This document shows, one piece after another, positions 1 through 64,000 of a stretch of 64,000 nucleotides of DNA. The notes under the pieces were generated by a model that was not told where the DNA came from, did not search any database, and was given only the letters and a program-made list of their open reading frames with translations. The stretch comes from an uncultured virus (IMG/VR IMGVR_UViG_3300020531_000001). Lineage: Duplodnaviria; Heunggongvirae; Uroviricota; Caudoviricetes. The stretch is taken from positions 1 through 64,000 of IMG/VR virus record IMGVR_UViG_3300020531_000001; one strand, 5' to 3'. Position 1 is the first letter of the stretch, and each line of letters begins with the position of its first letter. The position numbers and the translations under genes are program-made.

Positions 1-825
1 ACTGTAGGAAATGCATGTACTAGTAATACTGGATCAACTGTATATTATACAGGATCTTTCGAAATAGGAACTACATTATATACTGATGCTGATTTAACTG
101 CTGTTGTTTCTGATGGATATTATAGAAGTGGAAGTACAGTATATCTAGTATCTAGTGGAGTTATTCAATCTTCTTCAACTTGTCCAAATTCAATTTATTT
201 GTATTTCGGATCTACTGTAGGAACTTCGTGTACTAGTAATACTGGATCAACTGTATATTATACAGGATCTCTCGGAATAGGAACTGTATTATATACAGAT
301 GCTGATTTAACTAATGTTGTTTCTGATGGGTATTATAATTATTACGGAACGGTATTTCTAGTATCTAGTGGGGTTATTCAATCTTCTTCAACTTGTCCAA
401 ATTCGATTACTTTATTTTTTGGATCTACTGCACAAATTTCGTGTGTTAGTGGTACTGGTACGACTGTATATTATACAGGATCTCTCGGAATAGGAACTAT
501 ATTATATAGTGATATCGATTTAACCATAACCGTCCCCGATGGATATTATGAAAACGGAAGCACAGTATATCTAACAAACGGTGGAGTTATTCAATCTTCT
601 TCAACTTGTCCAAATTCGGATACTTTATTATATAATTTAGATAATTCTTGTTCTACTGGAACATCATCTATATTATATTATGCTGCTACTCTTGCTGTAG
701 GAACTTTTGTATATAGCAATTTTGATAGAACCATACCAGCAGCTGATGGTTATTATAGAGAAAATATAAATGTTGTTTATGTTGTTTTAAACGGAGTGAT
801 AACCAGCATTACAAAATGCAACTAT
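1..825 (+). repeat. Coding tandem repeat, 213-nt (71-aa) period, 3 good copies plus 1 degenerate
   Basis: actgtagga...tgtactagtaatactggatcaactgtatattatacaggatct recurs at 1 and 214; attcaatcttcttcaacttgtccaaattc recurs three times. Confidence 0.9.
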
Positions 826-1659
826 CAAACCAGCACAACATCCACAACACTACCACCAACGCAACGCTGCCCTGGCAGAGCTATAGTTATACAAATTTGC
901 AATAGCAATGCTGCAAAAGATGATAATTTTGATATTTATGTAAATGGATATTATCTAGGTGGGCTTGATTTAAATTCAAATGCTCAAGTGGGTTCTATAT
1001 TTATAGGATCTGATATTCCAAATTTAACAATAGTAAATCAAGATTTTGCCTGTCCATTAAACCAAATGGTAGAATATAGATTTAATGAAAATATATTAAA
1101 TCTAGGAAATAACAATAACCTGTATATGAAAAATACGCAGGTTAATTTTAATGGCAATTTTGGAACAGTACAAATTAGAGCTTATGATATTATTGGAACT
1201 CTTTTGTTAAATCCAACTGTTATAGCAGATTTAACATATAGTGGAAGCAATGGTTCTGATTTTCTTTTTGAAAATGTTGATATTTTTTGCCCCACCACAA
1301 CAACCACAACATCAGCTCCTACTACTACCACTACTAGCACCACAACACTTGCTCCTGTCACCACTACTACTACCACTACCACTTCACCACCAACCACTAC
1401 ATTACCGCCATGTCCTGTTCATACATCGCAACCCCCGCCATTTATCAATACTCCAAAAGGAATAGAATTAGAATCTATAATTTCTACAAATTCTCCCAGA
1501 AATATAACATTAGTTGAATCTTCAGATCCTTTAACTTCTGATATTATTTTAACAACTACCACAACTACTACCACAACTACCACAACCACGACTACAACTA
1601 CAATATATCCAACAACAATATTAAATTGTAACCCATATTGCAATAAATTGGGCTATTAA
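1..1659 (+). CDS. 5'-truncated repeat-rich, probably virion-surface protein with 71-aa Cys-flanked repeats and Thr/Pro mucin-like tracts
   Basis: Frame 1 is open from base 1, so the TTG at 199 is not the true start. Contains repeats TVYYTGS..IGT.LY.D.DLT....DGYY and poly-Thr tracts near the C-terminus. Confidence 0.75.
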   Translation, partial: TVGNACTSNTGSTVYYTGSFEIGTTLYTDADLTAVVSDGYYRSGSTVYLVSSGVIQSSSTCPNSIYLYFGSTVGTSCTSNTGSTVYYTGSLGIGTVLYTDADLTNVVSDGYYNYYGTVFLVSSGVIQSSSTCPNSITLFFGSTAQISCVSGTGTTVYYTGSLGIGTILYSDIDLTITVPDGYYENGSTVYLTNGGVIQSSSTCPNSDTLLYNLDNSCSTGTSSILYYAATLAVGTFVYSNFDRTIPAADGYYRENINVVYVVLNGVITSITKCNYQTSTTSTTLPPTQRCPGRAIVIQICNSNAAKDDNFDIYVNGYYLGGLDLNSNAQVGSIFIGSDIPNLTIVNQDFACPLNQMVEYRFNENILNLGNNNNLYMKNTQVNFNGNFGTVQIRAYDIIGTLLLNPTVIADLTYSGSNGSDFLFENVDIFCPTTTTTTSAPTTTTTSTTTLAPVTTTTTTTTSPPTTTLPPCPVHTSQPPPFINTPKGIELESIISTNSPRNITLVESSDPLTSDIILTTTTTTTTTTTTTTTTTIYPTTILNCNPYCNKLGY

Positions 1660-1672
1660 TAAATATGTCAAT

Positions 1673-2602
1673 ATGAGAAAATTGACCATTGGAATGGCGA
1701 CTTATGATGATTATGATGGTGTTTATTTTACAATTCAATCAATTAGAATGTATCATAAAGAAGTTTTAAATGATATTGAATTTGTAATAATCGATAATAA
1801 TCCATCTGGAAATCATGCAAAACCAATCAGAGAATTGACTGATTGGATAAAAGAACCAGTTCAATACTTTCCATTTACTAAATTTAAATCAACCACTGTA
1901 AAAAATAAAGTATTTGAAATAGCTGACACACCATATGTGATGTGTATTGATAGTCATGTATTATTAGAACCAGGAAGTTTAAAAAAATTAATAGATTTTT
2001 ATGATTCTGGTCTTGATAATGGCAATTTATTACAAGGTCCGCTTATATACGATGACTTATCAAACATCTCAACACACTTTGATTTAAAATGGAGCGGTCA
2101 CATGTGGGGTACATGGGCTACTGATGATAAAGGAAAAGACATAGATTCGCCACCATTTGAAATTCCAGCACAAGGAATGGGTTTGTTTTCATGCAGAAAA
2201 AATTCTTGGTTGGGATTTAATAAAGAATTTCGTGGATTTGGCGGAGAAGAAGGATACATTCATGAAAAATACAGAAAAAACGGTAAACAAACGTTATGTT
2301 TACCGTTTTTGAAATGGCTCCATAGATTTGGTAGACCATCAGGAGTTCCTTATGTTAATGATCTAAAAGATCGTTTTAGAAATTACATGATTGGATTTAT
2401 TGAACTTGATTTAGATACAACAGAACTTAAAAATCATTTTAGTCAAGCTTTATCTAAACAAGATATTGAAGCTATAGAGCAAGAAAGCATTCTTTTAAAT
2501 AAAGAATTGGATAAAATTATAAATCCAACCAAAACTATAAAATGCATTGATGTTTGCTGTCAAGACAAAACACCCAATTCAATTTCTGTGTTAACATCAT
2601 GA
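1673..2602 (+). CDS. GT-A fold glycosyltransferase with DxH motif (ppGalNAc-T/GT27- or GT60-like)
   Basis: GT2-like N-terminus (LTIGMATY, FVIIDN), CIDSH, GMGLFS, GFGGEE, HRF. Confidence 0.75.
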   Translation: MRKLTIGMATYDDYDGVYFTIQSIRMYHKEVLNDIEFVIIDNNPSGNHAKPIRELTDWIKEPVQYFPFTKFKSTTVKNKVFEIADTPYVMCIDSHVLLEPGSLKKLIDFYDSGLDNGNLLQGPLIYDDLSNISTHFDLKWSGHMWGTWATDDKGKDIDSPPFEIPAQGMGLFSCRKNSWLGFNKEFRGFGGEEGYIHEKYRKNGKQTLCLPFLKWLHRFGRPSGVPYVNDLKDRFRNYMIGFIELDLDTTELKNHFSQALSKQDIEAIEQESILLNKELDKIINPTKTIKCIDVCCQDKTPNSISVLTS

Positions 2603-2799
2603 AGCATTGCTGGATAGCGTTCTTCGATATAATGTTCAATAGCCACTGGTTTTAAAAAATTATCAACATCCAGCTTTAATTCTTCGGCTTTTCCTTGAAT
2701 AAACTCAAGGGCTTCGATTAAACACGCCCATCTAGCGAAAGAAACGCTGCTCATTTGTTCAACTGTACCATTTGCTCGTTCGATTATTACTTTGTTCAT
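2560..2799 (-). CDS. hypothetical protein
   Basis: 79-aa ORF with ATG start, collinear with neighbouring minus-strand genes. Confidence 0.6.
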   Translation of the reverse strand: MNKVIIERANGTVEQMSSVSFARWACLIEALEFIQGKAEELKLDVDNFLKPVAIEHYIEERYPAMLHDVNTEIELGVLS

Positions 2800-2808
2800 G
2801 CCAGAATA

Positions 2809-3285
2809 TTATTCTAGTTTTTTATTAATCAAATTTTCAAAAATTGTATTATTATCAGCTGGTTGAGCAACCAATATACTGTCATAACTTATAAAAATCT
2901 TATATTTTTCTTTACAATTTTTACATTCTGTTAAGTTTTCAGAATTTGGAAGAAGGATTCCTTGAAATAAATCACCACCACAATTACAAGGTATGTTTAC
3001 AAACTGTTCATCTAATAATCTTTCATACTCTTGAATAACTTCATCTTTTTCATTTATCAATTCTAACAATTCCTCTGAATTTACATCATTGTTGTTGGAA
3101 TTTTTGGTATTTTTAGTGAGATTTATTATAAAATGGATACCCGTTAGTAAAAAAATCAAAGAAATTAAAATAAAAAAAGAACTTTGGAATGGAATAGATA
3201 AAAAACTCAACCCATATGAAAATGCAGTTGTGAATATCAGACCAATACCAAAGACGAAAGAATGAAATTTAATATTACTTGTCAT
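2809..3285 (-). CDS. membrane protein with two N-terminal TM segments and a CxC..CxxC zinc ribbon
   Basis: Hydrophobic N-terminus, PCNCG and ECKNCK; start taken at ATG 3285. Confidence 0.6.
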   Translation of the reverse strand: MTSNIKFHSFVFGIGLIFTTAFSYGLSFLSIPFQSSFFILISLIFLLTGIHFIINLTKNTKNSNNNDVNSEELLELINEKDEVIQEYERLLDEQFVNIPCNCGGDLFQGILLPNSENLTECKNCKEKYKIFISYDSILVAQPADNNTIFENLINKKLE

Positions 3286-3637
3286 CAACATCCATTTTAC
3301 CACCTATAGTGTGCTTGTCAAGGATATTATCAACGTTTTTAAAAAGATACATCACCAATTTGTCCATATTATTTTTTAAATTAGCCAATTCTTTTTTATC
3401 CTTGATATTATTAGATTCTAACAATGGTTCTATAATTTTTGATGCTTTTATAGCATTTTCTACTATCGTTGCGAAACAAATTGGCAATTCTCTCAACTCA
3501 TAAGGTAATAAATCTGGTGATTTATGTGTTTCTTTCTCTTCTTTTTTACGTTCTTTGAAATTTCTACTATCATTAAAATCAAAATTGATATTTGCCGATA
3601 AAAAACCAGTAGCGTATGGAGAATCTTTGCTTCGCAT
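3275..3637 (-). CDS. hypothetical late protein
   Basis: ATG at 3637 lies 5 nt after a minus-strand TAAATA box. Confidence 0.6.
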   Translation of the reverse strand: MRSKDSPYATGFLSANINFDFNDSRNFKERKKEEKETHKSPDLLPYELRELPICFATIVENAIKASKIIEPLLESNNIKDKKELANLKNNMDKLVMYLFKNVDNILDKHTIGGKMDVDDK

Positions 3638-3642
3638 ATTAT

Positions 3643-3666
3643 TATTTATCAAATAAATACTAAATA
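3643..3666. promoter_or_regulatory. Back-to-back divergent T4-type late promoters (TAAATA)
   Basis: TATTTA at 3643-3648 (minus) and TAAATA at 3654-3659 and 3661-3666 (plus), each 5-6 nt from an ATG. Confidence 0.65.
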
Positions 3667-4103
3667 TGAATATGAGCAATTTATACGCTAAGAGATTCAA
3701 AATGATGTTAGAAGCTGATGAAGACATTTCATTAGAAAGAGACGCTATGGAAGCTTCATTGGATGATAATACAGACCCAGCTCAATTCGATGCTAATATT
3801 GATGATATGGTGCAAGCGCAAACTGACATAGATGATGGCATTTCAAAAAGAAATGAGCAAATAGTAACTGAATTGCAAGGTTGGATTGATAATATTGATT
3901 CATTTTTGAAAATTCTTAATAGTGGAGATGGTGCAAGTATGCAATCCAGACTTGCAAATGCTGAACCCGACACTATTTTTGATAAAATGAAGCAGTCCCA
4001 ACAAACTAAAATATCCAGAGTTGCATCAGACTTAGCTTCTCTTCATCAGGCATTCCTTGGATTTATGGCACAGACCAAAAATCCAAAATATAAATATGTT
4101 TAA
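3666..4103 (+). CDS. hypothetical acidic late protein (possible internal head protein)
   Basis: Late box upstream; N-terminus ...RFKMMLEAD. Confidence 0.65.
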   Translation: MNMSNLYAKRFKMMLEADEDISLERDAMEASLDDNTDPAQFDANIDDMVQAQTDIDDGISKRNEQIVTELQGWIDNIDSFLKILNSGDGASMQSRLANAEPDTIFDKMKQSQQTKISRVASDLASLHQAFLGFMAQTKNPKYKYV

Positions 4104-5200
4104 ATTTTATTAAACAATAATTTAAATTTTAAAATAGCCGATGGTCCACATTGGCTATTTTTTTTGATAAAGTCTATAGGAACTTGATCTATTTTCTTAT
4201 CAATACACAATTCATTGAAATCTTTAAACTGTTTATACTTCTCAGGCCAAATAAACACACATTCATCTTGTTCTAATAACACTATACTCTTTTTTCTTGC
4301 GGTTTCATCAATCCATTGATTGTCCAACACCCAAATCTTATTAAAGAACTTAAGTTCTTCCAATTGTTCCAACTGAATCGTTGTAAACTTGTGATACCCC
4401 TCGTTGATACCCGCTACAGCTACTCCATTACGCACAAAACAGGCATCCAGCGGTCCTTCGAATATAAATACATCATCTAGTGAAGGATCTACCCTTTCTA
4501 TCCCAAAAATTGATTTATCGGAGTTAATTTTTGATAAATAATTTGGTTTTTCATCCCATTTAACAAGTTTTCTGGTCTGATAATGAATAAATTTACCAGA
4601 AGTATCTAAAAATGGTATAACTAATCTATTTTTATGATTAAAATCATTTAAAGATATATAAAATGCGCCTGGTTTATTGATTGCGGTGTCTAATCTACGA
4701 GATTTTAAATAATCTAAAGCAGTTTGAACTATATTATTATCTTTATAATACTCTAATTGAATAGAATCGAATAAATTAATGCAATCATCTGGTAAAGATG
4801 GGCTTTTTTTAACTTTAACAGAGTCATTTATTGACATCACATCCAATAAATCATAAGAATCATCTGATATTTCACGACAAATTTCATCATAATTCATCCC
4901 AGAAACACGCATAATCCATTTTAAAGGATTACTACTCCATCCACAGTTATGGCAATATATTAAATTATTTTCTGGTATATAAAAACAACGTTTCTTTTTT
5001 CCAAAACTTTTACCTTCTTTGCATATTGGGCAAGAACACTGATATGTATCATTGAATCTATTATGTTTTGGATAAAATCCCAACTCAAAAAACTTAGCTA
5101 TTACATAATCAGTAGGTAATTCTTCAATTTTTTTCGTTTTCTTCGTGTTGAGCCCTCGCAATATTGCGGACAAATTTTGGGAGTCTTTCAACATACTCAA
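4100..5200 (-). CDS. gp61: DNA primase (T4 gp61-like)
   Basis: Zn finger CPIC...CHNCG, TOPRIM motifs FEGPLD and WVLDN, FKDFNE; start uncertain. Confidence 0.9.
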   Translation of the reverse strand: MSMLKDSQNLSAILRGLNTKKTKKIEELPTDYVIAKFFELGFYPKHNRFNDTYQCSCPICKEGKSFGKKKRCFYIPENNLIYCHNCGWSSNPLKWIMRVSGMNYDEICREISDDSYDLLDVMSINDSVKVKKSPSLPDDCINLFDSIQLEYYKDNNIVQTALDYLKSRRLDTAINKPGAFYISLNDFNHKNRLVIPFLDTSGKFIHYQTRKLVKWDEKPNYLSKINSDKSIFGIERVDPSLDDVFIFEGPLDACFVRNGVAVAGINEGYHKFTTIQLEQLEELKFFNKIWVLDNQWIDETARKKSIVLLEQDECVFIWPEKYKQFKDFNELCIDKKIDQVPIDFIKKNSQCGPSAILKFKLLFNKI

Positions 5201-5396
5201 TTATACCTTCGTTTAAAGCAAAGTCAAACTTATCTAATGGTACTTTTCTATTTTCCATCAGCGGAGATGCTAAAAAATCATAATCATCTTCATTTTTTGA
5301 TATCAAAATAAACATTTGACCAGCATAATCACCAGTTTGGACTGCGTATACATCTCCAAATCTTGGACCTTTTTTAAAAAAGTTAAACATAATCAA
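5124..5396 (-). CDS. hypothetical protein
   Basis: ORF overlapping neighbours in operon fashion. Confidence 0.55.
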   Translation of the reverse strand: MIMFNFFKKGPRFGDVYAVQTGDYAGQMFILISKNEDDYDFLASPLMENRKVPLDKFDFALNEGIIEYVERLPKFVRNIARAQHEENEKN

Positions 5397-5686
5397 CCAT
5401 CCATTATTTTTCTGTTCATAAAATCTCCAAATTCTTCTATGAATGCATTGTCCAAAGCTGATTTATCCAGCTTTGTTTTGCTCATAGTGAGCCTAACTGG
5501 ATTTCCATCTATATCATAACCTATCAACTTAAAACAAGTTAAAAATTCACTCAGCGATGCTGTAATGGCTTGATTTAATATTACTTTAGATGGTTTTTTT
5601 CTATCATCTTTTAATTTTATTTTTAATGAATCTATTAAAAGTTTTTTAATTTCATCATCTGAATAATTGTCATCCCCATTATCCAT
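5393..5686 (-). CDS. hypothetical protein
   Basis: ATG 5686 preceded by a TAAATA box with a 5-nt spacer. Confidence 0.6.
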   Translation of the reverse strand: MDNGDDNYSDDEIKKLLIDSLKIKLKDDRKKPSKVILNQAITASLSEFLTCFKLIGYDIDGNPVRLTMSKTKLDKSALDNAFIEEFGDFMNRKIMDG

Positions 5687-5710
5687 ATAATTATTTAATC
5701 TCACACAATA

Positions 5711-6058
5711 TTAAATTGAAGATTCTTCTTTTTTAAAATATGTGTGATTATCGTACTTCTGAGGAACCATTTTTTCCAACAGTGTAGTGATTATAATTTC
5801 CATTGAACTGGTTTTTAAATTATAATTCTTTGGAAAGAACGATCCACCATCGTTTATTTCAAACATGAGGTCTCCTTTAAATTCTTTATTTTGATAACAT
5901 GTTATCATGACGCTTCTTCCGCCAGGATCTATCATAACACTCCATTTTCTAGGATCTTGCTGTCCATAATCTTTAAATAATTTAATTGCAATGAATCCCG
6001 AATCGCGGAGTCTTTTTAAGAAATAACTAAAGGTTGATATTTTATTTTTATTATTCAT
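5711..6058 (-). CDS. hypothetical protein
   Basis: ORF overlapping the gp45 stop by 4 nt. Confidence 0.6.
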   Translation of the reverse strand: MNNKNKISTFSYFLKRLRDSGFIAIKLFKDYGQQDPRKWSVMIDPGGRSVMITCYQNKEFKGDLMFEINDGGSFFPKNYNLKTSSMEIIITTLLEKMVPQKYDNHTYFKKEESSI

Positions 6059-6777
6059 TTTACTAAACTTGATATAATATAATTTAGATAAACTTTTTCA
6101 AAATTCAAGTTTATATTAGCAACTCCAAACTTTGTATTGATTTTAAAATTAAAATCATTATCTTCTATGAAAGTTAAAAGACGTAAATTATCTAAATTTA
6201 TAATAAAATCAGATAATTCAAAATCTACATTTCCAGATGTTATACATATGACATCACTATTTGATGATGTTTTGTCTTGCAAACTCCAATATAATTGACC
6301 ATCATTTGTATATATGTATAGTTTATTAGAATCTGAAAATGCAGAATTTGTCTTTAACAAATTCTTTATAAAATTTTTAGAAACATTAAATTCTATATCA
6401 TAAGATATGCTTTTAATTTTCTCCAAACTCATTTTTGTTTTTGCAATGAGTCCATCTTCATATAGATGATATTTAAATTTTATCTTATTGCCTCTGTATT
6501 CTAAATTATTATTGTTTAAAATTAAAGTGATATCATCCGAACCATCGCACATTTTTAAAGCGCTTGATAGTTTAGAAACTGATGGGATGTTTAATACTTT
6601 TTCCTCTTCAAAATCGATTTCTGTTCTTCCCCACAATATTAAAGATGCATCTTCACTGTTTGATATAAAATAAATTTCGCCATCCTTAATATTAAGAATG
6701 GCGGTATCATTTATTTTAGATAATGATTCTAATAAAAAGAGAAAGTTACTTTTATTAAGAGTTATCTTCTGATTCAT
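6055..6777 (-). CDS. gp45: sliding clamp (gp45-like)
   Basis: 240 aa, LSKINDTA N-terminus, clamp-like two-domain pattern, replication-operon context. Confidence 0.7.
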   Translation of the reverse strand: MNQKITLNKSNFLFLLESLSKINDTAILNIKDGEIYFISNSEDASLILWGRTEIDFEEEKVLNIPSVSKLSSALKMCDGSDDITLILNNNNLEYRGNKIKFKYHLYEDGLIAKTKMSLEKIKSISYDIEFNVSKNFIKNLLKTNSAFSDSNKLYIYTNDGQLYWSLQDKTSSNSDVICITSGNVDFELSDFIINLDNLRLLTFIEDNDFNFKINTKFGVANINLNFEKVYLNYIISSLVK

Positions 6778-7198
6778 GTTGTATTAATGTGAGTAATTTA
6801 TCAATTTTTTTATTTAAATCTTCTAATATTTTATTCTGTTTTCTTAACAATTCATTCGTCACTTCTTGTTCAGATTTATTGAACTTTAATTCTAATTGAT
6901 TCTCATCAACTGTAGATTGTGGTTGAATTTGAACTGGTTGTGGTGTTTGAGGCATCACAGGTTGATATGTTTGAGCAATTTCAATAGACTGAGGTGATAT
7001 TACTGGCGGTTGACGCACTTGAGAGGATCTAAAATCTCTCTCAAGTGCAGTTTTAATACCGCTAGATATCCCGCCATCCCTCATGCCATCAACTTTCGGT
7101 TGCTGATCATTGAAATACATTGAGTCTATATCCTTACCCAATGCAAACATTGGACCAGCAAATTCAATCAATGCTTGTTTTTCTTCGGGAGTCAACAT
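6755..7198 (-). CDS. hypothetical protein, Gln/Pro-rich linker and coiled coil
   Basis: ORF between gp32 and gp45. Confidence 0.6.
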   Translation of the reverse strand: MLTPEEKQALIEFAGPMFALGKDIDSMYFNDQQPKVDGMRDGGISSGIKTALERDFRSSQVRQPPVISPQSIEIAQTYQPVMPQTPQPVQIQPQSTVDENQLELKFNKSEQEVTNELLRKQNKILEDLNKKIDKLLTLIQHESEDNS

Positions 7199-7200
7199 AT

Positions 7201-8112
7201 TCAGCTATCGAGTTGATCTAACAATGCATCGATTTCATCATCGACATCTTCGATTTGTGGTTTGGCTTTTTTAACTTCTTTCTTTGCAGGGAAATCAAAA
7301 GGGATTTCATCTTCTTCATCTTCTTGATCATATTTCGATGCTGTAGATTTAGCTACAACTGATGATGGTTTTGATTTTTCAACATCTGAAGATTTCCCAA
7401 AGAAATGAGTGTTTAAAATTTCTTCAAGCTCGTCAAATGTTTTAACTGGATAAATCTGTTCAAGATCGTGAACCTTTGAATAGATATCTTCAATTTCTTC
7501 ATCATCAAGATTTAGAACTGGCTTGTTATAAAAGCCAGAAGATTCAAATGTGGTATAATCACCACGACCTTCTGCTTTGATCTTCAAATTAGCACCTTCT
7601 GGACCAAGATCAAAGATACGAGCGCCAAACTCATCAGCACCATCGCCAGTAAGAGCGTCATCAATAATCTTCTTAATTTGTGGTCCAATCTTCAGAACTT
7701 TAACAGTCCCATTGTTTTCTGGATTTGATGGATCATCAATAACATAAATATTAACAAACCAATTTTCCTTACGACGAATGATTTTACCAAGTTCTTTTTC
7801 TGATTGATCTTCAGATTTAATAAGTTTCCAAAACGTTTCGGTAATTGGATCACGATCATTAAATGTTTGAAGAGATAGTGTTGAAATATAACTACCAGTC
7901 ACCTTGCTTTTCCAACCATGAGTATAGTGGTGGAAAAATGTCTTCTCTGGATCATCCAAATTTGGAATAAGACGAACGGTATATGTCTTCCCAGCAGGAA
8001 ACTTCATTACGTTCGCAAATGCACTGCTTCCAGATGATTCATTTGTTTTATTAAGAGCATCTTTGATTTTTTCAAACATGCTTGCATTGAATTTAGTTTT
8101 TGTCGTTTTCAT
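7201..8112 (-). CDS. gp32: single-stranded DNA-binding protein (gp32-like)
   Basis: VRLIP, NIYVIDDPSNPENNGTVKV, IFDLG.EGANLKIK, acidic tail. Confidence 0.9.
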   Translation of the reverse strand: MKTTKTKFNASMFEKIKDALNKTNESSGSSAFANVMKFPAGKTYTVRLIPNLDDPEKTFFHHYTHGWKSKVTGSYISTLSLQTFNDRDPITETFWKLIKSEDQSEKELGKIIRRKENWFVNIYVIDDPSNPENNGTVKVLKIGPQIKKIIDDALTGDGADEFGARIFDLGPEGANLKIKAEGRGDYTTFESSGFYNKPVLNLDDEEIEDIYSKVHDLEQIYPVKTFDELEEILNTHFFGKSSDVEKSKPSSVVAKSTASKYDQEDEEDEIPFDFPAKKEVKKAKPQIEDVDDEIDALLDQLDS

Positions 8113-8118
8113 AGATAA

Positions 8119-8313
8119 TTATTGTTTAATTTTTTTAATGATTTTAATTGTTAATGTTATTATTATTAATGCTAATATTGATATACCGATCAAAGTTAGG
8201 ATTAAGAATAATATCGGTGACATCACCCACATCCAACTTATATTAAGGATACCAACTAATTTTAGAAAAGCAAGTGCGAATGTCAAATATATAGAAACTT
8301 TAAATATTGTCAT
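8119..8313 (-). CDS. small membrane protein
   Basis: LKLVGILNISWMWVMSP hydrophobic pattern. Confidence 0.6.
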   Translation of the reverse strand: MTIFKVSIYLTFALAFLKLVGILNISWMWVMSPILFLILTLIGISILALIIITLTIKIIKKIKQ

Positions 8314-8953
8314 GTTTGTTTAATGTTTGTTTTATTTTTTCTATTGCTTGTTTTCCAAAAACTTTCATTTTCTTAGAAGACTGATATTTATTTCTTGTAA
8401 CTTGGAAGGTTTTCCAAAAATCTCCAAAAGCAAAATTCAGTATGTCTGAATCTACATCAATATTTGAAAATGTCAAGGCGTGTAAAGTGTAATAATTTAT
8501 TTTGTGAGATTTCAAATGATCTATGAAAGATGGTAAGGTTCCTGTAGAATATGTTTTATATTTTTCCAAAGAAATATCACAGTCTTTACAGAACTTCAAT
8601 ATAAATTTTAAAGAATTTGAAAATCTCACCAATGATTCTGAAGAATCTGGATCTTCAGAATTCAAAATTTTCATATAATTAGTATAACAAGTGATCGCCT
8701 TTAATGTAGTATAGTATTCCAAAGGAAAATAAGTTTCATCTGGATATATTTTATAAGGAGCAATAAAGAAATAATCAACAACCACAGTTTTATTAGAATT
8801 TAAAAATTTTTCTATTTTTTGTAAAACTATAAGTTTACTCTCTTCTAAATTATCAAAGTTTTGTTTTTGTTTAAATGGTAAATTTTTTACTTTTCTAGAT
8901 ATAGCCAAGTGGCAATTATAAATGCGCTTTTGATTATCGTTTAGTTTTAGCAT
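8300..8953 (-). CDS. probable helicase loader (gp59-like)
   Basis: 217 aa, basic, just upstream of gp32 as in T4; sequence similarity not verified. Confidence 0.45.
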   Translation of the reverse strand: MLKLNDNQKRIYNCHLAISRKVKNLPFKQKQNFDNLEESKLIVLQKIEKFLNSNKTVVVDYFFIAPYKIYPDETYFPLEYYTTLKAITCYTNYMKILNSEDPDSSESLVRFSNSLKFILKFCKDCDISLEKYKTYSTGTLPSFIDHLKSHKINYYTLHALTFSNIDVDSDILNFAFGDFWKTFQVTRNKYQSSKKMKVFGKQAIEKIKQTLNKHDNI

Positions 8954-9233
8954 TTTTTTTATTTTTATTACAACTGTTTAGATATTTTGTAACATACTTG
9001 CTCTTTACAAGACTTGGATCGAATTCCAAAAACAGTTTAACAACTTCATAGTCAGTGTCAATAGATAAAATGTCTTTAAGTAAATTTTTCATTTTTTCAT
9101 TTTGTAATGTGAAAACGAAGACGTTCTGAACTGACATTTTCTTACCTTGAATATTCATAATGAACGTGCAGTAACACATAAACAAATGCATTTGTTCATT
9201 TTCAATGAGTGTGGTGTACGGGGGAGCTATCAT
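8934..9233 (-). CDS. hypothetical protein
   Basis: 99-aa ORF overlapping both neighbours. Confidence 0.55.
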   Translation of the reverse strand: MIAPPYTTLIENEQMHLFMCYCTFIMNIQGKKMSVQNVFVFTLQNEKMKNLLKDILSIDTDYEVVKLFLEFDPSLVKSKYVTKYLNSCNKNKKNAKTKR

Positions 9234-10087
9234 AATTCAATTAATGTTGTTGTAAAATCTAAAAATTTTTGAGTAAGTTTCCCACCAGAAGAATTCACAC
9301 TTCCTCCTCCGTTGCAAAGATTCTCTGCCATGAATTTTATATCAGCTGATGAGTTTCTTTTCTTTCTAAAAGAAACAAACTGAGTATTAACATTTACTAT
9401 GATTGCAATTTCATAATCATAATTATCTAATAACGAATTGGCTATTTCATTAGCGCTTCCTTTAGCAAAGGTAGCAATTACACTGTGACCTTTGTACTCT
9501 CCTTGATATAAAAATAAATTCTCAAGTTCAGAATTTAAATCTTTATAAAATGATGATGATAATCTTAATTCAGATTCTGACAACTCTTGATAACCAGACC
9601 AGAACTTGTTTACAAAGTTATAAAATCTATTATTTCCGCTCTTTCTAAAAAGACCATTTAATATTTTAGCCTCTCTTGTTTTTAATTCATAACTATTGTA
9701 ATCATCTACATAAACTATTAATTTTTTAAGGTCTGATGAAAATTCAAATTTATCTTTAAATTTTTTGTATAATAGTTTCGTACATGATGTTGTATCGTCA
9801 TCTATCAATGTAGAATCATACACCTTTATATTTTCTTTTTTATCAGAAATAATAATAACTTTTTTATCATCAATTTTATTAATGGTATTTTGATCTAATG
9901 GAATTCCAACTATGAATATTTTATCATATTTATTCGAATTCTCATTGAACCATTCTGTGTATTTCTTTTCAAAGTCTCCGAAAAATACACATTGATAATC
10001 AAAATTGGATTTAGCAAACGCATTACCCAAAATAATAGTAGATGCAACTCCATCTAAATCACAGTTTGTCCATAAAAATACATTCAT
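9230..10087 (-). CDS. DHH/DHHA1 phosphoesterase-fold protein with degenerate active site
   Basis: CDLDGVAS motif I, SDKK where DHH is expected, SCTKLLY, VDDYNSY, GGGSVNSSGG where GGGH is expected. Confidence 0.7.
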   Translation of the reverse strand: MNVFLWTNCDLDGVASTIILGNAFAKSNFDYQCVFFGDFEKKYTEWFNENSNKYDKIFIVGIPLDQNTINKIDDKKVIIISDKKENIKVYDSTLIDDDTTSCTKLLYKKFKDKFEFSSDLKKLIVYVDDYNSYELKTREAKILNGLFRKSGNNRFYNFVNKFWSGYQELSESELRLSSSFYKDLNSELENLFLYQGEYKGHSVIATFAKGSANEIANSLLDNYDYEIAIIVNVNTQFVSFRKKRNSSADIKFMAENLCNGGGSVNSSGGKLTQKFLDFTTTLIEL

Positions 10088-10104
10088 GTATTATATGATT
10101 TAAT

Positions 10105-11421
10105 TTAATTTGCAAATTTTTCAAGTAATGAAAGATCTTCTTCGTTGATCATTTCTTCTTCTTCATCAGATTGAACGATACTCAATGTAGAATAATCAAT
10201 TTTCATGGGTTGAACCATTCCTCTCGGACCGTATCTATTTTTCATCATGCCCAATCTAATCAATCCCAATTCTTGATCTTCTTCATTTTGGAAAATAGAT
10301 ACAATAACATCAGCGGTGGCTGCTAATCCTACAGATTCTGAAATTGTAGCCAAATCTGGATTGTCAGTATTGAAACCTGACTTGTTAAGCTGTGTAGCAC
10401 TAATAATAGGACATTTAAATATATAACTCATAGCACGAACCTGCTCACATATGTATTTCACACGTTCATAAGAATTAGAACCTATAGTGGAATGAAGCAA
10501 GTTAACATAATCTATAACAATAGCATCTACTTTCTCGCCAGAATCTTGGAATTTTTTGACAAATGCTGTGAGTTGTTTCGGAGTAACTGTACTAGGAGGA
10601 AATTCTTTAATAAAAATTTTACTCTTTGGAAATTTCTCTTTCTCAGATTTCAAAAAATGCTGTAAAGATTTACAAGAAGATTGAAATTCTTTAAGTGGAA
10701 TTTTTGTTATATTTGAACATATTCTTTTTGCATATAACATTTCACTCATTTCAAGTGAAATGACAAGAACTGTTTTATTTTGTTTAGCAATGTTTGCTGC
10801 TATATTACCAAGAAATATACTCTTGCCGATGTTTGTCTGTCCAGCGAAAATATATAATGATTTCCCATCTTCTCTAAATCCTCCACCCAATGCATTATCT
10901 AACCACTCCCACTTTGATGGAATTGTTTTTTCAATATTTGTAATATCGTCAATGATACGATCAGAATCTGAGAATATTTCTAATCCATTGTCAGTTACTA
11001 ATTTAATATTGCATGATTTTTCAAACTGCTCAAGTATATTTGATGTGTCTACAACACCATCAGATACATCATTTGCAACTTTTAATAAAGTGTGATATAC
11101 ACTCTTCTCTTTTAAGAAAATTTCAGTGTTTTCATATAGTTCATCAATATCTAAATTTTTATCTAGATCTTTAAAAGATGCTATGAGTTGTTTAAATCCT
11201 TCTTTCAGAGAATCTTCAACTAAGTATGACTTAATTTCCGTCATACTTGGCAATTTTTGCCTTTTATCGTAAAAATTTCTAACTATTTCAAAATATTTCG
11301 AAATTCTTTTGTCTTCAAAATATTCGGGATTTATATAATCTGCAATTGCATTTAAATAAGTTGCATCAATTAAGCATTGTCTCGCTAATATTTTTTCAAA
11401 ATGTTCTAAATCAAGATTCAT
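10105..11421 (-). CDS. gp41: replicative DNA helicase (gp41/DnaB-like)
   Basis: GQTNIGKS, ISLEMSE, IVIDY, SATQLNK, SESVG, MKNRYG. Confidence 0.95.
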   Translation of the reverse strand: MNLDLEHFEKILARQCLIDATYLNAIADYINPEYFEDKRISKYFEIVRNFYDKRQKLPSMTEIKSYLVEDSLKEGFKQLIASFKDLDKNLDIDELYENTEIFLKEKSVYHTLLKVANDVSDGVVDTSNILEQFEKSCNIKLVTDNGLEIFSDSDRIIDDITNIEKTIPSKWEWLDNALGGGFREDGKSLYIFAGQTNIGKSIFLGNIAANIAKQNKTVLVISLEMSEMLYAKRICSNITKIPLKEFQSSCKSLQHFLKSEKEKFPKSKIFIKEFPPSTVTPKQLTAFVKKFQDSGEKVDAIVIDYVNLLHSTIGSNSYERVKYICEQVRAMSYIFKCPIISATQLNKSGFNTDNPDLATISESVGLAATADVIVSIFQNEEDQELGLIRLGMMKNRYGPRGMVQPMKIDYSTLSIVQSDEEEEMINEEDLSLLEKFAN

Positions 11422-12073
11422 ATTTGTTCAAAAACCACTTTTCGGCTGCTTTCCACTCATCTGTAAACTCTTTTAATCCTGGAGATTCATGATTTATATA
11501 GATATCTCCAACACCAACCTTATGACCCATATTATGGCAATTTAAAGAAAAGTCAAGATCATAAAAATGAGCCTTCGCTGGATTTGTAATATCAAATCTT
11601 GCAGTTTCAATCACTTTACGATTCATTGCCATGAAAACACCATCCAACATAACCACTCTATGTGGATATGGTCCAAAACTTGTCATATTTTTAATCGTTT
11701 CGTTTCCATGCGCTACCGCACCATGGAGATTTCCTCCTCCAAACCCACCGCCCATGATGTGCCATAATGCTGGACTTTTTAAGTTTATTTGAGATGTTCC
11801 AGCCACTCCAATCAAATCATATTTTTCAAATAATTTTATTAGTTTTGGAGTGGGGTCATATTCTAACCAAATATCATCATGAGCTAATACCAAAGCGTCC
11901 CAATCTTCTTCTAATGCCTTATCTATGGCTTTATTATACGCCTTTGGTAATCCTTCACTATTGTTTAAATCAAAAGCTATATTTATATCTAAATTTATTT
12001 CTTTTATGCTTTTTAATAAAGCGGTATCTTTAGGGTCGGTTTTTCTTGTCGCTGAAAAGAACGCAATTCTCAT
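11411..12073 (-). CDS. GT-A fold glycosyltransferase-like protein
   Basis: LPKAYN, LAHDD, IGVAG, LDGVFMA, HFYDLDFS, HESPG. Confidence 0.75.
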   Translation of the reverse strand: MRIAFFSATRKTDPKDTALLKSIKEINLDINIAFDLNNSEGLPKAYNKAIDKALEEDWDALVLAHDDIWLEYDPTPKLIKLFEKYDLIGVAGTSQINLKSPALWHIMGGGFGGGNLHGAVAHGNETIKNMTSFGPYPHRVVMLDGVFMAMNRKVIETARFDITNPAKAHFYDLDFSLNCHNMGHKVGVGDIYINHESPGLKEFTDEWKAAEKWFLNKYES

Positions 12074-12079
12074 ATTTAA

Positions 12080-12107
12080 ACGATATCAGATCTATTTAAT
12101 TTGTCAA
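12080..12107 (-). promoter_or_regulatory. sigma70-type promoter TTGACA-N16-TATCGT
   Basis: -10 box lies 6 nt before ATG 12073. Confidence 0.55.
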
Positions 12108-12123
12108 TTTGCTAAATATATTC

Positions 12124-13959
12124 ATGAATTTGTTTAATTTTGAATATTTTACAGAAAGAGCTGAAATATTGACTGAAATGGCAAGACCATTTGTATTGTT
12201 TGGTGCTGGAACACCAGCTAATGTGAAATATAAAGAATTAATGAATCAATTAGTTCAAGAATATCCAGGAAAACCTCCCACATCATATAGAATAACATTA
12301 GATAAGTATTTTCTAGACAAATTTAATGAAAAGTTTGAAATTTATAAATTTTCAAAGCAAGATTTATCAGATTATATAGAATCTAATTTAAGAAATATAG
12401 CTTCCGTAATGTTTGATGATGAAAATGCTTTAGATTTGACCGATGAAGAGATGCAAAGCTTTGAATTGAATTCAGATTCATCATTGGAAGGTGATATTTT
12501 ATATCATTTTGAAAAGAAATTGGATAAAAATGATTATAAAGCATTTAATAAGAATTTTTCAACTATGGTTAGAAACAACAATAAGTTGAAAATGTCTTTA
12601 AAAATGATCAAATCATTGATTGCAGAAGATGAAAATGAATATGTGTTGAGTGGAAATGAAATTGTCAGGTATGAATCCGACGGTTTAAGTGATGCATCTG
12701 CATCCAGATCTACTTTAGAAAAAGTTTCAAGTGAAAATAAAGAACAATTTAATAATTCCGATTTTATAAACTCACTAAATTCAGAAGAGGCAATTTCTTA
12801 TGCTGAAACCGCTTCAGAAAGATCAATAAGATCCAAGGGAATGGAAAAAGCCAGAGTGGAAACCACTGGTATAAAATTTAAAGATTTTTCTCAACTTGAA
12901 AATTATTTAAAACCTACTTTAAAACAATTGAATCGTGATATGCACACACGAAACATAAGTATTGGAAGAGGTGGAAAAGGAGGAACAAAAGCAGAATCAG
13001 AAACAGTAGATTCTCAAGGATCTGATATTGGATTACCATTTTCTACTTTATATATAGATAACATTTTAGATATTTTATCTATATTGATATCAGAAAGAAA
13101 AAAATTACCAACAGAAACATCCAATGATATATGGGGTAAAAGAGATCAACAACTCGGATCATCTAATATTTCAATAAAGCCACAATATTTAAATTATGAA
13201 ATTTCTATTCCATCACAATTATTAAAATCATTCTCTGCTAAAGAAATTGAAGACATATATTTAGGATTTGAAAAAACATATGATAATTTCGAAAATAAAC
13301 AATTAGAATATACTGAAGATGATTTATCAAAAACTATAAACAAATTTAAAGATTCTCTTCCCAAATTATCAAATCTTTTAGAATTTTTCAAAACATCATT
13401 ATCTGGAATCGAAAAACAAAAAGATGAAATTGAACAAGATCAATCTTTCATAGGATATGATGATGATTTAGTTAGAAAATATTTTCCAGATACTGAAAGT
13501 GAAGAATTTAAAAATTTCACAAACTGGTATACAGCTAAAACAAAGTATGAAGAAAAATTAAAGAATGATCTTTTGGAAAGAATATTCAATTATCTTTCTA
13601 GTATGAAGGAAAAAGAATCACCAGACTCTGTTGAGAATGAATTTAAAGGAACTGATTCCGATTTAATGAAAAAATTACAAACTTATGAAAATAAAGTTAG
13701 AAGTTTAGAAAAAGCATACAAATATAGACCAACTGATCAATTAAAATCCGAAATAGATAATTTAAAAGAGATTATAGATTCAATTAAATCCAAGTATAAC
13801 ATAGAAGAACCACAACAAGATGAAGAAGAATTAGCGGTCATGGATTATATGACAGAACAAGTTAAAAAAGATAAATTATTAAATTCAAAAGGACAGTTTG
13901 TTGAAAAAATGAACAAAAAACCATTAAACTATTGGCACTGGAGTCAAATAAATGGATAA
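12124..13959 (+). CDS. large acidic/coiled-coil late protein (candidate internal head protein)
   Basis: TAAATA at 12113-12118 places the start at ATG 12124; opposite strand to the surrounding operon; own terminator. Confidence 0.7.
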   Translation: MNLFNFEYFTERAEILTEMARPFVLFGAGTPANVKYKELMNQLVQEYPGKPPTSYRITLDKYFLDKFNEKFEIYKFSKQDLSDYIESNLRNIASVMFDDENALDLTDEEMQSFELNSDSSLEGDILYHFEKKLDKNDYKAFNKNFSTMVRNNNKLKMSLKMIKSLIAEDENEYVLSGNEIVRYESDGLSDASASRSTLEKVSSENKEQFNNSDFINSLNSEEAISYAETASERSIRSKGMEKARVETTGIKFKDFSQLENYLKPTLKQLNRDMHTRNISIGRGGKGGTKAESETVDSQGSDIGLPFSTLYIDNILDILSILISERKKLPTETSNDIWGKRDQQLGSSNISIKPQYLNYEISIPSQLLKSFSAKEIEDIYLGFEKTYDNFENKQLEYTEDDLSKTINKFKDSLPKLSNLLEFFKTSLSGIEKQKDEIEQDQSFIGYDDDLVRKYFPDTESEEFKNFTNWYTAKTKYEEKLKNDLLERIFNYLSSMKEKESPDSVENEFKGTDSDLMKKLQTYENKVRSLEKAYKYRPTDQLKSEIDNLKEIIDSIKSKYNIEEPQQDEEELAVMDYMTEQVKKDKLLNSKGQFVEKMNKKPLNYWHWSQING

Positions 13960-13962
13960 AAT

Positions 13963-13990
13963 AAAACCCCGCTTTCGCGGGGTTTTTGTT
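13963..13990. terminator. bidirectional intrinsic terminator
   Basis: AAAACCCCGC-TTTC-GCGGGGTTTTT between convergent genes. Confidence 0.9.
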
Positions 13991-13991
13991 A

Positions 13992-15119
13992 TTAATCTTC
14001 TAATATCTCATCTTCATCTTCTTCAATTTCTTCTAAAGGAGGTTCTCCAACTTTATTACCATATGACCATTCTTGTTTTAAACGAGATTCAAGTTCTGGA
14101 AGAAGTTTATCCCATACAGATTGATCCTTTCTCCATGATTTATAAAATCCCAACTTTTCACCATTCCAGTCTGTATATGTAGATCCATTGGAAACTACAA
14201 CCCCCATTTCTTTCATGATATCAAGTAGACCATGATGTTTGTCCAAACCTGTGGCGAATGAAAGATACATCTCACCTTCAAGATATTGCTTGATAAAGCG
14301 ATTTTTAACAGTGAGTGCTCTAATAATAACACCAGAGTAACTTTTCTGTCCAGCTGCTTTTGTATCCTCAATTGTTTTACCTCCATCATCTTTAACTGGC
14401 TTTCTAGCTAATTGAACCGTTACAGAAGGTAAATAAATTGCAGCTTTGCCACCAGCAATATCTTTTTCAAGAGTTGGATACATTTGACCAGGATTATCAT
14501 AAACATGATTTGTCATCAAAATAGGAGTCTTGGTCAGTGTTGACATGTTTGTACATGTTTTCAACAAACTCTTGATACTTTTAGCAAAAGTTCCCATATC
14601 AGAAGAAGTATTTTCTTTATCCATTCTACTGATTTCCAATTCACTTTGCAGGTTAGCCAAAGAATCAATTGCAATAATGAACTTGCCTTCTAATCCTTTT
14701 TCTTTTACTGATTTTAAAAGTTTGTAAATTGAATTTCTTGTATTTTCAGCAGTTTGAACATTTACTTTTTTTACTTTAGTGGTATCAAGACCCATTTTAG
14801 ATGCGGTTTCGTCATCAATAGCACCCTCTGTATCATAAATTACAACTTGCATTCCTTTTTTTTGAGCGTTTGCTAAGATTTTAAGAATAAAACCTGTTTT
14901 AAATGTCTGACTTGGACCTACGAATTGTGTTACGCGACCTCTTGGAACACCACCATACAATGAACCAGAGATCAGCCCATTCAGCACCATCGATCCAGTG
15001 TCAATCCAATCATCAATTCCAGTTAACTTACTGTCACTTAGATATGATGAGTATGGTGTAATGTCATCAATGCTGCTCAATACATCATCAATGTCTTTTT
15101 GACTGCTGTTTTTTGCCAT
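13992..15119 (-). CDS. uvsX: RecA-like recombinase UvsX
   Basis: DTGSMVLNGLISGSLYGG, GPSQTFKT, YDTEGA, IDSLANL, TNHVY, GGKA. Confidence 0.95.
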   Translation of the reverse strand: MAKNSSQKDIDDVLSSIDDITPYSSYLSDSKLTGIDDWIDTGSMVLNGLISGSLYGGVPRGRVTQFVGPSQTFKTGFILKILANAQKKGMQVVIYDTEGAIDDETASKMGLDTTKVKKVNVQTAENTRNSIYKLLKSVKEKGLEGKFIIAIDSLANLQSELEISRMDKENTSSDMGTFAKSIKSLLKTCTNMSTLTKTPILMTNHVYDNPGQMYPTLEKDIAGGKAAIYLPSVTVQLARKPVKDDGGKTIEDTKAAGQKSYSGVIIRALTVKNRFIKQYLEGEMYLSFATGLDKHHGLLDIMKEMGVVVSNGSTYTDWNGEKLGFYKSWRKDQSVWDKLLPELESRLKQEWSYGNKVGEPPLEEIEEDEDEILED

Positions 15120-15120
15120 A

Positions 15121-15465
15121 TTACAGATCGTTAATAGAGATTACTTTAGGTGAATTTTGAGCAACTGTGTCTTGAGGGGTATTAATCTTTTGGTATTGAG
15201 AAACGATGCGATCATCTAGTTCAACATCTGAAATAGCGACGTTCGATTTAGTATATGTCCAAATATTCTTGTCACGGCTTTCTTTACTGATAAATTCAAA
15301 AAAGAATAGAGGAAATGTTTGGACTTGAAGTTGACCAGATGGTTCTGGTTGAACATGAATAATAACAGGATTATTAATACTAACGGTAGCTGCATCTTCA
15401 GATGCTAACACACCCATGATTGTTCTTCCGATTTGGTCTTGGATTACGATATGTTTTTCTTTCAT
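15121..15465 (-). CDS. hypothetical protein (Sm/SH3-like beta protein)
   Basis: ORF with its own TTGACT-N16-TAAATT promoter. Confidence 0.6.
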   Translation of the reverse strand: MKEKHIVIQDQIGRTIMGVLASEDAATVSINNPVIIHVQPEPSGQLQVQTFPLFFFEFISKESRDKNIWTYTKSNVAISDVELDDRIVSQYQKINTPQDTVAQNSPKVISINDL

Positions 15466-15485
15466 ATGATTTAATTTACCATATC

Positions 15486-15908
15486 TTATTCTGAAGTCAA
15501 CATCTTTCGATGTTCTTTTAAAATTTTATTAAATGCTTTTCCGACATTGTGTTTTTTAGAAGCTAATAATATAAAATGTTTCATTAAAGATTCGAACGTT
15601 TTTATAATTAAGTTATGTTTTTGTGAAAATTCTTTAATTTTAGTATATTTTTTTCCAAAAATAATATCTTCAAATATTTCTAATGTATACTCCATATTTT
15701 CAGAAGAAATATTTTCAATTTTCTTTTCAATAATTTGAACTTTCACAGGCTTTTGTTTTTTAACTTGTAATATTTTTAAACGTAATTCTTCCATTTTTGG
15801 ATTTATAAATGGAGTATCATTTACACCTTGCAATGCATTTGATAGTTTTTGATATGCTTCATTTTCAGCAACATCTAAACCTTTATTGTAAGCTTCTTGT
15901 GGGGTCAT
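15486..15908 (-). CDS. hypothetical protein
   Basis: ORF directly downstream of the polymerase. Confidence 0.6.
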   Translation of the reverse strand: MTPQEAYNKGLDVAENEAYQKLSNALQGVNDTPFINPKMEELRLKILQVKKQKPVKVQIIEKKIENISSENMEYTLEIFEDIIFGKKYTKIKEFSQKHNLIIKTFESLMKHFILLASKKHNVGKAFNKILKEHRKMLTSE

Positions 15909-15910
15909 GA

Positions 15911-18499
15911 TTAATCTTCTGAAAATAAATCTAATAAATCAACTTTAACATTTTCATTTGGTTTTCTTAAAATCCAACCAACCGCTTCATAAAAAAAATC
16001 AATATTTCTATACATTAAATTTTCAAACATTTTTTCATAATCGATTTCAAATTCTTTTTTAAATTCTTCAGGATAATTACCACCATATCCAACAACGTCA
16101 ATATTATATCTGTTTGGCTTTTTAACATTGATATATTTTATTTTATCACCTTGTTTTAATTTTGGATATTTTCCCGATATTCCAAGCTTTTCAAGTAATA
16201 CATTGTGATAATGAGCAGCCTTCATGTGCTCTTGCATTCCTTTAGCTATTTGATTAAATCCATCACAATCAGAACTATACTTATCAAATGTATTGATTCC
16301 ACTTATTCTGGATACCATTTCATAAGGTAATGTTTTGAAAGTCTCATATGCTTGGTTAAAAAGATCATCAGCAATATTTTTTCTTTTATCAATTATCATG
16401 CTTTCTATGATTTCCTTCAAGTATGGTTTGAGTTTTTTAGGCATTGTAGTTTTAACTACTGACACACCTTTGTATTTAAATTTATCTACTTTAAAGCCTT
16501 CATCATCAATCATGTGAAGTACGTAATATTTTTTCTTTAAGAAAATTCCAGAATCGCATATCGTTTCTCTTTTAAAGACAAAACGAGGATCTAAACTTTT
16601 CAATTCATTCTTTGCCCAGTTTGTCATTTCTGTGTTTATATAATTTTCAATATAATCACAGAAATTTAAAAAATCGGGATTGATCTCATCGTTTTTGTAA
16701 ATTGGTATTCCTTTCTTATCTAAACATTTTAAAGAAACATATAAACTATCTGTATCATTGTATATGATAGAATCGTTCAATTCACATTGAGTTAATTCTG
16801 GATATTTTTCAATTAATGATTTTTGAAAAACGTCATTTGAACTTTTAATAACAGCCTGTCCAGTTAGCGTTACTGAGGATGCAATATCATCATCTCCCAT
16901 AGGGGCATATGCATTTCCCATATAACCATACAATGAATTCAAATTAATTTTGTACGCATATTGAATAGAATCATATCTATTTTGTTCAGATTGAATAAAC
17001 TCTCTTTCTTTTTTAGAAAGATTTTTATCTTCTTTCAATTTAGTTTTACAATCTTTCATCGCTTTTTGCATTTTCTTTCGTTCGGAATACAACCAATCTA
17101 GATATTCGGGAACAATGCCTTTTCGTTTTTGAGAGAACAAAAATCCAGCTTTCGTAAATGCTATTTTTTCAGCAGCTATATAATTTTCGAATTTTTCCTT
17201 ATCGAATTCATACACTCTACCAGTCACATGATATATCTTGTATGTGTTTTCAAATTCTTCATATCTTCCAATTTTTGTTTCTGGAGAAAGATTCAAAGAA
17301 ATCATAACACTTGGATATAGAGAGTTGGCATCGAAACTTACCAAGTTCTCAGAAAGCCCTCTTTTCGGCTCTCTAACATATGCTCCTGGGTTTTTACCAT
17401 TTTTTATAGGTCTTATGAAGGTTGGTATTCTTTGATTTCTTTTTCTCGCTTGTACAGCCAAAGCTCCATTCATAATAGGAACTGTATCGATAGCCTTTTC
17501 AATATTAGTCAATCCAATATTTGCAAGGAATCTTAAAGTTTTCATATATCTCAATTCATCATCCAACCTTACAAGAAGTTCAACGTCGAGAATGTTATAG
17601 TCCACAAAGGTTTTCCAATCTTTAATTGACAACTCCCACAATTGCCCTTCATATTCTATTTTATTTTTACCAAGCTCGACTTCAGCAATGTAATCTAACT
17701 TATACGATTCTTGCTTATCTAATTTAAACTTTTGATAAAGTACCATATAATCAACTGATGATACTCCTTCGATTACAATTTGAACAGGCGGCTCTCCAAA
17801 TTTAATTCTTTTTTTAACTTTTTCATATATACGTCCTATTGGAGATAATCTCTTTTGCCATTCTTCATCTAATACAACAGCAATTCGATTTACCAAATAA
17901 GGCATATCAAAACCAGAACTATTCCATCCAGATACAACGTCTGGATAATCATTTTCCCAAAATTTAATAAATGTTTTTAATAAAATTTCTTCACTTTTAC
18001 AATGAATATATTTTATTTTTTTATCTGTAATGTGAGAAGCATCAAAAGGTTTCAATCCAAATGTCACATAACGTTCTCTTATAGAATCATAACATGTTAT
18101 TAGGTTGATGATATCTTCTGGATTTTGAATATCTGGAAATTTTCCTTTGTTACTGAAAGTTTCAATATCTATAAACATTACTTTAAGAGGAAATTTGGAA
18201 AAATCCTCATCAGTATTTTGATGCCAATAATTATCAATTAAAAATTGCTGGGCTGGTGGTAAATTTTCAAAAACTCTTTTTATATTAGAATCTTTTAAAA
18301 ATTTATTTCTTTCAAACCCAGAATCAAATTCTTTTTTTGTTAATTTGGTTTTGAATATGCTTTCTTCTTCCCCGTTGACCTTTTCCAGTAAAAGATATGG
18401 ATTAAAATCCAAATCATACTTCACACGATTTCCATCGACATCCCAAGAAAACAAATGGACGCATCTTTCTTTATTGTTGTAAACGCAGTTTCTGTACAC
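15911..18499 (-). CDS. gp43: family B DNA polymerase (gp43)
   Basis: Exonuclease DIET, GWNSSGFD, YNILD; polymerase SFDANSLYPS, KINLNSLYG, YNDTDS, KKKYY. Confidence 0.97.
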   Translation of the reverse strand: MYRNCVYNNKERCVHLFSWDVDGNRVKYDLDFNPYLLLEKVNGEEESIFKTKLTKKEFDSGFERNKFLKDSNIKRVFENLPPAQQFLIDNYWHQNTDEDFSKFPLKVMFIDIETFSNKGKFPDIQNPEDIINLITCYDSIRERYVTFGLKPFDASHITDKKIKYIHCKSEEILLKTFIKFWENDYPDVVSGWNSSGFDMPYLVNRIAVVLDEEWQKRLSPIGRIYEKVKKRIKFGEPPVQIVIEGVSSVDYMVLYQKFKLDKQESYKLDYIAEVELGKNKIEYEGQLWELSIKDWKTFVDYNILDVELLVRLDDELRYMKTLRFLANIGLTNIEKAIDTVPIMNGALAVQARKRNQRIPTFIRPIKNGKNPGAYVREPKRGLSENLVSFDANSLYPSVMISLNLSPETKIGRYEEFENTYKIYHVTGRVYEFDKEKFENYIAAEKIAFTKAGFLFSQKRKGIVPEYLDWLYSERKKMQKAMKDCKTKLKEDKNLSKKEREFIQSEQNRYDSIQYAYKINLNSLYGYMGNAYAPMGDDDIASSVTLTGQAVIKSSNDVFQKSLIEKYPELTQCELNDSIIYNDTDSLYVSLKCLDKKGIPIYKNDEINPDFLNFCDYIENYINTEMTNWAKNELKSLDPRFVFKRETICDSGIFLKKKYYVLHMIDDEGFKVDKFKYKGVSVVKTTMPKKLKPYLKEIIESMIIDKRKNIADDLFNQAYETFKTLPYEMVSRISGINTFDKYSSDCDGFNQIAKGMQEHMKAAHYHNVLLEKLGISGKYPKLKQGDKIKYINVKKPNRYNIDVVGYGGNYPEEFKKEFEIDYEKMFENLMYRNIDFFYEAVGWILRKPNENVKVDLLDLFSED

Positions 18500-18530
18500 T
18501 ACAACAAGTAAAACACGTTTTTCGAAATTG

Positions 18531-19733
18531 TCAATTGAACTTCAGTATGTATTTTCTAGATGATGAACCGTATGGAGTGTCTAGAGCTTCCATGAAAGCT
18601 CCTATATTTTCTGGTCTTTCTAAAAATCTCGCTTCTCCAATTTTACGAAGTTCTGGGATTAATTGATAATATCTAGCTCTATTTTTCCAATTCAATAATT
18701 CTTCTACTTTGTTTTCTAAATCTTCTCCTGTTTTAAATTTTAAAACATTCAGCGCATTTTCATATGTTGTCATATCTTGAACTAGACATGGGATTCCCAA
18801 ACATGCAGCTTCAATGTATTTGATATCAGATTTACTTCTATTAAATGAATTATCTTGCAAGGGAGCTAAAAACAATTGAGCATTTAAACTATCTAAAAAG
18901 TTAGGGTATTCAATTAATGTCTTCCAAGGATGAAATTCAATTTTTCTATTTTCAACTAAATGTCTAATGGGAGGAGGTACAGCTCCGATAAAAACAAATT
19001 GATATTTATCAACATTTTTAGAAATAAATTCTATAACATGAGTAAAATCATCTTGTTGTTTTGTCTTATTTCCAACATCAAAATGTGCTCCAGATCCTGA
19101 ATATACAATGCGAGGTTTCTTTTTATTTTTATCAAAATTATCAATGATTTTACGATAATTGAACTGATGACCGATCCACCAATATGGAGGGAAATTAGGT
19201 ATTACCGAAATTTCTTCTTTACCAGTTCTTAATTTATATAAATCTCTCATGTGTTTACATGTAACTGTAACCTCATCAGACATATTAATCATATCAATGC
19301 AGTTTTGGCGAATTTCATCATTATCAAACGCTGGCTTATAGATATTATAATCTGGAATGTCTTCTCTGAATACGACATCATCAACTTCATATATAATTTT
19401 AAATCCAAGTTCTGGTTGTATACTTTTCAAAAACTCAAAAAACATTTTCTGTTCTTTACTTGCTTGTCTTTGAAGCTTAATAGTTTTTATATCTCTGTAC
19501 CATTCTTTATCAAAAATCATTTTAGTAAGAGATGCTGAATCTCCCATGTTGGACATATTGATATGAAGTTCTGGCCAACCTATTCTCCACTGACCACACC
19601 CCTGACGATCTGCCATGAAATTTAAATATCTAGCTGGTCCATTTGGAACACTATTGATTTCTGGTGCTTTGGAAATTACACTATTTGAAAATGGTGATGT
19701 TGGAAACGGAGATGGAAATGGATTGGAAAACAT
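18531..19733 (-). CDS. GT-B fold glycosyltransferase
   Basis: GCGQWRI..P, YEVDD, APLQDNSFNRSKSDIKYIEA. Confidence 0.8.
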   Translation of the reverse strand: MFSNPFPSPFPTSPFSNSVISKAPEINSVPNGPARYLNFMADRQGCGQWRIGWPELHINMSNMGDSASLTKMIFDKEWYRDIKTIKLQRQASKEQKMFFEFLKSIQPELGFKIIYEVDDVVFREDIPDYNIYKPAFDNDEIRQNCIDMINMSDEVTVTCKHMRDLYKLRTGKEEISVIPNFPPYWWIGHQFNYRKIIDNFDKNKKKPRIVYSGSGAHFDVGNKTKQQDDFTHVIEFISKNVDKYQFVFIGAVPPPIRHLVENRKIEFHPWKTLIEYPNFLDSLNAQLFLAPLQDNSFNRSKSDIKYIEAACLGIPCLVQDMTTYENALNVLKFKTGEDLENKVEELLNWKNRARYYQLIPELRKIGEARFLERPENIGAFMEALDTPYGSSSRKYILKFN

Positions 19734-19771
19734 ATATATTGTAGTTATATTTTAATGTAAAAATGTCAATC

Positions 19772-21574
19772 TTATTGATAAACTCTTCTAGTTATTCCGT
19801 TTTCTTTTTCTAGGTTGACAATTTCACCATCTACATGTTTAATGGTTTCTTTTCTATGCGATATTGCATATACAGACATATTATTTTTATTAATTCTACT
19901 TTTCAAAACATTAATTAATAAATCCAATCCTCGTTCATCAAATGCACTATCGAAAATTTCATCATAAAATTCAAGATTTGAAGAAATTCCACTGATTTTT
20001 CTTCTCATGTCTGAAAAACTCAATACGCATGCGATATCAACGCTTCTTTTTTCTGCTCCTGACAAATTACTGTATGAAAATTCATTTCCTTTTTCAGTAG
20101 AAATATGTTCATCAAAATATTCATCAAATTTACATTTAACATTCATTCCAAGATCAGTTATGTATGTTGAAATAGTAGAATTTAACATACATAATAATTT
20201 CTTTATAACATAACTTTTAACACCCTCTTCGCCCAATACAAATTTACAAATTTCATAATCTGAATCCTTTTGTTTGAAGGTATTCAAATTTTCTTCTTGT
20301 TCTTTTTTTCTAGTTTCAGAATTTTTAATGTTTTCTTCGAATGAATCTGTAGATATGATAGAGTTTTTAAAATCATCATTTATATTTTTAAAAGACTCTT
20401 CATATTCTTTTAAGATATTATTCAAGTTTATTCTTTTTTGAGTTGTATCTTTCTGTTTTTGAATTTCATTATGAACTTTTGAAATATTTTTTTGAACTTT
20501 TGCTTTTTTATCTAACCAATCTTCTTTTTGATTATTAATTTCAGTTAAATTAATTTTATATTCACTTATATTATTTTGAATTTCTTCTTTTTTAGAATTA
20601 ATATACTTTATATGATCATGTGAAATGTTTTGAAAACACTTATCACATTGAACTTCATCAACGGAGTTCATTTTCATTAATTCTTTTTTCAAAAGATCAA
20701 GATCTTTACTTATTTCAATATGTTTTATTTGAAAATTTCCAAGTTTACCATCGATTTTTTTCCAAGCATCTTCTAATTTTAAATATTGATTCTGTAATTC
20801 GTCAATATTTTGATTTTCTGGCAATTCTTCAATTTTTATTTTAATATTTTGAATTTTATTTGTAATTTCTTCCTTACGTGTATTTAAAAGTTCAGTTCTT
20901 TCTTCTATCTGTTTCTTAATATCATCGAATTGTTTTTGATAAGTGGTGATAGATGTTTTTAATTCTTCGACACGTGCTAAAGATACACTCATATCGTTTT
21001 TATTTTCACTTATATATTTTTTAAGATCTTTCAACATCAAACCAAATATTTCAATGTTGAAAATATCTTCAATAAATTTTCTTTTTTCAGCAGCATTCTT
21101 CAACATGAATGGTGTTGTGTCACTCAATGTCATTATATCGCAACTTTTATGGATAATTGGATTGGTTCCCAATAAATCACAAATATATTTGTTGGTATTT
21201 GCAATACTATCCCTGGTAATATCTTCATCACCCCTCCAAAGTTCAACTTTGGTTGGCTTTACATGTCTGATAATTTTATAAGATTGTGTATTTTCAGTAG
21301 TTTCAACATCAAATTGCAATTCAATGCGTCCTTTACCTTTAGTTATATTATTTACAATATATTCATTCTTAATTTTTCCAATAGTTTCACCAAATAATGC
21401 ATAAAAATATGCAGACATGAGTGAACTTTTACCAACTGCATTTTTTCTTTCAGGATTATCAATATTTTGTCCAGTTATAAGGTTCAGACCTTCTTTAAAT
21501 TCAATTTCTATAGCATCATTTCCAATACTTAAAAAGTTTTGAACAATTATTTTTTTATATTTTATTTTTCTCAT
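19772..21574 (-). CDS. gp46: SbcC/Rad50-like recombination ATPase (gp46)
   Basis: NFLSIGN, NAVGKSS, zinc hook CDKC, LSGAE, DEIFD, ISH. Confidence 0.95.
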   Translation of the reverse strand: MRKIKYKKIIVQNFLSIGNDAIEIEFKEGLNLITGQNIDNPERKNAVGKSSLMSAYFYALFGETIGKIKNEYIVNNITKGKGRIELQFDVETTENTQSYKIIRHVKPTKVELWRGDEDITRDSIANTNKYICDLLGTNPIIHKSCDIMTLSDTTPFMLKNAAEKRKFIEDIFNIEIFGLMLKDLKKYISENKNDMSVSLARVEELKTSITTYQKQFDDIKKQIEERTELLNTRKEEITNKIQNIKIKIEELPENQNIDELQNQYLKLEDAWKKIDGKLGNFQIKHIEISKDLDLLKKELMKMNSVDEVQCDKCFQNISHDHIKYINSKKEEIQNNISEYKINLTEINNQKEDWLDKKAKVQKNISKVHNEIQKQKDTTQKRINLNNILKEYEESFKNINDDFKNSIISTDSFEENIKNSETRKKEQEENLNTFKQKDSDYEICKFVLGEEGVKSYVIKKLLCMLNSTISTYITDLGMNVKCKFDEYFDEHISTEKGNEFSYSNLSGAEKRSVDIACVLSFSDMRRKISGISSNLEFYDEIFDSAFDERGLDLLINVLKSRINKNNMSVYAISHRKETIKHVDGEIVNLEKENGITRRVYQ

Positions 21575-22577
21575 ATAAATCTTCGTTAATTTTTTTAATT
21601 CTGGCTAATTGATCATCATCTAATCCTAATTGATCATAAAATTCTTCAAACATTTCTTTAATATCAATAGAATCTATATTTTCTACATCATTTAAAGTCT
21701 TTGAATTCACATTATATTCGAAAGATATCTGCCAAGGATTGTAACTTTTGAATATATTTGATATTTTGGTAAATTCTTCTTCTGATAATTCAGAATCGAC
21801 AATCAATTTAATGATATTATTTTCAATTTCTGATTCTTCATATGATTCATATCCACTCAAAGCTAGTTTTATGAAACGAGGAGATGCGGTATTTTCGAAA
21901 AATTCAATAGACCCATCTTCAATATCTAAAATATGGTATCCTTTTGTGTTATTTTGGTCGCTGAAGTCTAAAGGAAAACAACTACCAACATAGTATATTG
22001 ACCCCTCGTTGTATTTTTTACTATTTCTATTGTGAAAATGACCAGAAAATACAGCATTCGTCTTCTCAATAAGTATATCAACTGGGTTTAATCCATGATT
22101 ACATACTGTATAATTGTTCATTTTGAATGTTTGTATCTCAAAATGCCCAAAAATGTAGTCATATTTGCTGTTTGGAATATCATTATTCCATGGAACAAAC
22201 AAAAAACGCTTATTAAAAGCTTCAAATTCTAAATTTTTATCAATTAATGTGATATTTTCATGCCCTTTCATCATTCCAAGGCTATGAACATCACTTCTGT
22301 TCTTATAATATGCATCATGATTTCCAATAATCATGAAAACGTTAAATTTTTTAAACTTTTCTATAATTTTAGAAGCAACGTGTATAGTTTGAACACTAAT
22401 TTCGCTTCTATTATCAAAAAAATCACCCAAAAAGAATATATCTTTTATTTTTTTCTGATTTAATTCATCAACAATCCAATCAGCCCACGTTAAAGCTGTT
22501 TCGTGCCATTTTTCAGAATTTCCATATATTCCTAAATGAAGATCACTGAATATTGCAACTTTAGTCTTTTTAATCAT
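21555..22577 (-). CDS. gp47: SbcD/Mre11-like nuclease (gp47)
   Basis: SDLHLG, LGDFFD, GNHD, GHFE, SGHFH; likely start ATG 22577. Confidence 0.95.
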   Translation of the reverse strand: MIKKTKVAIFSDLHLGIYGNSEKWHETALTWADWIVDELNQKKIKDIFFLGDFFDNRSEISVQTIHVASKIIEKFKKFNVFMIIGNHDAYYKNRSDVHSLGMMKGHENITLIDKNLEFEAFNKRFLFVPWNNDIPNSKYDYIFGHFEIQTFKMNNYTVCNHGLNPVDILIEKTNAVFSGHFHNRNSKKYNEGSIYYVGSCFPLDFSDQNNTKGYHILDIEDGSIEFFENTASPRFIKLALSGYESYEESEIENNIIKLIVDSELSEEEFTKISNIFKSYNPWQISFEYNVNSKTLNDVENIDSIDIKEMFEEFYDQLGLDDDQLARIKKINEDLYEKNKI

Positions 22578-22581
22578 ATTA

Positions 22582-23037
22582 TTAGTTTGAAAAATCGTAT
22601 TGTTCATCATCATCAGAAAAACCTGATGGTTTGGTATATACATTTCCTTCAGATTCAATCATATTTTGCTCATAAAGCATTTGTTTATACTCTTGTAAAC
22701 CTTCATGTTGCTTGTTTTCTTTCTTTATTCGGTTAGTAAACGCATTCCAAGCTATTTGATTGAAATAACTAAATGGATTATAACCAGAATCCATGTTATA
22801 TTTCTTACCTTCCAACGCTGAATACATTTTTATAACAGCATCTCCTACCATTTCTTCTTTCCAAGACTTCGTATAATTAATAAATCGCCAATTATAACTC
22901 AACCCTTCGGCTATTTTAACTACATTAATAGCTAATTCATCTGTCATTTTATCACTGTCGTAATATTCCTGGATCTGTCTTTTAAAATCATTGGAGTTTA
23001 CGTATATACTTGCTTTTATTTCTGGATTAAGTTTCAT
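22582..23037 (-). CDS. gp55: late-transcription sigma factor (gp55)
   Basis: KIAEGLS, FINYT, EEMVGDA, NPFSYFNQIAWNAF..RIKKE. Confidence 0.92.
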   Translation of the reverse strand: MKLNPEIKASIYVNSNDFKRQIQEYYDSDKMTDELAINVVKIAEGLSYNWRFINYTKSWKEEMVGDAVIKMYSALEGKKYNMDSGYNPFSYFNQIAWNAFTNRIKKENKQHEGLQEYKQMLYEQNMIESEGNVYTKPSGFSDDDEQYDFSN

Positions 23038-24479
23038 AAATCTATTTCTATTTCTTTATATGGTATCTGTTCATCGTCGTAAATTTGTTTTCTTTCTTCA
23101 GCGTGGTTTGTCGAGTATTTTAAATTATCATATATATCAAAAATAACAAGTTTGGACTTGTTTTCATGCAATCTCAACCCTCTACCTATTCCTTGCACGA
23201 TACGAACGAAGCTTTTTCCACCAGATGCAAACACAATATTGTGTAAATTTTTAATATTTATACCTGTTGAAAATATACTACTCATTGCAATACACACTAT
23301 GTTATCACAAACTTCCATATTTGCAATAACTTCAACCCTTTCGTTCAACTCGACCTCGCCTTTTATAAAAACTACACTCTTATCATTCAACACATTCAGA
23401 GATTTTAAAAGCGCTTCCCCGTGTTCAAGGTGATTTACCAATATTAATGTATTGTTTGGTATCTTAGAAACTATTTTATATATGATATTGTTTCTTTTTT
23501 CAGAATTGTATATATAAGATAACTCTATATTATAATCTTCTGTTGGAGTTTTATCTTTATTTTTATTTTTTTTAGGAATATCTGAAGAAGAATGATTCAA
23601 TAAAATCATTTTAACCACCACATCAGTTAAAATATTTTCGTCTCTGAGTTCTTTACTGTTCTTTTCAAACAATAATGGACCAAATGTACCTAATATTTTC
23701 CACACATCATATTGATCTTTTGGAAAAGTGCCTGTGAAACCGAAACGGTTCGGTGTTTTTATTTTTGTGATGAGCTTTGATATTTTACTAGTGCCAGTAC
23801 ATCTATGACATTCATCAACTATTAACAAATCTACATCTTTGATCCATGAATTATCATCAAATTTGGATACTAAATTTTCAGAATTGACTATTATTACATC
23901 GGTATTTTCTAATTTATTAGTTCCAGTCCATCCCGAATATGAAAAATTAACTTTGTAAGATTCAAAATCTTTTTGAAGTTGTGATACAAGAGAAATTCCA
24001 GGTACTACAACCAACACTTTGTATGTTTGCTTGGGTCTATTTGCCCAAAAGTTTTCAATCAATGATGCTATACAAAAACTTTTACCAGAACCTGTAGCAC
24101 TTTTTATTGTACCTCGTCCATATTTCAAACACAATTTCACAATTTCCATTTGAAAGTCTCTATGAGGAAATGCAAAACCATCAAATACTGTTGTTGTTTT
24201 TATACCACAACTTAAAAATTGTTTAAATTCTTCAGTGTATTCTATATTTGTATATTGTTCTTGTATTAAGATATTGATTATCTCTTTATAAAGACCGAAA
24301 TCGAATTTTCCAGATTTATCAATTGCATATTTTCTATCTGGAATTTTTCTTCCGTACTTTTTTGCAAATTTTGCAGCGTCATTCTTGACACTGAATTTAT
24401 TTTTTACGCAATAAAACGTGGCCTGATCACAAATAATCTGACCTTTGTTTGTTTTTGCATCGTAATGCAGCTTAATCAA
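23034..24479 (-). CDS. uvsW: SF2 helicase UvsW
   Basis: ATGSGKS, VDECH, GFTGT, STGINI, QGIGRGLR. Confidence 0.92.
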   Translation of the reverse strand: MIKLHYDAKTNKGQIICDQATFYCVKNKFSVKNDAAKFAKKYGRKIPDRKYAIDKSGKFDFGLYKEIINILIQEQYTNIEYTEEFKQFLSCGIKTTTVFDGFAFPHRDFQMEIVKLCLKYGRGTIKSATGSGKSFCIASLIENFWANRPKQTYKVLVVVPGISLVSQLQKDFESYKVNFSYSGWTGTNKLENTDVIIVNSENLVSKFDDNSWIKDVDLLIVDECHRCTGTSKISKLITKIKTPNRFGFTGTFPKDQYDVWKILGTFGPLLFEKNSKELRDENILTDVVVKMILLNHSSSDIPKKNKNKDKTPTEDYNIELSYIYNSEKRNNIIYKIVSKIPNNTLILVNHLEHGEALLKSLNVLNDKSVVFIKGEVELNERVEVIANMEVCDNIVCIAMSSIFSTGINIKNLHNIVFASGGKSFVRIVQGIGRGLRLHENKSKLVIFDIYDNLKYSTNHAEERKQIYDDEQIPYKEIEIDL

Positions 24480-24545
24480 AATTAATTAATAAGTGGAAAT
24501 ATCCACTTTTCGTTAATTCAAATTCCTTTATGTGTGGAACTTCTA

Positions 24546-24956
24546 TCATCCTTCTTGCAATTGAATAAATTTTATTATATTTTCAAAATCTTTGGCTATG
24601 TATTTTACACAGTCATAAATTCTTTCAAGTTGTTTAAAATTCAATTTTAATTCGTCTATTTGTAGATTTATTTCTTCAACATCTTGACTTTCTTCTATTT
24701 TATCAAGTGTTGATTTATTTATTTTTATCTCCGAATTATCTATTAATTTTTTCTGTAATGTTTTGATTATATATTTCTTTTTTTGCTCAAGTGATTTAAT
24801 TTCTTGTTCAGTTTCTGACAAGACGTTTGCCCAATATGATTTTTCTCCTGGAACTTGATTAAGTTTATCAGCTAAACTAAGCATATCGATATTTGTGGCA
24901 AATTCGGCATACTTTTTAGCATAAAACTTTCTTTTTTCAGAATTATTCATAATCAA
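24546..24956 (-). CDS. uvsY: probable recombination mediator UvsY
   Basis: ~135-aa helical protein next to uvsW, C-terminus NIIKFIQLQEG. Confidence 0.6.
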   Translation of the reverse strand: MIMNNSEKRKFYAKKYAEFATNIDMLSLADKLNQVPGEKSYWANVLSETEQEIKSLEQKKKYIIKTLQKKLIDNSEIKINKSTLDKIEESQDVEEINLQIDELKLNFKQLERIYDCVKYIAKDFENIIKFIQLQEG

Positions 24957-24967
24957 TTATTCTTTAT

Positions 24968-24975
24968 TATAAATA
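24968..24975 (+). promoter_or_regulatory. T4 consensus late promoter TATAAATA
   Basis: Exact match 5 nt before ATG 24981. Confidence 0.75.
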
Positions 24976-24980
24976 ATAAT

Positions 24981-25253
24981 ATGAGAATGTCAAGAACTGA
25001 TGCTACAAAATTAGAAAATATTTATTTAGAAATGACATCAGTTGGTGTAGTTGGCCCAGTCACTTCTATTGTGACTGATTTAGGTGCAGAAAATGTAGAT
25101 TCATATGCTGAAAGAGACACCAGAATTCCAAAAGGACCAAAAAAGAAAAAAGGCAAACCAGAAATAGCTAGAAGAAATCTATCATTTGATAGTACATTAG
25201 ATTATCAAACTCCTGAAGTTAAAGCTAATATTAAAAATATTAGAAAACAGTAA
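24981..25253 (+). CDS. small late protein
   Basis: Late promoter upstream; LENIYLEM N-terminus. Confidence 0.65.
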   Translation: MRMSRTDATKLENIYLEMTSVGVVGPVTSIVTDLGAENVDSYAERDTRIPKGPKKKKGKPEIARRNLSFDSTLDYQTPEVKANIKNIRKQ

Positions 25254-25261
25254 AAAGGCAC

Positions 25262-25380
25262 TTGACAAATAAAAAAACCATATTATATATGGGTGGTGGG
25301 TGGGATTTGATATATATTATAATATATTATATATAATATTAATTTATATTGTATATTATTATTAATATTATAATTATTAT
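25262..25380 (+). other. candidate replication origin (promoter, G-rich tract, AT-rich unwinding element)
   Basis: TTGACA at 25262, GGGTGGTGGGTGGG at 25291-25304, then 71 nt containing a single G; near the strand switch. Confidence 0.4.
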
Positions 25381-25812
25381 ATGTCAGAATGGATAAATTT
25401 ACCTGAAAATAAAAATAGTTTTCATGGATTTGTTTATATTATTAATAATAATCATCCAGATTCTAAAAAAAAGTATTATATTGGATGTAAAAAAATATTA
25501 AAAAGAATAAAAAGAAAACCATTAAAAGGTAAAAAGAGAAATAGAATAGACTATGTTGATAATAATGTAGATTCTTATTGGGGAAGTTCAGAAGAATTGA
25601 AAAAAGATATAGAAATATATGGTTTGGAATATTTTGAAAGAAAAATTCTACACATGTGTGAAAATCAATGGGAAATGAAGTTTTTAGAAATGTACGAACA
25701 GATGAAATATAATGTTCTATTTGACAAAAGCTCATACAATGGCATAATAAATGTTAGAATTAACAGCGTTCCTAAATCTTTAGAGGAGAAATATAAAAAT
25801 TTTAAATTTTAA
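25381..25812 (+). CDS. small GIY-YIG family nuclease
   Basis: GFVYII...YYIGCK, YWGSS, YNG. Confidence 0.75.
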   Translation: MSEWINLPENKNSFHGFVYIINNNHPDSKKKYYIGCKKILKRIKRKPLKGKKRNRIDYVDNNVDSYWGSSEELKKDIEIYGLEYFERKILHMCENQWEMKFLEMYEQMKYNVLFDKSSYNGIINVRINSVPKSLEEKYKNFKF

Positions 25813-26355
25813 ATGACTTTTATTAAAAAAAATACAAATAATTTAACAGTTTCATTAATTTTTGAAAAAGAAAATAAAGAAATGGTGGATATTGATTATA
25901 TTTTTAAAAAAACCAATGATAATTTTTGTGTTTATTTAAATAATTTATCACTACCCATCAATTTTGATTTCAGAAATAGAGATAATAAAAAAATTTACAT
26001 GAATGAATTTATAAAAACGTTCACTCATTACGTAAAATTTAGGGAAAATAAAGAAAAGTTATATTTTTACAGCAATATCTTAACTAAAGATGATTTTAGA
26101 AATAAACTAGTTTTAAAATTAAAAACATTATTTGGAATTACTATTCTTGAGGACTACAAAAGTCTTGAAAATATATCAACATTGATGGAAATAGGCTGTT
26201 GTGATACTGTTACTAAAATTATAAATTTCTTGAATCAAGAAAGGAAAGTAAAATCATTCAAGCAAATTAAAAAATATTTAGAAAAAAATGGGTTTGTGTA
26301 TTTGAATGATGTTTATTTCAATGATTTTTCTAATAAGCTGCGTTTATTTACATAA
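25813..26355 (+). CDS. hypothetical protein
   Basis: ORF abutting the previous gene. Confidence 0.55.
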   Translation: MTFIKKNTNNLTVSLIFEKENKEMVDIDYIFKKTNDNFCVYLNNLSLPINFDFRNRDNKKIYMNEFIKTFTHYVKFRENKEKLYFYSNILTKDDFRNKLVLKLKTLFGITILEDYKSLENISTLMEIGCCDTVTKIINFLNQERKVKSFKQIKKYLEKNGFVYLNDVYFNDFSNKLRLFT

Positions 26356-26364
26356 ATATTATAT

Positions 26365-26751
26365 ATGAGTAAGTTTCTTCAATTAATTGAAGATTTTGAT
26401 CCAACAAATGATCAAAATCTTGACGATGTTGCATATAATTTCGTTAATTTTTTAAAAAGTAATGACATAAAATATGGAAGAGTTAAATCAACTAACACTT
26501 TTTATGTTCATGATAAAGAAGATATGAATAAAGTCTTTGTTGTGGAAGTTAAAGATGTAGTCAATACAAAACCATCTGAGGAAGATGGAGAAGCTGAAAC
26601 TGTTGTAGATTCTTTAGCTGACATAGACCCAAAAGCTAATAAAGCCAAACAGGCAAGAATGACTGTAGTTAAAGGATTGGCAAATAAAGTACTTCCTTCA
26701 TATTTGAAGAAAACTGAACAATTAAAAAGTTTTAAAACTCCATCTTTATGA
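26365..26751 (+). CDS. small late protein
   Basis: TAAATA at 26353, MSKFLQLIE start. Confidence 0.65.
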   Translation: MSKFLQLIEDFDPTNDQNLDDVAYNFVNFLKSNDIKYGRVKSTNTFYVHDKEDMNKVFVVEVKDVVNTKPSEEDGEAETVVDSLADIDPKANKAKQARMTVVKGLANKVLPSYLKKTEQLKSFKTPSL

Positions 26752-27110
26752 AAAGTAAAACACTCCAACTCATAAATAAATATTCCCAAATTCTCAAAGA
26801 ACAAGGAGAAATGGATGTTCAACCAACAGCCGATGCTGCTGTTGATGTTAATGATGTTACTCAAGAGCCAGTTGCTCAAGAATTACCATTCACAGCAGAG
26901 TCTGAAAATGATTATATCCTTCAAATGTTACATGCTGCAAAATTTGAACCCACTCCTGAACAAAATACAGAACTTGATAATCTTATTTACAAAATGAAAG
27001 ATAAAGAGGTTAAAAATGCAAGAGCTGAAATATTACCAATTATACAAAAAATGATAAGTTCTCAAATTGATTCAAATCAAATTAGAGATCTTTCTGATCA
27101 AGTAGATTAA
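26748..27110 (+). CDS. small acidic late protein
   Basis: ATGA overlap with the previous gene; ILKEQ. Confidence 0.65.
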   Translation: MKSKTLQLINKYSQILKEQGEMDVQPTADAAVDVNDVTQEPVAQELPFTAESENDYILQMLHAAKFEPTPEQNTELDNLIYKMKDKEVKNARAEILPIIQKMISSQIDSNQIRDLSDQVD

Positions 27111-27118
27111 ATAATACT

Positions 27119-27667
27119 ATGAATTTCAAATTAAAAGAAAATGGACTTATTTGGGAAAATTACGCTAACATCCCAAGTATTCAAAAACGTCAAAACTATT
27201 CAGATGAATCTGAAGAAAAGGAAGACCATGGATTGGACGTTGAGAAGTCAGATCTTAATGATGACGGTGAGCTTTCTGAATATGAACAGGCGAGAGGATC
27301 TGCTGTAGCTAATGCTATGGGAGATGACTCGGAAGATGCAGAACATTTTCACGGTGATGAAGAATTAGATGATGTTAAAAATGTCGTAATGTCATTTGAT
27401 ACATCCGAACCAGTTAAACCAGAATACAAAGAAGAAGATCTTGATGAAGATGATCATGAAAGAAATGAAATGATCAAATCTGAAATTAAAAAACTCTGTG
27501 AATTTGCCAAACGATTAGAAAATATGGTATGTGATGCTAATTTTGAAGAATGGATGGCTGCTAAAATTACCAAAGCTGCTGATTACACTTCAGATGTATA
27601 TTTTAGATTGAGCGCTAAAGCTGATTATGCTAATGGCTCACATGAACATTCAGAATATGAATATTAA
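27119..27667 (+). CDS. highly acidic late protein with an EF-hand-like DLNDDGELSEYE loop
   Basis: TAAATA at 27108; WMAAKITKAADY C-terminal motif. Confidence 0.65.
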   Translation: MNFKLKENGLIWENYANIPSIQKRQNYSDESEEKEDHGLDVEKSDLNDDGELSEYEQARGSAVANAMGDDSEDAEHFHGDEELDDVKNVVMSFDTSEPVKPEYKEEDLDEDDHERNEMIKSEIKKLCEFAKRLENMVCDANFEEWMAAKITKAADYTSDVYFRLSAKADYANGSHEHSEYEY

Positions 27668-27669
27668 AA

Positions 27670-28116
27670 ATGGATAATTTCGAATCATTTTTTTATGAGA
27701 AATATGTCATTGGATTAATAGAAGATATCCATATTGAGGATCTTGGGACAATTTCTTCAAAAATAGATAGCGGCAACGGTGCTTATAATGTTCTTCATGG
27801 TAATGATATTGAAATAGATGAAAAGAATAAATTGGTTAGATTTACAACAGTGCATTCTATTTCTTTAGAAAAAGAACTGATAGATCAGATAACAATAAAT
27901 ATAGGGGCTGGAAAAATGGAAAAGAGACCAGTTGTCAATTTCAATTTAAAAATGGGAGATCGAACATTCGAAAATATACCATTCAGCATAGGAAATAGAT
28001 CATCAAATACTCATAAAGTTTTAATAGGTAAATCCTTTATTGAAAATGAATTGGATGCTTTAATTGATGTGAGTATAAATAATATTGCAGATAAAAATTT
28101 TGAAGTTGATTTATGA
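27670..28116 (+). CDS. retropepsin-like aspartic protease (RimK-associated protease-like)
   Basis: SKIDSGNG, KRPVV, R....HKVLIGK.F. Confidence 0.75.
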   Translation: MDNFESFFYEKYVIGLIEDIHIEDLGTISSKIDSGNGAYNVLHGNDIEIDEKNKLVRFTTVHSISLEKELIDQITINIGAGKMEKRPVVNFNLKMGDRTFENIPFSIGNRSSNTHKVLIGKSFIENELDALIDVSINNIADKNFEVDL

Positions 28117-28544
28117 AAAAATATTCACAGAAAGAACTATTAAATGAAGGATTCTGGAAAGGGATCGGTAAAGTAATTGGAGGAGTAGCTAGAGGGGTTG
28201 ATTATACATTAGGTAAAGTTGCTCCCGAATTACAAAGCCTTTATAAAGACCCTTACAAAGCAGCTGTTGGTTTAGGCAGGGCTATCAAAGGATCACCATC
28301 TGGGGAGGATAAACAAGGCTATACAACTAATAATACACCCCAAAAAACTAATTATGCAAGTCCTCAAGAGACTGCAAACATAAGACAAGGATTGTCAAGT
28401 AAAAATATAACTTTATTAAACAATCCAACTCTTAGTTATATTGATTCAAGAACAAGAATGAAATATTTCAATGTTGAAATTGAAAATCAAGGTAGAAAAA
28501 TGAATATTATAGTGGATTCGAATGGTAATTATTCAAACCCCTGA
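28113..28544 (+). CDS. small basic protein with a propeptide-like N-terminus
   Basis: MKKYSQKELLNEGFW. Confidence 0.65.
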   Translation: MKKYSQKELLNEGFWKGIGKVIGGVARGVDYTLGKVAPELQSLYKDPYKAAVGLGRAIKGSPSGEDKQGYTTNNTPQKTNYASPQETANIRQGLSSKNITLLNNPTLSYIDSRTRMKYFNVEIENQGRKMNIIVDSNGNYSNP

Positions 28545-28572
28545 TTGACATTTGGTTTATATTTATTAAAAT
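28545..28572 (+). promoter_or_regulatory. sigma70-type promoter TTGACA-N16-TAAAAT
   Basis: 6 nt before ATG 28579. Confidence 0.6.
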
Positions 28573-28578
28573 ATAATT

Positions 28579-28794
28579 ATGAAGATTGAAATTCAAGCAA
28601 CAAATGATGAATCATTTTCTCTTGTAAATCCAGAACAAGAAGTTACAGAAACTACGAATGTAGAACCTGAAATCAGTATTACATCAGCAGAAACAGTAGA
28701 AGAAGTTACCAGTGTTGCTAATAAAGTACCAAGAGCAGCACCTATTGAAAATAACAAAGGTGCTGGTTGGTTTTCTGGTACAAGTTGGGGGTGA
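28579..28794 (+). CDS. hypothetical protein
   Basis: 71-aa ORF with promoter. Confidence 0.55.
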   Translation: MKIEIQATNDESFSLVNPEQEVTETTNVEPEISITSAETVEEVTSVANKVPRAAPIENNKGAGWFSGTSWG

Positions 28795-29538
28795 TTAAAC
28801 CTTTAAAACTTGCGTAATATGTTTTAATATAGGACTTCTTACAACATCATCAGAATCAAATTTCATACAATGTATGTTATTTTTTCTTGAATGTTCAGTA
28901 TTGAATAATTGATGGATTTTTTCAAATCCTGAATCTTTAATATCACATTGTTTAGCATCTCCACAAACGATATATTTGCTATTTCTGCCAAATCTGGTTA
29001 AAATAGTTGTTAATTCTCCTCTACTCATGTTTTGGGCTTCATCGACAATAACAAATGAATCATGGAATGTTAATCCTCTGACAAAATTTACAGGTATTGC
29101 TCTTATATATTTTTGAGTTAATAACATATGAGATACTGTTGGATCAACAATTTCGTTCAATTTATCCATTAACGGCATGGTATAAGGGCTGAATTTTTCA
29201 TCAAGTTCCCCAGGAAGAGCGCCCATGCTTCTAGATGAGCTTTCTACGACAGATCTAATATAAATTATTTGATCCACTTTAGATTCTTTTAGATGCTCTA
29301 AAGCCGCATATACAGACATATAAGTTTTATTTGTACCTGCGAGACCATCAATAAACATAATATTTGTATTAGGATCGTTTATTGTATAGTAACACTGGGT
29401 TTGATTTTCCGTAAATGGGAAGTGTTTTTTTAAATTAACTTTCTCGAAATCGAAATTTTTCTTATAAGATTCGATAAATTCTTTTTCAAGATCCAACGAG
29501 GTTTCCTTACGCTTGCGCGTAGATTTTTTTGTGCTCAT
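28795..29538 (-). CDS. phoH: PhoH-family ATPase
   Basis: GLAGTNKT, GALPG...EKFSPY, RGLTF, VDEAQN, LTRFG, GD..QCD, DVVRS. Confidence 0.93.
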   Translation of the reverse strand: MSTKKSTRKRKETSLDLEKEFIESYKKNFDFEKVNLKKHFPFTENQTQCYYTINDPNTNIMFIDGLAGTNKTYMSVYAALEHLKESKVDQIIYIRSVVESSSRSMGALPGELDEKFSPYTMPLMDKLNEIVDPTVSHMLLTQKYIRAIPVNFVRGLTFHDSFVIVDEAQNMSRGELTTILTRFGRNSKYIVCGDAKQCDIKDSGFEKIHQLFNTEHSRKNNIHCMKFDSDDVVRSPILKHITQVLKV

Positions 29539-29654
29539 GTATTAATATTTAATTGATAATTGAAGGCCCGTATTGCATTTTTGATAGTGATCTAAATGAC
29601 TAAATAATATAACCTATTGGCTTGACTTTTATTAAAAATATGTAAAATATTTGA

Positions 29655-30389
29655 ATGAGAATAGCAATAAGCGGTGCTTCAAATTCTGGCAAATCAACAT
29701 TAATAAATTCATTTCTTCGAAGATGGCCAATGTATTCAACTCCGATGAAATCTTACAGAGATATTCTAAAAGAACATAATTTAGAGCATTCGACTAAAAC
29801 AAATGAAGAGACTCAATTATTAATATTAGATTCTATGATGAAAGTCCAAGAAGGATTTAAATCTACAGATAATATAATTTTCGATAGATGCACGTGGGAT
29901 AATCTAGCATATACATTAGTTGCTAATTCTTATGAACAAGTTTCCGATGAAGTCACAGCAGCTTCTATTTCTTTTGTAAAAGAAAGCATGAAAGATATAG
30001 ATATCATATTTTGGTTAGAATATGATTCAGATATTAAAGTTTTAGATAATGGCACAAGAGATACTAATACTGATTATATCAAAGAAGTTGATGGTGTTTT
30101 TAAACAATTATATGAACATTATTCTAATGATTTAGAAACTGATATTTTCTATCCAAAAGAAGATTGCCCAGCTATTATTCCAGTAGAAGGAAAAACCGTC
30201 GATGATAGAATTTTTTATATTTCTCAATTTATTGATGATACAGGTAGATTAATCGAGCCTGATAGTTCTTTGTTTAGTGAAGAAAATCTTCAAATATTAG
30301 AACAAATGCTTACTGATCAAACTAAAGCAAAAAATGATGATGCTGAAGTTATAAATTTAATGAAAGAAATTAGCAAATTTAAAAAATAA
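29655..30389 (+). CDS. P-loop nucleotide kinase-like protein (dNMP kinase/AAA_28 type)
   Basis: MRIAISGASNSGKST, IFDRCTWD. Confidence 0.75.
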   Translation: MRIAISGASNSGKSTLINSFLRRWPMYSTPMKSYRDILKEHNLEHSTKTNEETQLLILDSMMKVQEGFKSTDNIIFDRCTWDNLAYTLVANSYEQVSDEVTAASISFVKESMKDIDIIFWLEYDSDIKVLDNGTRDTNTDYIKEVDGVFKQLYEHYSNDLETDIFYPKEDCPAIIPVEGKTVDDRIFYISQFIDDTGRLIEPDSSLFSEENLQILEQMLTDQTKAKNDDAEVINLMKEISKFKK

Positions 30390-31210
30390 TGTTAAATGAT
30401 AAGAAAATAGGGGTTGGTATTATCACTTACAATAGAATTGACAACCTTAGAAAATTACTTGATTCATTAAATCAATGCGAATCAATTATTGATGAATTGA
30501 TAGTTGTAAATGATGGAGAATCTATTAATGATTTTTCAAAATTTCAATTTCCTATTCTAAATAGCAACTGGGTTAATAACCCGCAAAATCTTGGGGTGGG
30601 TAAGTCTAAAAATATAGCTCTTAAACATTTACATGAATCTGGATGCGATCATCTATTTTTAATAGAGGATGATATTTTTATTAAAAATAAAAATGTATTT
30701 GAAAGATATATAGAATCATCCAAGATATCAGGAATACAGCATTTTATGTATTCTCAACACGGCGTTATGAACAAATCATGGCATAGTGGAAATGCAAATC
30801 CTATAATGATAATTGATTATGGAACTTTGAAAATTCCATTATATCCAGCAGCCGTTGGTGCGTTTTCTTATTTTTCCAAACTTTGTATAGAAAAAGCAGG
30901 ATATTTTGATGAAAGATATTATAATGCATGTGAACATGTAGATCATACATATGAAATTATTAAAAAAGGCATGCATCCTCCATTTTGGTATAATGCGGAT
31001 ATTGAAAATTCTTGGGAATATCTAGAAGACGAAGCTTGGAGTATGGAACAATCTACAATTTCATCTAAGCCTAATTTAAATCAAATCGTCTCTAAATCTG
31101 ATGAAATTTTCTTTTTGAAGCATGGAACTGTGCCAACAGCTGTTCCTTTTTCTAGAGAAGAAGAAGTAATACAATCTATTAAAAAAATTAAAAAAGAATA
31201 TGGACAATAA
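30389..31210 (+). CDS. GT2 glycosyltransferase
   Basis: GIITYNR, VVNDG, NLGVG, LIEDD, GYFDE, EHVD. Confidence 0.85.
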   Translation: MLNDKKIGVGIITYNRIDNLRKLLDSLNQCESIIDELIVVNDGESINDFSKFQFPILNSNWVNNPQNLGVGKSKNIALKHLHESGCDHLFLIEDDIFIKNKNVFERYIESSKISGIQHFMYSQHGVMNKSWHSGNANPIMIIDYGTLKIPLYPAAVGAFSYFSKLCIEKAGYFDERYYNACEHVDHTYEIIKKGMHPPFWYNADIENSWEYLEDEAWSMEQSTISSKPNLNQIVSKSDEIFFLKHGTVPTAVPFSREEEVIQSIKKIKKEYGQ

Positions 31211-31763
31211 TATTTGGGAAATAGCTAAAAATAAATATAAAATTCAACAAATCCAAGAGGAATGGTTTTGGTTGATTGACACTGCAATTGTAACACCATA
31301 CAAAGATAAGAAAATCAACATTTTTGAAATCGGTTGTTATGATGGAGGATCGACTTATTATTTGAGTAATTTTGCAAAAAATATGATAACTGTGGATAAT
31401 AATAATCCATGCCGTTTCGATCCTTCAAGTATCCCAGCGAGTGAAAGTTATCAATATTTTGGTGGTGACAGTCACGATCCAAATATAATAAAAAATGTAA
31501 GTAAATTTGATTGGGATTTTGTTTTTATTGATGGCGATCATTCATACGAAGGAGTCAAAGCTGACTTTTATAATGTTTTACCGTACCTTAAAAAAGGAAC
31601 GCCTGTCGCATTTCACGACATTGCCATTTCACATTTTCATCATACACATGGATGCTATGTCGGTGAGTTTTGGAGAGATTTGAAAAATGAATACAAAGCA
31701 ACTAAATTTGAAGAATACCAAACTGATAAAGAATGGGCTGGAATAGGTCTACTTTTCGTATGA
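31200..31763 (+). CDS. class I SAM-dependent methyltransferase (Methyltransf_24-like)
   Basis: FEIGCYDGGST, FIDGDHSYEGV, FHD. Confidence 0.85.
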   Translation: MDNNIWEIAKNKYKIQQIQEEWFWLIDTAIVTPYKDKKINIFEIGCYDGGSTYYLSNFAKNMITVDNNNPCRFDPSSIPASESYQYFGGDSHDPNIIKNVSKFDWDFVFIDGDHSYEGVKADFYNVLPYLKKGTPVAFHDIAISHFHHTHGCYVGEFWRDLKNEYKATKFEEYQTDKEWAGIGLLFV

Positions 31764-31780
31764 AAAGACTAAATATATGA

Positions 31781-32536
31781 ATGGGACAAGGAAGATACTC
31801 AAAATATCCAAACAAGGCGGGGATTTATAAATTCAAATGCATTATCAACGATAAGATTTACATAGGAAAATCTATAAACATTAGGGATAGGATAAACAGT
31901 CATAGATATACACTATCAGAAACAAATAAAAGAAAAAAAGGATATTTTGAAAGTGCTATCAAAAAATATGGATGGGATTCTTTTGAATTTGAAATATTAG
32001 AGATTGTGGAGGATTTTGATAAACATAAAGATAACGATGATCTCTTAAAGAGAGAAGCATATTACATAAAGTTATTTGATTCTACTGATCCAAATAAAGG
32101 GTATAATTTATGTAAGTATTCAAGTGATAGAACTGGGGTTCCGTGTTCGGAAGAATCTAAAGAAAAATTAAGACAGGCTAATTTGGGAAAGAAACACTCA
32201 GAAGAAACCAAACTTAAAATGAAAGAAAGCTCTGCTAAATTAACTAAAGATAAACAAAAAAGACAATCTGGTAGACCTCTTCCAGAGGAAACCAAAAGAA
32301 AATTATCTAAAATTAATAAAGGAAAGACACCATCTAAAAATACTATAGATGCTATTAAAAATAGAGTTCGTAAAAGGTATAAAGTCCAAACTCCCAGCGG
32401 TGATTGTGTTGAAATTGTTAATATGGCTAAGTTTTGCAGAGATGAAAAATTAGGAAGGGATAGTATGGATAGGTTAGTTAGAGGGATTATAACTAACTAT
32501 ATGGGGTGGACATTTATAGAAGCTGTGATAATATAG
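31781..32536 (+). mobile_element. free-standing GIY-YIG homing endonuclease with NUMOD3 repeats
   Basis: GIYKF...IYIGKS, R...H, REAYYI, GYN, HSEETKLKM repeats; own TAAATA box. Confidence 0.88.
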
Positions 32537-32672
32537 GAATTATTAAAGATCCGATGTCAGAAAAACATAAAGAAAAAATTAAACAGTTAAATTTAAGAAA
32601 ACCTAAATCTAGAAAAATTAAAAATGTAAAAATGTAGAAATATTAGCAAATGAATAATATAAAAAATAAAGT

Positions 32673-33416
32673 ATGGACTTAACATTAATAACTTGCAATT
32701 ATAATACGCCGATACAGATAGTAAGACTGTTGCAAAGCGTAAAAGAAACATCGTCACAGTTACCGAAGGTTATTGTGATGAATACATCAACAACCCAAGA
32801 TTCTGATAAAATTTTATCAGATAATGATATACCTTATTATAATTTTAGAGGAGGATCGCATGGTGAATCTGTTAATTTAGCCTTTAAAAAAGTAAAAACT
32901 AAATATGTTCTATTGGTGGATTCTGATGTAATATTTTTAAAAGATTTTCTCCCAGCTTTTGAAAAATTCAAATCTTCAAATTTAACTCTTATGGGTAAAG
33001 TTGTCGGCAATGTCGCTGGTAAAAATCTGTATGAAAGAGTGGAACCTTGGTATTGTTTCATGAATTATGAAATTTTGAAAAATAAAAAAATTGAGTTTTT
33101 CGATAGAGAAAGAGTTAAGAAAAGCAAAGAGGACAATATAAAAGTATATGATATAGGTTCTACAATGTTTGAAGATGTTGAAAAATCTAATCTACTGATT
33201 GGAGATGTAGATTTAGAAAACAAATATTTTAAACATTACGGAGGAATGTCATGGCATTGTCAAAAATATAATTCTTCAGAAGATGATACTGATATTGATT
33301 TTGGTGGAACTCATCCACATGAAATTCTTTGGAATATTGGTCAACAAAGAAAAAATCAATACGATATCGAAACAGAATACTTAAAAGATATAGATATTAA
33401 ATCTTGTTTTAAATGA
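32673..33416 (+). CDS. GT2-like glycosyltransferase
   Basis: LITCNYN, HGE, LLVDSD. Confidence 0.75.
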   Translation: MDLTLITCNYNTPIQIVRLLQSVKETSSQLPKVIVMNTSTTQDSDKILSDNDIPYYNFRGGSHGESVNLAFKKVKTKYVLLVDSDVIFLKDFLPAFEKFKSSNLTLMGKVVGNVAGKNLYERVEPWYCFMNYEILKNKKIEFFDRERVKKSKEDNIKVYDIGSTMFEDVEKSNLLIGDVDLENKYFKHYGGMSWHCQKYNSSEDDTDIDFGGTHPHEILWNIGQQRKNQYDIETEYLKDIDIKSCFK

Positions 33417-34165
33417 ATAAATGTTTTGTAAAAGTTGGAGGTGGGTTAGGAAATCAATTGTTTCAAATAGCCGCCGCTTATTCTTATTGTAAGAAATATA
33501 ATAAAAAATTATATATAGATATATCAGATTGGAGCGCATCTCAAGGAGTTAATCCAATAAAATATAAAGATTCAATATTTAAAAATTTTGAATACCATTT
33601 ATATTCTACTCCAGAAACTACAAAAATTGAAGAAGAAAGTTTAATTTATAAAGAACTTCCATATCATGATGGGGATGTATCGTTTCATGGCTATTTTCAA
33701 TCTGATAAATATTTTATAGAACATAAGGATGAATTTGTAAATTGTTTAAGTTTGCCAAATCTTGATAGTTCCTTTATGCAAGAAAAAAATGTTGCATTTC
33801 ATATAAGAAGAGGAGATTATATTAGTTATTCTCATATATATAATGTGTGTAATACTGATTATTTTAATAAACAATTTGAAGCATTTAAAGATTATCAAAT
33901 AAATGTTTTTACTGATTCTCCCGACTTTATATGTAATGAATTTAAAAATCAAAAATTCAATTTAATAATATCACATTCGGAATTAGAAGACTTGACTTTA
34001 ATGAGTTTGCATACAAATATAGTATGCAGTAATTCATCATTTTCTTGGTGGGCATCTTTGCTAGGCAAAGAAAAAGATAACATAATTGTTCCAAATAGAT
34101 GGTTCAATAATTCAGAAAATCATTATGACATATACAGATCAGACTTTACAAAAATCGAAGTATAA
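33413..34165 (+). CDS. GT11 (alpha-1,2-fucosyltransferase family) glycosyltransferase
   Basis: GGLGNQLFQ, GYFQS, HIRRGDY, FTD, NSSFSWW. Confidence 0.9.
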   Translation: MNKCFVKVGGGLGNQLFQIAAAYSYCKKYNKKLYIDISDWSASQGVNPIKYKDSIFKNFEYHLYSTPETTKIEEESLIYKELPYHDGDVSFHGYFQSDKYFIEHKDEFVNCLSLPNLDSSFMQEKNVAFHIRRGDYISYSHIYNVCNTDYFNKQFEAFKDYQINVFTDSPDFICNEFKNQKFNLIISHSELEDLTLMSLHTNIVCSNSSFSWWASLLGKEKDNIIVPNRWFNNSENHYDIYRSDFTKIEV

Positions 34166-34910
34166 TTTAACTGAAACATCATTCATAATACATTTTAGAA
34201 GAGATTCCGATGATAGAATTTTCAATCTTAAATGTATTTTAAATTATTTTGATACTTATATTGATTATAAAGAATTATTCATAATTAATGATGATTCTGA
34301 ACTTGATAATGAATTAAAAAATCTTAAAGAAAAATATCCAAAAATATCTATAGGTTTTTTTAAAAATGATGATGTTTATCAAAGAACTTTATGTTTCAAT
34401 AAAATTGCAAAAATAGCAAACGGTAAAGTGTTGTGTTTTTATGATACTGATGTTTTGGTAAAGCCAGAATGTTTACAACATGCTCAAAAATTAATTATAA
34501 CTGGAGAGTTGGATCATGTTTATCCATACAACGGATTATTTGTAGGTGTTAAAAAACCACATAGAGATTTATTAGTAAATTTTGAATTTAATAAATTAGA
34601 ATCATTATTATTAGAACGTCATATAGGTTATGACAATGAATATATGGCAGTTGGACACGATCACTCCGTTGGAGGGATGCACATGATGTCTAAAGAAGCA
34701 TTTAATAAAATTGAAGGATACAACGTTAATTTTATCGGTTGGGGATGTGAAGATGTTGATATTTATACTAGATCAGGCCAGAAAAATAAAGTAGCTGGTA
34801 TCAGTTCCCCTGATGCGATATGTTGGCATATTGATCATGATAATACTATAAGAACTGAGAATAAATACTATCAAAATAATTTAAATTTATTATACAGAAA
34901 TAATAAATGA
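34125..34910 (+). CDS. GT2/GT7-like glycosyltransferase
   Basis: FYDTD, VGG, GYN..FIGWGCED, WHIDH; likely start ATG 34125. Confidence 0.8.
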   Translation: MTYTDQTLQKSKYNLTETSFIIHFRRDSDDRIFNLKCILNYFDTYIDYKELFIINDDSELDNELKNLKEKYPKISIGFFKNDDVYQRTLCFNKIAKIANGKVLCFYDTDVLVKPECLQHAQKLIITGELDHVYPYNGLFVGVKKPHRDLLVNFEFNKLESLLLERHIGYDNEYMAVGHDHSVGGMHMMSKEAFNKIEGYNVNFIGWGCEDVDIYTRSGQKNKVAGISSPDAICWHIDHDNTIRTENKYYQNNLNLLYRNNK

Positions 34911-35623
34911 ATTTAAAAAAACGACCCAAATTATCAGTTGCCATTCCATGTTATGAAATGAGTGGTAAGGGTGTTGAATTTTTAGAAAAATCTTTAAACA
35001 TTATTAAAAATCAAAATGTAGATTTTTCTGAAATTGAAATTGTAATATCTGATCATTCTATAAATGATGATATAAAAAAATGCTGCGATAAGTATAACAA
35101 TATAAATTTAAAATATTATAAAAATGAAGAATGCAGAGGTTCAATGTCTGGAAATATTAATAGTTGTATTAGACAGAGTTCTGGGGAATATATAAAACCA
35201 TTATTTCAAGATGATTTTTTAAATTCTTCAAATTCTCTAAAAGCTATTTTGGATAATTTGAATTCCCCATGGATAGCTCATGAATATACTCATTTAGATC
35301 TTTCGACAGATTCATTTTATAATCAAAGAACTCCTTTCTATAATGATAGAATTTTAGAAGGAATTAACACAATTGGACCTCCAACAGTGACAGCTTTTTT
35401 GAATGATAATAATTATTTCGATGAAAATTTATTATGGTTTATGGATATAGAATTTTATCACAGAATGATGATAAAATATGGTCATCCTACAATTTTAAAA
35501 TGTAATGACCCTATAGCTACAGTTACAACATGGAGTGGACAAACTACAGAAACATCAATCAATCAAGTTTTAATTGACAAAGAAACCAATTATATTAAAT
35601 TAAAATATAATGAAAATATCTGA
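34907..35623 (+). CDS. GT2 glycosyltransferase
   Basis: SVAIPCY, VISDHS, LFQDD, FDE.L.WFMD. Confidence 0.85.
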   Translation: MNLKKRPKLSVAIPCYEMSGKGVEFLEKSLNIIKNQNVDFSEIEIVISDHSINDDIKKCCDKYNNINLKYYKNEECRGSMSGNINSCIRQSSGEYIKPLFQDDFLNSSNSLKAILDNLNSPWIAHEYTHLDLSTDSFYNQRTPFYNDRILEGINTIGPPTVTAFLNDNNYFDENLLWFMDIEFYHRMMIKYGHPTILKCNDPIATVTTWSGQTTETSINQVLIDKETNYIKLKYNENI

Positions 35624-36185
35624 GTTATTTTTAAAATATCAAAGTGATAAAAATGAAGGATCTTTATATCCTTCAGATCATCTTAGGGGTCACACATATG
35701 GAAAATCATATGATAAAATATTTGAAAAATTTGATAGAAAATCAAATTTCAATATATTAGAAATTGGAATTCAAAAGGGTGGTAGTATGCTGGCATGGAA
35801 AGATTACTTTGAAAATTCTAACATTTATGGTGTAGATATAGTAGATTGTATTTTACCAGAATATAGACGAGAGGATTTTAATTATATATTTGATGATATT
35901 AAATCTGATAATGTTACAAAAATTTTAAGTAATTTAACTTTTGATATTATTATAGATGATGGAAGTCATTTTTTGAGTGATGTTCTATTTACAGTTTCCA
36001 ATTATCTATCAAAACTTAACGATGGCGGTGTTTTAATTATAGAAGATTGTCAGCACCCAGAGGGATGGATAGAAGAAATAGGAAAGTTGGTTGATGATAA
36101 TTATAGAATAATTACAGCTGATTTGAGATATGATAGAGGTCAACCTCAATACGATAATTTTCTAATTATTATAGAAAAACAATAA
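35610..36185 (+). CDS. class I SAM-dependent (sugar O-)methyltransferase
   Basis: LEIGIQKGGS, GVDI, DIIIDDGSH, GGVLIIED. Confidence 0.85.
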   Translation: MKISELFLKYQSDKNEGSLYPSDHLRGHTYGKSYDKIFEKFDRKSNFNILEIGIQKGGSMLAWKDYFENSNIYGVDIVDCILPEYRREDFNYIFDDIKSDNVTKILSNLTFDIIIDDGSHFLSDVLFTVSNYLSKLNDGGVLIIEDCQHPEGWIEEIGKLVDDNYRIITADLRYDRGQPQYDNFLIIIEKQ

Positions 36186-36205
36186 AATTTATAATTTTAA
36201 TTTAA

Positions 36206-37117
36206 ATGATAACAACCAATTTAACTGGTAATTTAGGAAATCACATGTGGCAATACGCTGTATGTAGAATGATAGCCGAACATAAAGGTTATGATTGGGG
36301 TATAAATTCAACACCAAGCCATGATTATTTTAATGGTAAAAGCCAAATGGAATTCATGGAGATTGATTATGGAAAACCTGTTGATGGTATAATTAATTCA
36401 TTTCATGAAAGATGGATTCATATACAACATGTGGATATAGTTAACATCGCGATGTTGGACAAAAGAATCTATGATATTGAAGATAACACGGTACTATTAG
36501 GAGAAAATGGTGCATATGGTGGATTGTTTCAATGTGAAGATTATCTAATAGATAGAAAGTCTGATGTTGAAAAATGGTTTTCTATAAAACCAGAATATAA
36601 AAATCAATACGATAATAAATTAAAAGAATTAGGTATTGAATTGGATGAAAATTTATGCGTTATTAATTTCAGAGGGGGGGAATATAGAGGAATTTCCACG
36701 TGCTTGTTGAGAAAAGAATATTGGAAAGATGCTACCAATCATATGTTAGCAATCAATCCATTTATGGTTTTTTTAGCAATAACTGATGATCCTGAGCTGT
36801 GTAAAGAATATATGCCGTTTGATATTCAAACGTTGCATATTGATGCAGGTTTTGATTTTTATGTAGTTAATCAAGCTCATTGGTTGATAATTTCAAATTC
36901 ATCATTTGGATGGTGGGCTGCTTGGTTAAACAAAAAATCCAAAAAAACTATAGCTCCTAAATATTGGGCTAGACATAATGTCAGCAATGGGTATTGGGCT
37001 CTTGGTAATTCGTATACAAGAGGATTTACTTTTATGGATAGAGAAGGTAAATTATTCAATTATGATGATTGTTTAATTGAAGCAACTGAATTTTATAAAA
37101 ACCATAATATCATATAA
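36206..37117 (+). CDS. GT11-family glycosyltransferase (second copy)
   Basis: GNLGNHMWQ, NFRGGEY, ITDD, NSSFGWWAAWL. Confidence 0.85.
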   Translation: MITTNLTGNLGNHMWQYAVCRMIAEHKGYDWGINSTPSHDYFNGKSQMEFMEIDYGKPVDGIINSFHERWIHIQHVDIVNIAMLDKRIYDIEDNTVLLGENGAYGGLFQCEDYLIDRKSDVEKWFSIKPEYKNQYDNKLKELGIELDENLCVINFRGGEYRGISTCLLRKEYWKDATNHMLAINPFMVFLAITDDPELCKEYMPFDIQTLHIDAGFDFYVVNQAHWLIISNSSFGWWAAWLNKKSKKTIAPKYWARHNVSNGYWALGNSYTRGFTFMDREGKLFNYDDCLIEATEFYKNHNII

Positions 37118-37119
37118 AT

Positions 37120-37983
37120 ATGAGAAAAATTTACGACTGTTTTATTTTTTTTAATGAATTGGATTTACTTGAATTAAGATTAAATGTTTTAGATTCTTAT
37201 GTTGATTATTTTGTTATTTGTGAAGCTTCCGTAACACACAGCGGAATTAATAAAGAATATATTTTTGAAAATAATAAACATAGATTTTCAAAATTCTTAC
37301 ATAAGATTATTCATTTGAAAATTGATGATATTCCTACAAATTTTTCCAATCTTCCAATTTCATCAAACGTAAATACATTCGATGAGGAATGCGTTAATGA
37401 TATTCATTCATTTATAAATGAAACAACTCTGTTTAATAAAATAACAGAAAGTCATTTTGGTAGAGATTTTTTTCAAAAAGAATCTCTCAGAAGAGGTTTA
37501 GAGAATTGTGAAGATGATGATATTGTAATATTATCTGATTGTGATGAAATTCCAAATCCTAAAGTTTTAGAAAAAGTCGATAAGTTTATCAAAGATTATG
37601 AATTTTTTACATTTAATCAAAAGACTTATTATTATTATATAAATCTATTGAAAGAAACTTCATGGAAAGGTTCTAGAATGGGGTTATATAAAAACTTAAA
37701 AAAATATTCATTCAATAAATTAAGAGCGCAACAAAATTGCGAAATTTCTGAAGGTGGGTGGCATTTTAGTTTCATGGGAGGTTCTGAACAAGTTAAATTG
37801 AAAATTAAATCGTATTCACATCAAGAATTGAATACTTCAGAATATATAAATAATGTTGATAAAAACATAGAAAATAATATAGATCCATTTTTTAGAGGAT
37901 CTTTGACGAAAGTTGATATTGATTCATCTTATCCAGAATATATTTTAAATAATTTGCAAAAATATCAACACATGATAAAATAA
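37120..37983 (+). CDS. GT17-family (MGAT3-like GlcNAc transferase) glycosyltransferase
   Basis: YDCFIFFNELDLLELR, SDCDEIP, GGWHFSF, KIKSYSHQE. Confidence 0.85.
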   Translation: MRKIYDCFIFFNELDLLELRLNVLDSYVDYFVICEASVTHSGINKEYIFENNKHRFSKFLHKIIHLKIDDIPTNFSNLPISSNVNTFDEECVNDIHSFINETTLFNKITESHFGRDFFQKESLRRGLENCEDDDIVILSDCDEIPNPKVLEKVDKFIKDYEFFTFNQKTYYYYINLLKETSWKGSRMGLYKNLKKYSFNKLRAQQNCEISEGGWHFSFMGGSEQVKLKIKSYSHQELNTSEYINNVDKNIENNIDPFFRGSLTKVDIDSSYPEYILNNLQKYQHMIK

Positions 37984-37987
37984 ATTT

Positions 37988-38632
37988 ATGTTAGATTTAT
38001 CAAATGTAACGCTTATAGCGATGACATCTGTGAAAATACCTCAAACTATAAAAGCATTGCAATATAGTTCTAGAGATATAAAATTTGGAGCTATAAAAAT
38101 TATTTCAGATATTAAACCAGATGATCTTCCTAGTGATATTATCCATGAATATACTGAGAAAATGTCTAATATAGATGATTGGAATTATTCAATTATCTAT
38201 AAACTTGGGAAGCATATAGATACCGAATTTGCTATACTTATTCATGATGATGGTTTTATTATAAATCCTAAATCTTGGAGACCAGAGTTTTTTGAATATG
38301 ATTATATTGGAGCGCCTTGGCCGTTGCCGATGGATGATTTTTCTTATAGAGATATAAATGGTGAAATTATAAGAGTTGGTAATAGTGTATCATTACGAAG
38401 TAAAAAATTAATAGATTTACCTGTAAAATTAAATTTAGAATGGAAACCATTTCATGGCTATTATAATGAAGACGGTTTTATTTGTGTAAATTATAGACAT
38501 ATATATAAAGAACACGGTATTAAATTTGCAGATATAGATGTTGCTAAATATTTTTCACACGAAACCCAATTACCAGAAACTTTTGGAATCGAACCATTCG
38601 CCTTTCATGGAAAGAAAGGATTATTTGATTAA
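37988..38632 (+). CDS. glycosyltransferase-like protein (DUF5672 type)
   Basis: IHDDGF, YDYIGAPW, VGN.SLRSKKL, NEDGF, FAFHG. Confidence 0.7.
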   Translation: MLDLSNVTLIAMTSVKIPQTIKALQYSSRDIKFGAIKIISDIKPDDLPSDIIHEYTEKMSNIDDWNYSIIYKLGKHIDTEFAILIHDDGFIINPKSWRPEFFEYDYIGAPWPLPMDDFSYRDINGEIIRVGNSVSLRSKKLIDLPVKLNLEWKPFHGYYNEDGFICVNYRHIYKEHGIKFADIDVAKYFSHETQLPETFGIEPFAFHGKKGLFD

Positions 38633-38633
38633 T

Positions 38634-39311
38634 ATGAAAAAGGAAATAGTGATAGCCGCATATGATAAAGATTTACATTGGTTAAGTAGATTAAATTCCG
38701 ATGTGAAGAAAACTATATATCGAAAAGGAAACAGAAGTGAGGATATAAATGAAATTTATATAGAGAATAATAAAGGAAGATGTGTGCATACATTCTTTAA
38801 TCATATTTTTGAAAATTATAATAATCTTTCTGATGTAACATATTTTGCACAAGATTATCCTTTCGATCACTGGGAAAATATAATAGAAATTATAAATGAT
38901 ATTCCAACTATACAAAAAGAACAATTAAAAATAGGAGGTTATTGCGGATATCATTGGAATAGTATACAGACACCATCATCAAGTGGTGGTATTATGTGGG
39001 AATTATATCCATCCATTCATCATGGAAATGGTAATATACTTTCATGTGATAGCAAAGGACATCCTCATGCATCTGCTGATTTTCATATTGATGCTGATAA
39101 ATATTGGAATTTATTTTTTAATAACAAACCTCCTAACTTTTATGAATTCATTCCTGGGGGTCACTTTTCAATAACAAAAGAACACGCTCATTTAAGAACT
39201 AGAGATTTTTATAAAAAAGTTGTAGATTTTTTAATAGATTATGAATTTGCACCCTGGATTGTTGAAAGATTAGAGTGTTATATTTTCAATCCAAAATATT
39301 CAACTATTTAA
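38634..39311 (+). CDS. glycosyltransferase-like protein (DUF3431 type)
   Basis: VIAAY..D..W, NKGR..HTF..HI..NY, FAQDYPFDH, ERL; likely start ATG 38634. Confidence 0.65.
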   Translation: MKKEIVIAAYDKDLHWLSRLNSDVKKTIYRKGNRSEDINEIYIENNKGRCVHTFFNHIFENYNNLSDVTYFAQDYPFDHWENIIEIINDIPTIQKEQLKIGGYCGYHWNSIQTPSSSGGIMWELYPSIHHGNGNILSCDSKGHPHASADFHIDADKYWNLFFNNKPPNFYEFIPGGHFSITKEHAHLRTRDFYKKVVDFLIDYEFAPWIVERLECYIFNPKYSTI

Positions 39312-39316
39312 ATGAT

Positions 39317-39344
39317 TTGACATTTCAAAAAAATTTGGTAGATT
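39317..39344 (+). promoter_or_regulatory. sigma70-type promoter TTGACA-N16-TAGATT
   Basis: 7 nt before ATG 39352. Confidence 0.6.
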
Positions 39345-39351
39345 TTAGAAT

Positions 39352-40641
39352 ATGATTTTAAAAGAAGATATTAAAACATTGGTAGGTAATCACGTTTCAC
39401 CTTATATCTACAATGCAAAGGAATTTAAAGCTGGTAAAACACCGATATATTATTCTGGTCCATATTGGGACAATCAAGAGACAGAAGCTGCTCTAGATTC
39501 ATTTTTAAATGGTAAATGGATCACTGCTGGTGAAAAAGTTCATAAATTTGAAAGTCAGTTTTCCAAGAGGTTCAATACCAAATATGGTCATATGGTAAAT
39601 TCTGGAAGTTCGGCCAATTTAATTTTAATTTCTGGTTTAAAGAGAAGATTTAATTGGCAAGATGGTGATGAAATCATTGTATCACCTGTTGGATTTGCAA
39701 CTACAATTTCTGTAATTTATCAAACCAGACTAACCCCAGTTTTTGTAGATATCGAATGGGACACTTTGAACTTTGATATTGACCAAATTGAATCTAAAAT
39801 AACAAACAAGACGAAGGCTATTTTTATATCTCCAGTTTTAGGAAATCCTCCAGATATGGATAGATTGATTGAAATTAGCGAAAAGCATGGAATTCAACTT
39901 GTAGGGGATAACTGCGATAGTCTTGGAAGCAAGTGGGATGGAAAATATCTAAATGAATATTATGTAGCTTATTCAAATTCTTTTTATCCAGCCCATCATA
40001 TTTCAACAGGTGAAGGCGGTATGGTATGCACTGATGATGTCGATCTTAAAAAGCTTTTCGTTAGTTTAAGCTGGTGGGGTCGTGATTGTTATTGTGTAGG
40101 ATCTGCCAATCTTCTACCATGCGGTACTTGTGGAAATAGATTCGATAACTGGCTTGAGAATTTTGATGGTGTGATTGATCATAAATACGTATTTTCTGAA
40201 ATGGGATACAATTTAAAACCATTGGATATGCAAGGTGCTATCGGGTTGGTTCAGCTTGAAAAATTAGATGAAATTGAAAATAATAGAAGAATTTCTAGAG
40301 ATACAATTTCTAAAATTTTCTGTAACAATATTCCGAATGTTAAAATTCCTAAAACCTTAGATAAGGCAGATCCTTGCTGGTTTGGAACTCCGTTCATTTG
40401 TGAAGAAAGTGGATTAAAACCCGAATTAGTCAAATACTTAGAGGATAATAAAATACAGACTAGAAACTATTTTGCTGGTAATATTTTGTTACATCCAGGA
40501 TACAAACACTTGGATGATTATAAAAAATATCCAGAAGCGAATAAAGTTTTAGATAAAGTATTTTTCATTGGTGCTGCTCCTCATTATACAACTCCAGTGT
40601 TTGAATATATTGAAGATGTAATTTCAAAATTTAGAAAATAA
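39352..40641 (+). CDS. rfbH: NDP-4-keto-6-deoxyhexose 3-dehydrase (RfbH/DdhC type, DegT/DnrJ fold)
   Basis: VNSGSSANL, DNCDSLG, SFYPAHHI (His in place of the Schiff-base Lys), GRDCYC...CGTC, GYNLKP, TR.YFAGN. Confidence 0.85.
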   Translation: MILKEDIKTLVGNHVSPYIYNAKEFKAGKTPIYYSGPYWDNQETEAALDSFLNGKWITAGEKVHKFESQFSKRFNTKYGHMVNSGSSANLILISGLKRRFNWQDGDEIIVSPVGFATTISVIYQTRLTPVFVDIEWDTLNFDIDQIESKITNKTKAIFISPVLGNPPDMDRLIEISEKHGIQLVGDNCDSLGSKWDGKYLNEYYVAYSNSFYPAHHISTGEGGMVCTDDVDLKKLFVSLSWWGRDCYCVGSANLLPCGTCGNRFDNWLENFDGVIDHKYVFSEMGYNLKPLDMQGAIGLVQLEKLDEIENNRRISRDTISKIFCNNIPNVKIPKTLDKADPCWFGTPFICEESGLKPELVKYLEDNKIQTRNYFAGNILLHPGYKHLDDYKKYPEANKVLDKVFFIGAAPHYTTPVFEYIEDVISKFRK

Positions 40642-40644
40642 TTT

Positions 40645-41460
40645 ATGATATCGGTTTTTGGAGGTACTGGATTTGTTGGTAGTGAATTTTGCCAGCAATT
40701 TAAAGATGAAGTTGCAATTATAGATAGAAATTCTTTTATCCCTATCAGTGATAAAGTTTTATATTTTATAAGTACGGTAGATAATTACAATGTATTGACA
40801 GATTCTAAAAAAGACATCAACACTAATTTAATTCATCTTATGAATGTATTGGATGAATGTAAAAATAAAAATATAGAATTTACATTTATAAGTTCATGGT
40901 TCGTTTATGGAGAGACTGATTTACCAGCAACTGAAAGTTCTATATGTAAACCTAAAGGATTTTATTCAATAACCAAATACGCTGCAGAATTATTATTAGA
41001 ATCTTATTGTAAAACATTTAATATAAAATATAAAATCATAAGGCTTGGAAATGTTTTGGGAAATTCTGATGGTAAAATTTCTAAAAAGAAAAACGCTCTT
41101 CAATTTTTAATAAGTGAGATTAAAGAAAATAAAGATATAAATCTTTATAATAATGGCAATTTTTATAGAGATTTTATACACGTTAGTGATGTTGCCAAAG
41201 GTATCAAATATGTAATGGAGCGTGGCAACTTCAATGAAATATATAATTTAGGGTGCGGAATTCCTATAGTTTTTAAATCTATAATTGATTACGCTGTTGA
41301 AAAAACAAATTCAACTAGTAAAATTGGAATTATGGATGCTACTGATTTTCATAAAATAGTTCAAGTCGAATCTATGTACTTAGATACTAATAAGTTGAAT
41401 AGTTTGGGATTTAAACCAGAAAAAAACATCTATCAAATTGTAGATGAATTATTGGAATAA
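40645..41460 (+). CDS. NAD-dependent nucleotide-sugar epimerase/reductase (extended SDR)
   Basis: GGTGFVG, SSWFVYG, YSITK, RDFIHVSD. Confidence 0.88.
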   Translation: MISVFGGTGFVGSEFCQQFKDEVAIIDRNSFIPISDKVLYFISTVDNYNVLTDSKKDINTNLIHLMNVLDECKNKNIEFTFISSWFVYGETDLPATESSICKPKGFYSITKYAAELLLESYCKTFNIKYKIIRLGNVLGNSDGKISKKKNALQFLISEIKENKDINLYNNGNFYRDFIHVSDVAKGIKYVMERGNFNEIYNLGCGIPIVFKSIIDYAVEKTNSTSKIGIMDATDFHKIVQVESMYLDTNKLNSLGFKPEKNIYQIVDELLE

Positions 41461-41807
41461 TGTTTAAAGCAATAAATCATATATTATTTGAAAATCCTTC
41501 TAAGGAAATAGATTCGGAAACTTTAGAAGAGTTTGTTCCTTATATGGTAACAAGATATTTTTCATTTTATGAAAATGGAAAATATATAGATTATATTAAT
41601 TCTACAATTAATAAATATCAAAATATTTTTTACACTAAAGAAGATGAATATAAATTTTATGAAAATGTAATTCCTAAATTAAAAAATAAAAAGATTAATT
41701 ACATTAAAAAAAATAAAAAGGAAAAGACAAAAAAAGATATTGTCGAAGCAGTTCCTGATTTTTATTCAAGAAAAGAATGGGAAAACTTGACATCTAATGA
41801 TATATAA
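41460..41807 (+). CDS. gp62: probable clamp-loader small subunit (gp62-like)
   Basis: F..IN.I, FVPYMVTRYFSF, IPK.K.K...YIKK pattern. Confidence 0.6.
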   Translation: MFKAINHILFENPSKEIDSETLEEFVPYMVTRYFSFYENGKYIDYINSTINKYQNIFYTKEDEYKFYENVIPKLKNKKINYIKKNKKEKTKKDIVEAVPDFYSRKEWENLTSNDI

Positions 41808-41819
41808 TTAAATTTATAT

Positions 41820-42242
41820 ATGTCAGTTTCAATAGATGTTTTAGCTCCTCAAAAATCACACATAGATCTTTCAGATAAAATGCTACCCAGTGATTTTGGG
41901 TTAGATGATTATCAATTATCAAATTTATTTGATGATGTTATATTAATCGAATATTGTGATTTACATGGTGGTGAAGACGGTTCGGAGTATATTTTAAGAG
42001 GAGGAATTGCAGTTCCTATAAATCAAGTTCACAATGCTTGGAGAAAAGGAAAGGTTATCCTGAATGGACCCAGAGTTCAATATGCTAAAGTTGGAGATGT
42101 TGTAGTGTTCCCTAATAATATGGGAATTCCAATTACCAATTTAGAAGTTGAAGGTTATGGTAAAATTAAAAATGGACTGTTCATAAATGAACAGAGGATG
42201 TTTGGAATTTGTAAAGTTAACGATAAAGCTAACAATAAATAA
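41820..42242 (+). CDS. GroES-like co-chaperonin
   Basis: D.ILIE...RGGIAVP...GKVILNGP.....KVGDVVVFP. Confidence 0.75.
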   Translation: MSVSIDVLAPQKSHIDLSDKMLPSDFGLDDYQLSNLFDDVILIEYCDLHGGEDGSEYILRGGIAVPINQVHNAWRKGKVILNGPRVQYAKVGDVVVFPNNMGIPITNLEVEGYGKIKNGLFINEQRMFGICKVNDKANNK

Positions 42243-42247
42243 TTTAG

Positions 42248-42736
42248 ATGGATCTTCCTAAATTATCTGATATTGTAAAAACAGCATTTGAATTTTTTAA
42301 AAATACAAAAAATTCAATTTTAACAAATATCAATAATAGAAGTAGAAGAAAAATAAGCAGATCTGAATTAAAAAATCTAGTAAGTTCTAACGTTTGTGAA
42401 ATTATCTTTTTAAGAAGAACTCCAGAGAGAGCCCCAGTTCCACCTAGAGCGCAATGGAGAAGAATGTTATGTACAAACAGTATTGAAATTTTAAACAGTA
42501 CAAATGGAAAGATATCTTTAAACTTTCGTTTTCCTAAAACTCCTAGAAGGATAGATGAAGTAAAACATAATATAGTTGTAGCTTGGGACATTATAATGCA
42601 AGATTATAGAAATATAAGTATGGAAAATTGTTATTTGATTCAAACTATTCCAGGAGATGAAACCTTTTGGAAGTATTATAATGAAGTTCTTTATACTATG
42701 ACACCTGCTCAAAAAATGAATTTCATGGATACTTAA
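42248..42736 (+). CDS. SH3/WYL-like beta-barrel protein (DUF2693-like)
   Basis: VCEIIF.R, RRMLCT, VAWDI..QDYRNI. Confidence 0.55.
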   Translation: MDLPKLSDIVKTAFEFFKNTKNSILTNINNRSRRKISRSELKNLVSSNVCEIIFLRRTPERAPVPPRAQWRRMLCTNSIEILNSTNGKISLNFRFPKTPRRIDEVKHNIVVAWDIIMQDYRNISMENCYLIQTIPGDETFWKYYNEVLYTMTPAQKMNFMDT

Positions 42737-42737
42737 A

Positions 42738-43064
42738 ATGAACAATATCGATCAACAATTAAAAAAATGTATTTTAAAAAATGTCAATTTTACTATTGAT
42801 AATAAATGTGTACGTTCTGGAAAAGTTAAAGTTTTTAATATAAAGCAATTTTTTATAAAATTTAAAATTTTATCCGACAATATAGAAAAAGAATATGAAC
42901 TTCCATACCCATTTAAATTGGTTGAACTTGAAGATGGCTTTTTGTTTGATTACAGCTTGAGTGCATTTTGCCCACCATCAAATGAAAATTATTATAAAAT
43001 GTTAGTTTACGATAAAGGCAATGCATCTAAATTATACAATAATTATCTGTTTATGAAGTTTTAA
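42738..43064 (+). CDS. hypothetical protein
   Basis: 108-aa ORF in operon. Confidence 0.55.
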   Translation: MNNIDQQLKKCILKNVNFTIDNKCVRSGKVKVFNIKQFFIKFKILSDNIEKEYELPYPFKLVELEDGFLFDYSLSAFCPPSNENYYKMLVYDKGNASKLYNNYLFMKF

Positions 43065-43068
43065 CAGT

Positions 43069-43096
43069 TTGACATTTTTCCATTTCAGGTTAAGCT
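43069..43096 (+). promoter_or_regulatory. sigma70-type promoter TTGACA-N16-TAAGCT
   Basis: 7 nt before ATG 43104. Confidence 0.6.
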
Positions 43097-43103
43097 ATTT
43101 GAA

Positions 43104-44720
43104 ATGTCTAACTTAATACTTAATTTTCCAGAATCATATACTCCATCATCGTCACAGGTTAAGATTCTAAAAAAAATAGAACAGTCTATTTCAAACGGTG
43201 AGAAATTCATAGTCTGCAACGCTCCAACAGGATCTGGTAAATCTTTTTTCGCACCAACACTAGCAAAATACATAGGAGGACCAAGCGATACTTGGAAATC
43301 AAGGGTTGATGATTATAGTATTTTTGGAGATAAGGGATCTGAATATGTAAATGAAGAGGATTTGTTCGGAGTTTATGCTTTGACTATTACGAAATCGTTA
43401 CAAGATCAATATAAAAGCTCGTTCGATTTTGCATCTGTGTTGAAAGGTCAATCAAACTATCAATGTAATTATGATGATATGTTGACTGTTGATGTGGCTC
43501 CTTGTATATATATACCAACATTAAAAAAAGAATGCTGGAGTTGTAATAGATGTAGTTATTACAACGATAGAAATAAAATGCTCAAAAGTGAATTTGCAAC
43601 TTTGAATTATAGTATGTATTTTTCATTACCTGATCATTTAAAGAAAAGAAAAATATTAGTATTAGATGAGGCATCAGAGCTAGAAGAACAATTGGTAAAT
43701 CAATTTACATGCGAAATTGATTTAATCTTTTTAAAGAAAACATCAATTAAAATATCAGCTTTTCCATCTGAAGAAAAAGCCATCAATGTGTTGTCTTGGC
43801 TTGGTAATTTATTATCCGAAATAAAAATAAACATTGATTTATATTTGGATTATTTTAAAAACAAAAAAACTAAAAATTCAGAATTTCATAAAAAGAAATC
43901 CGAATATTCTAAACTTTTAAATATTTCTAAAAGTATAGAATTATTAATTGAAACTTATTATGATAGTCAATATATAATCGAACACGGCGATTCTATTTTA
44001 AAATTCATACCTCTTAAAATTGATAAATTGAGTAAATATTTGTTTGATAATGCGGATCATGTGATACTTTTAAGTGCTACTATAATCGACCCTGTTAATT
44101 TTTGTAATACGTTGGGAATTGCAAAACATTCATATATTGAAGTAGATTCTATTTTTGATTCTGAAAAATCACCTATTTATATTTTAGCGACACAAAAAAT
44201 AAATTATAGTAATCTTAAATCATTATTGCCAAAAATTTGTAAACAAATTGAAGGCATTTTAGAAGAACATAAAGAAGAAAAAGGAATTATTCACACCCAT
44301 ACTCAATTTATATCTGATTATATTAGAGATAATGTAAATACCGATAGATTTTTATGTAGAGAACTTGGGATATCTAATGATATTATTTTAGAAAAACATG
44401 TTAAAACTTCAAAACCTACAGTGTTGGTATCACCATCCATGACATATGGTGTAGATTTGAAAGGAGATTTAGCCAAATTTCAAATTGTATTAAAGGCTCC
44501 TTGGTTGCCTACAAAAGATCCAAGAGTTGAAAGAATGATGAAAATTGATAAAAATTGGTATTCTAATAAAATGTTGTGTAATTTAGTTCAAGCCTGTGGA
44601 AGAGGAGTAAGATCTACAGCGGATGAATGCATTACTTATATTTTAGATGGTAGTATATTTGATACTATTGCTAAAAATAAGAAAAAATTACCCAAATACT
44701 TTTTAGACAGGCTTCAATAA
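43104..44720 (+). CDS. DinG/Rad3-family SF2 helicase
   Basis: APTGSGKS, LQDQY, KGQSNYQC with Cys cluster, LDEA, LSAT, GVD, QACGRGVR. Confidence 0.85.
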   Translation: MSNLILNFPESYTPSSSQVKILKKIEQSISNGEKFIVCNAPTGSGKSFFAPTLAKYIGGPSDTWKSRVDDYSIFGDKGSEYVNEEDLFGVYALTITKSLQDQYKSSFDFASVLKGQSNYQCNYDDMLTVDVAPCIYIPTLKKECWSCNRCSYYNDRNKMLKSEFATLNYSMYFSLPDHLKKRKILVLDEASELEEQLVNQFTCEIDLIFLKKTSIKISAFPSEEKAINVLSWLGNLLSEIKINIDLYLDYFKNKKTKNSEFHKKKSEYSKLLNISKSIELLIETYYDSQYIIEHGDSILKFIPLKIDKLSKYLFDNADHVILLSATIIDPVNFCNTLGIAKHSYIEVDSIFDSEKSPIYILATQKINYSNLKSLLPKICKQIEGILEEHKEEKGIIHTHTQFISDYIRDNVNTDRFLCRELGISNDIILEKHVKTSKPTVLVSPSMTYGVDLKGDLAKFQIVLKAPWLPTKDPRVERMMKIDKNWYSNKMLCNLVQACGRGVRSTADECITYILDGSIFDTIAKNKKKLPKYFLDRLQ

Positions 44721-44745
44721 TGGATGAAAATCTTAAATAATTTTA

Positions 44746-45942
44746 GTGATTAAATATTCTTATCATCGTGAGCAGTTAGATTTATTGATGCTTTTTACAT
44801 CAGCATTCGATGATACGTTTGTATATAGATATGATTTCAATACCAAAACGCCAGAATCTAAAATTCAAGTTAGATATATTCATGGTCCAAAACAACGAGT
44901 AATCCATGACATAGTAACAAAAGAGAAAAATCTCACATTACCAGTGGTTTCAATAGAACAAACTGGATTATCGAGAGATCCAGATAGAGTAGTTCACAAA
45001 CATCAAAATATCTATAGACCATTATTAGGAAATGTTTCAAAAGTTGGTAAAATTCCAATGCCTATACCTGTAACTATGGATGTCAAAGTATCTATAATTG
45101 CAAAATATAAAGAAGATATTGATCAAATTATTCAAAATTTTGCAACCGTTTGCAATCCCTATTTTGTTGTTTCTTGGAAAATTCCAGAAGAATTTGGATT
45201 AGATTTTACTGATGAATTGAGAGTTCAAATCGAATGGGCTGGAAATATTTCATATACAACTCCAACAACATTAGGAATAGATGACAAATATAGAATAAGT
45301 GCTGATACAACTTTCACTATCAAAGGTTGGCTTTTTCCATCTTTACAAAATCCAGAAGCTCCCATTTATGTTGTCAATACTAAATTTATAAATCAAAATT
45401 TAGCATCAAGAGTAACAGGATACGACGATTATCCATCGTTATCTGCGTCATATGTTGAATCGGATACTGTTATGGTATCGGCATATCCAGAATTTACTAA
45501 TTTTTATTATTCTGTATCTGGTGATATAATACCCTTATTAGCACCTGCAAGATTTAATTATACAGTAAGAAATAATTTCTTGATATTAGGAAAGAGATTT
45601 GGGTATAATAATACTTGGTATTTGAGTTCTTCAAAACAGGAGTTTTTATTAGACTTTGTAGAAATTAAAACTGCCAAGTTCCCAATCATATCAGCTTATA
45701 AAATTCCTGAGAATTTAATAACTACTTATACAGATAATAATGTAACTATTTCAATTCCAGAAAACTTTTTATCAGGATCATCTGGAGATTTTACTATAGT
45801 AACTGCCAACAGTGCTGGATGGACATCTTCCAAATATAAATTTTCTATAGATGACATTAATAATAAAAATATGTATATTCAACCAGATTTGATTAGTACA
45901 TATTATCAACCAAACAGTGCAAATACATATATTAGACCTTAA
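44746..45942 (+). CDS. gp15: tail sheath stabiliser/terminator (gp15-like) with C-terminal extension
   Basis: F.SAFDD, HGPKQR, LTLPVVS, P.PV.M, D.DQII.NF..NPY, FTIKGWLFP. Confidence 0.8.
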   Translation: MIKYSYHREQLDLLMLFTSAFDDTFVYRYDFNTKTPESKIQVRYIHGPKQRVIHDIVTKEKNLTLPVVSIEQTGLSRDPDRVVHKHQNIYRPLLGNVSKVGKIPMPIPVTMDVKVSIIAKYKEDIDQIIQNFATVCNPYFVVSWKIPEEFGLDFTDELRVQIEWAGNISYTTPTTLGIDDKYRISADTTFTIKGWLFPSLQNPEAPIYVVNTKFINQNLASRVTGYDDYPSLSASYVESDTVMVSAYPEFTNFYYSVSGDIIPLLAPARFNYTVRNNFLILGKRFGYNNTWYLSSSKQEFLLDFVEIKTAKFPIISAYKIPENLITTYTDNNVTISIPENFLSGSSGDFTIVTANSAGWTSSKYKFSIDDINNKNMYIQPDLISTYYQPNSANTYIRP

Positions 45943-45950
45943 ATATAATT

Positions 45951-46409
45951 ATGTCAGATATTGTAGTAAGCCAACATATTGATGATCTTTTAAGAAGTTC
46001 AAGCGCTTCTGGATCTAGAAATGTATTAAATGTTCCTAGTGTATCGGAAGTTCCAACTATTCAAAGTTTCAACGCACTTTCTGAATCTGTAGCTAGAATA
46101 GATGGATCTCTTATAAACGTTCTTAGTCTCAGTGGAGATACTTATACATTACAATTATCTAATTTAGGAGCTTACATAAGAAAATTTCATAGTTCTCCTC
46201 ATACTATTATCATACCTAATTCATCTGATGTTTCGTTTCAGGTTGGTAGTACGTTTGTAATTAGAAACACAAGTTCAAGCAGCTTAACCATATCAAGCGG
46301 ACCTACAGTATCATTAAGTTATTTTGCAGACTTGAGTGCTAATATATTAGATCAATATGCTTCTGCTCAAATAGTTTGTGTTGGAACAGATAACTGGGAT
46401 ATAATTTAA
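45951..46409 (+). CDS. small tail-fibre-type protein
   Basis: TIIIPN....FQVGS, QYASA..VCVGTDNW; late box. Confidence 0.6.
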   Translation: MSDIVVSQHIDDLLRSSSASGSRNVLNVPSVSEVPTIQSFNALSESVARIDGSLINVLSLSGDTYTLQLSNLGAYIRKFHSSPHTIIIPNSSDVSFQVGSTFVIRNTSSSSLTISSGPTVSLSYFADLSANILDQYASAQIVCVGTDNWDII

Positions 46410-46410
46410 T

Positions 46411-49380
46411 ATGAGAATATCAACAGCTTCTAGATACAAGTTTTTAAAAGATTATAGAATAGGAGTTCCTGAATTATTGTCAGAAACATCCTATAGTGGT
46501 AATATTATTTTTAATGAAAGTGATTTAAGAAAAAGCATTGGATGGTTAGCTAATACCGCTGTAAGACAAGTCGGTACCACTTTCACTGGATTGTTTTTTC
46601 TCGATAGACAGGGTGATGCTGTATCAATTAATACTGAGGGTGATGTTGTTGCTGTAGGAGCTTCAAATGGTAGAACAACAGATATCGGATATACCAGAAT
46701 ATTTAGACTTACTTCTTATTCTGGTAATGGGTCTTGGGGTCAAATAGGGCAAACTATTGATGGTGAGGCATCGGGAGATTTCAGTGGTTTTTCTGTTTCT
46801 TTAAACAATATTGGTGATAGAGTAGCTATAGGAGCAAGGGGGAATGATAATATTGGTGGAGTTGATAGTGGACATGTGAGAGTATATCAATTAAGTACAT
46901 TTGGTAGTAATAATTCCTGGGTTCGGTTGGGTCAAGATATCGACGGGGAAGCTGCGGCAGATCAATTTGGATCTACAATAGATTTGAATGGTGAAGGGAA
47001 TATATTAGCAACGGGTACACCTTTTAATGATAGTTATGGTTCTAGTTCTGGTCGCGTAAAAATATATCAATTAAGTTCATTCGATGTTAATAATTCTTGG
47101 GTGCAAATTGGACAAAATATAGACGGTGAAAGTGGAGATAGTGCAGGAACAAACGTGTCCTTAAATAACGCAGGTGATAGAATAGCTGTATCCTTCCCTT
47201 ACCGCGCAGTTAACGGCTTTAATAATTCTGGAATAGTTAAGGTTTTTAATTTAAGCGCATATAGTGGCAATTATACTTGGGTTCAAGTAGGGCAAGATAT
47301 AACAGGTATTGCAGAAGAGTATGGATACTTCGGTATCGGTGGTATATCAATGAATTATAGTGGTGATAGGATAGCTATAGGTTCTAATCAAAGTGGTAAT
47401 GGATTAGTAAGTGTTTATGAATTAAGTGGTAATAATTGGTTACAGGTAGGCCAGTTTATAACTGGGCAGCAGACTAATGAGAGTTTTGGTAATGAAATAT
47501 CTATTAATGATGCTGGAGATAAAATAGCAGTGACTTCAAATCTTTATGTATCTGATAGTGGATATCAAAGTTGCTTGAGATTATATCAATTAAGTTCTTA
47601 CAACAATTTAAACACTTGGGTGCAAGAAGGATTAACTTTAGATTCTAACACAAATAACGGTGAATTTAATAAAATTAAGATGAATGGTTCTGGTGATACA
47701 TTTATTGTAGGTGGTCCATTTGCAACTTCACGTGGTAATGCGAAAGTATTTAAAACCTATTCGCAAAAAACAGATAATTTATATACAGGATTTAATGATG
47801 ATCTTATACAGGCTTCTAGACCAAGATGGAAATATCCAAACAATTTAAATATATATGGAGGTTGGTATAATAATTATACAAATAGCTTTTTAACAGACCT
47901 GCAAAATATAACATTTTCTGCTCCTACAAGTTCGAATTTTTTTACGGAAATACCAGCGTTAACAGCTATAAATCAAGCTCAGGGTATAAAGTGGGTAGAA
48001 ATAGCAACTAAAAAAAATACTTCAATTACATTATCTTCAACTCCATCTTCAGCAATATATTTTAAAAGAAATGGATTTAATATTAGATTAAAAACAACAC
48101 CTCAAGTATCATGGATTTATAATTCGAATTTATATAAAGATACTGCACTAGGTTTTTCTCTTGGTGTTGAATACGCGCCAGATATAGTAGTCAATAATAT
48201 TTTTTGTAATCTAGCTCCATTAAACACCACCTTTTCTGCCTTTAGCGCAAATTATGATAACTGGTTTGTAAATTTTTCTTCGGAAATTCAACCCATTTCT
48301 GGTGTTGATAGATGGCTTCTAAACAATACAAATTACATTAATTCAAAAACCATAACTCTAACAGCCAACAACCAATATATACGCTATCAACCACTAGGCA
48401 TCTCTTATAAAAACTTATCATCTTTATCTGCATCTAGTGAATTTAATGTATATGTAAATTCAAATATATTAGATTTTGGTTTAAAATCAACATCATCGCT
48501 ACGATCAAGACTTACAAGCGTCACTCCATTAACATCTACAAGAAATGTATTTACAACTTACAACCGAACAACTAATACCTTTATAAGAAATCCAAATCTT
48601 TGGTGTGCTGATTTAACAGATCAATTAACAGCTCTTGTTGTTCAAAAATTGGGAGAAGCTGTATTTTCATACGGCGGTACTCTAATAACACCAAGACACT
48701 TATTATATGTTCAACATGCTTTTCCTAGAACTGACAGAGTAAGATTTGTAAGATCAGACAATACTGTTATTTCAGCAGCGCCATTAGCATCTTCTGATAG
48801 TACAACGTATAAAAATGATTTTCCAATAGCATCGCTCTCCTCAGTAGATAGTCTATATACAGATATTGGTATTGTTGTACTTGATAGAGATGTATCTTTA
48901 TCTGGTATTCATGTAATGCCGATAGCAGCGATTACTCCAACAGAAAGAGAAATATTAAATCAACAATTTATACCTACACTTTTGTGTACGCAAGCTCCAG
49001 GTAGATCTACTGGGTCATCAAATCCAAATGCGGTTAGTGCGAGCGATATTCAGATGACTATAAGTTCAACTAACTTTTTAAATATGACCACAGCATGGGA
49101 ATCTCAAAGCGCAAACCCGTTTTTAAATTGGGATGTGATGGGAGCTGGAGGATCAGGGTATACTATTTGGGACGGTGACAGTGGCAATTCTCATTTATTA
49201 TTCTGTAATGATAAACTTTATGTTTATAGCATTACTTTTTCCTTTACAGGTAGAGGTGCTATTGTTTCAGCACTTTCGGGAGCTATAAACTACTTAATAG
49301 ACAAAGCAGATCAATTAGCGGGTATTACTACTAATATGAAACCAACATATTACACTATAGAGCAGATTGCGAATAGATGA
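46411..49380 (+). CDS. probable virion protein: FG-GAP-like beta-propeller plus C-terminal trypsin-like serine protease
   Basis: Repeats W.Q.GQ.IDGE...D.FG..VSLN..GDR.A.G; GTLITPRH..H, TDIGIV, GDSG. Confidence 0.75.
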   Translation: MRISTASRYKFLKDYRIGVPELLSETSYSGNIIFNESDLRKSIGWLANTAVRQVGTTFTGLFFLDRQGDAVSINTEGDVVAVGASNGRTTDIGYTRIFRLTSYSGNGSWGQIGQTIDGEASGDFSGFSVSLNNIGDRVAIGARGNDNIGGVDSGHVRVYQLSTFGSNNSWVRLGQDIDGEAAADQFGSTIDLNGEGNILATGTPFNDSYGSSSGRVKIYQLSSFDVNNSWVQIGQNIDGESGDSAGTNVSLNNAGDRIAVSFPYRAVNGFNNSGIVKVFNLSAYSGNYTWVQVGQDITGIAEEYGYFGIGGISMNYSGDRIAIGSNQSGNGLVSVYELSGNNWLQVGQFITGQQTNESFGNEISINDAGDKIAVTSNLYVSDSGYQSCLRLYQLSSYNNLNTWVQEGLTLDSNTNNGEFNKIKMNGSGDTFIVGGPFATSRGNAKVFKTYSQKTDNLYTGFNDDLIQASRPRWKYPNNLNIYGGWYNNYTNSFLTDLQNITFSAPTSSNFFTEIPALTAINQAQGIKWVEIATKKNTSITLSSTPSSAIYFKRNGFNIRLKTTPQVSWIYNSNLYKDTALGFSLGVEYAPDIVVNNIFCNLAPLNTTFSAFSANYDNWFVNFSSEIQPISGVDRWLLNNTNYINSKTITLTANNQYIRYQPLGISYKNLSSLSASSEFNVYVNSNILDFGLKSTSSLRSRLTSVTPLTSTRNVFTTYNRTTNTFIRNPNLWCADLTDQLTALVVQKLGEAVFSYGGTLITPRHLLYVQHAFPRTDRVRFVRSDNTVISAAPLASSDSTTYKNDFPIASLSSVDSLYTDIGIVVLDRDVSLSGIHVMPIAAITPTEREILNQQFIPTLLCTQAPGRSTGSSNPNAVSASDIQMTISSTNFLNMTTAWESQSANPFLNWDVMGAGGSGYTIWDGDSGNSHLLFCNDKLYVYSITFSFTGRGAIVSALSGAINYLIDKADQLAGITTNMKPTYYTIEQIANR

Positions 49381-49442
49381 TAAACTATTTTTATTAGTAT
49401 AATTCGGAATTGATATTTAGTAATTTAGCCTAAATAAGATAT

Positions 49443-51275
49443 ATGGCAGGGTCTGACAGTTCCACAACAGCAAATTCAAATAGAAATTTTGTATCCAGAG
49501 ATGGGAGAAGTGCAACTTTTGACAGATCCATGACTTCTTATTTGAATTCAAGAAGTACAAATTCTTATGATATTTTAGATTCTGACGAAAATAAAAATAC
49601 AAAATACAAGTATTTCAAAAAGGTTGGAATGCGAAGAGCGGAAGCAATTTCCAAAAATTCAATAGCATTAAGCAACGATTTTAATAACACTGCATATGGA
49701 ATGATGCATAAAGATTCATCATTCGGTGATGTGATGTATGCAACCGTTTCAGAAGATAAACCAGGAAGATTAAGAGATTATAGATCAATAGCTGCATATT
49801 CTGAAGTTTCAGATGCATTAGATGAAATTTGCGACGAGTGTGTAAATTATGATGAAAATTCAAATATATTGAAACTTTTATTTGTAAATGATAATTTAAA
49901 GTCTATTGAAAAAGAAAAAATAGCCGACGAATTTGATAAATTTATAGATCATTTTGATTTTAAAAATAAAGGATGGAGATATTTTAGACAATTCTTAATA
50001 GAAGGTGAACTGTATTTTGAAAATATAATCCACGAAGATTATACAAAACAAGGCATTTTAGCTGTTCAAAATTTACCAGCCGATAATATAGATCCTGTAT
50101 ATGCTAATATACAAAACATGTTGATTAAAGGATTTTTATATAAAAAACCTGTTTTTGATCCAAACGATCCGAAAAAAGTTGAAAGATTTGAATATATACC
50201 ATTTGAAGAAAATCAAATTATATATGTCAACAACGAAGCTTACAATGAAACAAAAGAATTTGTAGTTCCATTTGTTGAAAATTGCAGACGCGCATATCGT
50301 CAATTATCAATGATTGAAGATAGTGTTGTTATACATAGATTAGTACACGCTCCTCTTCGTTTTATGTTTAATGTGGACGTTGGTAGAATGCCAGTTCCAC
50401 AAGCAGAATCATATCTTCGTAAATTACAACAACAATATTGGTCTACAAAAACATTTGATTCTGATCAAAATGATATTGTTAAAAAATATAATCCACAGTC
50501 AATGTTGGATAGTTATTGGTTTGCAAAACGTCAAGGTCAAGAAGCTACATCAGTTCAAACTTTCGGAGGACAACCAAGCGATGGCAATTTAGATGTTTTG
50601 GATTGGTTCCTTAGAAAGCTTTATCGTTCTTTAAAAGTACCAACAAGTAGATTGAAAGATGATAGCGGATTATCAGACGGTTCTCAAATTTTAAATGAAG
50701 AATTGAAATTTGCAAAAATGATAGTTCGCCAACAACAAAAATTTGCAGCAGCTATTAAAAAAGGATTTATTACTCACATCAAACTTCGTGGAATGTTCGA
50801 CGAATATGATGTCGAAGAACAAAACATCGATATTTCTTTTGTTCCACCTGGAACATTTTTCGAAATGAGAGAAAATCAAAAGAAACAATTGAAAGTTGAA
50901 ATGTATGGTAGTGTTATGAATACACAAAATATTTCTGACACTTTTGCAAAGAAAAAATATTTGGGCTGGAGTGATAAAGATGTGTTGGCTGATAGAGAAT
51001 TTAGACGATCTGATGCTGCATTTACTTGGGAACTTCAACAAATTTCATCAGCTGGACCAAATTGGAAAGCACAATTATTACAAGGTGCTGCAGAACCAGC
51101 GGCGGCTGGAGAAGCTCCAGAAATGGGCGGCGGTATTGGTGGTGGAATGCCTCCTGATTTTGGAGGAGGTCCAGCGGCAATTGGTGGAGAGACAGGAGCA
51201 CCACCTCCTCAAGAAGAACCATTTGGAGGAGAAACTAATACAGAACCACCACCTGGAGAAGGAACCCCAGCTTAA
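49443..51275 (+). CDS. gp20: portal protein (gp20)
   Basis: EVSDALDEI, QLSMIEDSVVIHRLVHAP.R..F.VDVG.MP, LYRSLKVPTSRL, EELKF. Confidence 0.97.
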   Translation: MAGSDSSTTANSNRNFVSRDGRSATFDRSMTSYLNSRSTNSYDILDSDENKNTKYKYFKKVGMRRAEAISKNSIALSNDFNNTAYGMMHKDSSFGDVMYATVSEDKPGRLRDYRSIAAYSEVSDALDEICDECVNYDENSNILKLLFVNDNLKSIEKEKIADEFDKFIDHFDFKNKGWRYFRQFLIEGELYFENIIHEDYTKQGILAVQNLPADNIDPVYANIQNMLIKGFLYKKPVFDPNDPKKVERFEYIPFEENQIIYVNNEAYNETKEFVVPFVENCRRAYRQLSMIEDSVVIHRLVHAPLRFMFNVDVGRMPVPQAESYLRKLQQQYWSTKTFDSDQNDIVKKYNPQSMLDSYWFAKRQGQEATSVQTFGGQPSDGNLDVLDWFLRKLYRSLKVPTSRLKDDSGLSDGSQILNEELKFAKMIVRQQQKFAAAIKKGFITHIKLRGMFDEYDVEEQNIDISFVPPGTFFEMRENQKKQLKVEMYGSVMNTQNISDTFAKKKYLGWSDKDVLADREFRRSDAAFTWELQQISSAGPNWKAQLLQGAAEPAAAGEAPEMGGGIGGGMPPDFGGGPAAIGGETGAPPPQEEPFGGETNTEPPPGEGTPA

Positions 51276-51568
51276 CTACAAAATTTTACACAATTGAATG
51301 AGGATGAATAATAAAATCCAGTTCCATTATTTGATGCGAAATTAAATCCTGGTGTGCTGGCATCAACACATTGATAAAAATAATACGTTGTTCCATTGTT
51401 TGAAGATACATGATTATATCTGGTTGATTGTCCCCATAAAATAAAATCATTGGCTGAGAGATAATAATATCTGGAACCATTATTTGCTTGTAAATCGATA
51501 CCTATTTGACTAAGAACTCCGCAAGATATCGGAAAATAGAAAGTTCCATTATTATCGGTTATTGCCAC
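51272..51568 (-). CDS. small late protein with four NNG-aromatic repeats
   Basis: DNNGTFYF, ANNGSRYYY, SNNGTTYYF, SNNGTGFYY; TAAATA 5 nt before the GTG. Confidence 0.6.
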   Translation of the reverse strand: MAITDNNGTFYFPISCGVLSQIGIDLQANNGSRYYYLSANDFILWGQSTRYNHVSSNNGTTYYFYQCVDASTPGFNFASNNGTGFYYSSSFNCVKFCS

Positions 51569-51605
51569 AATATTATTTAATTAAAGCAATAGATTAAATA
51601 CATTT

Positions 51606-52748
51606 ATGTCTCAATTGTGCCAAATAAGTCCGATATCAGCATTCATGTCAACGAATTTAAATTCAAAGATAGAATGTTTTCAGCAATTGGGAGAGCGTAT
51701 CATGAGAATGTTGGGACATCCAATTATAAATGTAGAAATTCATCCTGATCAATTATATGATTCTATTTCAATGGCAGTTGAGTTTTTTACAAAGTATGCT
51801 GGTTACACTCAAGAATATTTGATATTTGATAGTAATTTATACGAATCAAACAAAGGTATAAGGCTTGATCATTTATTTACAGTTGCAAATACTGGATTTA
51901 CATTGAGTCAAAAATTACAACAACCAAATAGATCAAATCCAGATTTTACTGTTGATATTCCAGAAGCATTGTATGTATCATTATCTTCAATTCCACAATC
52001 TTATTTTTCAGCGAGTAGTGCATTGAGTTCTGCAGTTGCATCAGATGGAATTTACGAAATGCAAATAATTAACTCTGAAATATATAATCAATTTATATCA
52101 TACAATCCTCAGCTGAGTGCGCATTTTAAAATGTCTCCTCAAAGAAAGATATCTTCTCAATGTCAAAACATAGAAAATGCAACTCAATACAATAACATGT
52201 TTGATTATGATGTGATGGATTATAGAAAAGTAATGTCTGTTACTGATTTTGAAGAAGGAAGCAATCAAGGTATAAATACATTATTCACCTTAGAACAAAC
52301 ACTTGCACAACAAACATATTTTAGTTATGCTATGGGTAATTATGGTTTTGATTTACTTTCATGGCATACTATGAAAGATTGGATTGAAACAAGAGAAAAG
52401 CTTTTAGCAATTCGTAGAGATATACATTTTGATGCAAGAACACAATATCTAAAATTCTATCCGCAACCAAAAAATACAAGATTCTATGGTGTAATTTCTT
52501 GTTATGTTGAAAGACCAATAAGAGACATAATCAAAGAAAAATGGGTATTGGAATACAGTGTAGCATTAGCTAAAGTAATGTGGGGAAGAATCCTTACAAA
52601 AATAACAGGAGTTTCATTACTTGGTGGTGGAAATTTCAACGGTGATACTATTCTCGCAGAAGGTATCAGAGAAAAAGAAGCATTGGAAACAATGTTGGTC
52701 GAAGGTGGATACGGAGATTTTGCACCTGTCTCGCTACTAGTTGGATAA
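51606..52748 (+). CDS. gp13: neck protein (gp13)
   Basis: RMLGHPIINVEI..DQ, WVLEY..AL.K..WG..L.K..GV.L.GG..NG. Confidence 0.9.
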   Translation: MSQLCQISPISAFMSTNLNSKIECFQQLGERIMRMLGHPIINVEIHPDQLYDSISMAVEFFTKYAGYTQEYLIFDSNLYESNKGIRLDHLFTVANTGFTLSQKLQQPNRSNPDFTVDIPEALYVSLSSIPQSYFSASSALSSAVASDGIYEMQIINSEIYNQFISYNPQLSAHFKMSPQRKISSQCQNIENATQYNNMFDYDVMDYRKVMSVTDFEEGSNQGINTLFTLEQTLAQQTYFSYAMGNYGFDLLSWHTMKDWIETREKLLAIRRDIHFDARTQYLKFYPQPKNTRFYGVISCYVERPIRDIIKEKWVLEYSVALAKVMWGRILTKITGVSLLGGGNFNGDTILAEGIREKEALETMLVEGGYGDFAPVSLLVG

Positions 52749-52749
52749 T

Positions 52750-53202
52750 ATGCTTCCTTTAAAAAGAGACAAAAGATTCCGTCAAGGAATTTACAAACCA
52801 AAAAATCCTAAAAAATTTATTGGAACTACTGCAATTTATCGTAGTGGTTTAGAATGTAAGTTTTTTATGTTTTGTGACAATAATAGTAATGTTATAAAAT
52901 GGGGAAGTGAAAATATAATAATACCTTACGTTTCAAAAATTGATGGAAAGTGGCACAAGTATTATGTGGATAATTATGTTGAAATAATGGAAGGAACTAA
53001 ATTAGTGAAATATTTAGTGGAAATAAAACCACACAAACAGACTTTAAAACCAGAAGCGAAGCAGGGAAAACGAAAAAGTAGTTTGCTGTATGAACAAACA
53101 CAATGGATCATAAATCACGAAGGTAAATGGCCAGCAGCTAGAAAATTTTGTGAAAGTAAAGGATGGAAGTTCCTTATTTTAACAGAGAAGGAATTGAATT
53201 AA
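52750..53202 (+). CDS. gp4: head completion nuclease (gp4, TnsA-like)
   Basis: QG.YKPKNPKK, YRSGLE, WGSE, YYVD, VEIKP, KW.AA, ILTEKEL. Confidence 0.9.
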   Translation: MLPLKRDKRFRQGIYKPKNPKKFIGTTAIYRSGLECKFFMFCDNNSNVIKWGSENIIIPYVSKIDGKWHKYYVDNYVEIMEGTKLVKYLVEIKPHKQTLKPEAKQGKRKSSLLYEQTQWIINHEGKWPAARKFCESKGWKFLILTEKELN

Positions 53203-53226
53203 AAATTCTTTTAATAAATAAGATAA

Positions 53227-55215
53227 ATGAGGATTTTTACGGAAAATGTCAATTTTATCTCCACATCGGGGGATAAAAATATTCTTCAAATAGAAAATTA
53301 TGAAGAAGTATTTTTTGATGTTTATGAAATATCAATAAATGGTAAAAAATTCATTTCTGAAAAAATAGGAGAATATGAAAAAAAACCTATTGTAAAAATA
53401 CCCGTGGAAATCGACGGGATTAAAAAAGAATACCCATTTATATTAAACGAAGGTAAATTTCAAATAGTGTTCAATGAACAAAATGAATTGATTCAAGAAT
53501 CTGTAGAAGAAAATATTCCAGCGATAACTGAAGAATTTGATGAGGTTGAAGAATATTCCAAAGAATCGTTTGAAAAAGAACTCATAGATATTCAAGAAAA
53601 GAAAAATAAAATTCTGGAATATATAGAAAATGTTAAAAAAACTGCAAAACAGCAAACTGATGAATATAATAAAAACCAGTTAAAAATTCTAGAACAGCAA
53701 AAAGAAGAAAATAAAAAAGAATTAAAATCTTTATTGGAATCTTCTAAGCAATCATGGTTTGAAGAATTTGTCGATGTATCAGATAAAATTAAAAAAGAAT
53801 TATTTGATAGATTGAATATTAATAATTCTGAAATTTATGAATCAATTGATTTGAAATTAGAAATCATTTCTGATGATTTTAAGAAATTAATTGAAGAAGA
53901 TTTTTCAAATACCGAAAAAATATTTGAAAATAAAATAAAAGAATTAATAACAGAAATTTATAATAATCAGGTTATCAAAGTCATCAACGATGGTATTGAT
54001 AAAATTTCACAACAATCAGAAGTTTCTTTTGAAAATATAAAAAATGATTTTGATTTGGCTCTTTCTGAAAAAGCAACCAGCGTTGATTTAAAAAATGTCG
54101 AAGATAAGTTAGAAACTGAAATTTTATCAGTACAAAAAGAATCAATTGAATTACACGATTTAATTTCAAAAAGCGTATCATCAAATAAAAAATCAATAAC
54201 ATATATTGAAAATAAAATTGATGAAACTCAAAAAGAATTAAAAGAGAACATCATAAAAATAATTGATGAAAAGATCGAAGAAAACGAAGATAGCATAACA
54301 ACATATTACAATGAAAAACTTGACGTTGTTGAAAATAAACTTATAGATCTTTCAGACGAAAACAGACAGTATTTCATTGGATTGATAAACGAAAGCAGAG
54401 ATAATCTCTTAAAAGAAATCAAATCCATTAAAGAAAATAAAGCAATAGAATATATTGTTGAAAATAAAAAAACTGGGGAAAAGAAAGAAATTGATATTAA
54501 TTCAATAAAAAGCGATCTCCAGAAAGAAATATCAAATAAAATCTCAAATGAGATAATCTCTCTTAGAAAATATACAGCATATCATGGCGGCGGTGGAGGT
54601 ACTGTAGCTCAACAATTTGCAGATGGTGGAACCATGAACGGATCATTGAATATCAATGGTCAAATATTAAGTGGTGGTGTTGATATAGCTACATTATTTA
54701 CAATTGGGGGAACTTCAAATTTCGCAACTTATGATTTTGTAAATAATAATTTTTTAAATTTATCAGGAGGTATAATTACTGGAAGTACACGCTTCAACAG
54801 TAATGTAACAATTTACGGTAATCTTACCGCTACTGGCACTACAACATTTAACAATACGATATTCTCTGTTACAAGTGCATTAAGTGTTGTTCATATAGGT
54901 GAGGGTCCAGCAGTGTGGGTAGGTAATAGCGGCCTTGGTGATATAGCTTCTTTCAATGATATAGATACAGGGCTTGAAGTATTACACGTTGGCGGTAGTA
55001 ACGGCGCATTCCCCAATGTCGGCGTAAAGACTAGTACACCTAATGTTGATTTTACGGTTAATGGTCAAATTAGCGCTTCCAATACAATTTGGAGTTCTGG
55101 TGGTAATTCTAATAACTGGAATAGTACTTATAGTATGGTAAACGCTTTAAGTGCTACATGGAGTTTAGGTCCTGATGACTCAAATACAATTATAGGTCTT
55201 TCAATCTTTTTATAA
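53227..55215 (+). CDS. long coiled-coil protein with C-terminal fibre-like domain
   Basis: E/K-rich heptads, GGGGG hinge, then GGTMNG.L.ING and NVGV.TSTP motifs. Confidence 0.7.
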   Translation: MRIFTENVNFISTSGDKNILQIENYEEVFFDVYEISINGKKFISEKIGEYEKKPIVKIPVEIDGIKKEYPFILNEGKFQIVFNEQNELIQESVEENIPAITEEFDEVEEYSKESFEKELIDIQEKKNKILEYIENVKKTAKQQTDEYNKNQLKILEQQKEENKKELKSLLESSKQSWFEEFVDVSDKIKKELFDRLNINNSEIYESIDLKLEIISDDFKKLIEEDFSNTEKIFENKIKELITEIYNNQVIKVINDGIDKISQQSEVSFENIKNDFDLALSEKATSVDLKNVEDKLETEILSVQKESIELHDLISKSVSSNKKSITYIENKIDETQKELKENIIKIIDEKIEENEDSITTYYNEKLDVVENKLIDLSDENRQYFIGLINESRDNLLKEIKSIKENKAIEYIVENKKTGEKKEIDINSIKSDLQKEISNKISNEIISLRKYTAYHGGGGGTVAQQFADGGTMNGSLNINGQILSGGVDIATLFTIGGTSNFATYDFVNNNFLNLSGGIITGSTRFNSNVTIYGNLTATGTTTFNNTIFSVTSALSVVHIGEGPAVWVGNSGLGDIASFNDIDTGLEVLHVGGSNGAFPNVGVKTSTPNVDFTVNGQISASNTIWSSGGNSNNWNSTYSMVNALSATWSLGPDDSNTIIGLSIFL

Positions 55216-55232
55216 AAAAAATAAATAAAATC

Positions 55233-55598
55233 ATGGCAACATATACAAAGCAATTATTATCACAAAGCACAAATGGCAAGTCTATTGTTATAGCTGCCAG
55301 TGGTGCTAACACTACAACAATACACACAACACAAGCATCATCAAGTGTAGTTGATGAGGTGTGGTTATACGCTACAAACTCTACAACATCAGATATAATG
55401 TTTAATTTATTATATGGAGGTACAGATTTTTCAACTGATATTTTATTTGAAGGTGTTATTGAGGCTTATGCTGGAAATACATTAATCTGCCCTGGTTTAA
55501 TTTTACAAGGAGATGGAACTACGGGATCTTCTATATATGGAAATGCTAGTGTATTGAGTGGCATTAATGTTTTTGGCTATGTAAATAGGATAAGTTAA
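55233..55598 (+). CDS. small structural protein
   Basis: DEVWLYATN, NVFGYVNRI; late box. Confidence 0.6.
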   Translation: MATYTKQLLSQSTNGKSIVIAASGANTTTIHTTQASSSVVDEVWLYATNSTTSDIMFNLLYGGTDFSTDILFEGVIEAYAGNTLICPGLILQGDGTTGSSIYGNASVLSGINVFGYVNRIS

Positions 55599-55599
55599 T

Positions 55600-58269
55600 A
55601 TGAGTATTCGTTACGGAAATAAAGTTGGACCGTTAGTCTCACGTAAGTCTTCTTTTTTTAAAAAGGATAGATTTGATCGACTGCGTATAAAACAACCAAC
55701 AGCAGCAGCAACTCCAGCCACACCGTCTCCATGGGTTCGTCCTGCTGATTGGTTGACAATGCCGACTATAATATCTTCAGAGCAAAAAATAGCTTTGTTG
55801 ATGCCAGTGTTTCCGCAACAATCTAACTTTCTCGCTTTTACAATATCTGGAGCATATACAGTTGATTGGGGTGATGGTGTAACAGAAAATGTTGCATCTG
55901 GTGTTAAAGCTCAACATGAATACTCTTATACCGACCCAGATTTAAATGCCACCGTTGCAAGTGATGGTTATAAAATGGCAGTTGTAGTCATTACTCCTCA
56001 AGCTGGTCAAAATATAACAAGTGTAAACTTTAACCAAAAGTATGCACAAGCAGGATCTACATTTCCCGATTCATCTCCTATATTAGAAATAGCTTTATCT
56101 TGCCCAAGTTTAACAGGTTTAACTCTTGGTAATACAACCGCTTCTTTGGCTTTTTGTAAAAATTTAGTTAGTTTCACTGGAGTCAATATAGGATTATTAA
56201 CTGACTTATCTAGTTCATTTGCAAATTTAGTTTCATTAAAAAATGTATCTTTTAATGATCTTACTAATATTACTAATATGAGTAGTATGTTTCGGAGTTG
56301 CTCTTCTCTTACAACAGTACCGCTTTTTAATACAGAGAATGTTATTAATATGACTAGTATGTTTCAGAGTTGCACTGCTCTTACAAGCGTACCTCTGTTT
56401 AATACATCAGCTGTTACTAGTATGAGTGGTATGTTTAGTAGTTGCACTGCTCTTACAAGCGTACCTCTGTTTAATACATCAGCTGTTACTAGTATGAGTA
56501 GTATGTTTAATGGCTGCACTACTCTTACAACTGTACCGCTTTTTAATACAGGGGCCGTTACTAATATGGGTAGTATGTTTAATAGTTGTACTACTCTTAC
56601 AACTGTACCGCTTTTTAATACAGGGGCCGTTACTAATATGGGTAGTATGTTTGCCTCTTGTTCCCGTCTTCAGACTGTACCATTATTTAACACGCAAAAT
56701 GTTACTACTATGGGAGGTGCTTTTCCACCAAATGGAATGTTTTCTGGCTGTAGATCACTTATAACTGTACCACTATTCAATACAGTAGCTGTTACTGATA
56801 TGGGTGGTATGTTTTTTAGTTGCTTTTCTCTTACAAGTGTACCGCTTTTTAATACAGTAGCTGTTACTAGGATGTCTTTTATGTTTGCTAGTTGTTCCTC
56901 ACTTACAAGTGTACCACTATTCAATACAGCAGCTGTACAATTCATAAATAATATGTTTGCTAGTTGTTCCTCACTTACAACTGTACCACTATTCAATACA
57001 GCAGCTGTTACTAATATGAATAGTATGTTTAATAGTTGCACTACTCTTACAACCGTACCGTTATTCAATACATCAGCTGCTACTGATATGGGTAGTATGT
57101 TTTCTAGTTGCACTACTCTTACAACCGTACCGTTATTCAATACAGTAGCTGTTACTAGTATGAGTGGTATGTTTAGTAGTTGCACTGCTCTTACAAGCGT
57201 ACCGTTATTCAATACAGTAGCTGTTACTAGTATGAGTAGTATGTTTAGTAGTTGCACTGCTCTTACAAGCGTACCTCTGTTTAATACATCAGCCGTACAA
57301 TTGATGAATAGTATGTTTAGTGGTTGCTCTTCTCTTACAAGTGTACCGTTATTCAATACAGCAGCTGTTACTAATATGAATAGTATGTTTTCTAATTGCA
57401 CTACTCTTACAAGTGTACCTCTGTTTAATACAGCAGCTGTTATTGATATGTCTAGTATGTTTAATGGTTGTACTTCTCTTACAACTGTACCACTGTTTAA
57501 TACAGCAGCTGTTACTAGTATGAGTAATATGTTTAACGGTTGTACTTCTCTTACAACTGTACCGTTATTAATTTCAGGTGCTGGAACAAATACAGGAAAG
57601 TTTGGTGGTATTTTTGCAAGTTGTATATCACTTACAAGAGCAGCATTGAATGGTTCTGAATATTCAATAAGTTATAGTGGTTGTAAATTATCAAAAGAAG
57701 AATTAGAATCTATATTCAATTATCTAGACACAATAGGTGCTGCTTCTCAAACAATAACAGTATCAAATAATTGGGGAGCGCCGACACCTGTAACTCTTAC
57801 AGGAACTACAACTGTTGGTAGCACAACAATAAGCATGGCAAACACCACTGGTATTGCTGTAGGTATGCAAATTACAGGAACAGGATCACCTCTTACATCA
57901 ACTAGAGCAGTAACATTTACCGATGCAGGTGATTTAGTCAACCTTGCAAGTCATGGATTAAGTAATGGAGATGAAGTTTCTTTTGCAACTAGAGTAACAA
58001 CGACTGGTATTGTTATTAATACGATTTATTATGTAGTTAATGCTACGGCAGGTACATTTCAAGTAGCAGCAACTCTAGGTGGTCCAGCATTAGCATTAAC
58101 GACAAACGGTTCTGGAACCTTACGCTATCGTACACAGGTTGTATCAATTAACCCCAACGTAAGCATCACAGTATCACGACAAATGGCTGCGGGGGGTGCA
58201 AATAGTTTAACATTTAGACAATTAAGAACTGGAACAGCCCTATTAAAAGGCTGGGCAGTAACAGCATAA
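55600..58269 (+). CDS. BspA/DUF285-like leucine-rich-repeat surface or fibre protein
   Basis: VDWGDG, about 18 repeats of MF..C..LT.VPLFNT..VT.M, HGLSNGD...YYV C-terminal module. Confidence 0.8.
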   Translation: MSIRYGNKVGPLVSRKSSFFKKDRFDRLRIKQPTAAATPATPSPWVRPADWLTMPTIISSEQKIALLMPVFPQQSNFLAFTISGAYTVDWGDGVTENVASGVKAQHEYSYTDPDLNATVASDGYKMAVVVITPQAGQNITSVNFNQKYAQAGSTFPDSSPILEIALSCPSLTGLTLGNTTASLAFCKNLVSFTGVNIGLLTDLSSSFANLVSLKNVSFNDLTNITNMSSMFRSCSSLTTVPLFNTENVINMTSMFQSCTALTSVPLFNTSAVTSMSGMFSSCTALTSVPLFNTSAVTSMSSMFNGCTTLTTVPLFNTGAVTNMGSMFNSCTTLTTVPLFNTGAVTNMGSMFASCSRLQTVPLFNTQNVTTMGGAFPPNGMFSGCRSLITVPLFNTVAVTDMGGMFFSCFSLTSVPLFNTVAVTRMSFMFASCSSLTSVPLFNTAAVQFINNMFASCSSLTTVPLFNTAAVTNMNSMFNSCTTLTTVPLFNTSAATDMGSMFSSCTTLTTVPLFNTVAVTSMSGMFSSCTALTSVPLFNTVAVTSMSSMFSSCTALTSVPLFNTSAVQLMNSMFSGCSSLTSVPLFNTAAVTNMNSMFSNCTTLTSVPLFNTAAVIDMSSMFNGCTSLTTVPLFNTAAVTSMSNMFNGCTSLTTVPLLISGAGTNTGKFGGIFASCISLTRAALNGSEYSISYSGCKLSKEELESIFNYLDTIGAASQTITVSNNWGAPTPVTLTGTTTVGSTTISMANTTGIAVGMQITGTGSPLTSTRAVTFTDAGDLVNLASHGLSNGDEVSFATRVTTTGIVINTIYYVVNATAGTFQVAATLGGPALALTTNGSGTLRYRTQVVSINPNVSITVSRQMAAGGANSLTFRQLRTGTALLKGWAVTA
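56270..57570 (+). repeat. coding tandem repeat, 72-nt (24-aa) unit, about 18 copies
   Basis: An identical 60-nt stretch occurs at 56521 and 56593. Confidence 0.92.
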
Positions 58270-58273
58270 TTTT

Positions 58274-58465
58274 ATGACATCAGGATTTTACAAAAAAGAT
58301 AATGAGGAACTTTTCTATGCTCCAAACATAGTAGAAGGAAATGGGTTTGTGTTAGTAGCTCAAGACAAAGATCAATATGAATATCCAGTAGATGGATGGT
58401 ATTGGTTTGATAGTGAAGATGAAGCAGAAGAGGTTTTCAATATTTTTAATGAAAACAAAGTGTAA
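58274..58465 (+). CDS. small protein accompanying the fibre gene
   Basis: GFYK...LFYAPN...YPVDGWYWFDSE. Confidence 0.6.
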   Translation: MTSGFYKKDNEELFYAPNIVEGNGFVLVAQDKDQYEYPVDGWYWFDSEDEAEEVFNIFNENKV

Positions 58466-58522
58466 ATTAATAAAGATATTAATAATATTAGATTTTTTAT
58501 AATAAAAAGATAAATAATTTAT

Positions 58523-59188
58523 ATGTTAAAATTAAGATTGATTGCGGAGAACCCAGACCTCTTAGAAAGATTTGAAATTGTTGAAGAACAAGACAATTTA
58601 AAAAAAGGCAGCTCTTTATATGTAAAAGGTCCATTCATAGGATGTAATCAAGTTAATAAAAATCGTCGCATGTATAATTTAGATGAAACACGCGAAGAAG
58701 TTAATCGTTATATCAGTGAAATGGTAACTCCTGGCAGAGCTATGGGAGAACTCAATCATCCATCAAGTGCTGAAGTTAATCTTGAAAGAGCATGTCATTT
58801 AGTCACTGAACTTTATGAAAGCGACAATGCTTTTTTCGGCAAAGCTAAAGTTTTATCTACACCAATGGGTCAAATTTTAAGAGCATTGATAAATGATGGT
58901 GTTAAAGTTGGAATGTCCACAAGAGCATTGGGATCATTGCAAGAAGAATCATCATACAATCTTGTAAAAAACATGAAGCTCGTAGCTATTGATGCAGTAG
59001 CAGATCCATCATTTCCAAAAGCATTTGTTAATGGTATTTTAGAATCAAAACAATGGGTAGTTTCTGATAATGGCAAGTATGAAGAAATTTATGAAAATTT
59101 TGAAAAATCAATAGGTAAATTACCTAAACATGATATGGGTTCTTATCTTAAAGATCAAATTTTAAAATTTATTAATTCACTTAGTTAA
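58523..59188 (+). CDS. gp21: prohead protease (gp21)
   Basis: NKNRRMY, GELNHP, STPMG, GMSTRALGS, DAVADPS..AFVNGILE. Confidence 0.96.
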   Translation: MLKLRLIAENPDLLERFEIVEEQDNLKKGSSLYVKGPFIGCNQVNKNRRMYNLDETREEVNRYISEMVTPGRAMGELNHPSSAEVNLERACHLVTELYESDNAFFGKAKVLSTPMGQILRALINDGVKVGMSTRALGSLQEESSYNLVKNMKLVAIDAVADPSFPKAFVNGILESKQWVVSDNGKYEEIYENFEKSIGKLPKHDMGSYLKDQILKFINSLS

Positions 59189-59196
59189 ATACTGTT

Positions 59197-59682
59197 ATGC
59201 CATTAAAAAAAGGATCATCAGATAAAACAATTTCCGCTAATATAGCAACGGAAATGAAATCTTATAAAAAGACTGGAAAGATCGGAACATCTAAACCAAA
59301 GTCAGACAAAGCTGCTCAAAAGCAAGCAGTTGCTATTGCATACTCCAAAGCTGGTAAAAGCAAAAAGAAAAAAGAAAAACCAGAAGAAGATGCTGAATCC
59401 GTTGTCAAGCAAATGAAAAAAAATAACGGAAAGATGTCATTTAAAGGTCCAAAAACAAAAGAACGTAAACATTCTGCACCTCCTGTTAAAGTACATAAAA
59501 CCAAGAAAGGTAAAGGATCTTACAACAGAAATCAAGAATTGCACGAAAATAATGACATTACTGCATTTATTAATTGTATTTTTGAAAAAAATTACAACGC
59601 TGCGAATAAATATTTAACAGACGTTCTTAATTCAAAGATACAACAACGTATTGAGAATGAACTATCAACTCCCTTATTCTAA
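59197..59682 (+). CDS. basic protein with ArfA-like motif and prohead-core-like C-terminus
   Basis: KQAVAIAYSKAG, KKGKGSYNR, FINCI..KNY..A...L...LNSKI. Confidence 0.65.
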   Translation: MPLKKGSSDKTISANIATEMKSYKKTGKIGTSKPKSDKAAQKQAVAIAYSKAGKSKKKKEKPEEDAESVVKQMKKNNGKMSFKGPKTKERKHSAPPVKVHKTKKGKGSYNRNQELHENNDITAFINCIFEKNYNAANKYLTDVLNSKIQQRIENELSTPLF

Positions 59683-59685
59683 TTT

Positions 59686-60561
59686 ATGAAAATAACAGAT
59701 CTATTAAACGAAGAAGTCGTAAGCGTAATCGGTGAAGAATCACTAGTTGCAATTCAAGAAGCTTTTGAAAAGAAAGTTGAATTAACAACCGAAGCAGCGC
59801 TTATATCACAAGACGAAGTTTATGCTGAAAAACTTGATCAACTTATTCAAGCAATTGATAAAGATCATAGTACAAAGATGAAGAGAGTTGTAGAAGCTGT
59901 TGATGCTGACAGAACTCAAAAACTTCTTAAAGTTGTCAACAAATACGAAAGAGCGTTGAACGAAGATTCAGCTACTTTCAAAAAGCAAATGGTAGGTGCA
60001 GTTAGTGCATATCTTGATGAGTTTTTAGAAGAATCAATTTCAAAAGAAGATTTAGCAACTGCTGTTAAAAACAAAAGCGCATATAATGTTTTAGAAAAAC
60101 TTCGCGGTGTTTTAGCTGTTGATTCAGTATTAATGAAAGAGTCTGTTCAAGAAGCTGTTCTTGACGGCAAGACTCAAATTGATAATCTTCAATCTGAAAA
60201 TTCAGAATTGAAAAAGCAACTTTCATCATTGCAAGAAAGCTTCAACAATATTAGAGTCAATGCTTTAATTGAAGAGAAAATTTCCAATATGGAAACTGAG
60301 AAAAAGTCTTTCATAAGAAAGACTCTCAAAGACAAATCATTCGATTTCGTTAATGAAAATTTTGATTATGTTTCTCGTCTTTTTGATAAAAAAGAAAAAG
60401 AAAAAATCAAATCAATCACCGAAGAAGCAAAACAAAAGAAAATGGATGTAGATTTCATTCCAGAATATCAGAAAGTTGTTTCAGAAAGTGTAAATAATAC
60501 AACCGATGATTCATACAACAGCTATGTTGAAGAATTATCAAAAGTTTTCGGTAAGAGATAA
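59686..60561 (+). CDS. gp22: prohead scaffolding protein (gp22)
   Basis: Acidic coiled coil, I.EAFE, V.AYLD; position between gp21 and gp23. Confidence 0.8.
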   Translation: MKITDLLNEEVVSVIGEESLVAIQEAFEKKVELTTEAALISQDEVYAEKLDQLIQAIDKDHSTKMKRVVEAVDADRTQKLLKVVNKYERALNEDSATFKKQMVGAVSAYLDEFLEESISKEDLATAVKNKSAYNVLEKLRGVLAVDSVLMKESVQEAVLDGKTQIDNLQSENSELKKQLSSLQESFNNIRVNALIEEKISNMETEKKSFIRKTLKDKSFDFVNENFDYVSRLFDKKEKEKIKSITEEAKQKKMDVDFIPEYQKVVSESVNNTTDDSYNSYVEELSKVFGKR

Positions 60562-60625
60562 TTTTCACCAAGAACCATGAGGTCTTATGACCTGAATATA
60601 GAAACAGAAAATATACGTAAAACAT

Positions 60626-62077
60626 ATGAAACCTAATTCCCCAGTTAACGAAAGCAGAACTGACGCTCTTGTAAAGAAGTGGTCAAAGGTTCTGGATTAT
60701 AGCAGCAATGCTATCCCAGCAATCCGCGACGAGCACACTTACAGAACTACAGCTATGCTTCTCGAAAACCAAGAACAATGGTGCATCCAAGAAGCGAATA
60801 CTGGTACTGGTATCTTTGGCGCTACTGGCGCTCAAGGCCCATCAACCATTCCTAACACTGACGGTTATGCCGCTGGTGATAGTCGCCTTCCAAAGATTCT
60901 CATTCCTATGATCCGCCGTACTTTTCCTGAGTTGATTTCCAACGAAATTGTTGGTGTTCAGCCAATGGGTGGTCCAGTTGGACTTGCTTTCGCCCTTCGT
61001 TATGCCTATCAGCAAGAGACTCTCGGTGCTGATGGTGTCGATGGTCGTGCATTTGATACTGCTAACCGCGCTAATGGCACTGCTTACCTTTCTGGTGCAG
61101 ACGGCCTGAACGCTACCGAACTTGGTTATCAACTTCTTGACACACGATTCACAGGTACTTCTTCAAGTGCTCTCTCTGGTAACGGAGAGTGGACATTTGC
61201 AGATGCAGACCGTGGTGTTGCAGAACTTCTTTCAAACTACGAACTGACAGGTAAAATCCCTCAGATCGAGATGAAGTTCGAAAAGACCGCTGTCGAAGCT
61301 GGAACTCGCAGACTTGCTACTCGCTGGTCTGTTGAGCTTGAGCAAGACCTTAAGAACATGCAAGGTATCGATATCGACGGTGAACTCACTAATGCTATGT
61401 CATATGAGATTCAAGCCGAAATCGACCGTGAGGTTGTGATTCGTATGATTCAGTCCGCCATGAATGGTGGATTCGGGGCTGGTTACTCCTTCTGGAGCCC
61501 AGTAAGTTCAGACGGTCGTTGGACTGCAGAGCGTAATATCACTTTCTATCAAAAGCTACTCATCGAAGCTGGTCGTATGGCCGCTCGTAACCGTAGAGGC
61601 GCTGCTAACTTTGTTATCGCAACTCCTCGCGTTTGCACCATCCTTGAAATGCTTCCTGACTTCAAGACATTTGAAATCACTGGAAACGTTACAACCGCTG
61701 GTGTCGGAGTATCCAAGGTAGGAACTGTAGGAAGCCGCTTCACAGTATATCGTGATACACGTACCGAAGTACAAAATCAAACTCTCTATTCACCGAACTA
61801 CTATCGCAATAGTCCAAATTCTGGACAAGGCGTTGAGTATGCTCTTCTTGGATATAAGGGTTCTGAGTACTACGACACTGGTATCATCTATTGTCCTTAC
61901 ATTCCGATCATGGTTCAAAGAACCATCGGACCAAATGATTTCGCTCCTCGCGTTGGTCTCATGACCCGTTATGGAATCGTTAATAATATCTTTGGTGCGA
62001 ATCTTTATTACCATCTGATCATTGTTAAAGGTCTTGGTGCAGCATTTACTCCTGGTACAGTTTCCACATACTTATAA
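60626..62077 (+). CDS. gp23: major capsid protein (gp23)
   Basis: KW..L, TAMLLENQ, IVGVQPM.GP.GL.FALR, ELEQDLK, EI..EIDRE, YCPYIP, TRYG. Confidence 0.98.
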   Translation: MKPNSPVNESRTDALVKKWSKVLDYSSNAIPAIRDEHTYRTTAMLLENQEQWCIQEANTGTGIFGATGAQGPSTIPNTDGYAAGDSRLPKILIPMIRRTFPELISNEIVGVQPMGGPVGLAFALRYAYQQETLGADGVDGRAFDTANRANGTAYLSGADGLNATELGYQLLDTRFTGTSSSALSGNGEWTFADADRGVAELLSNYELTGKIPQIEMKFEKTAVEAGTRRLATRWSVELEQDLKNMQGIDIDGELTNAMSYEIQAEIDREVVIRMIQSAMNGGFGAGYSFWSPVSSDGRWTAERNITFYQKLLIEAGRMAARNRRGAANFVIATPRVCTILEMLPDFKTFEITGNVTTAGVGVSKVGTVGSRFTVYRDTRTEVQNQTLYSPNYYRNSPNSGQGVEYALLGYKGSEYYDTGIIYCPYIPIMVQRTIGPNDFAPRVGLMTRYGIVNNIFGANLYYHLIIVKGLGAAFTPGTVSTYL

Positions 62078-62115
62078 TGTGAACTGACTGAAGTAAGTAC
62101 TTCAAAAAGTCTATC

Positions 62116-62151
62116 AAACCATGGGGGCCGAAGACCCCATGGTTTCTTTTT
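62116..62151 (+). terminator. intrinsic terminator after gp23
   Basis: AAACCATGGGG...CCCCATGGTTT followed by CTTTTT. Confidence 0.88.
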
Positions 62152-62199
62152 ATATATTTAATAATTGACAATATATTTGGATGTAATATAAATAATTAT

Positions 62200-63750
62200 A
62201 TGGATATAAAAACTATCATTCAAAAAGAATCTGATGAAAAGTACAATGGATCTTTTAGATTTTTCAAAGAACAAAACTTAAAAAAGTTGGTAAGTGAAAA
62301 GGGATTTAAATATATCAAATCTAAAATTTCTGAAGATTTACATTTTCCTATATCTTTAATGGTATATTGTTTTGTGAATGACATATACAAACATCCCACA
62401 TGTGTCTGCGGAAATAAACAAAAATTCAACACTGCTAAAAAAGAATTTTCAAAATATTGTTCTAATAAATGTAGATATGAAAATTTTTCAGATATTATAT
62501 CTGTTAGACAGCAAACAAATTTAAAAAAGTACGGATCTACTAATGTATTAGCCAGTGAATATGGTAAGAAAAAAATATTAGAAACTAACTTATCAAAATA
62601 CGGTGTTTCTAATTACACAAAAACTAAAGAATTTAAAGAAAAAGTTAAAGGTAAAAGTAATTTAACTTCCGATGGTAAGAAAATGTTAATTGAAAAAATA
62701 AAAAGAAAACATTACGATTCCATTTTTACAAAGTATACAAATTTTATTCCATTGTTTAAATTTGAAGAATATGATGGAGTAAAAGGATATAAAAAATATC
62801 CATGGTTTTGTAAAACATGTAACTCTAATTTTATATCATCTTTTGATAATGGTTGTGCTCCTATATGTGATAATTGCAAACCTAAAGGAACAGATTTAGA
62901 AATATTCATTAAGAAGTTTTTGGATAAATATAAAATTGAATATATATTCAGATATAGAAAATTAGAATCTGGAAGAGAAATTGATTTTTACATACCTTCT
63001 AAGAATTTAGGAATAGAAACCAGCGGATTATATTGGCATTCAACTGCAAATAAAACATATTCAAAAAATGATCATATTTCTAAATTAGAAGAATGTGAAC
63101 ATCAAGGAATAAATTTAATAAATATTTTCGCTGATGAAATTTATAACAAACCTAAAATTGTAATTAATAGATTAAAAAGTAAATTAAGTCTTGTAAAAAG
63201 AAAAATACCAGCCAGAAAATGTCAAGTTGGAAAAATTAGTAATATTCAATGTGAACATTTTTTAAAAAAATATCACATACAAGGAAGTATCAAAACAAAT
63301 ATTAAATATGGCTTGTTTTATAAAACTCGTTTAGTTGCAGTTATGACATTTAACAAAGGAAGATTAGCAACTGGTAACAAATCAATAAATGGAATTTTTG
63401 AGCTTGGTAGATATGCAACAATAGCCAATTTTAATATTGTTGGAGGTGCTGGTAAATTATTATCTTTTTTCAAAAATCAACACAGTCCAGAAAAAATTTA
63501 TTCATATGCAGATAGAAGATGGAGCAATGGTAATCTTTATAAAAAATTGAATTTTAAATTAGATAAAGCAACTATTCCTAATTACTGGTATGTGAAAGAT
63601 TTCAAAAACAGACTACATAGATTAAAATTTCAAAAAAATAATTTAAAACATTTTTTAAATTATGATGAACAAAAAACTGAAGAAATGATAATGAAAGAGT
63701 CTAAATTTTATAAAATATGGGATTGTGGATCTTTATTATTCATCTTATAA
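62200..63750 (+). CDS. Hef-like homing endonuclease: Zn ribbons, TNL.KYG repeats, Vsr/PD-(D/E)xK-like nuclease, C-terminal Mom/GNAT-like domain
   Basis: CVCG, YCS.KC, EIDFYIP...GIE..GLYWHS, FL..YHIQG, ELGRYA, GGAGKLL, SYADRRWS; TATAAATA at 62187. Confidence 0.7.
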   Translation: MDIKTIIQKESDEKYNGSFRFFKEQNLKKLVSEKGFKYIKSKISEDLHFPISLMVYCFVNDIYKHPTCVCGNKQKFNTAKKEFSKYCSNKCRYENFSDIISVRQQTNLKKYGSTNVLASEYGKKKILETNLSKYGVSNYTKTKEFKEKVKGKSNLTSDGKKMLIEKIKRKHYDSIFTKYTNFIPLFKFEEYDGVKGYKKYPWFCKTCNSNFISSFDNGCAPICDNCKPKGTDLEIFIKKFLDKYKIEYIFRYRKLESGREIDFYIPSKNLGIETSGLYWHSTANKTYSKNDHISKLEECEHQGINLINIFADEIYNKPKIVINRLKSKLSLVKRKIPARKCQVGKISNIQCEHFLKKYHIQGSIKTNIKYGLFYKTRLVAVMTFNKGRLATGNKSINGIFELGRYATIANFNIVGGAGKLLSFFKNQHSPEKIYSYADRRWSNGNLYKKLNFKLDKATIPNYWYVKDFKNRLHRLKFQKNNLKHFLNYDEQKTEEMIMKESKFYKIWDCGSLLFIL

Positions 63751-63784
63751 TATAAAAATTAAAAACAAATAACTAAATAATATT

Positions 63785-64000
63785 ATGGCTAGTTATACAT
63801 TCGACACGCAAATTTTATCAGCATCACAAGTGGGTATTGGAAATCCAATAGCTCCCGCCGATTCCTTTCCATTAACAGCGGTTGGTGTTGGAATCCTTGC
63901 TCTTTCTTCTACTCACCAAGGGCTCGCTTTTAACTCTCTTCCATTAAGTGCTCAAGTTGTTAGAACTACTGTCAGAGGCAGCGTTTTCAATATAAACAGC
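63785..64000 (+). CDS. 3'-truncated late, probably structural, protein
   Basis: TAAATA at 63774, then ATG 63785 with an open frame to the window end (MASYTFDTQILSASQ...). Confidence 0.7.
   Translation, partial: MASYTFDTQILSASQVGIGNPIAPADSFPLTAVGVGILALSSTHQGLAFNSLPLSAQVVRTTVRGSVFNINS

Follow-up and report, generated by a model that had tools for sequence, protein, structure and literature searches.

The window analyzed here, a 64,000-nt stretch from the genome of an uncultured freshwater T4-like tailed phage (IMG/VR IMGVR_UViG_3300020531_000001), opens with two genes on the same strand, the first encoding a Thr-rich protein (ORF1) and the second a glycosyltransferase (GT); their features are collected in Table 1. 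The 5′ end of ORF1 is open, as the contig begins there, and full-length relatives comprise 706 residues from the first ATG (L004) and 816 residues from stop to stop (L003). The N-terminal tandem repeats are a point at which assemblies break: contigs from four lake sequencing runs are fragmented at positions 1–610, yet span positions 589–2700 without difference. The phage recurs in lake water, with at least 20 sequencing runs dated 2016 to 2024, each belonging to a different study, that contain this stretch and no RNA run among those listed. ORF1 matches neither a Pfam family above threshold nor any PHROG, and an Atlas search with its middle domain returned no usable match. Thr accounts for 103 of the 552 residues, with a content of 38% in the last 130. 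A sequence-only reading of this DNA had noted long Thr/Pro tracts and a further poly-Thr run in the first ORF, and both are present, as PTTTTTTSAPTTTTTSTTTLAPVTTTTTTTTSPPTTT at residues 431–467 and as 17 Thr at residues 518–534. Since only ORF1 among the 159 non-overlapping ORFs of at least 100 residues on the whole 138.7-kb contig has a T/S/P run of eight or more, these tracts are beyond chance. The 17-Thr run lies in a C-terminal module for which alignment A3 reveals three invariant positions (C86, C90, and L93 in 35 of 35 sequences) and an aromatic final residue.

Table 1. Features of ORF1, the spacer, and the GT gene (window coordinates)
Feature	Coordinates	Strand	Remarks
ORF1, candidate acceptor protein	1..1659	+	552 aa in window; poly-Thr/Cys module at C-terminus
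Tandem repeats, 213-nt (71-aa) unit, 2.9 copies, 81% matches	1..617	+	ORF1 N-terminal repeat domain
ORF1 middle globular region, aa 288-431, CPGRAIV...DIFCP	862..1293	+	Fold not assigned; similar stretches in L054, L050
Thr/Pro/Ser mucin-like tract PTTTTTTSAPTTTTTSTTTLAPVTTTTTTTTSPPTTT, ORF1 aa 431-467	1291..1401	+	
Conserved pre-poly-Thr segment of module, LPPCPVH..QPPP..STNSPRNITLVESSDPLTSDIIL	1402..1551	+	Alignment A3
17-Thr run, ORF1 aa 518-534, mixed ACA/ACT/ACC/ACG codons	1552..1602	+	
Module C-terminal end IYPTTILNCNPYCNKLGY	1603..1656	+	Alignment A3
Spacer between ORF1 and GT gene, 13 nt	1660..1672	+	No exact late-promoter octamer, no terminator-like site
Soluble GT-A glycosyltransferase	1673..2602	+	309 aa; Pfam GT2; fold closest to ppGalNAc-T
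D93-S94-H95 (DxH)	1949..1957	+	D93, H95 invariant in 75/75 phage and bacterial homologues
F189-G-G-E192-E193	2237..2251	+	F189, G190, E192, E193 invariant in 75/75 homologues
H217-R218-F219	2321..2329	+	Invariant in 75/75 homologues; H217 candidate C-terminal metal-binding His

The GT gene starts at position 1673, 13 nt after ORF1 ends (gap 1660–1672), as had been described. A "late box" said to precede it was not recovered: the spacer contains no exact TATAAATA, the nearest sequence being AATAAATA. Across the window, this late-promoter octamer shows no enrichment (13 found versus 17.6 expected), and the promoter-like matches that were listed near the junction (35 versus 27.4 expected from shuffled sequence) were judged not above expectation. 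Because a box only 4 nt upstream of the ATG cannot be the promoter of the GT gene, we infer that co-transcription of ORF1 and the GT gene is the more likely arrangement.

The GT has a single Pfam match, to PF00535 (Glycos_transf_2) over residues 6–135 (40.2 bits versus a cut-off of 23.3; E = 4.5e-10). We found 3060 homologues; all 75 homologues compared match PF00535, and 12 of these 75 give weak matches to PF02709 (Glyco_transf_7C) that fall below the cut-off (best E, 0.047). No PHROG family is matched by the GT, and no membrane helix is apparent, the highest 19-residue hydropathy being 1.06. The four motifs that had been picked out from the sequence occur in the claimed order, CIDSH at residues 91–95, PAQGMGLFS at 165–173, GFGGEE at 188–193, and HRF at 217–219. 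The available part of Taujale et al. 2020 (PMC7185993) confines the replacement of DxD by DxH to GT27 and GT60, both families of polypeptide Ser/Thr O-glycosyltransferases, and describes the binding of metal by a C-terminal His in GT27. H217 of the phage enzyme lies within the range aligned to GT27 structures and is a candidate for the third metal ligand.

Two independent AlphaFold models of the GT (pLDDT 80.1 for one and 92.9 for the other, with all five models at or above 90.6 in the latter case, in which the tail forms a helix followed by disorder) both rank mouse GalNAc-T1 (8v9q) and Toxoplasma GalNAc-T3 (8uhv) first among 48,161 chains searched. In Foldseek, all listed matches above TarP, which ranks 41 in one search and 48 in another, are polypeptide GalNAc-transferases (ppGalNAc-Ts). 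The structural comparison that had been suggested against GT27, GT60, and GT2 thus places the ppGalNAc-Ts (GT27) first, and not a non-peptide GT2. The same part of PMC7185993 groups GT27, GT60, GT7, and the GT2 domain of chondroitin polymerase in one clade, with which the top three structural matches of the phage GT agree. The initial description of a ppGalNAc-T-like enzyme therefore stands for the fold and DxH; it does not extend to membership in GT27, as there is no sequence match, lectin domain, or membrane anchor. None of the GT27 chains among PDB sequences is recovered by profiles A1, A2, and A4 at E values up to 10, or by single-sequence phmmer. The GT profile reaches polymer-acting bacterial GT2 enzymes (TarP at 1e-5, K4CP, and TarS) in their nucleotide-binding half only, and an Atlas search with the GT returned GT2-type clusters only, some with Glyco_transf_7C, which we take as a lead.

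GT27 enzymes, represented by 8v9q and 8uhv, thus offer the closest fold and share DxH with the phage GT. GT27 enzymes, which are retaining and move GalNAc from UDP-GalNAc to Ser/Thr, are type II membrane proteins of the secretory pathway with a ricin-type lectin domain, whereas the phage GT has neither this domain nor a membrane anchor, and the phage and bacterial enzymes are cytoplasmic and unmatched to GT27 at the sequence level. The residue after the GGE glutamate, which we take to be Asn in the GT27 motif, is Glu in the phage GT, and because of this substitution an inverting mechanism is possible. GT60 enzymes act on Thr-rich, mucin-like acceptors and have no lectin domain. They are eukaryotic Golgi enzymes of Dictyostelium and trypanosomes (UDP-GlcNAc:polypeptide α-GlcNAc-transferases), and no GT60 chain appears in the fold-search lists; DxH is common to GT60 and the phage GT according to the available part of PMC7185993.

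The association of the enzyme with a Thr-rich protein is conserved among phages. A protein with the Cys motif ends 12 to 17 nt before the GT start in 65 of 79 assessable phage loci, and in 63 of these 65 it is also Thr-rich; because the loci are related to one another, such counts are not independent events, and after dereplication at 90% GT identity the module is linked to the GT in 33 of 43 clusters. In nine of the 43 clusters, the gene directly upstream of the GT lacks the module and is not Thr-rich. The order of elements within the module is constant, with a Cys/Pro motif followed by poly-Thr and then C-x3-5-C-N/K-x-L-x-F/Y, and this C-terminal module is kept while the N-terminus varies from about 0 to more than 1000 residues. 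Two or three module paralogues occur in tandem in seven loci (L004, L007, L019, L034, L036, L054, and L061). For comparison, the 1040 other ORFs of the phage loci include 20 that are Thr-rich, 19 of them also upstream and on the same strand.

Of the loci anchored on the neighboring primase gene, with at least 4.5 kb of sequence beyond it, 11 of 43 harbor GT and module under a strict filter, five the GT alone, and 27 neither, a distribution that could stem from one or a few gains. The module is visible by eye in at least two of the five GT-alone loci, and in none of the 43 is the module found without the GT. Two module-like proteins of 506 residues (L167 and L184) lack a GT, both within 1.5 kb and across the rest of their partial contigs. 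A scan for the back-translated CNKLGF-stop sequence, which is a weak test, returned 24 stretches, of which 13 are chance occurrences, nine are true modules, and two are these module-like proteins without a nearby GT; all nine true modules are followed by a GT, eight of them on contigs already in our list of loci.

Bacterial homologues, which share about 50% identity, provide a second setting. One to four small precursor genes adjoin the GT in 23 of 79 bacterial loci, among them L127 of Oricola indica, a culturable carrier of the cassette; in the tree, these loci represent six phyla or more. The precursors carry a leader resembling a Tat signal (RRxxLK...W-x-K/R-P-V-V...PAHA) followed by a poly-Thr tail. 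The remaining 56 loci contain no poly-Thr precursor within 6 kb. Thr-rich ORFs near the bacterial GT lie predominantly upstream on the same strand (14, versus none upstream on the opposite strand, and two and four downstream on the same and opposite strands, respectively). The linkage of homologues to Thr-rich genes, proposed earlier as a check on the pair, thus holds in phages and independently in bacteria. A PqqD peptide-binding domain is fused to three of 15 long GT homologues scanned and is encoded by a separate gene beside the GT in L085. More broadly, bacterial GT homologues are fused to or lie beside HprK-related-kinase/PqqD/nucleotidyltransferase cassettes (TIGR04352 context) near leader-bearing poly-Thr precursors. 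The phages differ in having neither PqqD nor a kinase domain and in having acceptors with a C-terminal Cys module rather than an N-terminal leader. The recognition domain of PqqD (RRE)-guided peptide-modification systems is present in bacterial homologues, and PqqD (PF05402) is detected in none of three phage genomes, two of them complete.

From these data, the GT is probably a dedicated polypeptide O-glycosyltransferase that acts on the adjacent mucin-like protein. In the soluble, cytoplasmic enzyme, D93, H95, and probably H217 would coordinate a metal by which the nucleotide sugar is bound, and the enzyme would transfer sugar to Thr hydroxyls in the tracts of the ORF1 C-terminal module; paralogues bearing the module may be glycosylated likewise, each giving a mucin-like glycosylated segment. 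Because the phages encode no PqqD-type partner, the conserved non-Thr parts of the module are likely a recognition or attachment element, which would comprise the Cys/Pro motif, a segment (N/S/D)-P-(L/F)-x-x-I immediately ahead of the poly-Thr run, and C-x3-5-C-N/K-x-L-x-F/Y at the terminus.

An ordinary GT2-type transferase with a non-protein acceptor (a glycan, a lipid-linked sugar, a teichoic acid–like host polymer, or modified DNA), lying next to ORF1 simply as a fellow late gene at an operon end, is unlikely. Such an enzyme would leave unexplained why members of the family adjoin unrelated poly-Thr genes across several bacterial phyla, why PqqD is fused to some of its members, and why the neighboring phage protein keeps a constant C-terminal module behind so variable an N-terminus. 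In addition, GT27 structures score 3 to 4 Z units above every polymer-acting enzyme in the fold search with the GT model, and DxH is reported for the polypeptide-acting families GT27 and GT60 only in the available part of PMC7185993. DNA glycosylation as the function of the GT was considered and set aside, since it would leave both the linkage to poly-Thr genes and the fusions to PqqD unexplained.

We consider it quite improbable that the GT modifies the upstream protein at a non-Thr part of the module, either by S-glycosylation of an invariant Cys, as in the glycocins, or at Ser or Asn in NPL/STNSP, with the Thr runs serving as flexible spacers. Because the poly-Thr tail, but no Cys module, recurs in the bacterial partners, Thr is the sole feature common to the partners of this family; furthermore, the fold score of the glycocin transferase SunS to the GT model (11.9) is far under that of GT27 (22.9).

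The position of the pair in the genome bears on where its product would act. In G002, a complete relative, the pair comes after baseplate-wedge and tail-fiber genes; G001 is collinear with G002, its downstream genes match the window, and in both complete relatives the pair closes a baseplate/tail-fiber operon on the same strand. ORF1 and the GT would accordingly be made together late in infection as the last two genes of this operon, and the variable N-terminal domains may be displayed on the particle. Gene order at the operon end in relatives is the sole basis for this proposed virion role, and the "stalk" originally envisaged on the virion is a guess as to its form. We give a small yet appreciable probability to the idea that the pair is real and its product stays outside the virion, being released at lysis or serving, for instance, as an adhesive, protective, or decoy glycoprotein inside the host cell or on its surface. 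Consistent with this, none of the 12 proteins of related loci compared with PHROG, eight module proteins and four neighbors, gives a match, so that none of these eight module proteins is assigned to a structural family; some module proteins comprise little beyond the module (177 residues in G002), and the bacterial counterparts resemble secreted peptides. Against it stand the placement of the pair directly after the baseplate and tail-fiber genes, the lack, by eye, of a signal peptide–like hydrophobic stretch at the start of the two full-length acceptors inspected (L004 and L161), and the long variable N-terminal domains, which appear to resemble display domains.

To our knowledge, GT27 and GT60, which initiate mucin-type O-glycosylation, are treated as eukaryotic. 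Our literature search found no paper on the present GT family, and tblastn with the GT against 50,697 phage records gave no match at E 1e-5. Other cytoplasmic GTs are likewise encoded beside a Ser/Thr-rich or peptide substrate, including those of serine-rich repeat adhesins (GtfA/GtfB) and the glycocin S/O-glycosyltransferases (SunS). Mycobacteriophages Che8, Corndog, and Myrna have glycosylated virions, and their GTs modify the phages' own structural proteins (PMC12363180 and PMC12582341, on Freeman et al. 2023); in the available part of these sources, experimental proof of phage virion glycosylation is described for mycobacteriophages only. In that system, capsid and tail-tube proteins serve as the acceptors, the phages being siphoviruses of Actinobacteria, and the same part of the sources mentions no poly-Thr module.

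The contig examined here also contains, at 30.4 to 41.5 kb, a separate island with no fewer than seven other glycosyltransferases. It is conceivable, if doubtful in its full extent, that the GT belongs to a widespread phage and bacterial GT27/GT60-like family directed at poly-Thr, a prokaryotic counterpart and possibly a relative of the mucin-type starter enzymes, and that tail-associated glycans extended by the GT island form a virus-encoded mucin on the particle. Should the role of the GT be confirmed, this soluble 309-residue DxH enzyme would offer a simple model of polypeptide O-glycosylation that can be expressed, the purpose of the many "LPS-like" glycosyltransferases in aquatic phages would be hinted at, and glycan coats on phage appendages would be suggested as a factor in adsorption, stability, or resistance to grazing in lakes and oceans. 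The conserved C-terminal module might also find use as a portable glycosylation tag. Carriers of the pair are abundant freshwater and marine T4-like phages and bacteria of several phyla.

ORF1, the Thr-rich candidate acceptor, encodes 552 residues within the window, of which 103 are Thr, and contains the features that a sequence-only reading had described, namely Thr/Pro tracts at residues 431 to 467 and a run of 17 consecutive Thr at residues 518 to 534. The mixed Thr codons of this run argue for selection at the protein level over slippage of a simple DNA repeat. Among 159 contig ORFs (non-overlapping, at least 100 residues), ORF1 alone harbors a Thr/Ser/Pro run of eight or more residues. 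The glycosyltransferase gene (GT; 309 residues) starts 13 nt beyond the ORF1 stop codon, a spacing borne out by the coordinates. A late box had also been placed in front of GT; the spacer lacks an exact TATAAATA, and this octamer is found 13 times in the window versus 17.6 expected. Late box excepted, the observation is real, and the reading of a mucin-like protein and a ppGalNAc-T-like enzyme as a substrate–enzyme pair came through all of the computational tests proposed for it, with glycosylation itself a predicted step.

Of 330 stretches matched in a scan of viral contigs, 318 encode relatives; we examined the best 80 loci, 79 of which were assessable. In 65 of the 79 phage loci, the ORF ending 12 to 17 nt before GT bears a conserved C-terminal end (the module), and 63 of these 65 ORFs are Thr-rich. 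Dereplication at 90% GT identity retains this link in 33 of 43 clusters, with neither module nor Thr-rich gene upstream in nine. The anticipated linkage of GT homologues to poly-Thr genes in other phages is thus found. Thr-rich sequences are rare among other ORFs in the phage loci (20/1040), and 19 of these 20 lie upstream on the same strand. An alignment of 35 modules reveals, in order, a CC/CxxC-Pro motif, a Pro-rich stretch, an (N/S/D)-P-(L/F)-x-x-I segment, the poly-Thr run, and an invariant C-x3-5-C-N/K-x-L-x-F/Y sequence at the extreme C terminus. The portion N-terminal to the module ranges from almost nil (177-residue protein of the complete relative G002) to 1374 residues (locus L077). 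Tandem sets of two or three module paralogues occur in several phages; the three of L004, a 99%-identical relative, are interspersed with a PPC-domain protein (3340–3870) and two unnamed Cys-rich proteins. The latter paralogues (3–656 and 2190–3293), upstream of the module genes, both end in CKxCGCGSNKLAVLNP followed by further residues; the 2190–3293 copy, the one scanned, has no match in Pfam, NCBIfam, or PHROG. By eye, two phage loci without the module (L080 and L081) have an 85-residue ORF immediately upstream of GT on the same strand, similar to a 79-residue ORF that is convergent with GT in the window.

With the primase gene instead of GT as anchor, 43 loci have sufficient flank, and a strict filter finds both GT and module in 11, GT without the module in five, and neither in 27; no locus has the module by itself, presence being judged within 7 kb and not genome-wide. 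At least two of the five GT-only loci do carry the module by eye, and a small number of evolutionary events may account for the pattern. Two complete relatives of 198 and 202 kb, both bearing terminal repeats, have the GT–module pair at the close of a plus-strand baseplate/tail-fibre block. This block contains a tail-fibre protein and wedge proteins resembling gp25 and gp6, and the minus-strand genes beyond it correspond to positions 2809 to 5200 of the window.

Residues 6 to 135 of GT match Pfam Glycos_transf_2 (E 4.5e-10). No match was obtained in PHROG families, in a single-sequence search of PDB sequences, or by tblastn against 50,697 phage records. In metagenomes the family is nevertheless very large: 3060 homologues score E 1e-3 or better, with each of the best 120 at least 66% identical, and a separate count of representatives clustered at 50% identity gives 1768. 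All four motifs recognized in the sequence-only reading are present, and D93, H95, E192, E193, H197, K199, H217, R218, and F219 are invariant across 75 homologues. GT27, the ppGalNAc-T family, has an Asn at the position after the GGE glutamate, whereas GT has an invariant Glu, and a retaining or an inverting mechanism is therefore possible. GT60 is a family of polypeptide GlcNAc-transferases. According to Taujale et al. 2020 (PMC7185993), only GT27 and GT60 have DxH in place of DxD, the metal in GT27 is bound by the C-terminal His, and GT27, GT60, GT7, and the chondroitin-polymerase GT2 domain form one clade.

A first structural model of GT, built from 36 close homologues, reached a pLDDT of 80.1 with four poor sibling models and was therefore rebuilt from 75 phage and bacterial sequences (pLDDT 92.9, pTM 0.87; all five models at least 90.6). 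In a fold search of 48,161 representative chains, carried out independently of Foldseek, both models place two ppGalNAc-T representatives first: mouse GalNAc-T1 (8v9q; scores 19.5 and 22.9, the latter with 265 aligned, rmsd 3.2) and Toxoplasma GalNAc-T3 (8uhv; 19.2 and 21.9, the latter with 260 aligned, rmsd 3.2). Chondroitin polymerase K4CP (16.6 and 18.8), RmlT (16.0 and 17.9), AvpGT (15.9 and 17.6), TarS (5tze; 14.3 and 17.1), SpsA (14.8 and 15.9), and SunS (11.3 and 11.9) score lower. Foldseek against the whole PDB lists exclusively ppGalNAc-Ts above TarP (ranks 41 and 48), so that the proposed ppGalNAc-T likeness extends to the best structural match by both methods. The top set of the structure list is exactly the clade delineated in the excerpts of PMC7185993. 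GT is not a member of GT27, since profile searches detect no GT27 chain and extend only to the N-terminal half of TarP, K4CP, and TarS, Glyco_transf_7C is matched only weakly (12 of 75 homologues), and GT has neither a lectin domain nor a membrane anchor; no membrane helix was found. GT thus has the appearance, and probably the mode of action, of a GT27/GT60-type polypeptide O-glycosyltransferase, and its most fitting assignment is to a new DxH GT-A family whose fold is GT27-like and whose partners are poly-Thr proteins.

Bacterial GT homologues (≈50% identity) derive from many phyla and are often a single domain within long proteins; among the 15 such proteins scanned, domains of GT25 (seven), methyltransferase (five), PqqD (three), sulfotransferase (two), and HPr kinase (one) are present. 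In 23 of 79 bacterial loci, one to four small genes code for precursors in which a leader of twin-arginine-like type (RRxxLK, a hydrophobic stretch, then W-x-K/R-P-V-V...PAHA) precedes a mostly Thr, nearly pure poly-Thr, tail (among bacterial loci L083–L154; e.g., L085:4535–4906, L092, and L109). An NCBIfam scan of one precursor (L085:4535–4903) returned no family. Thr-rich ORFs upstream of the bacterial GT lie on the same strand in 14 cases and on the opposite strand in none; downstream, the counts are two and four. The L085 order is precursor, HprK-related-kinase-A::GT fusion, nucleotidyltransferase, and PqqD, a peptide-binding domain. In L125 (Prosthecobacter MAG, 4383–6849), a 355-residue poly-Thr/Pro protein is followed by a GT29 (sialyltransferase-family, E 8e-15) protein and the GT homologue; an IPT/TIG-repeat protein precedes this row. 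In a quick tree, midpoint-rooted for drawing only, phage GTs form one group (SH-aLRT 95), the L125 GT is sister to all of them, and precursor-linked loci are scattered across the bacterial side; the L125 locus may be phage-derived. The partners of the phage enzymes and those of the bacterial enzymes have only a poly-Thr tract in common, which makes the strongest case for Thr as acceptor. None of three phage genomes encodes PqqD, and recognition must therefore lie in the enzyme and the module.

The analysis establishes the anatomy of the locus, the conserved pairing, the fold, the invariant residues, and, in relatives, the place in the operon. In the mechanism proposed on this basis, ORF1 and GT would be co-transcribed, and GT, with a metal putatively held by D93, H95, and H217, would O-glycosylate Thr residues of its partner in the cytoplasm; the module may serve in recognition or attachment, and the partner would be displayed on the particle. 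Mycobacteriophages are a known case of phage virion glycosylation (Freeman et al. 2023, as described in PMC12363180 and cited in PMC12582341). A search of full-text literature, with supplements and subscription journals outside its scope, returned no description of the GT–module pair or of similar poly-Thr glycosyltransferases in phages or bacteria. The window also harbors a glycan-building island, with no flippase or polymerase seen among the ORFs scanned; speculatively, it could extend glycans on the Thr-rich protein. GT2 gene clusters are present in G002 and in a second complete relative, G001, too.

Features of the window
Feature	Position	Strand	Remarks
213-nt tandem repeats	1–617		Within ORF1
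ORF1	1–1659		Thr-rich
GT	1673–2602
79-residue ORF	2560–2799	−	43-nt overlap at GT 3′ end
phrog_7162 glycosyltransferase	18531–19733	−	E 8e-24; no Pfam hit; between DNA polymerase and SbcC-like gene
Homing-endonuclease-like gene	25381–25812	+	SegE-type GIY-YIG
Glycan-building island	30389–41460	+	Also contains DUF5672, DUF3431, two methyltransferases
GT2-type genes	30389, 32673, 34086, 34907	+	34086 also matches Glyco_transf_7C
Homing-endonuclease-like gene	31781–32536	+	GIY-YIG plus NUMOD3; inserted within the island
GT11 fucosyltransferase-like genes	33413, 36206	+
GT17-like gene	37120	+
DegT aminotransferase	39352	+
Epimerase/dehydratase	40645	+
Homing-endonuclease-like gene	62200–63750	+	phrog_3339/HNH-type; directly after major head gene

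The source contig (138,718 bp, estimated 66% complete), of which the window forms the first 64 kb, is that of a T4-like phage, with PHROG matches to DNA polymerase, UvsX, SbcCD, primase, helicases, portal, sheath stabiliser, and major head protein; the last is only 34% identical to its nearest cultured relatives, which are cyanomyophages. Among the matches listed, 20 lake or freshwater metagenome runs from 2016 to 2024 contain this stretch, each with at least 83% of its sampled words. The contig, and hence ORF1, is probably cut at base 1 because of the 213-nt tandem repeats. In four lake runs compared with the window, contigs match 589–2700 with zero differences, and are identical from 589 onward, yet fragment inside 1–610; the window contig and the public assemblies of these four runs all break within the ORF1 repeats.
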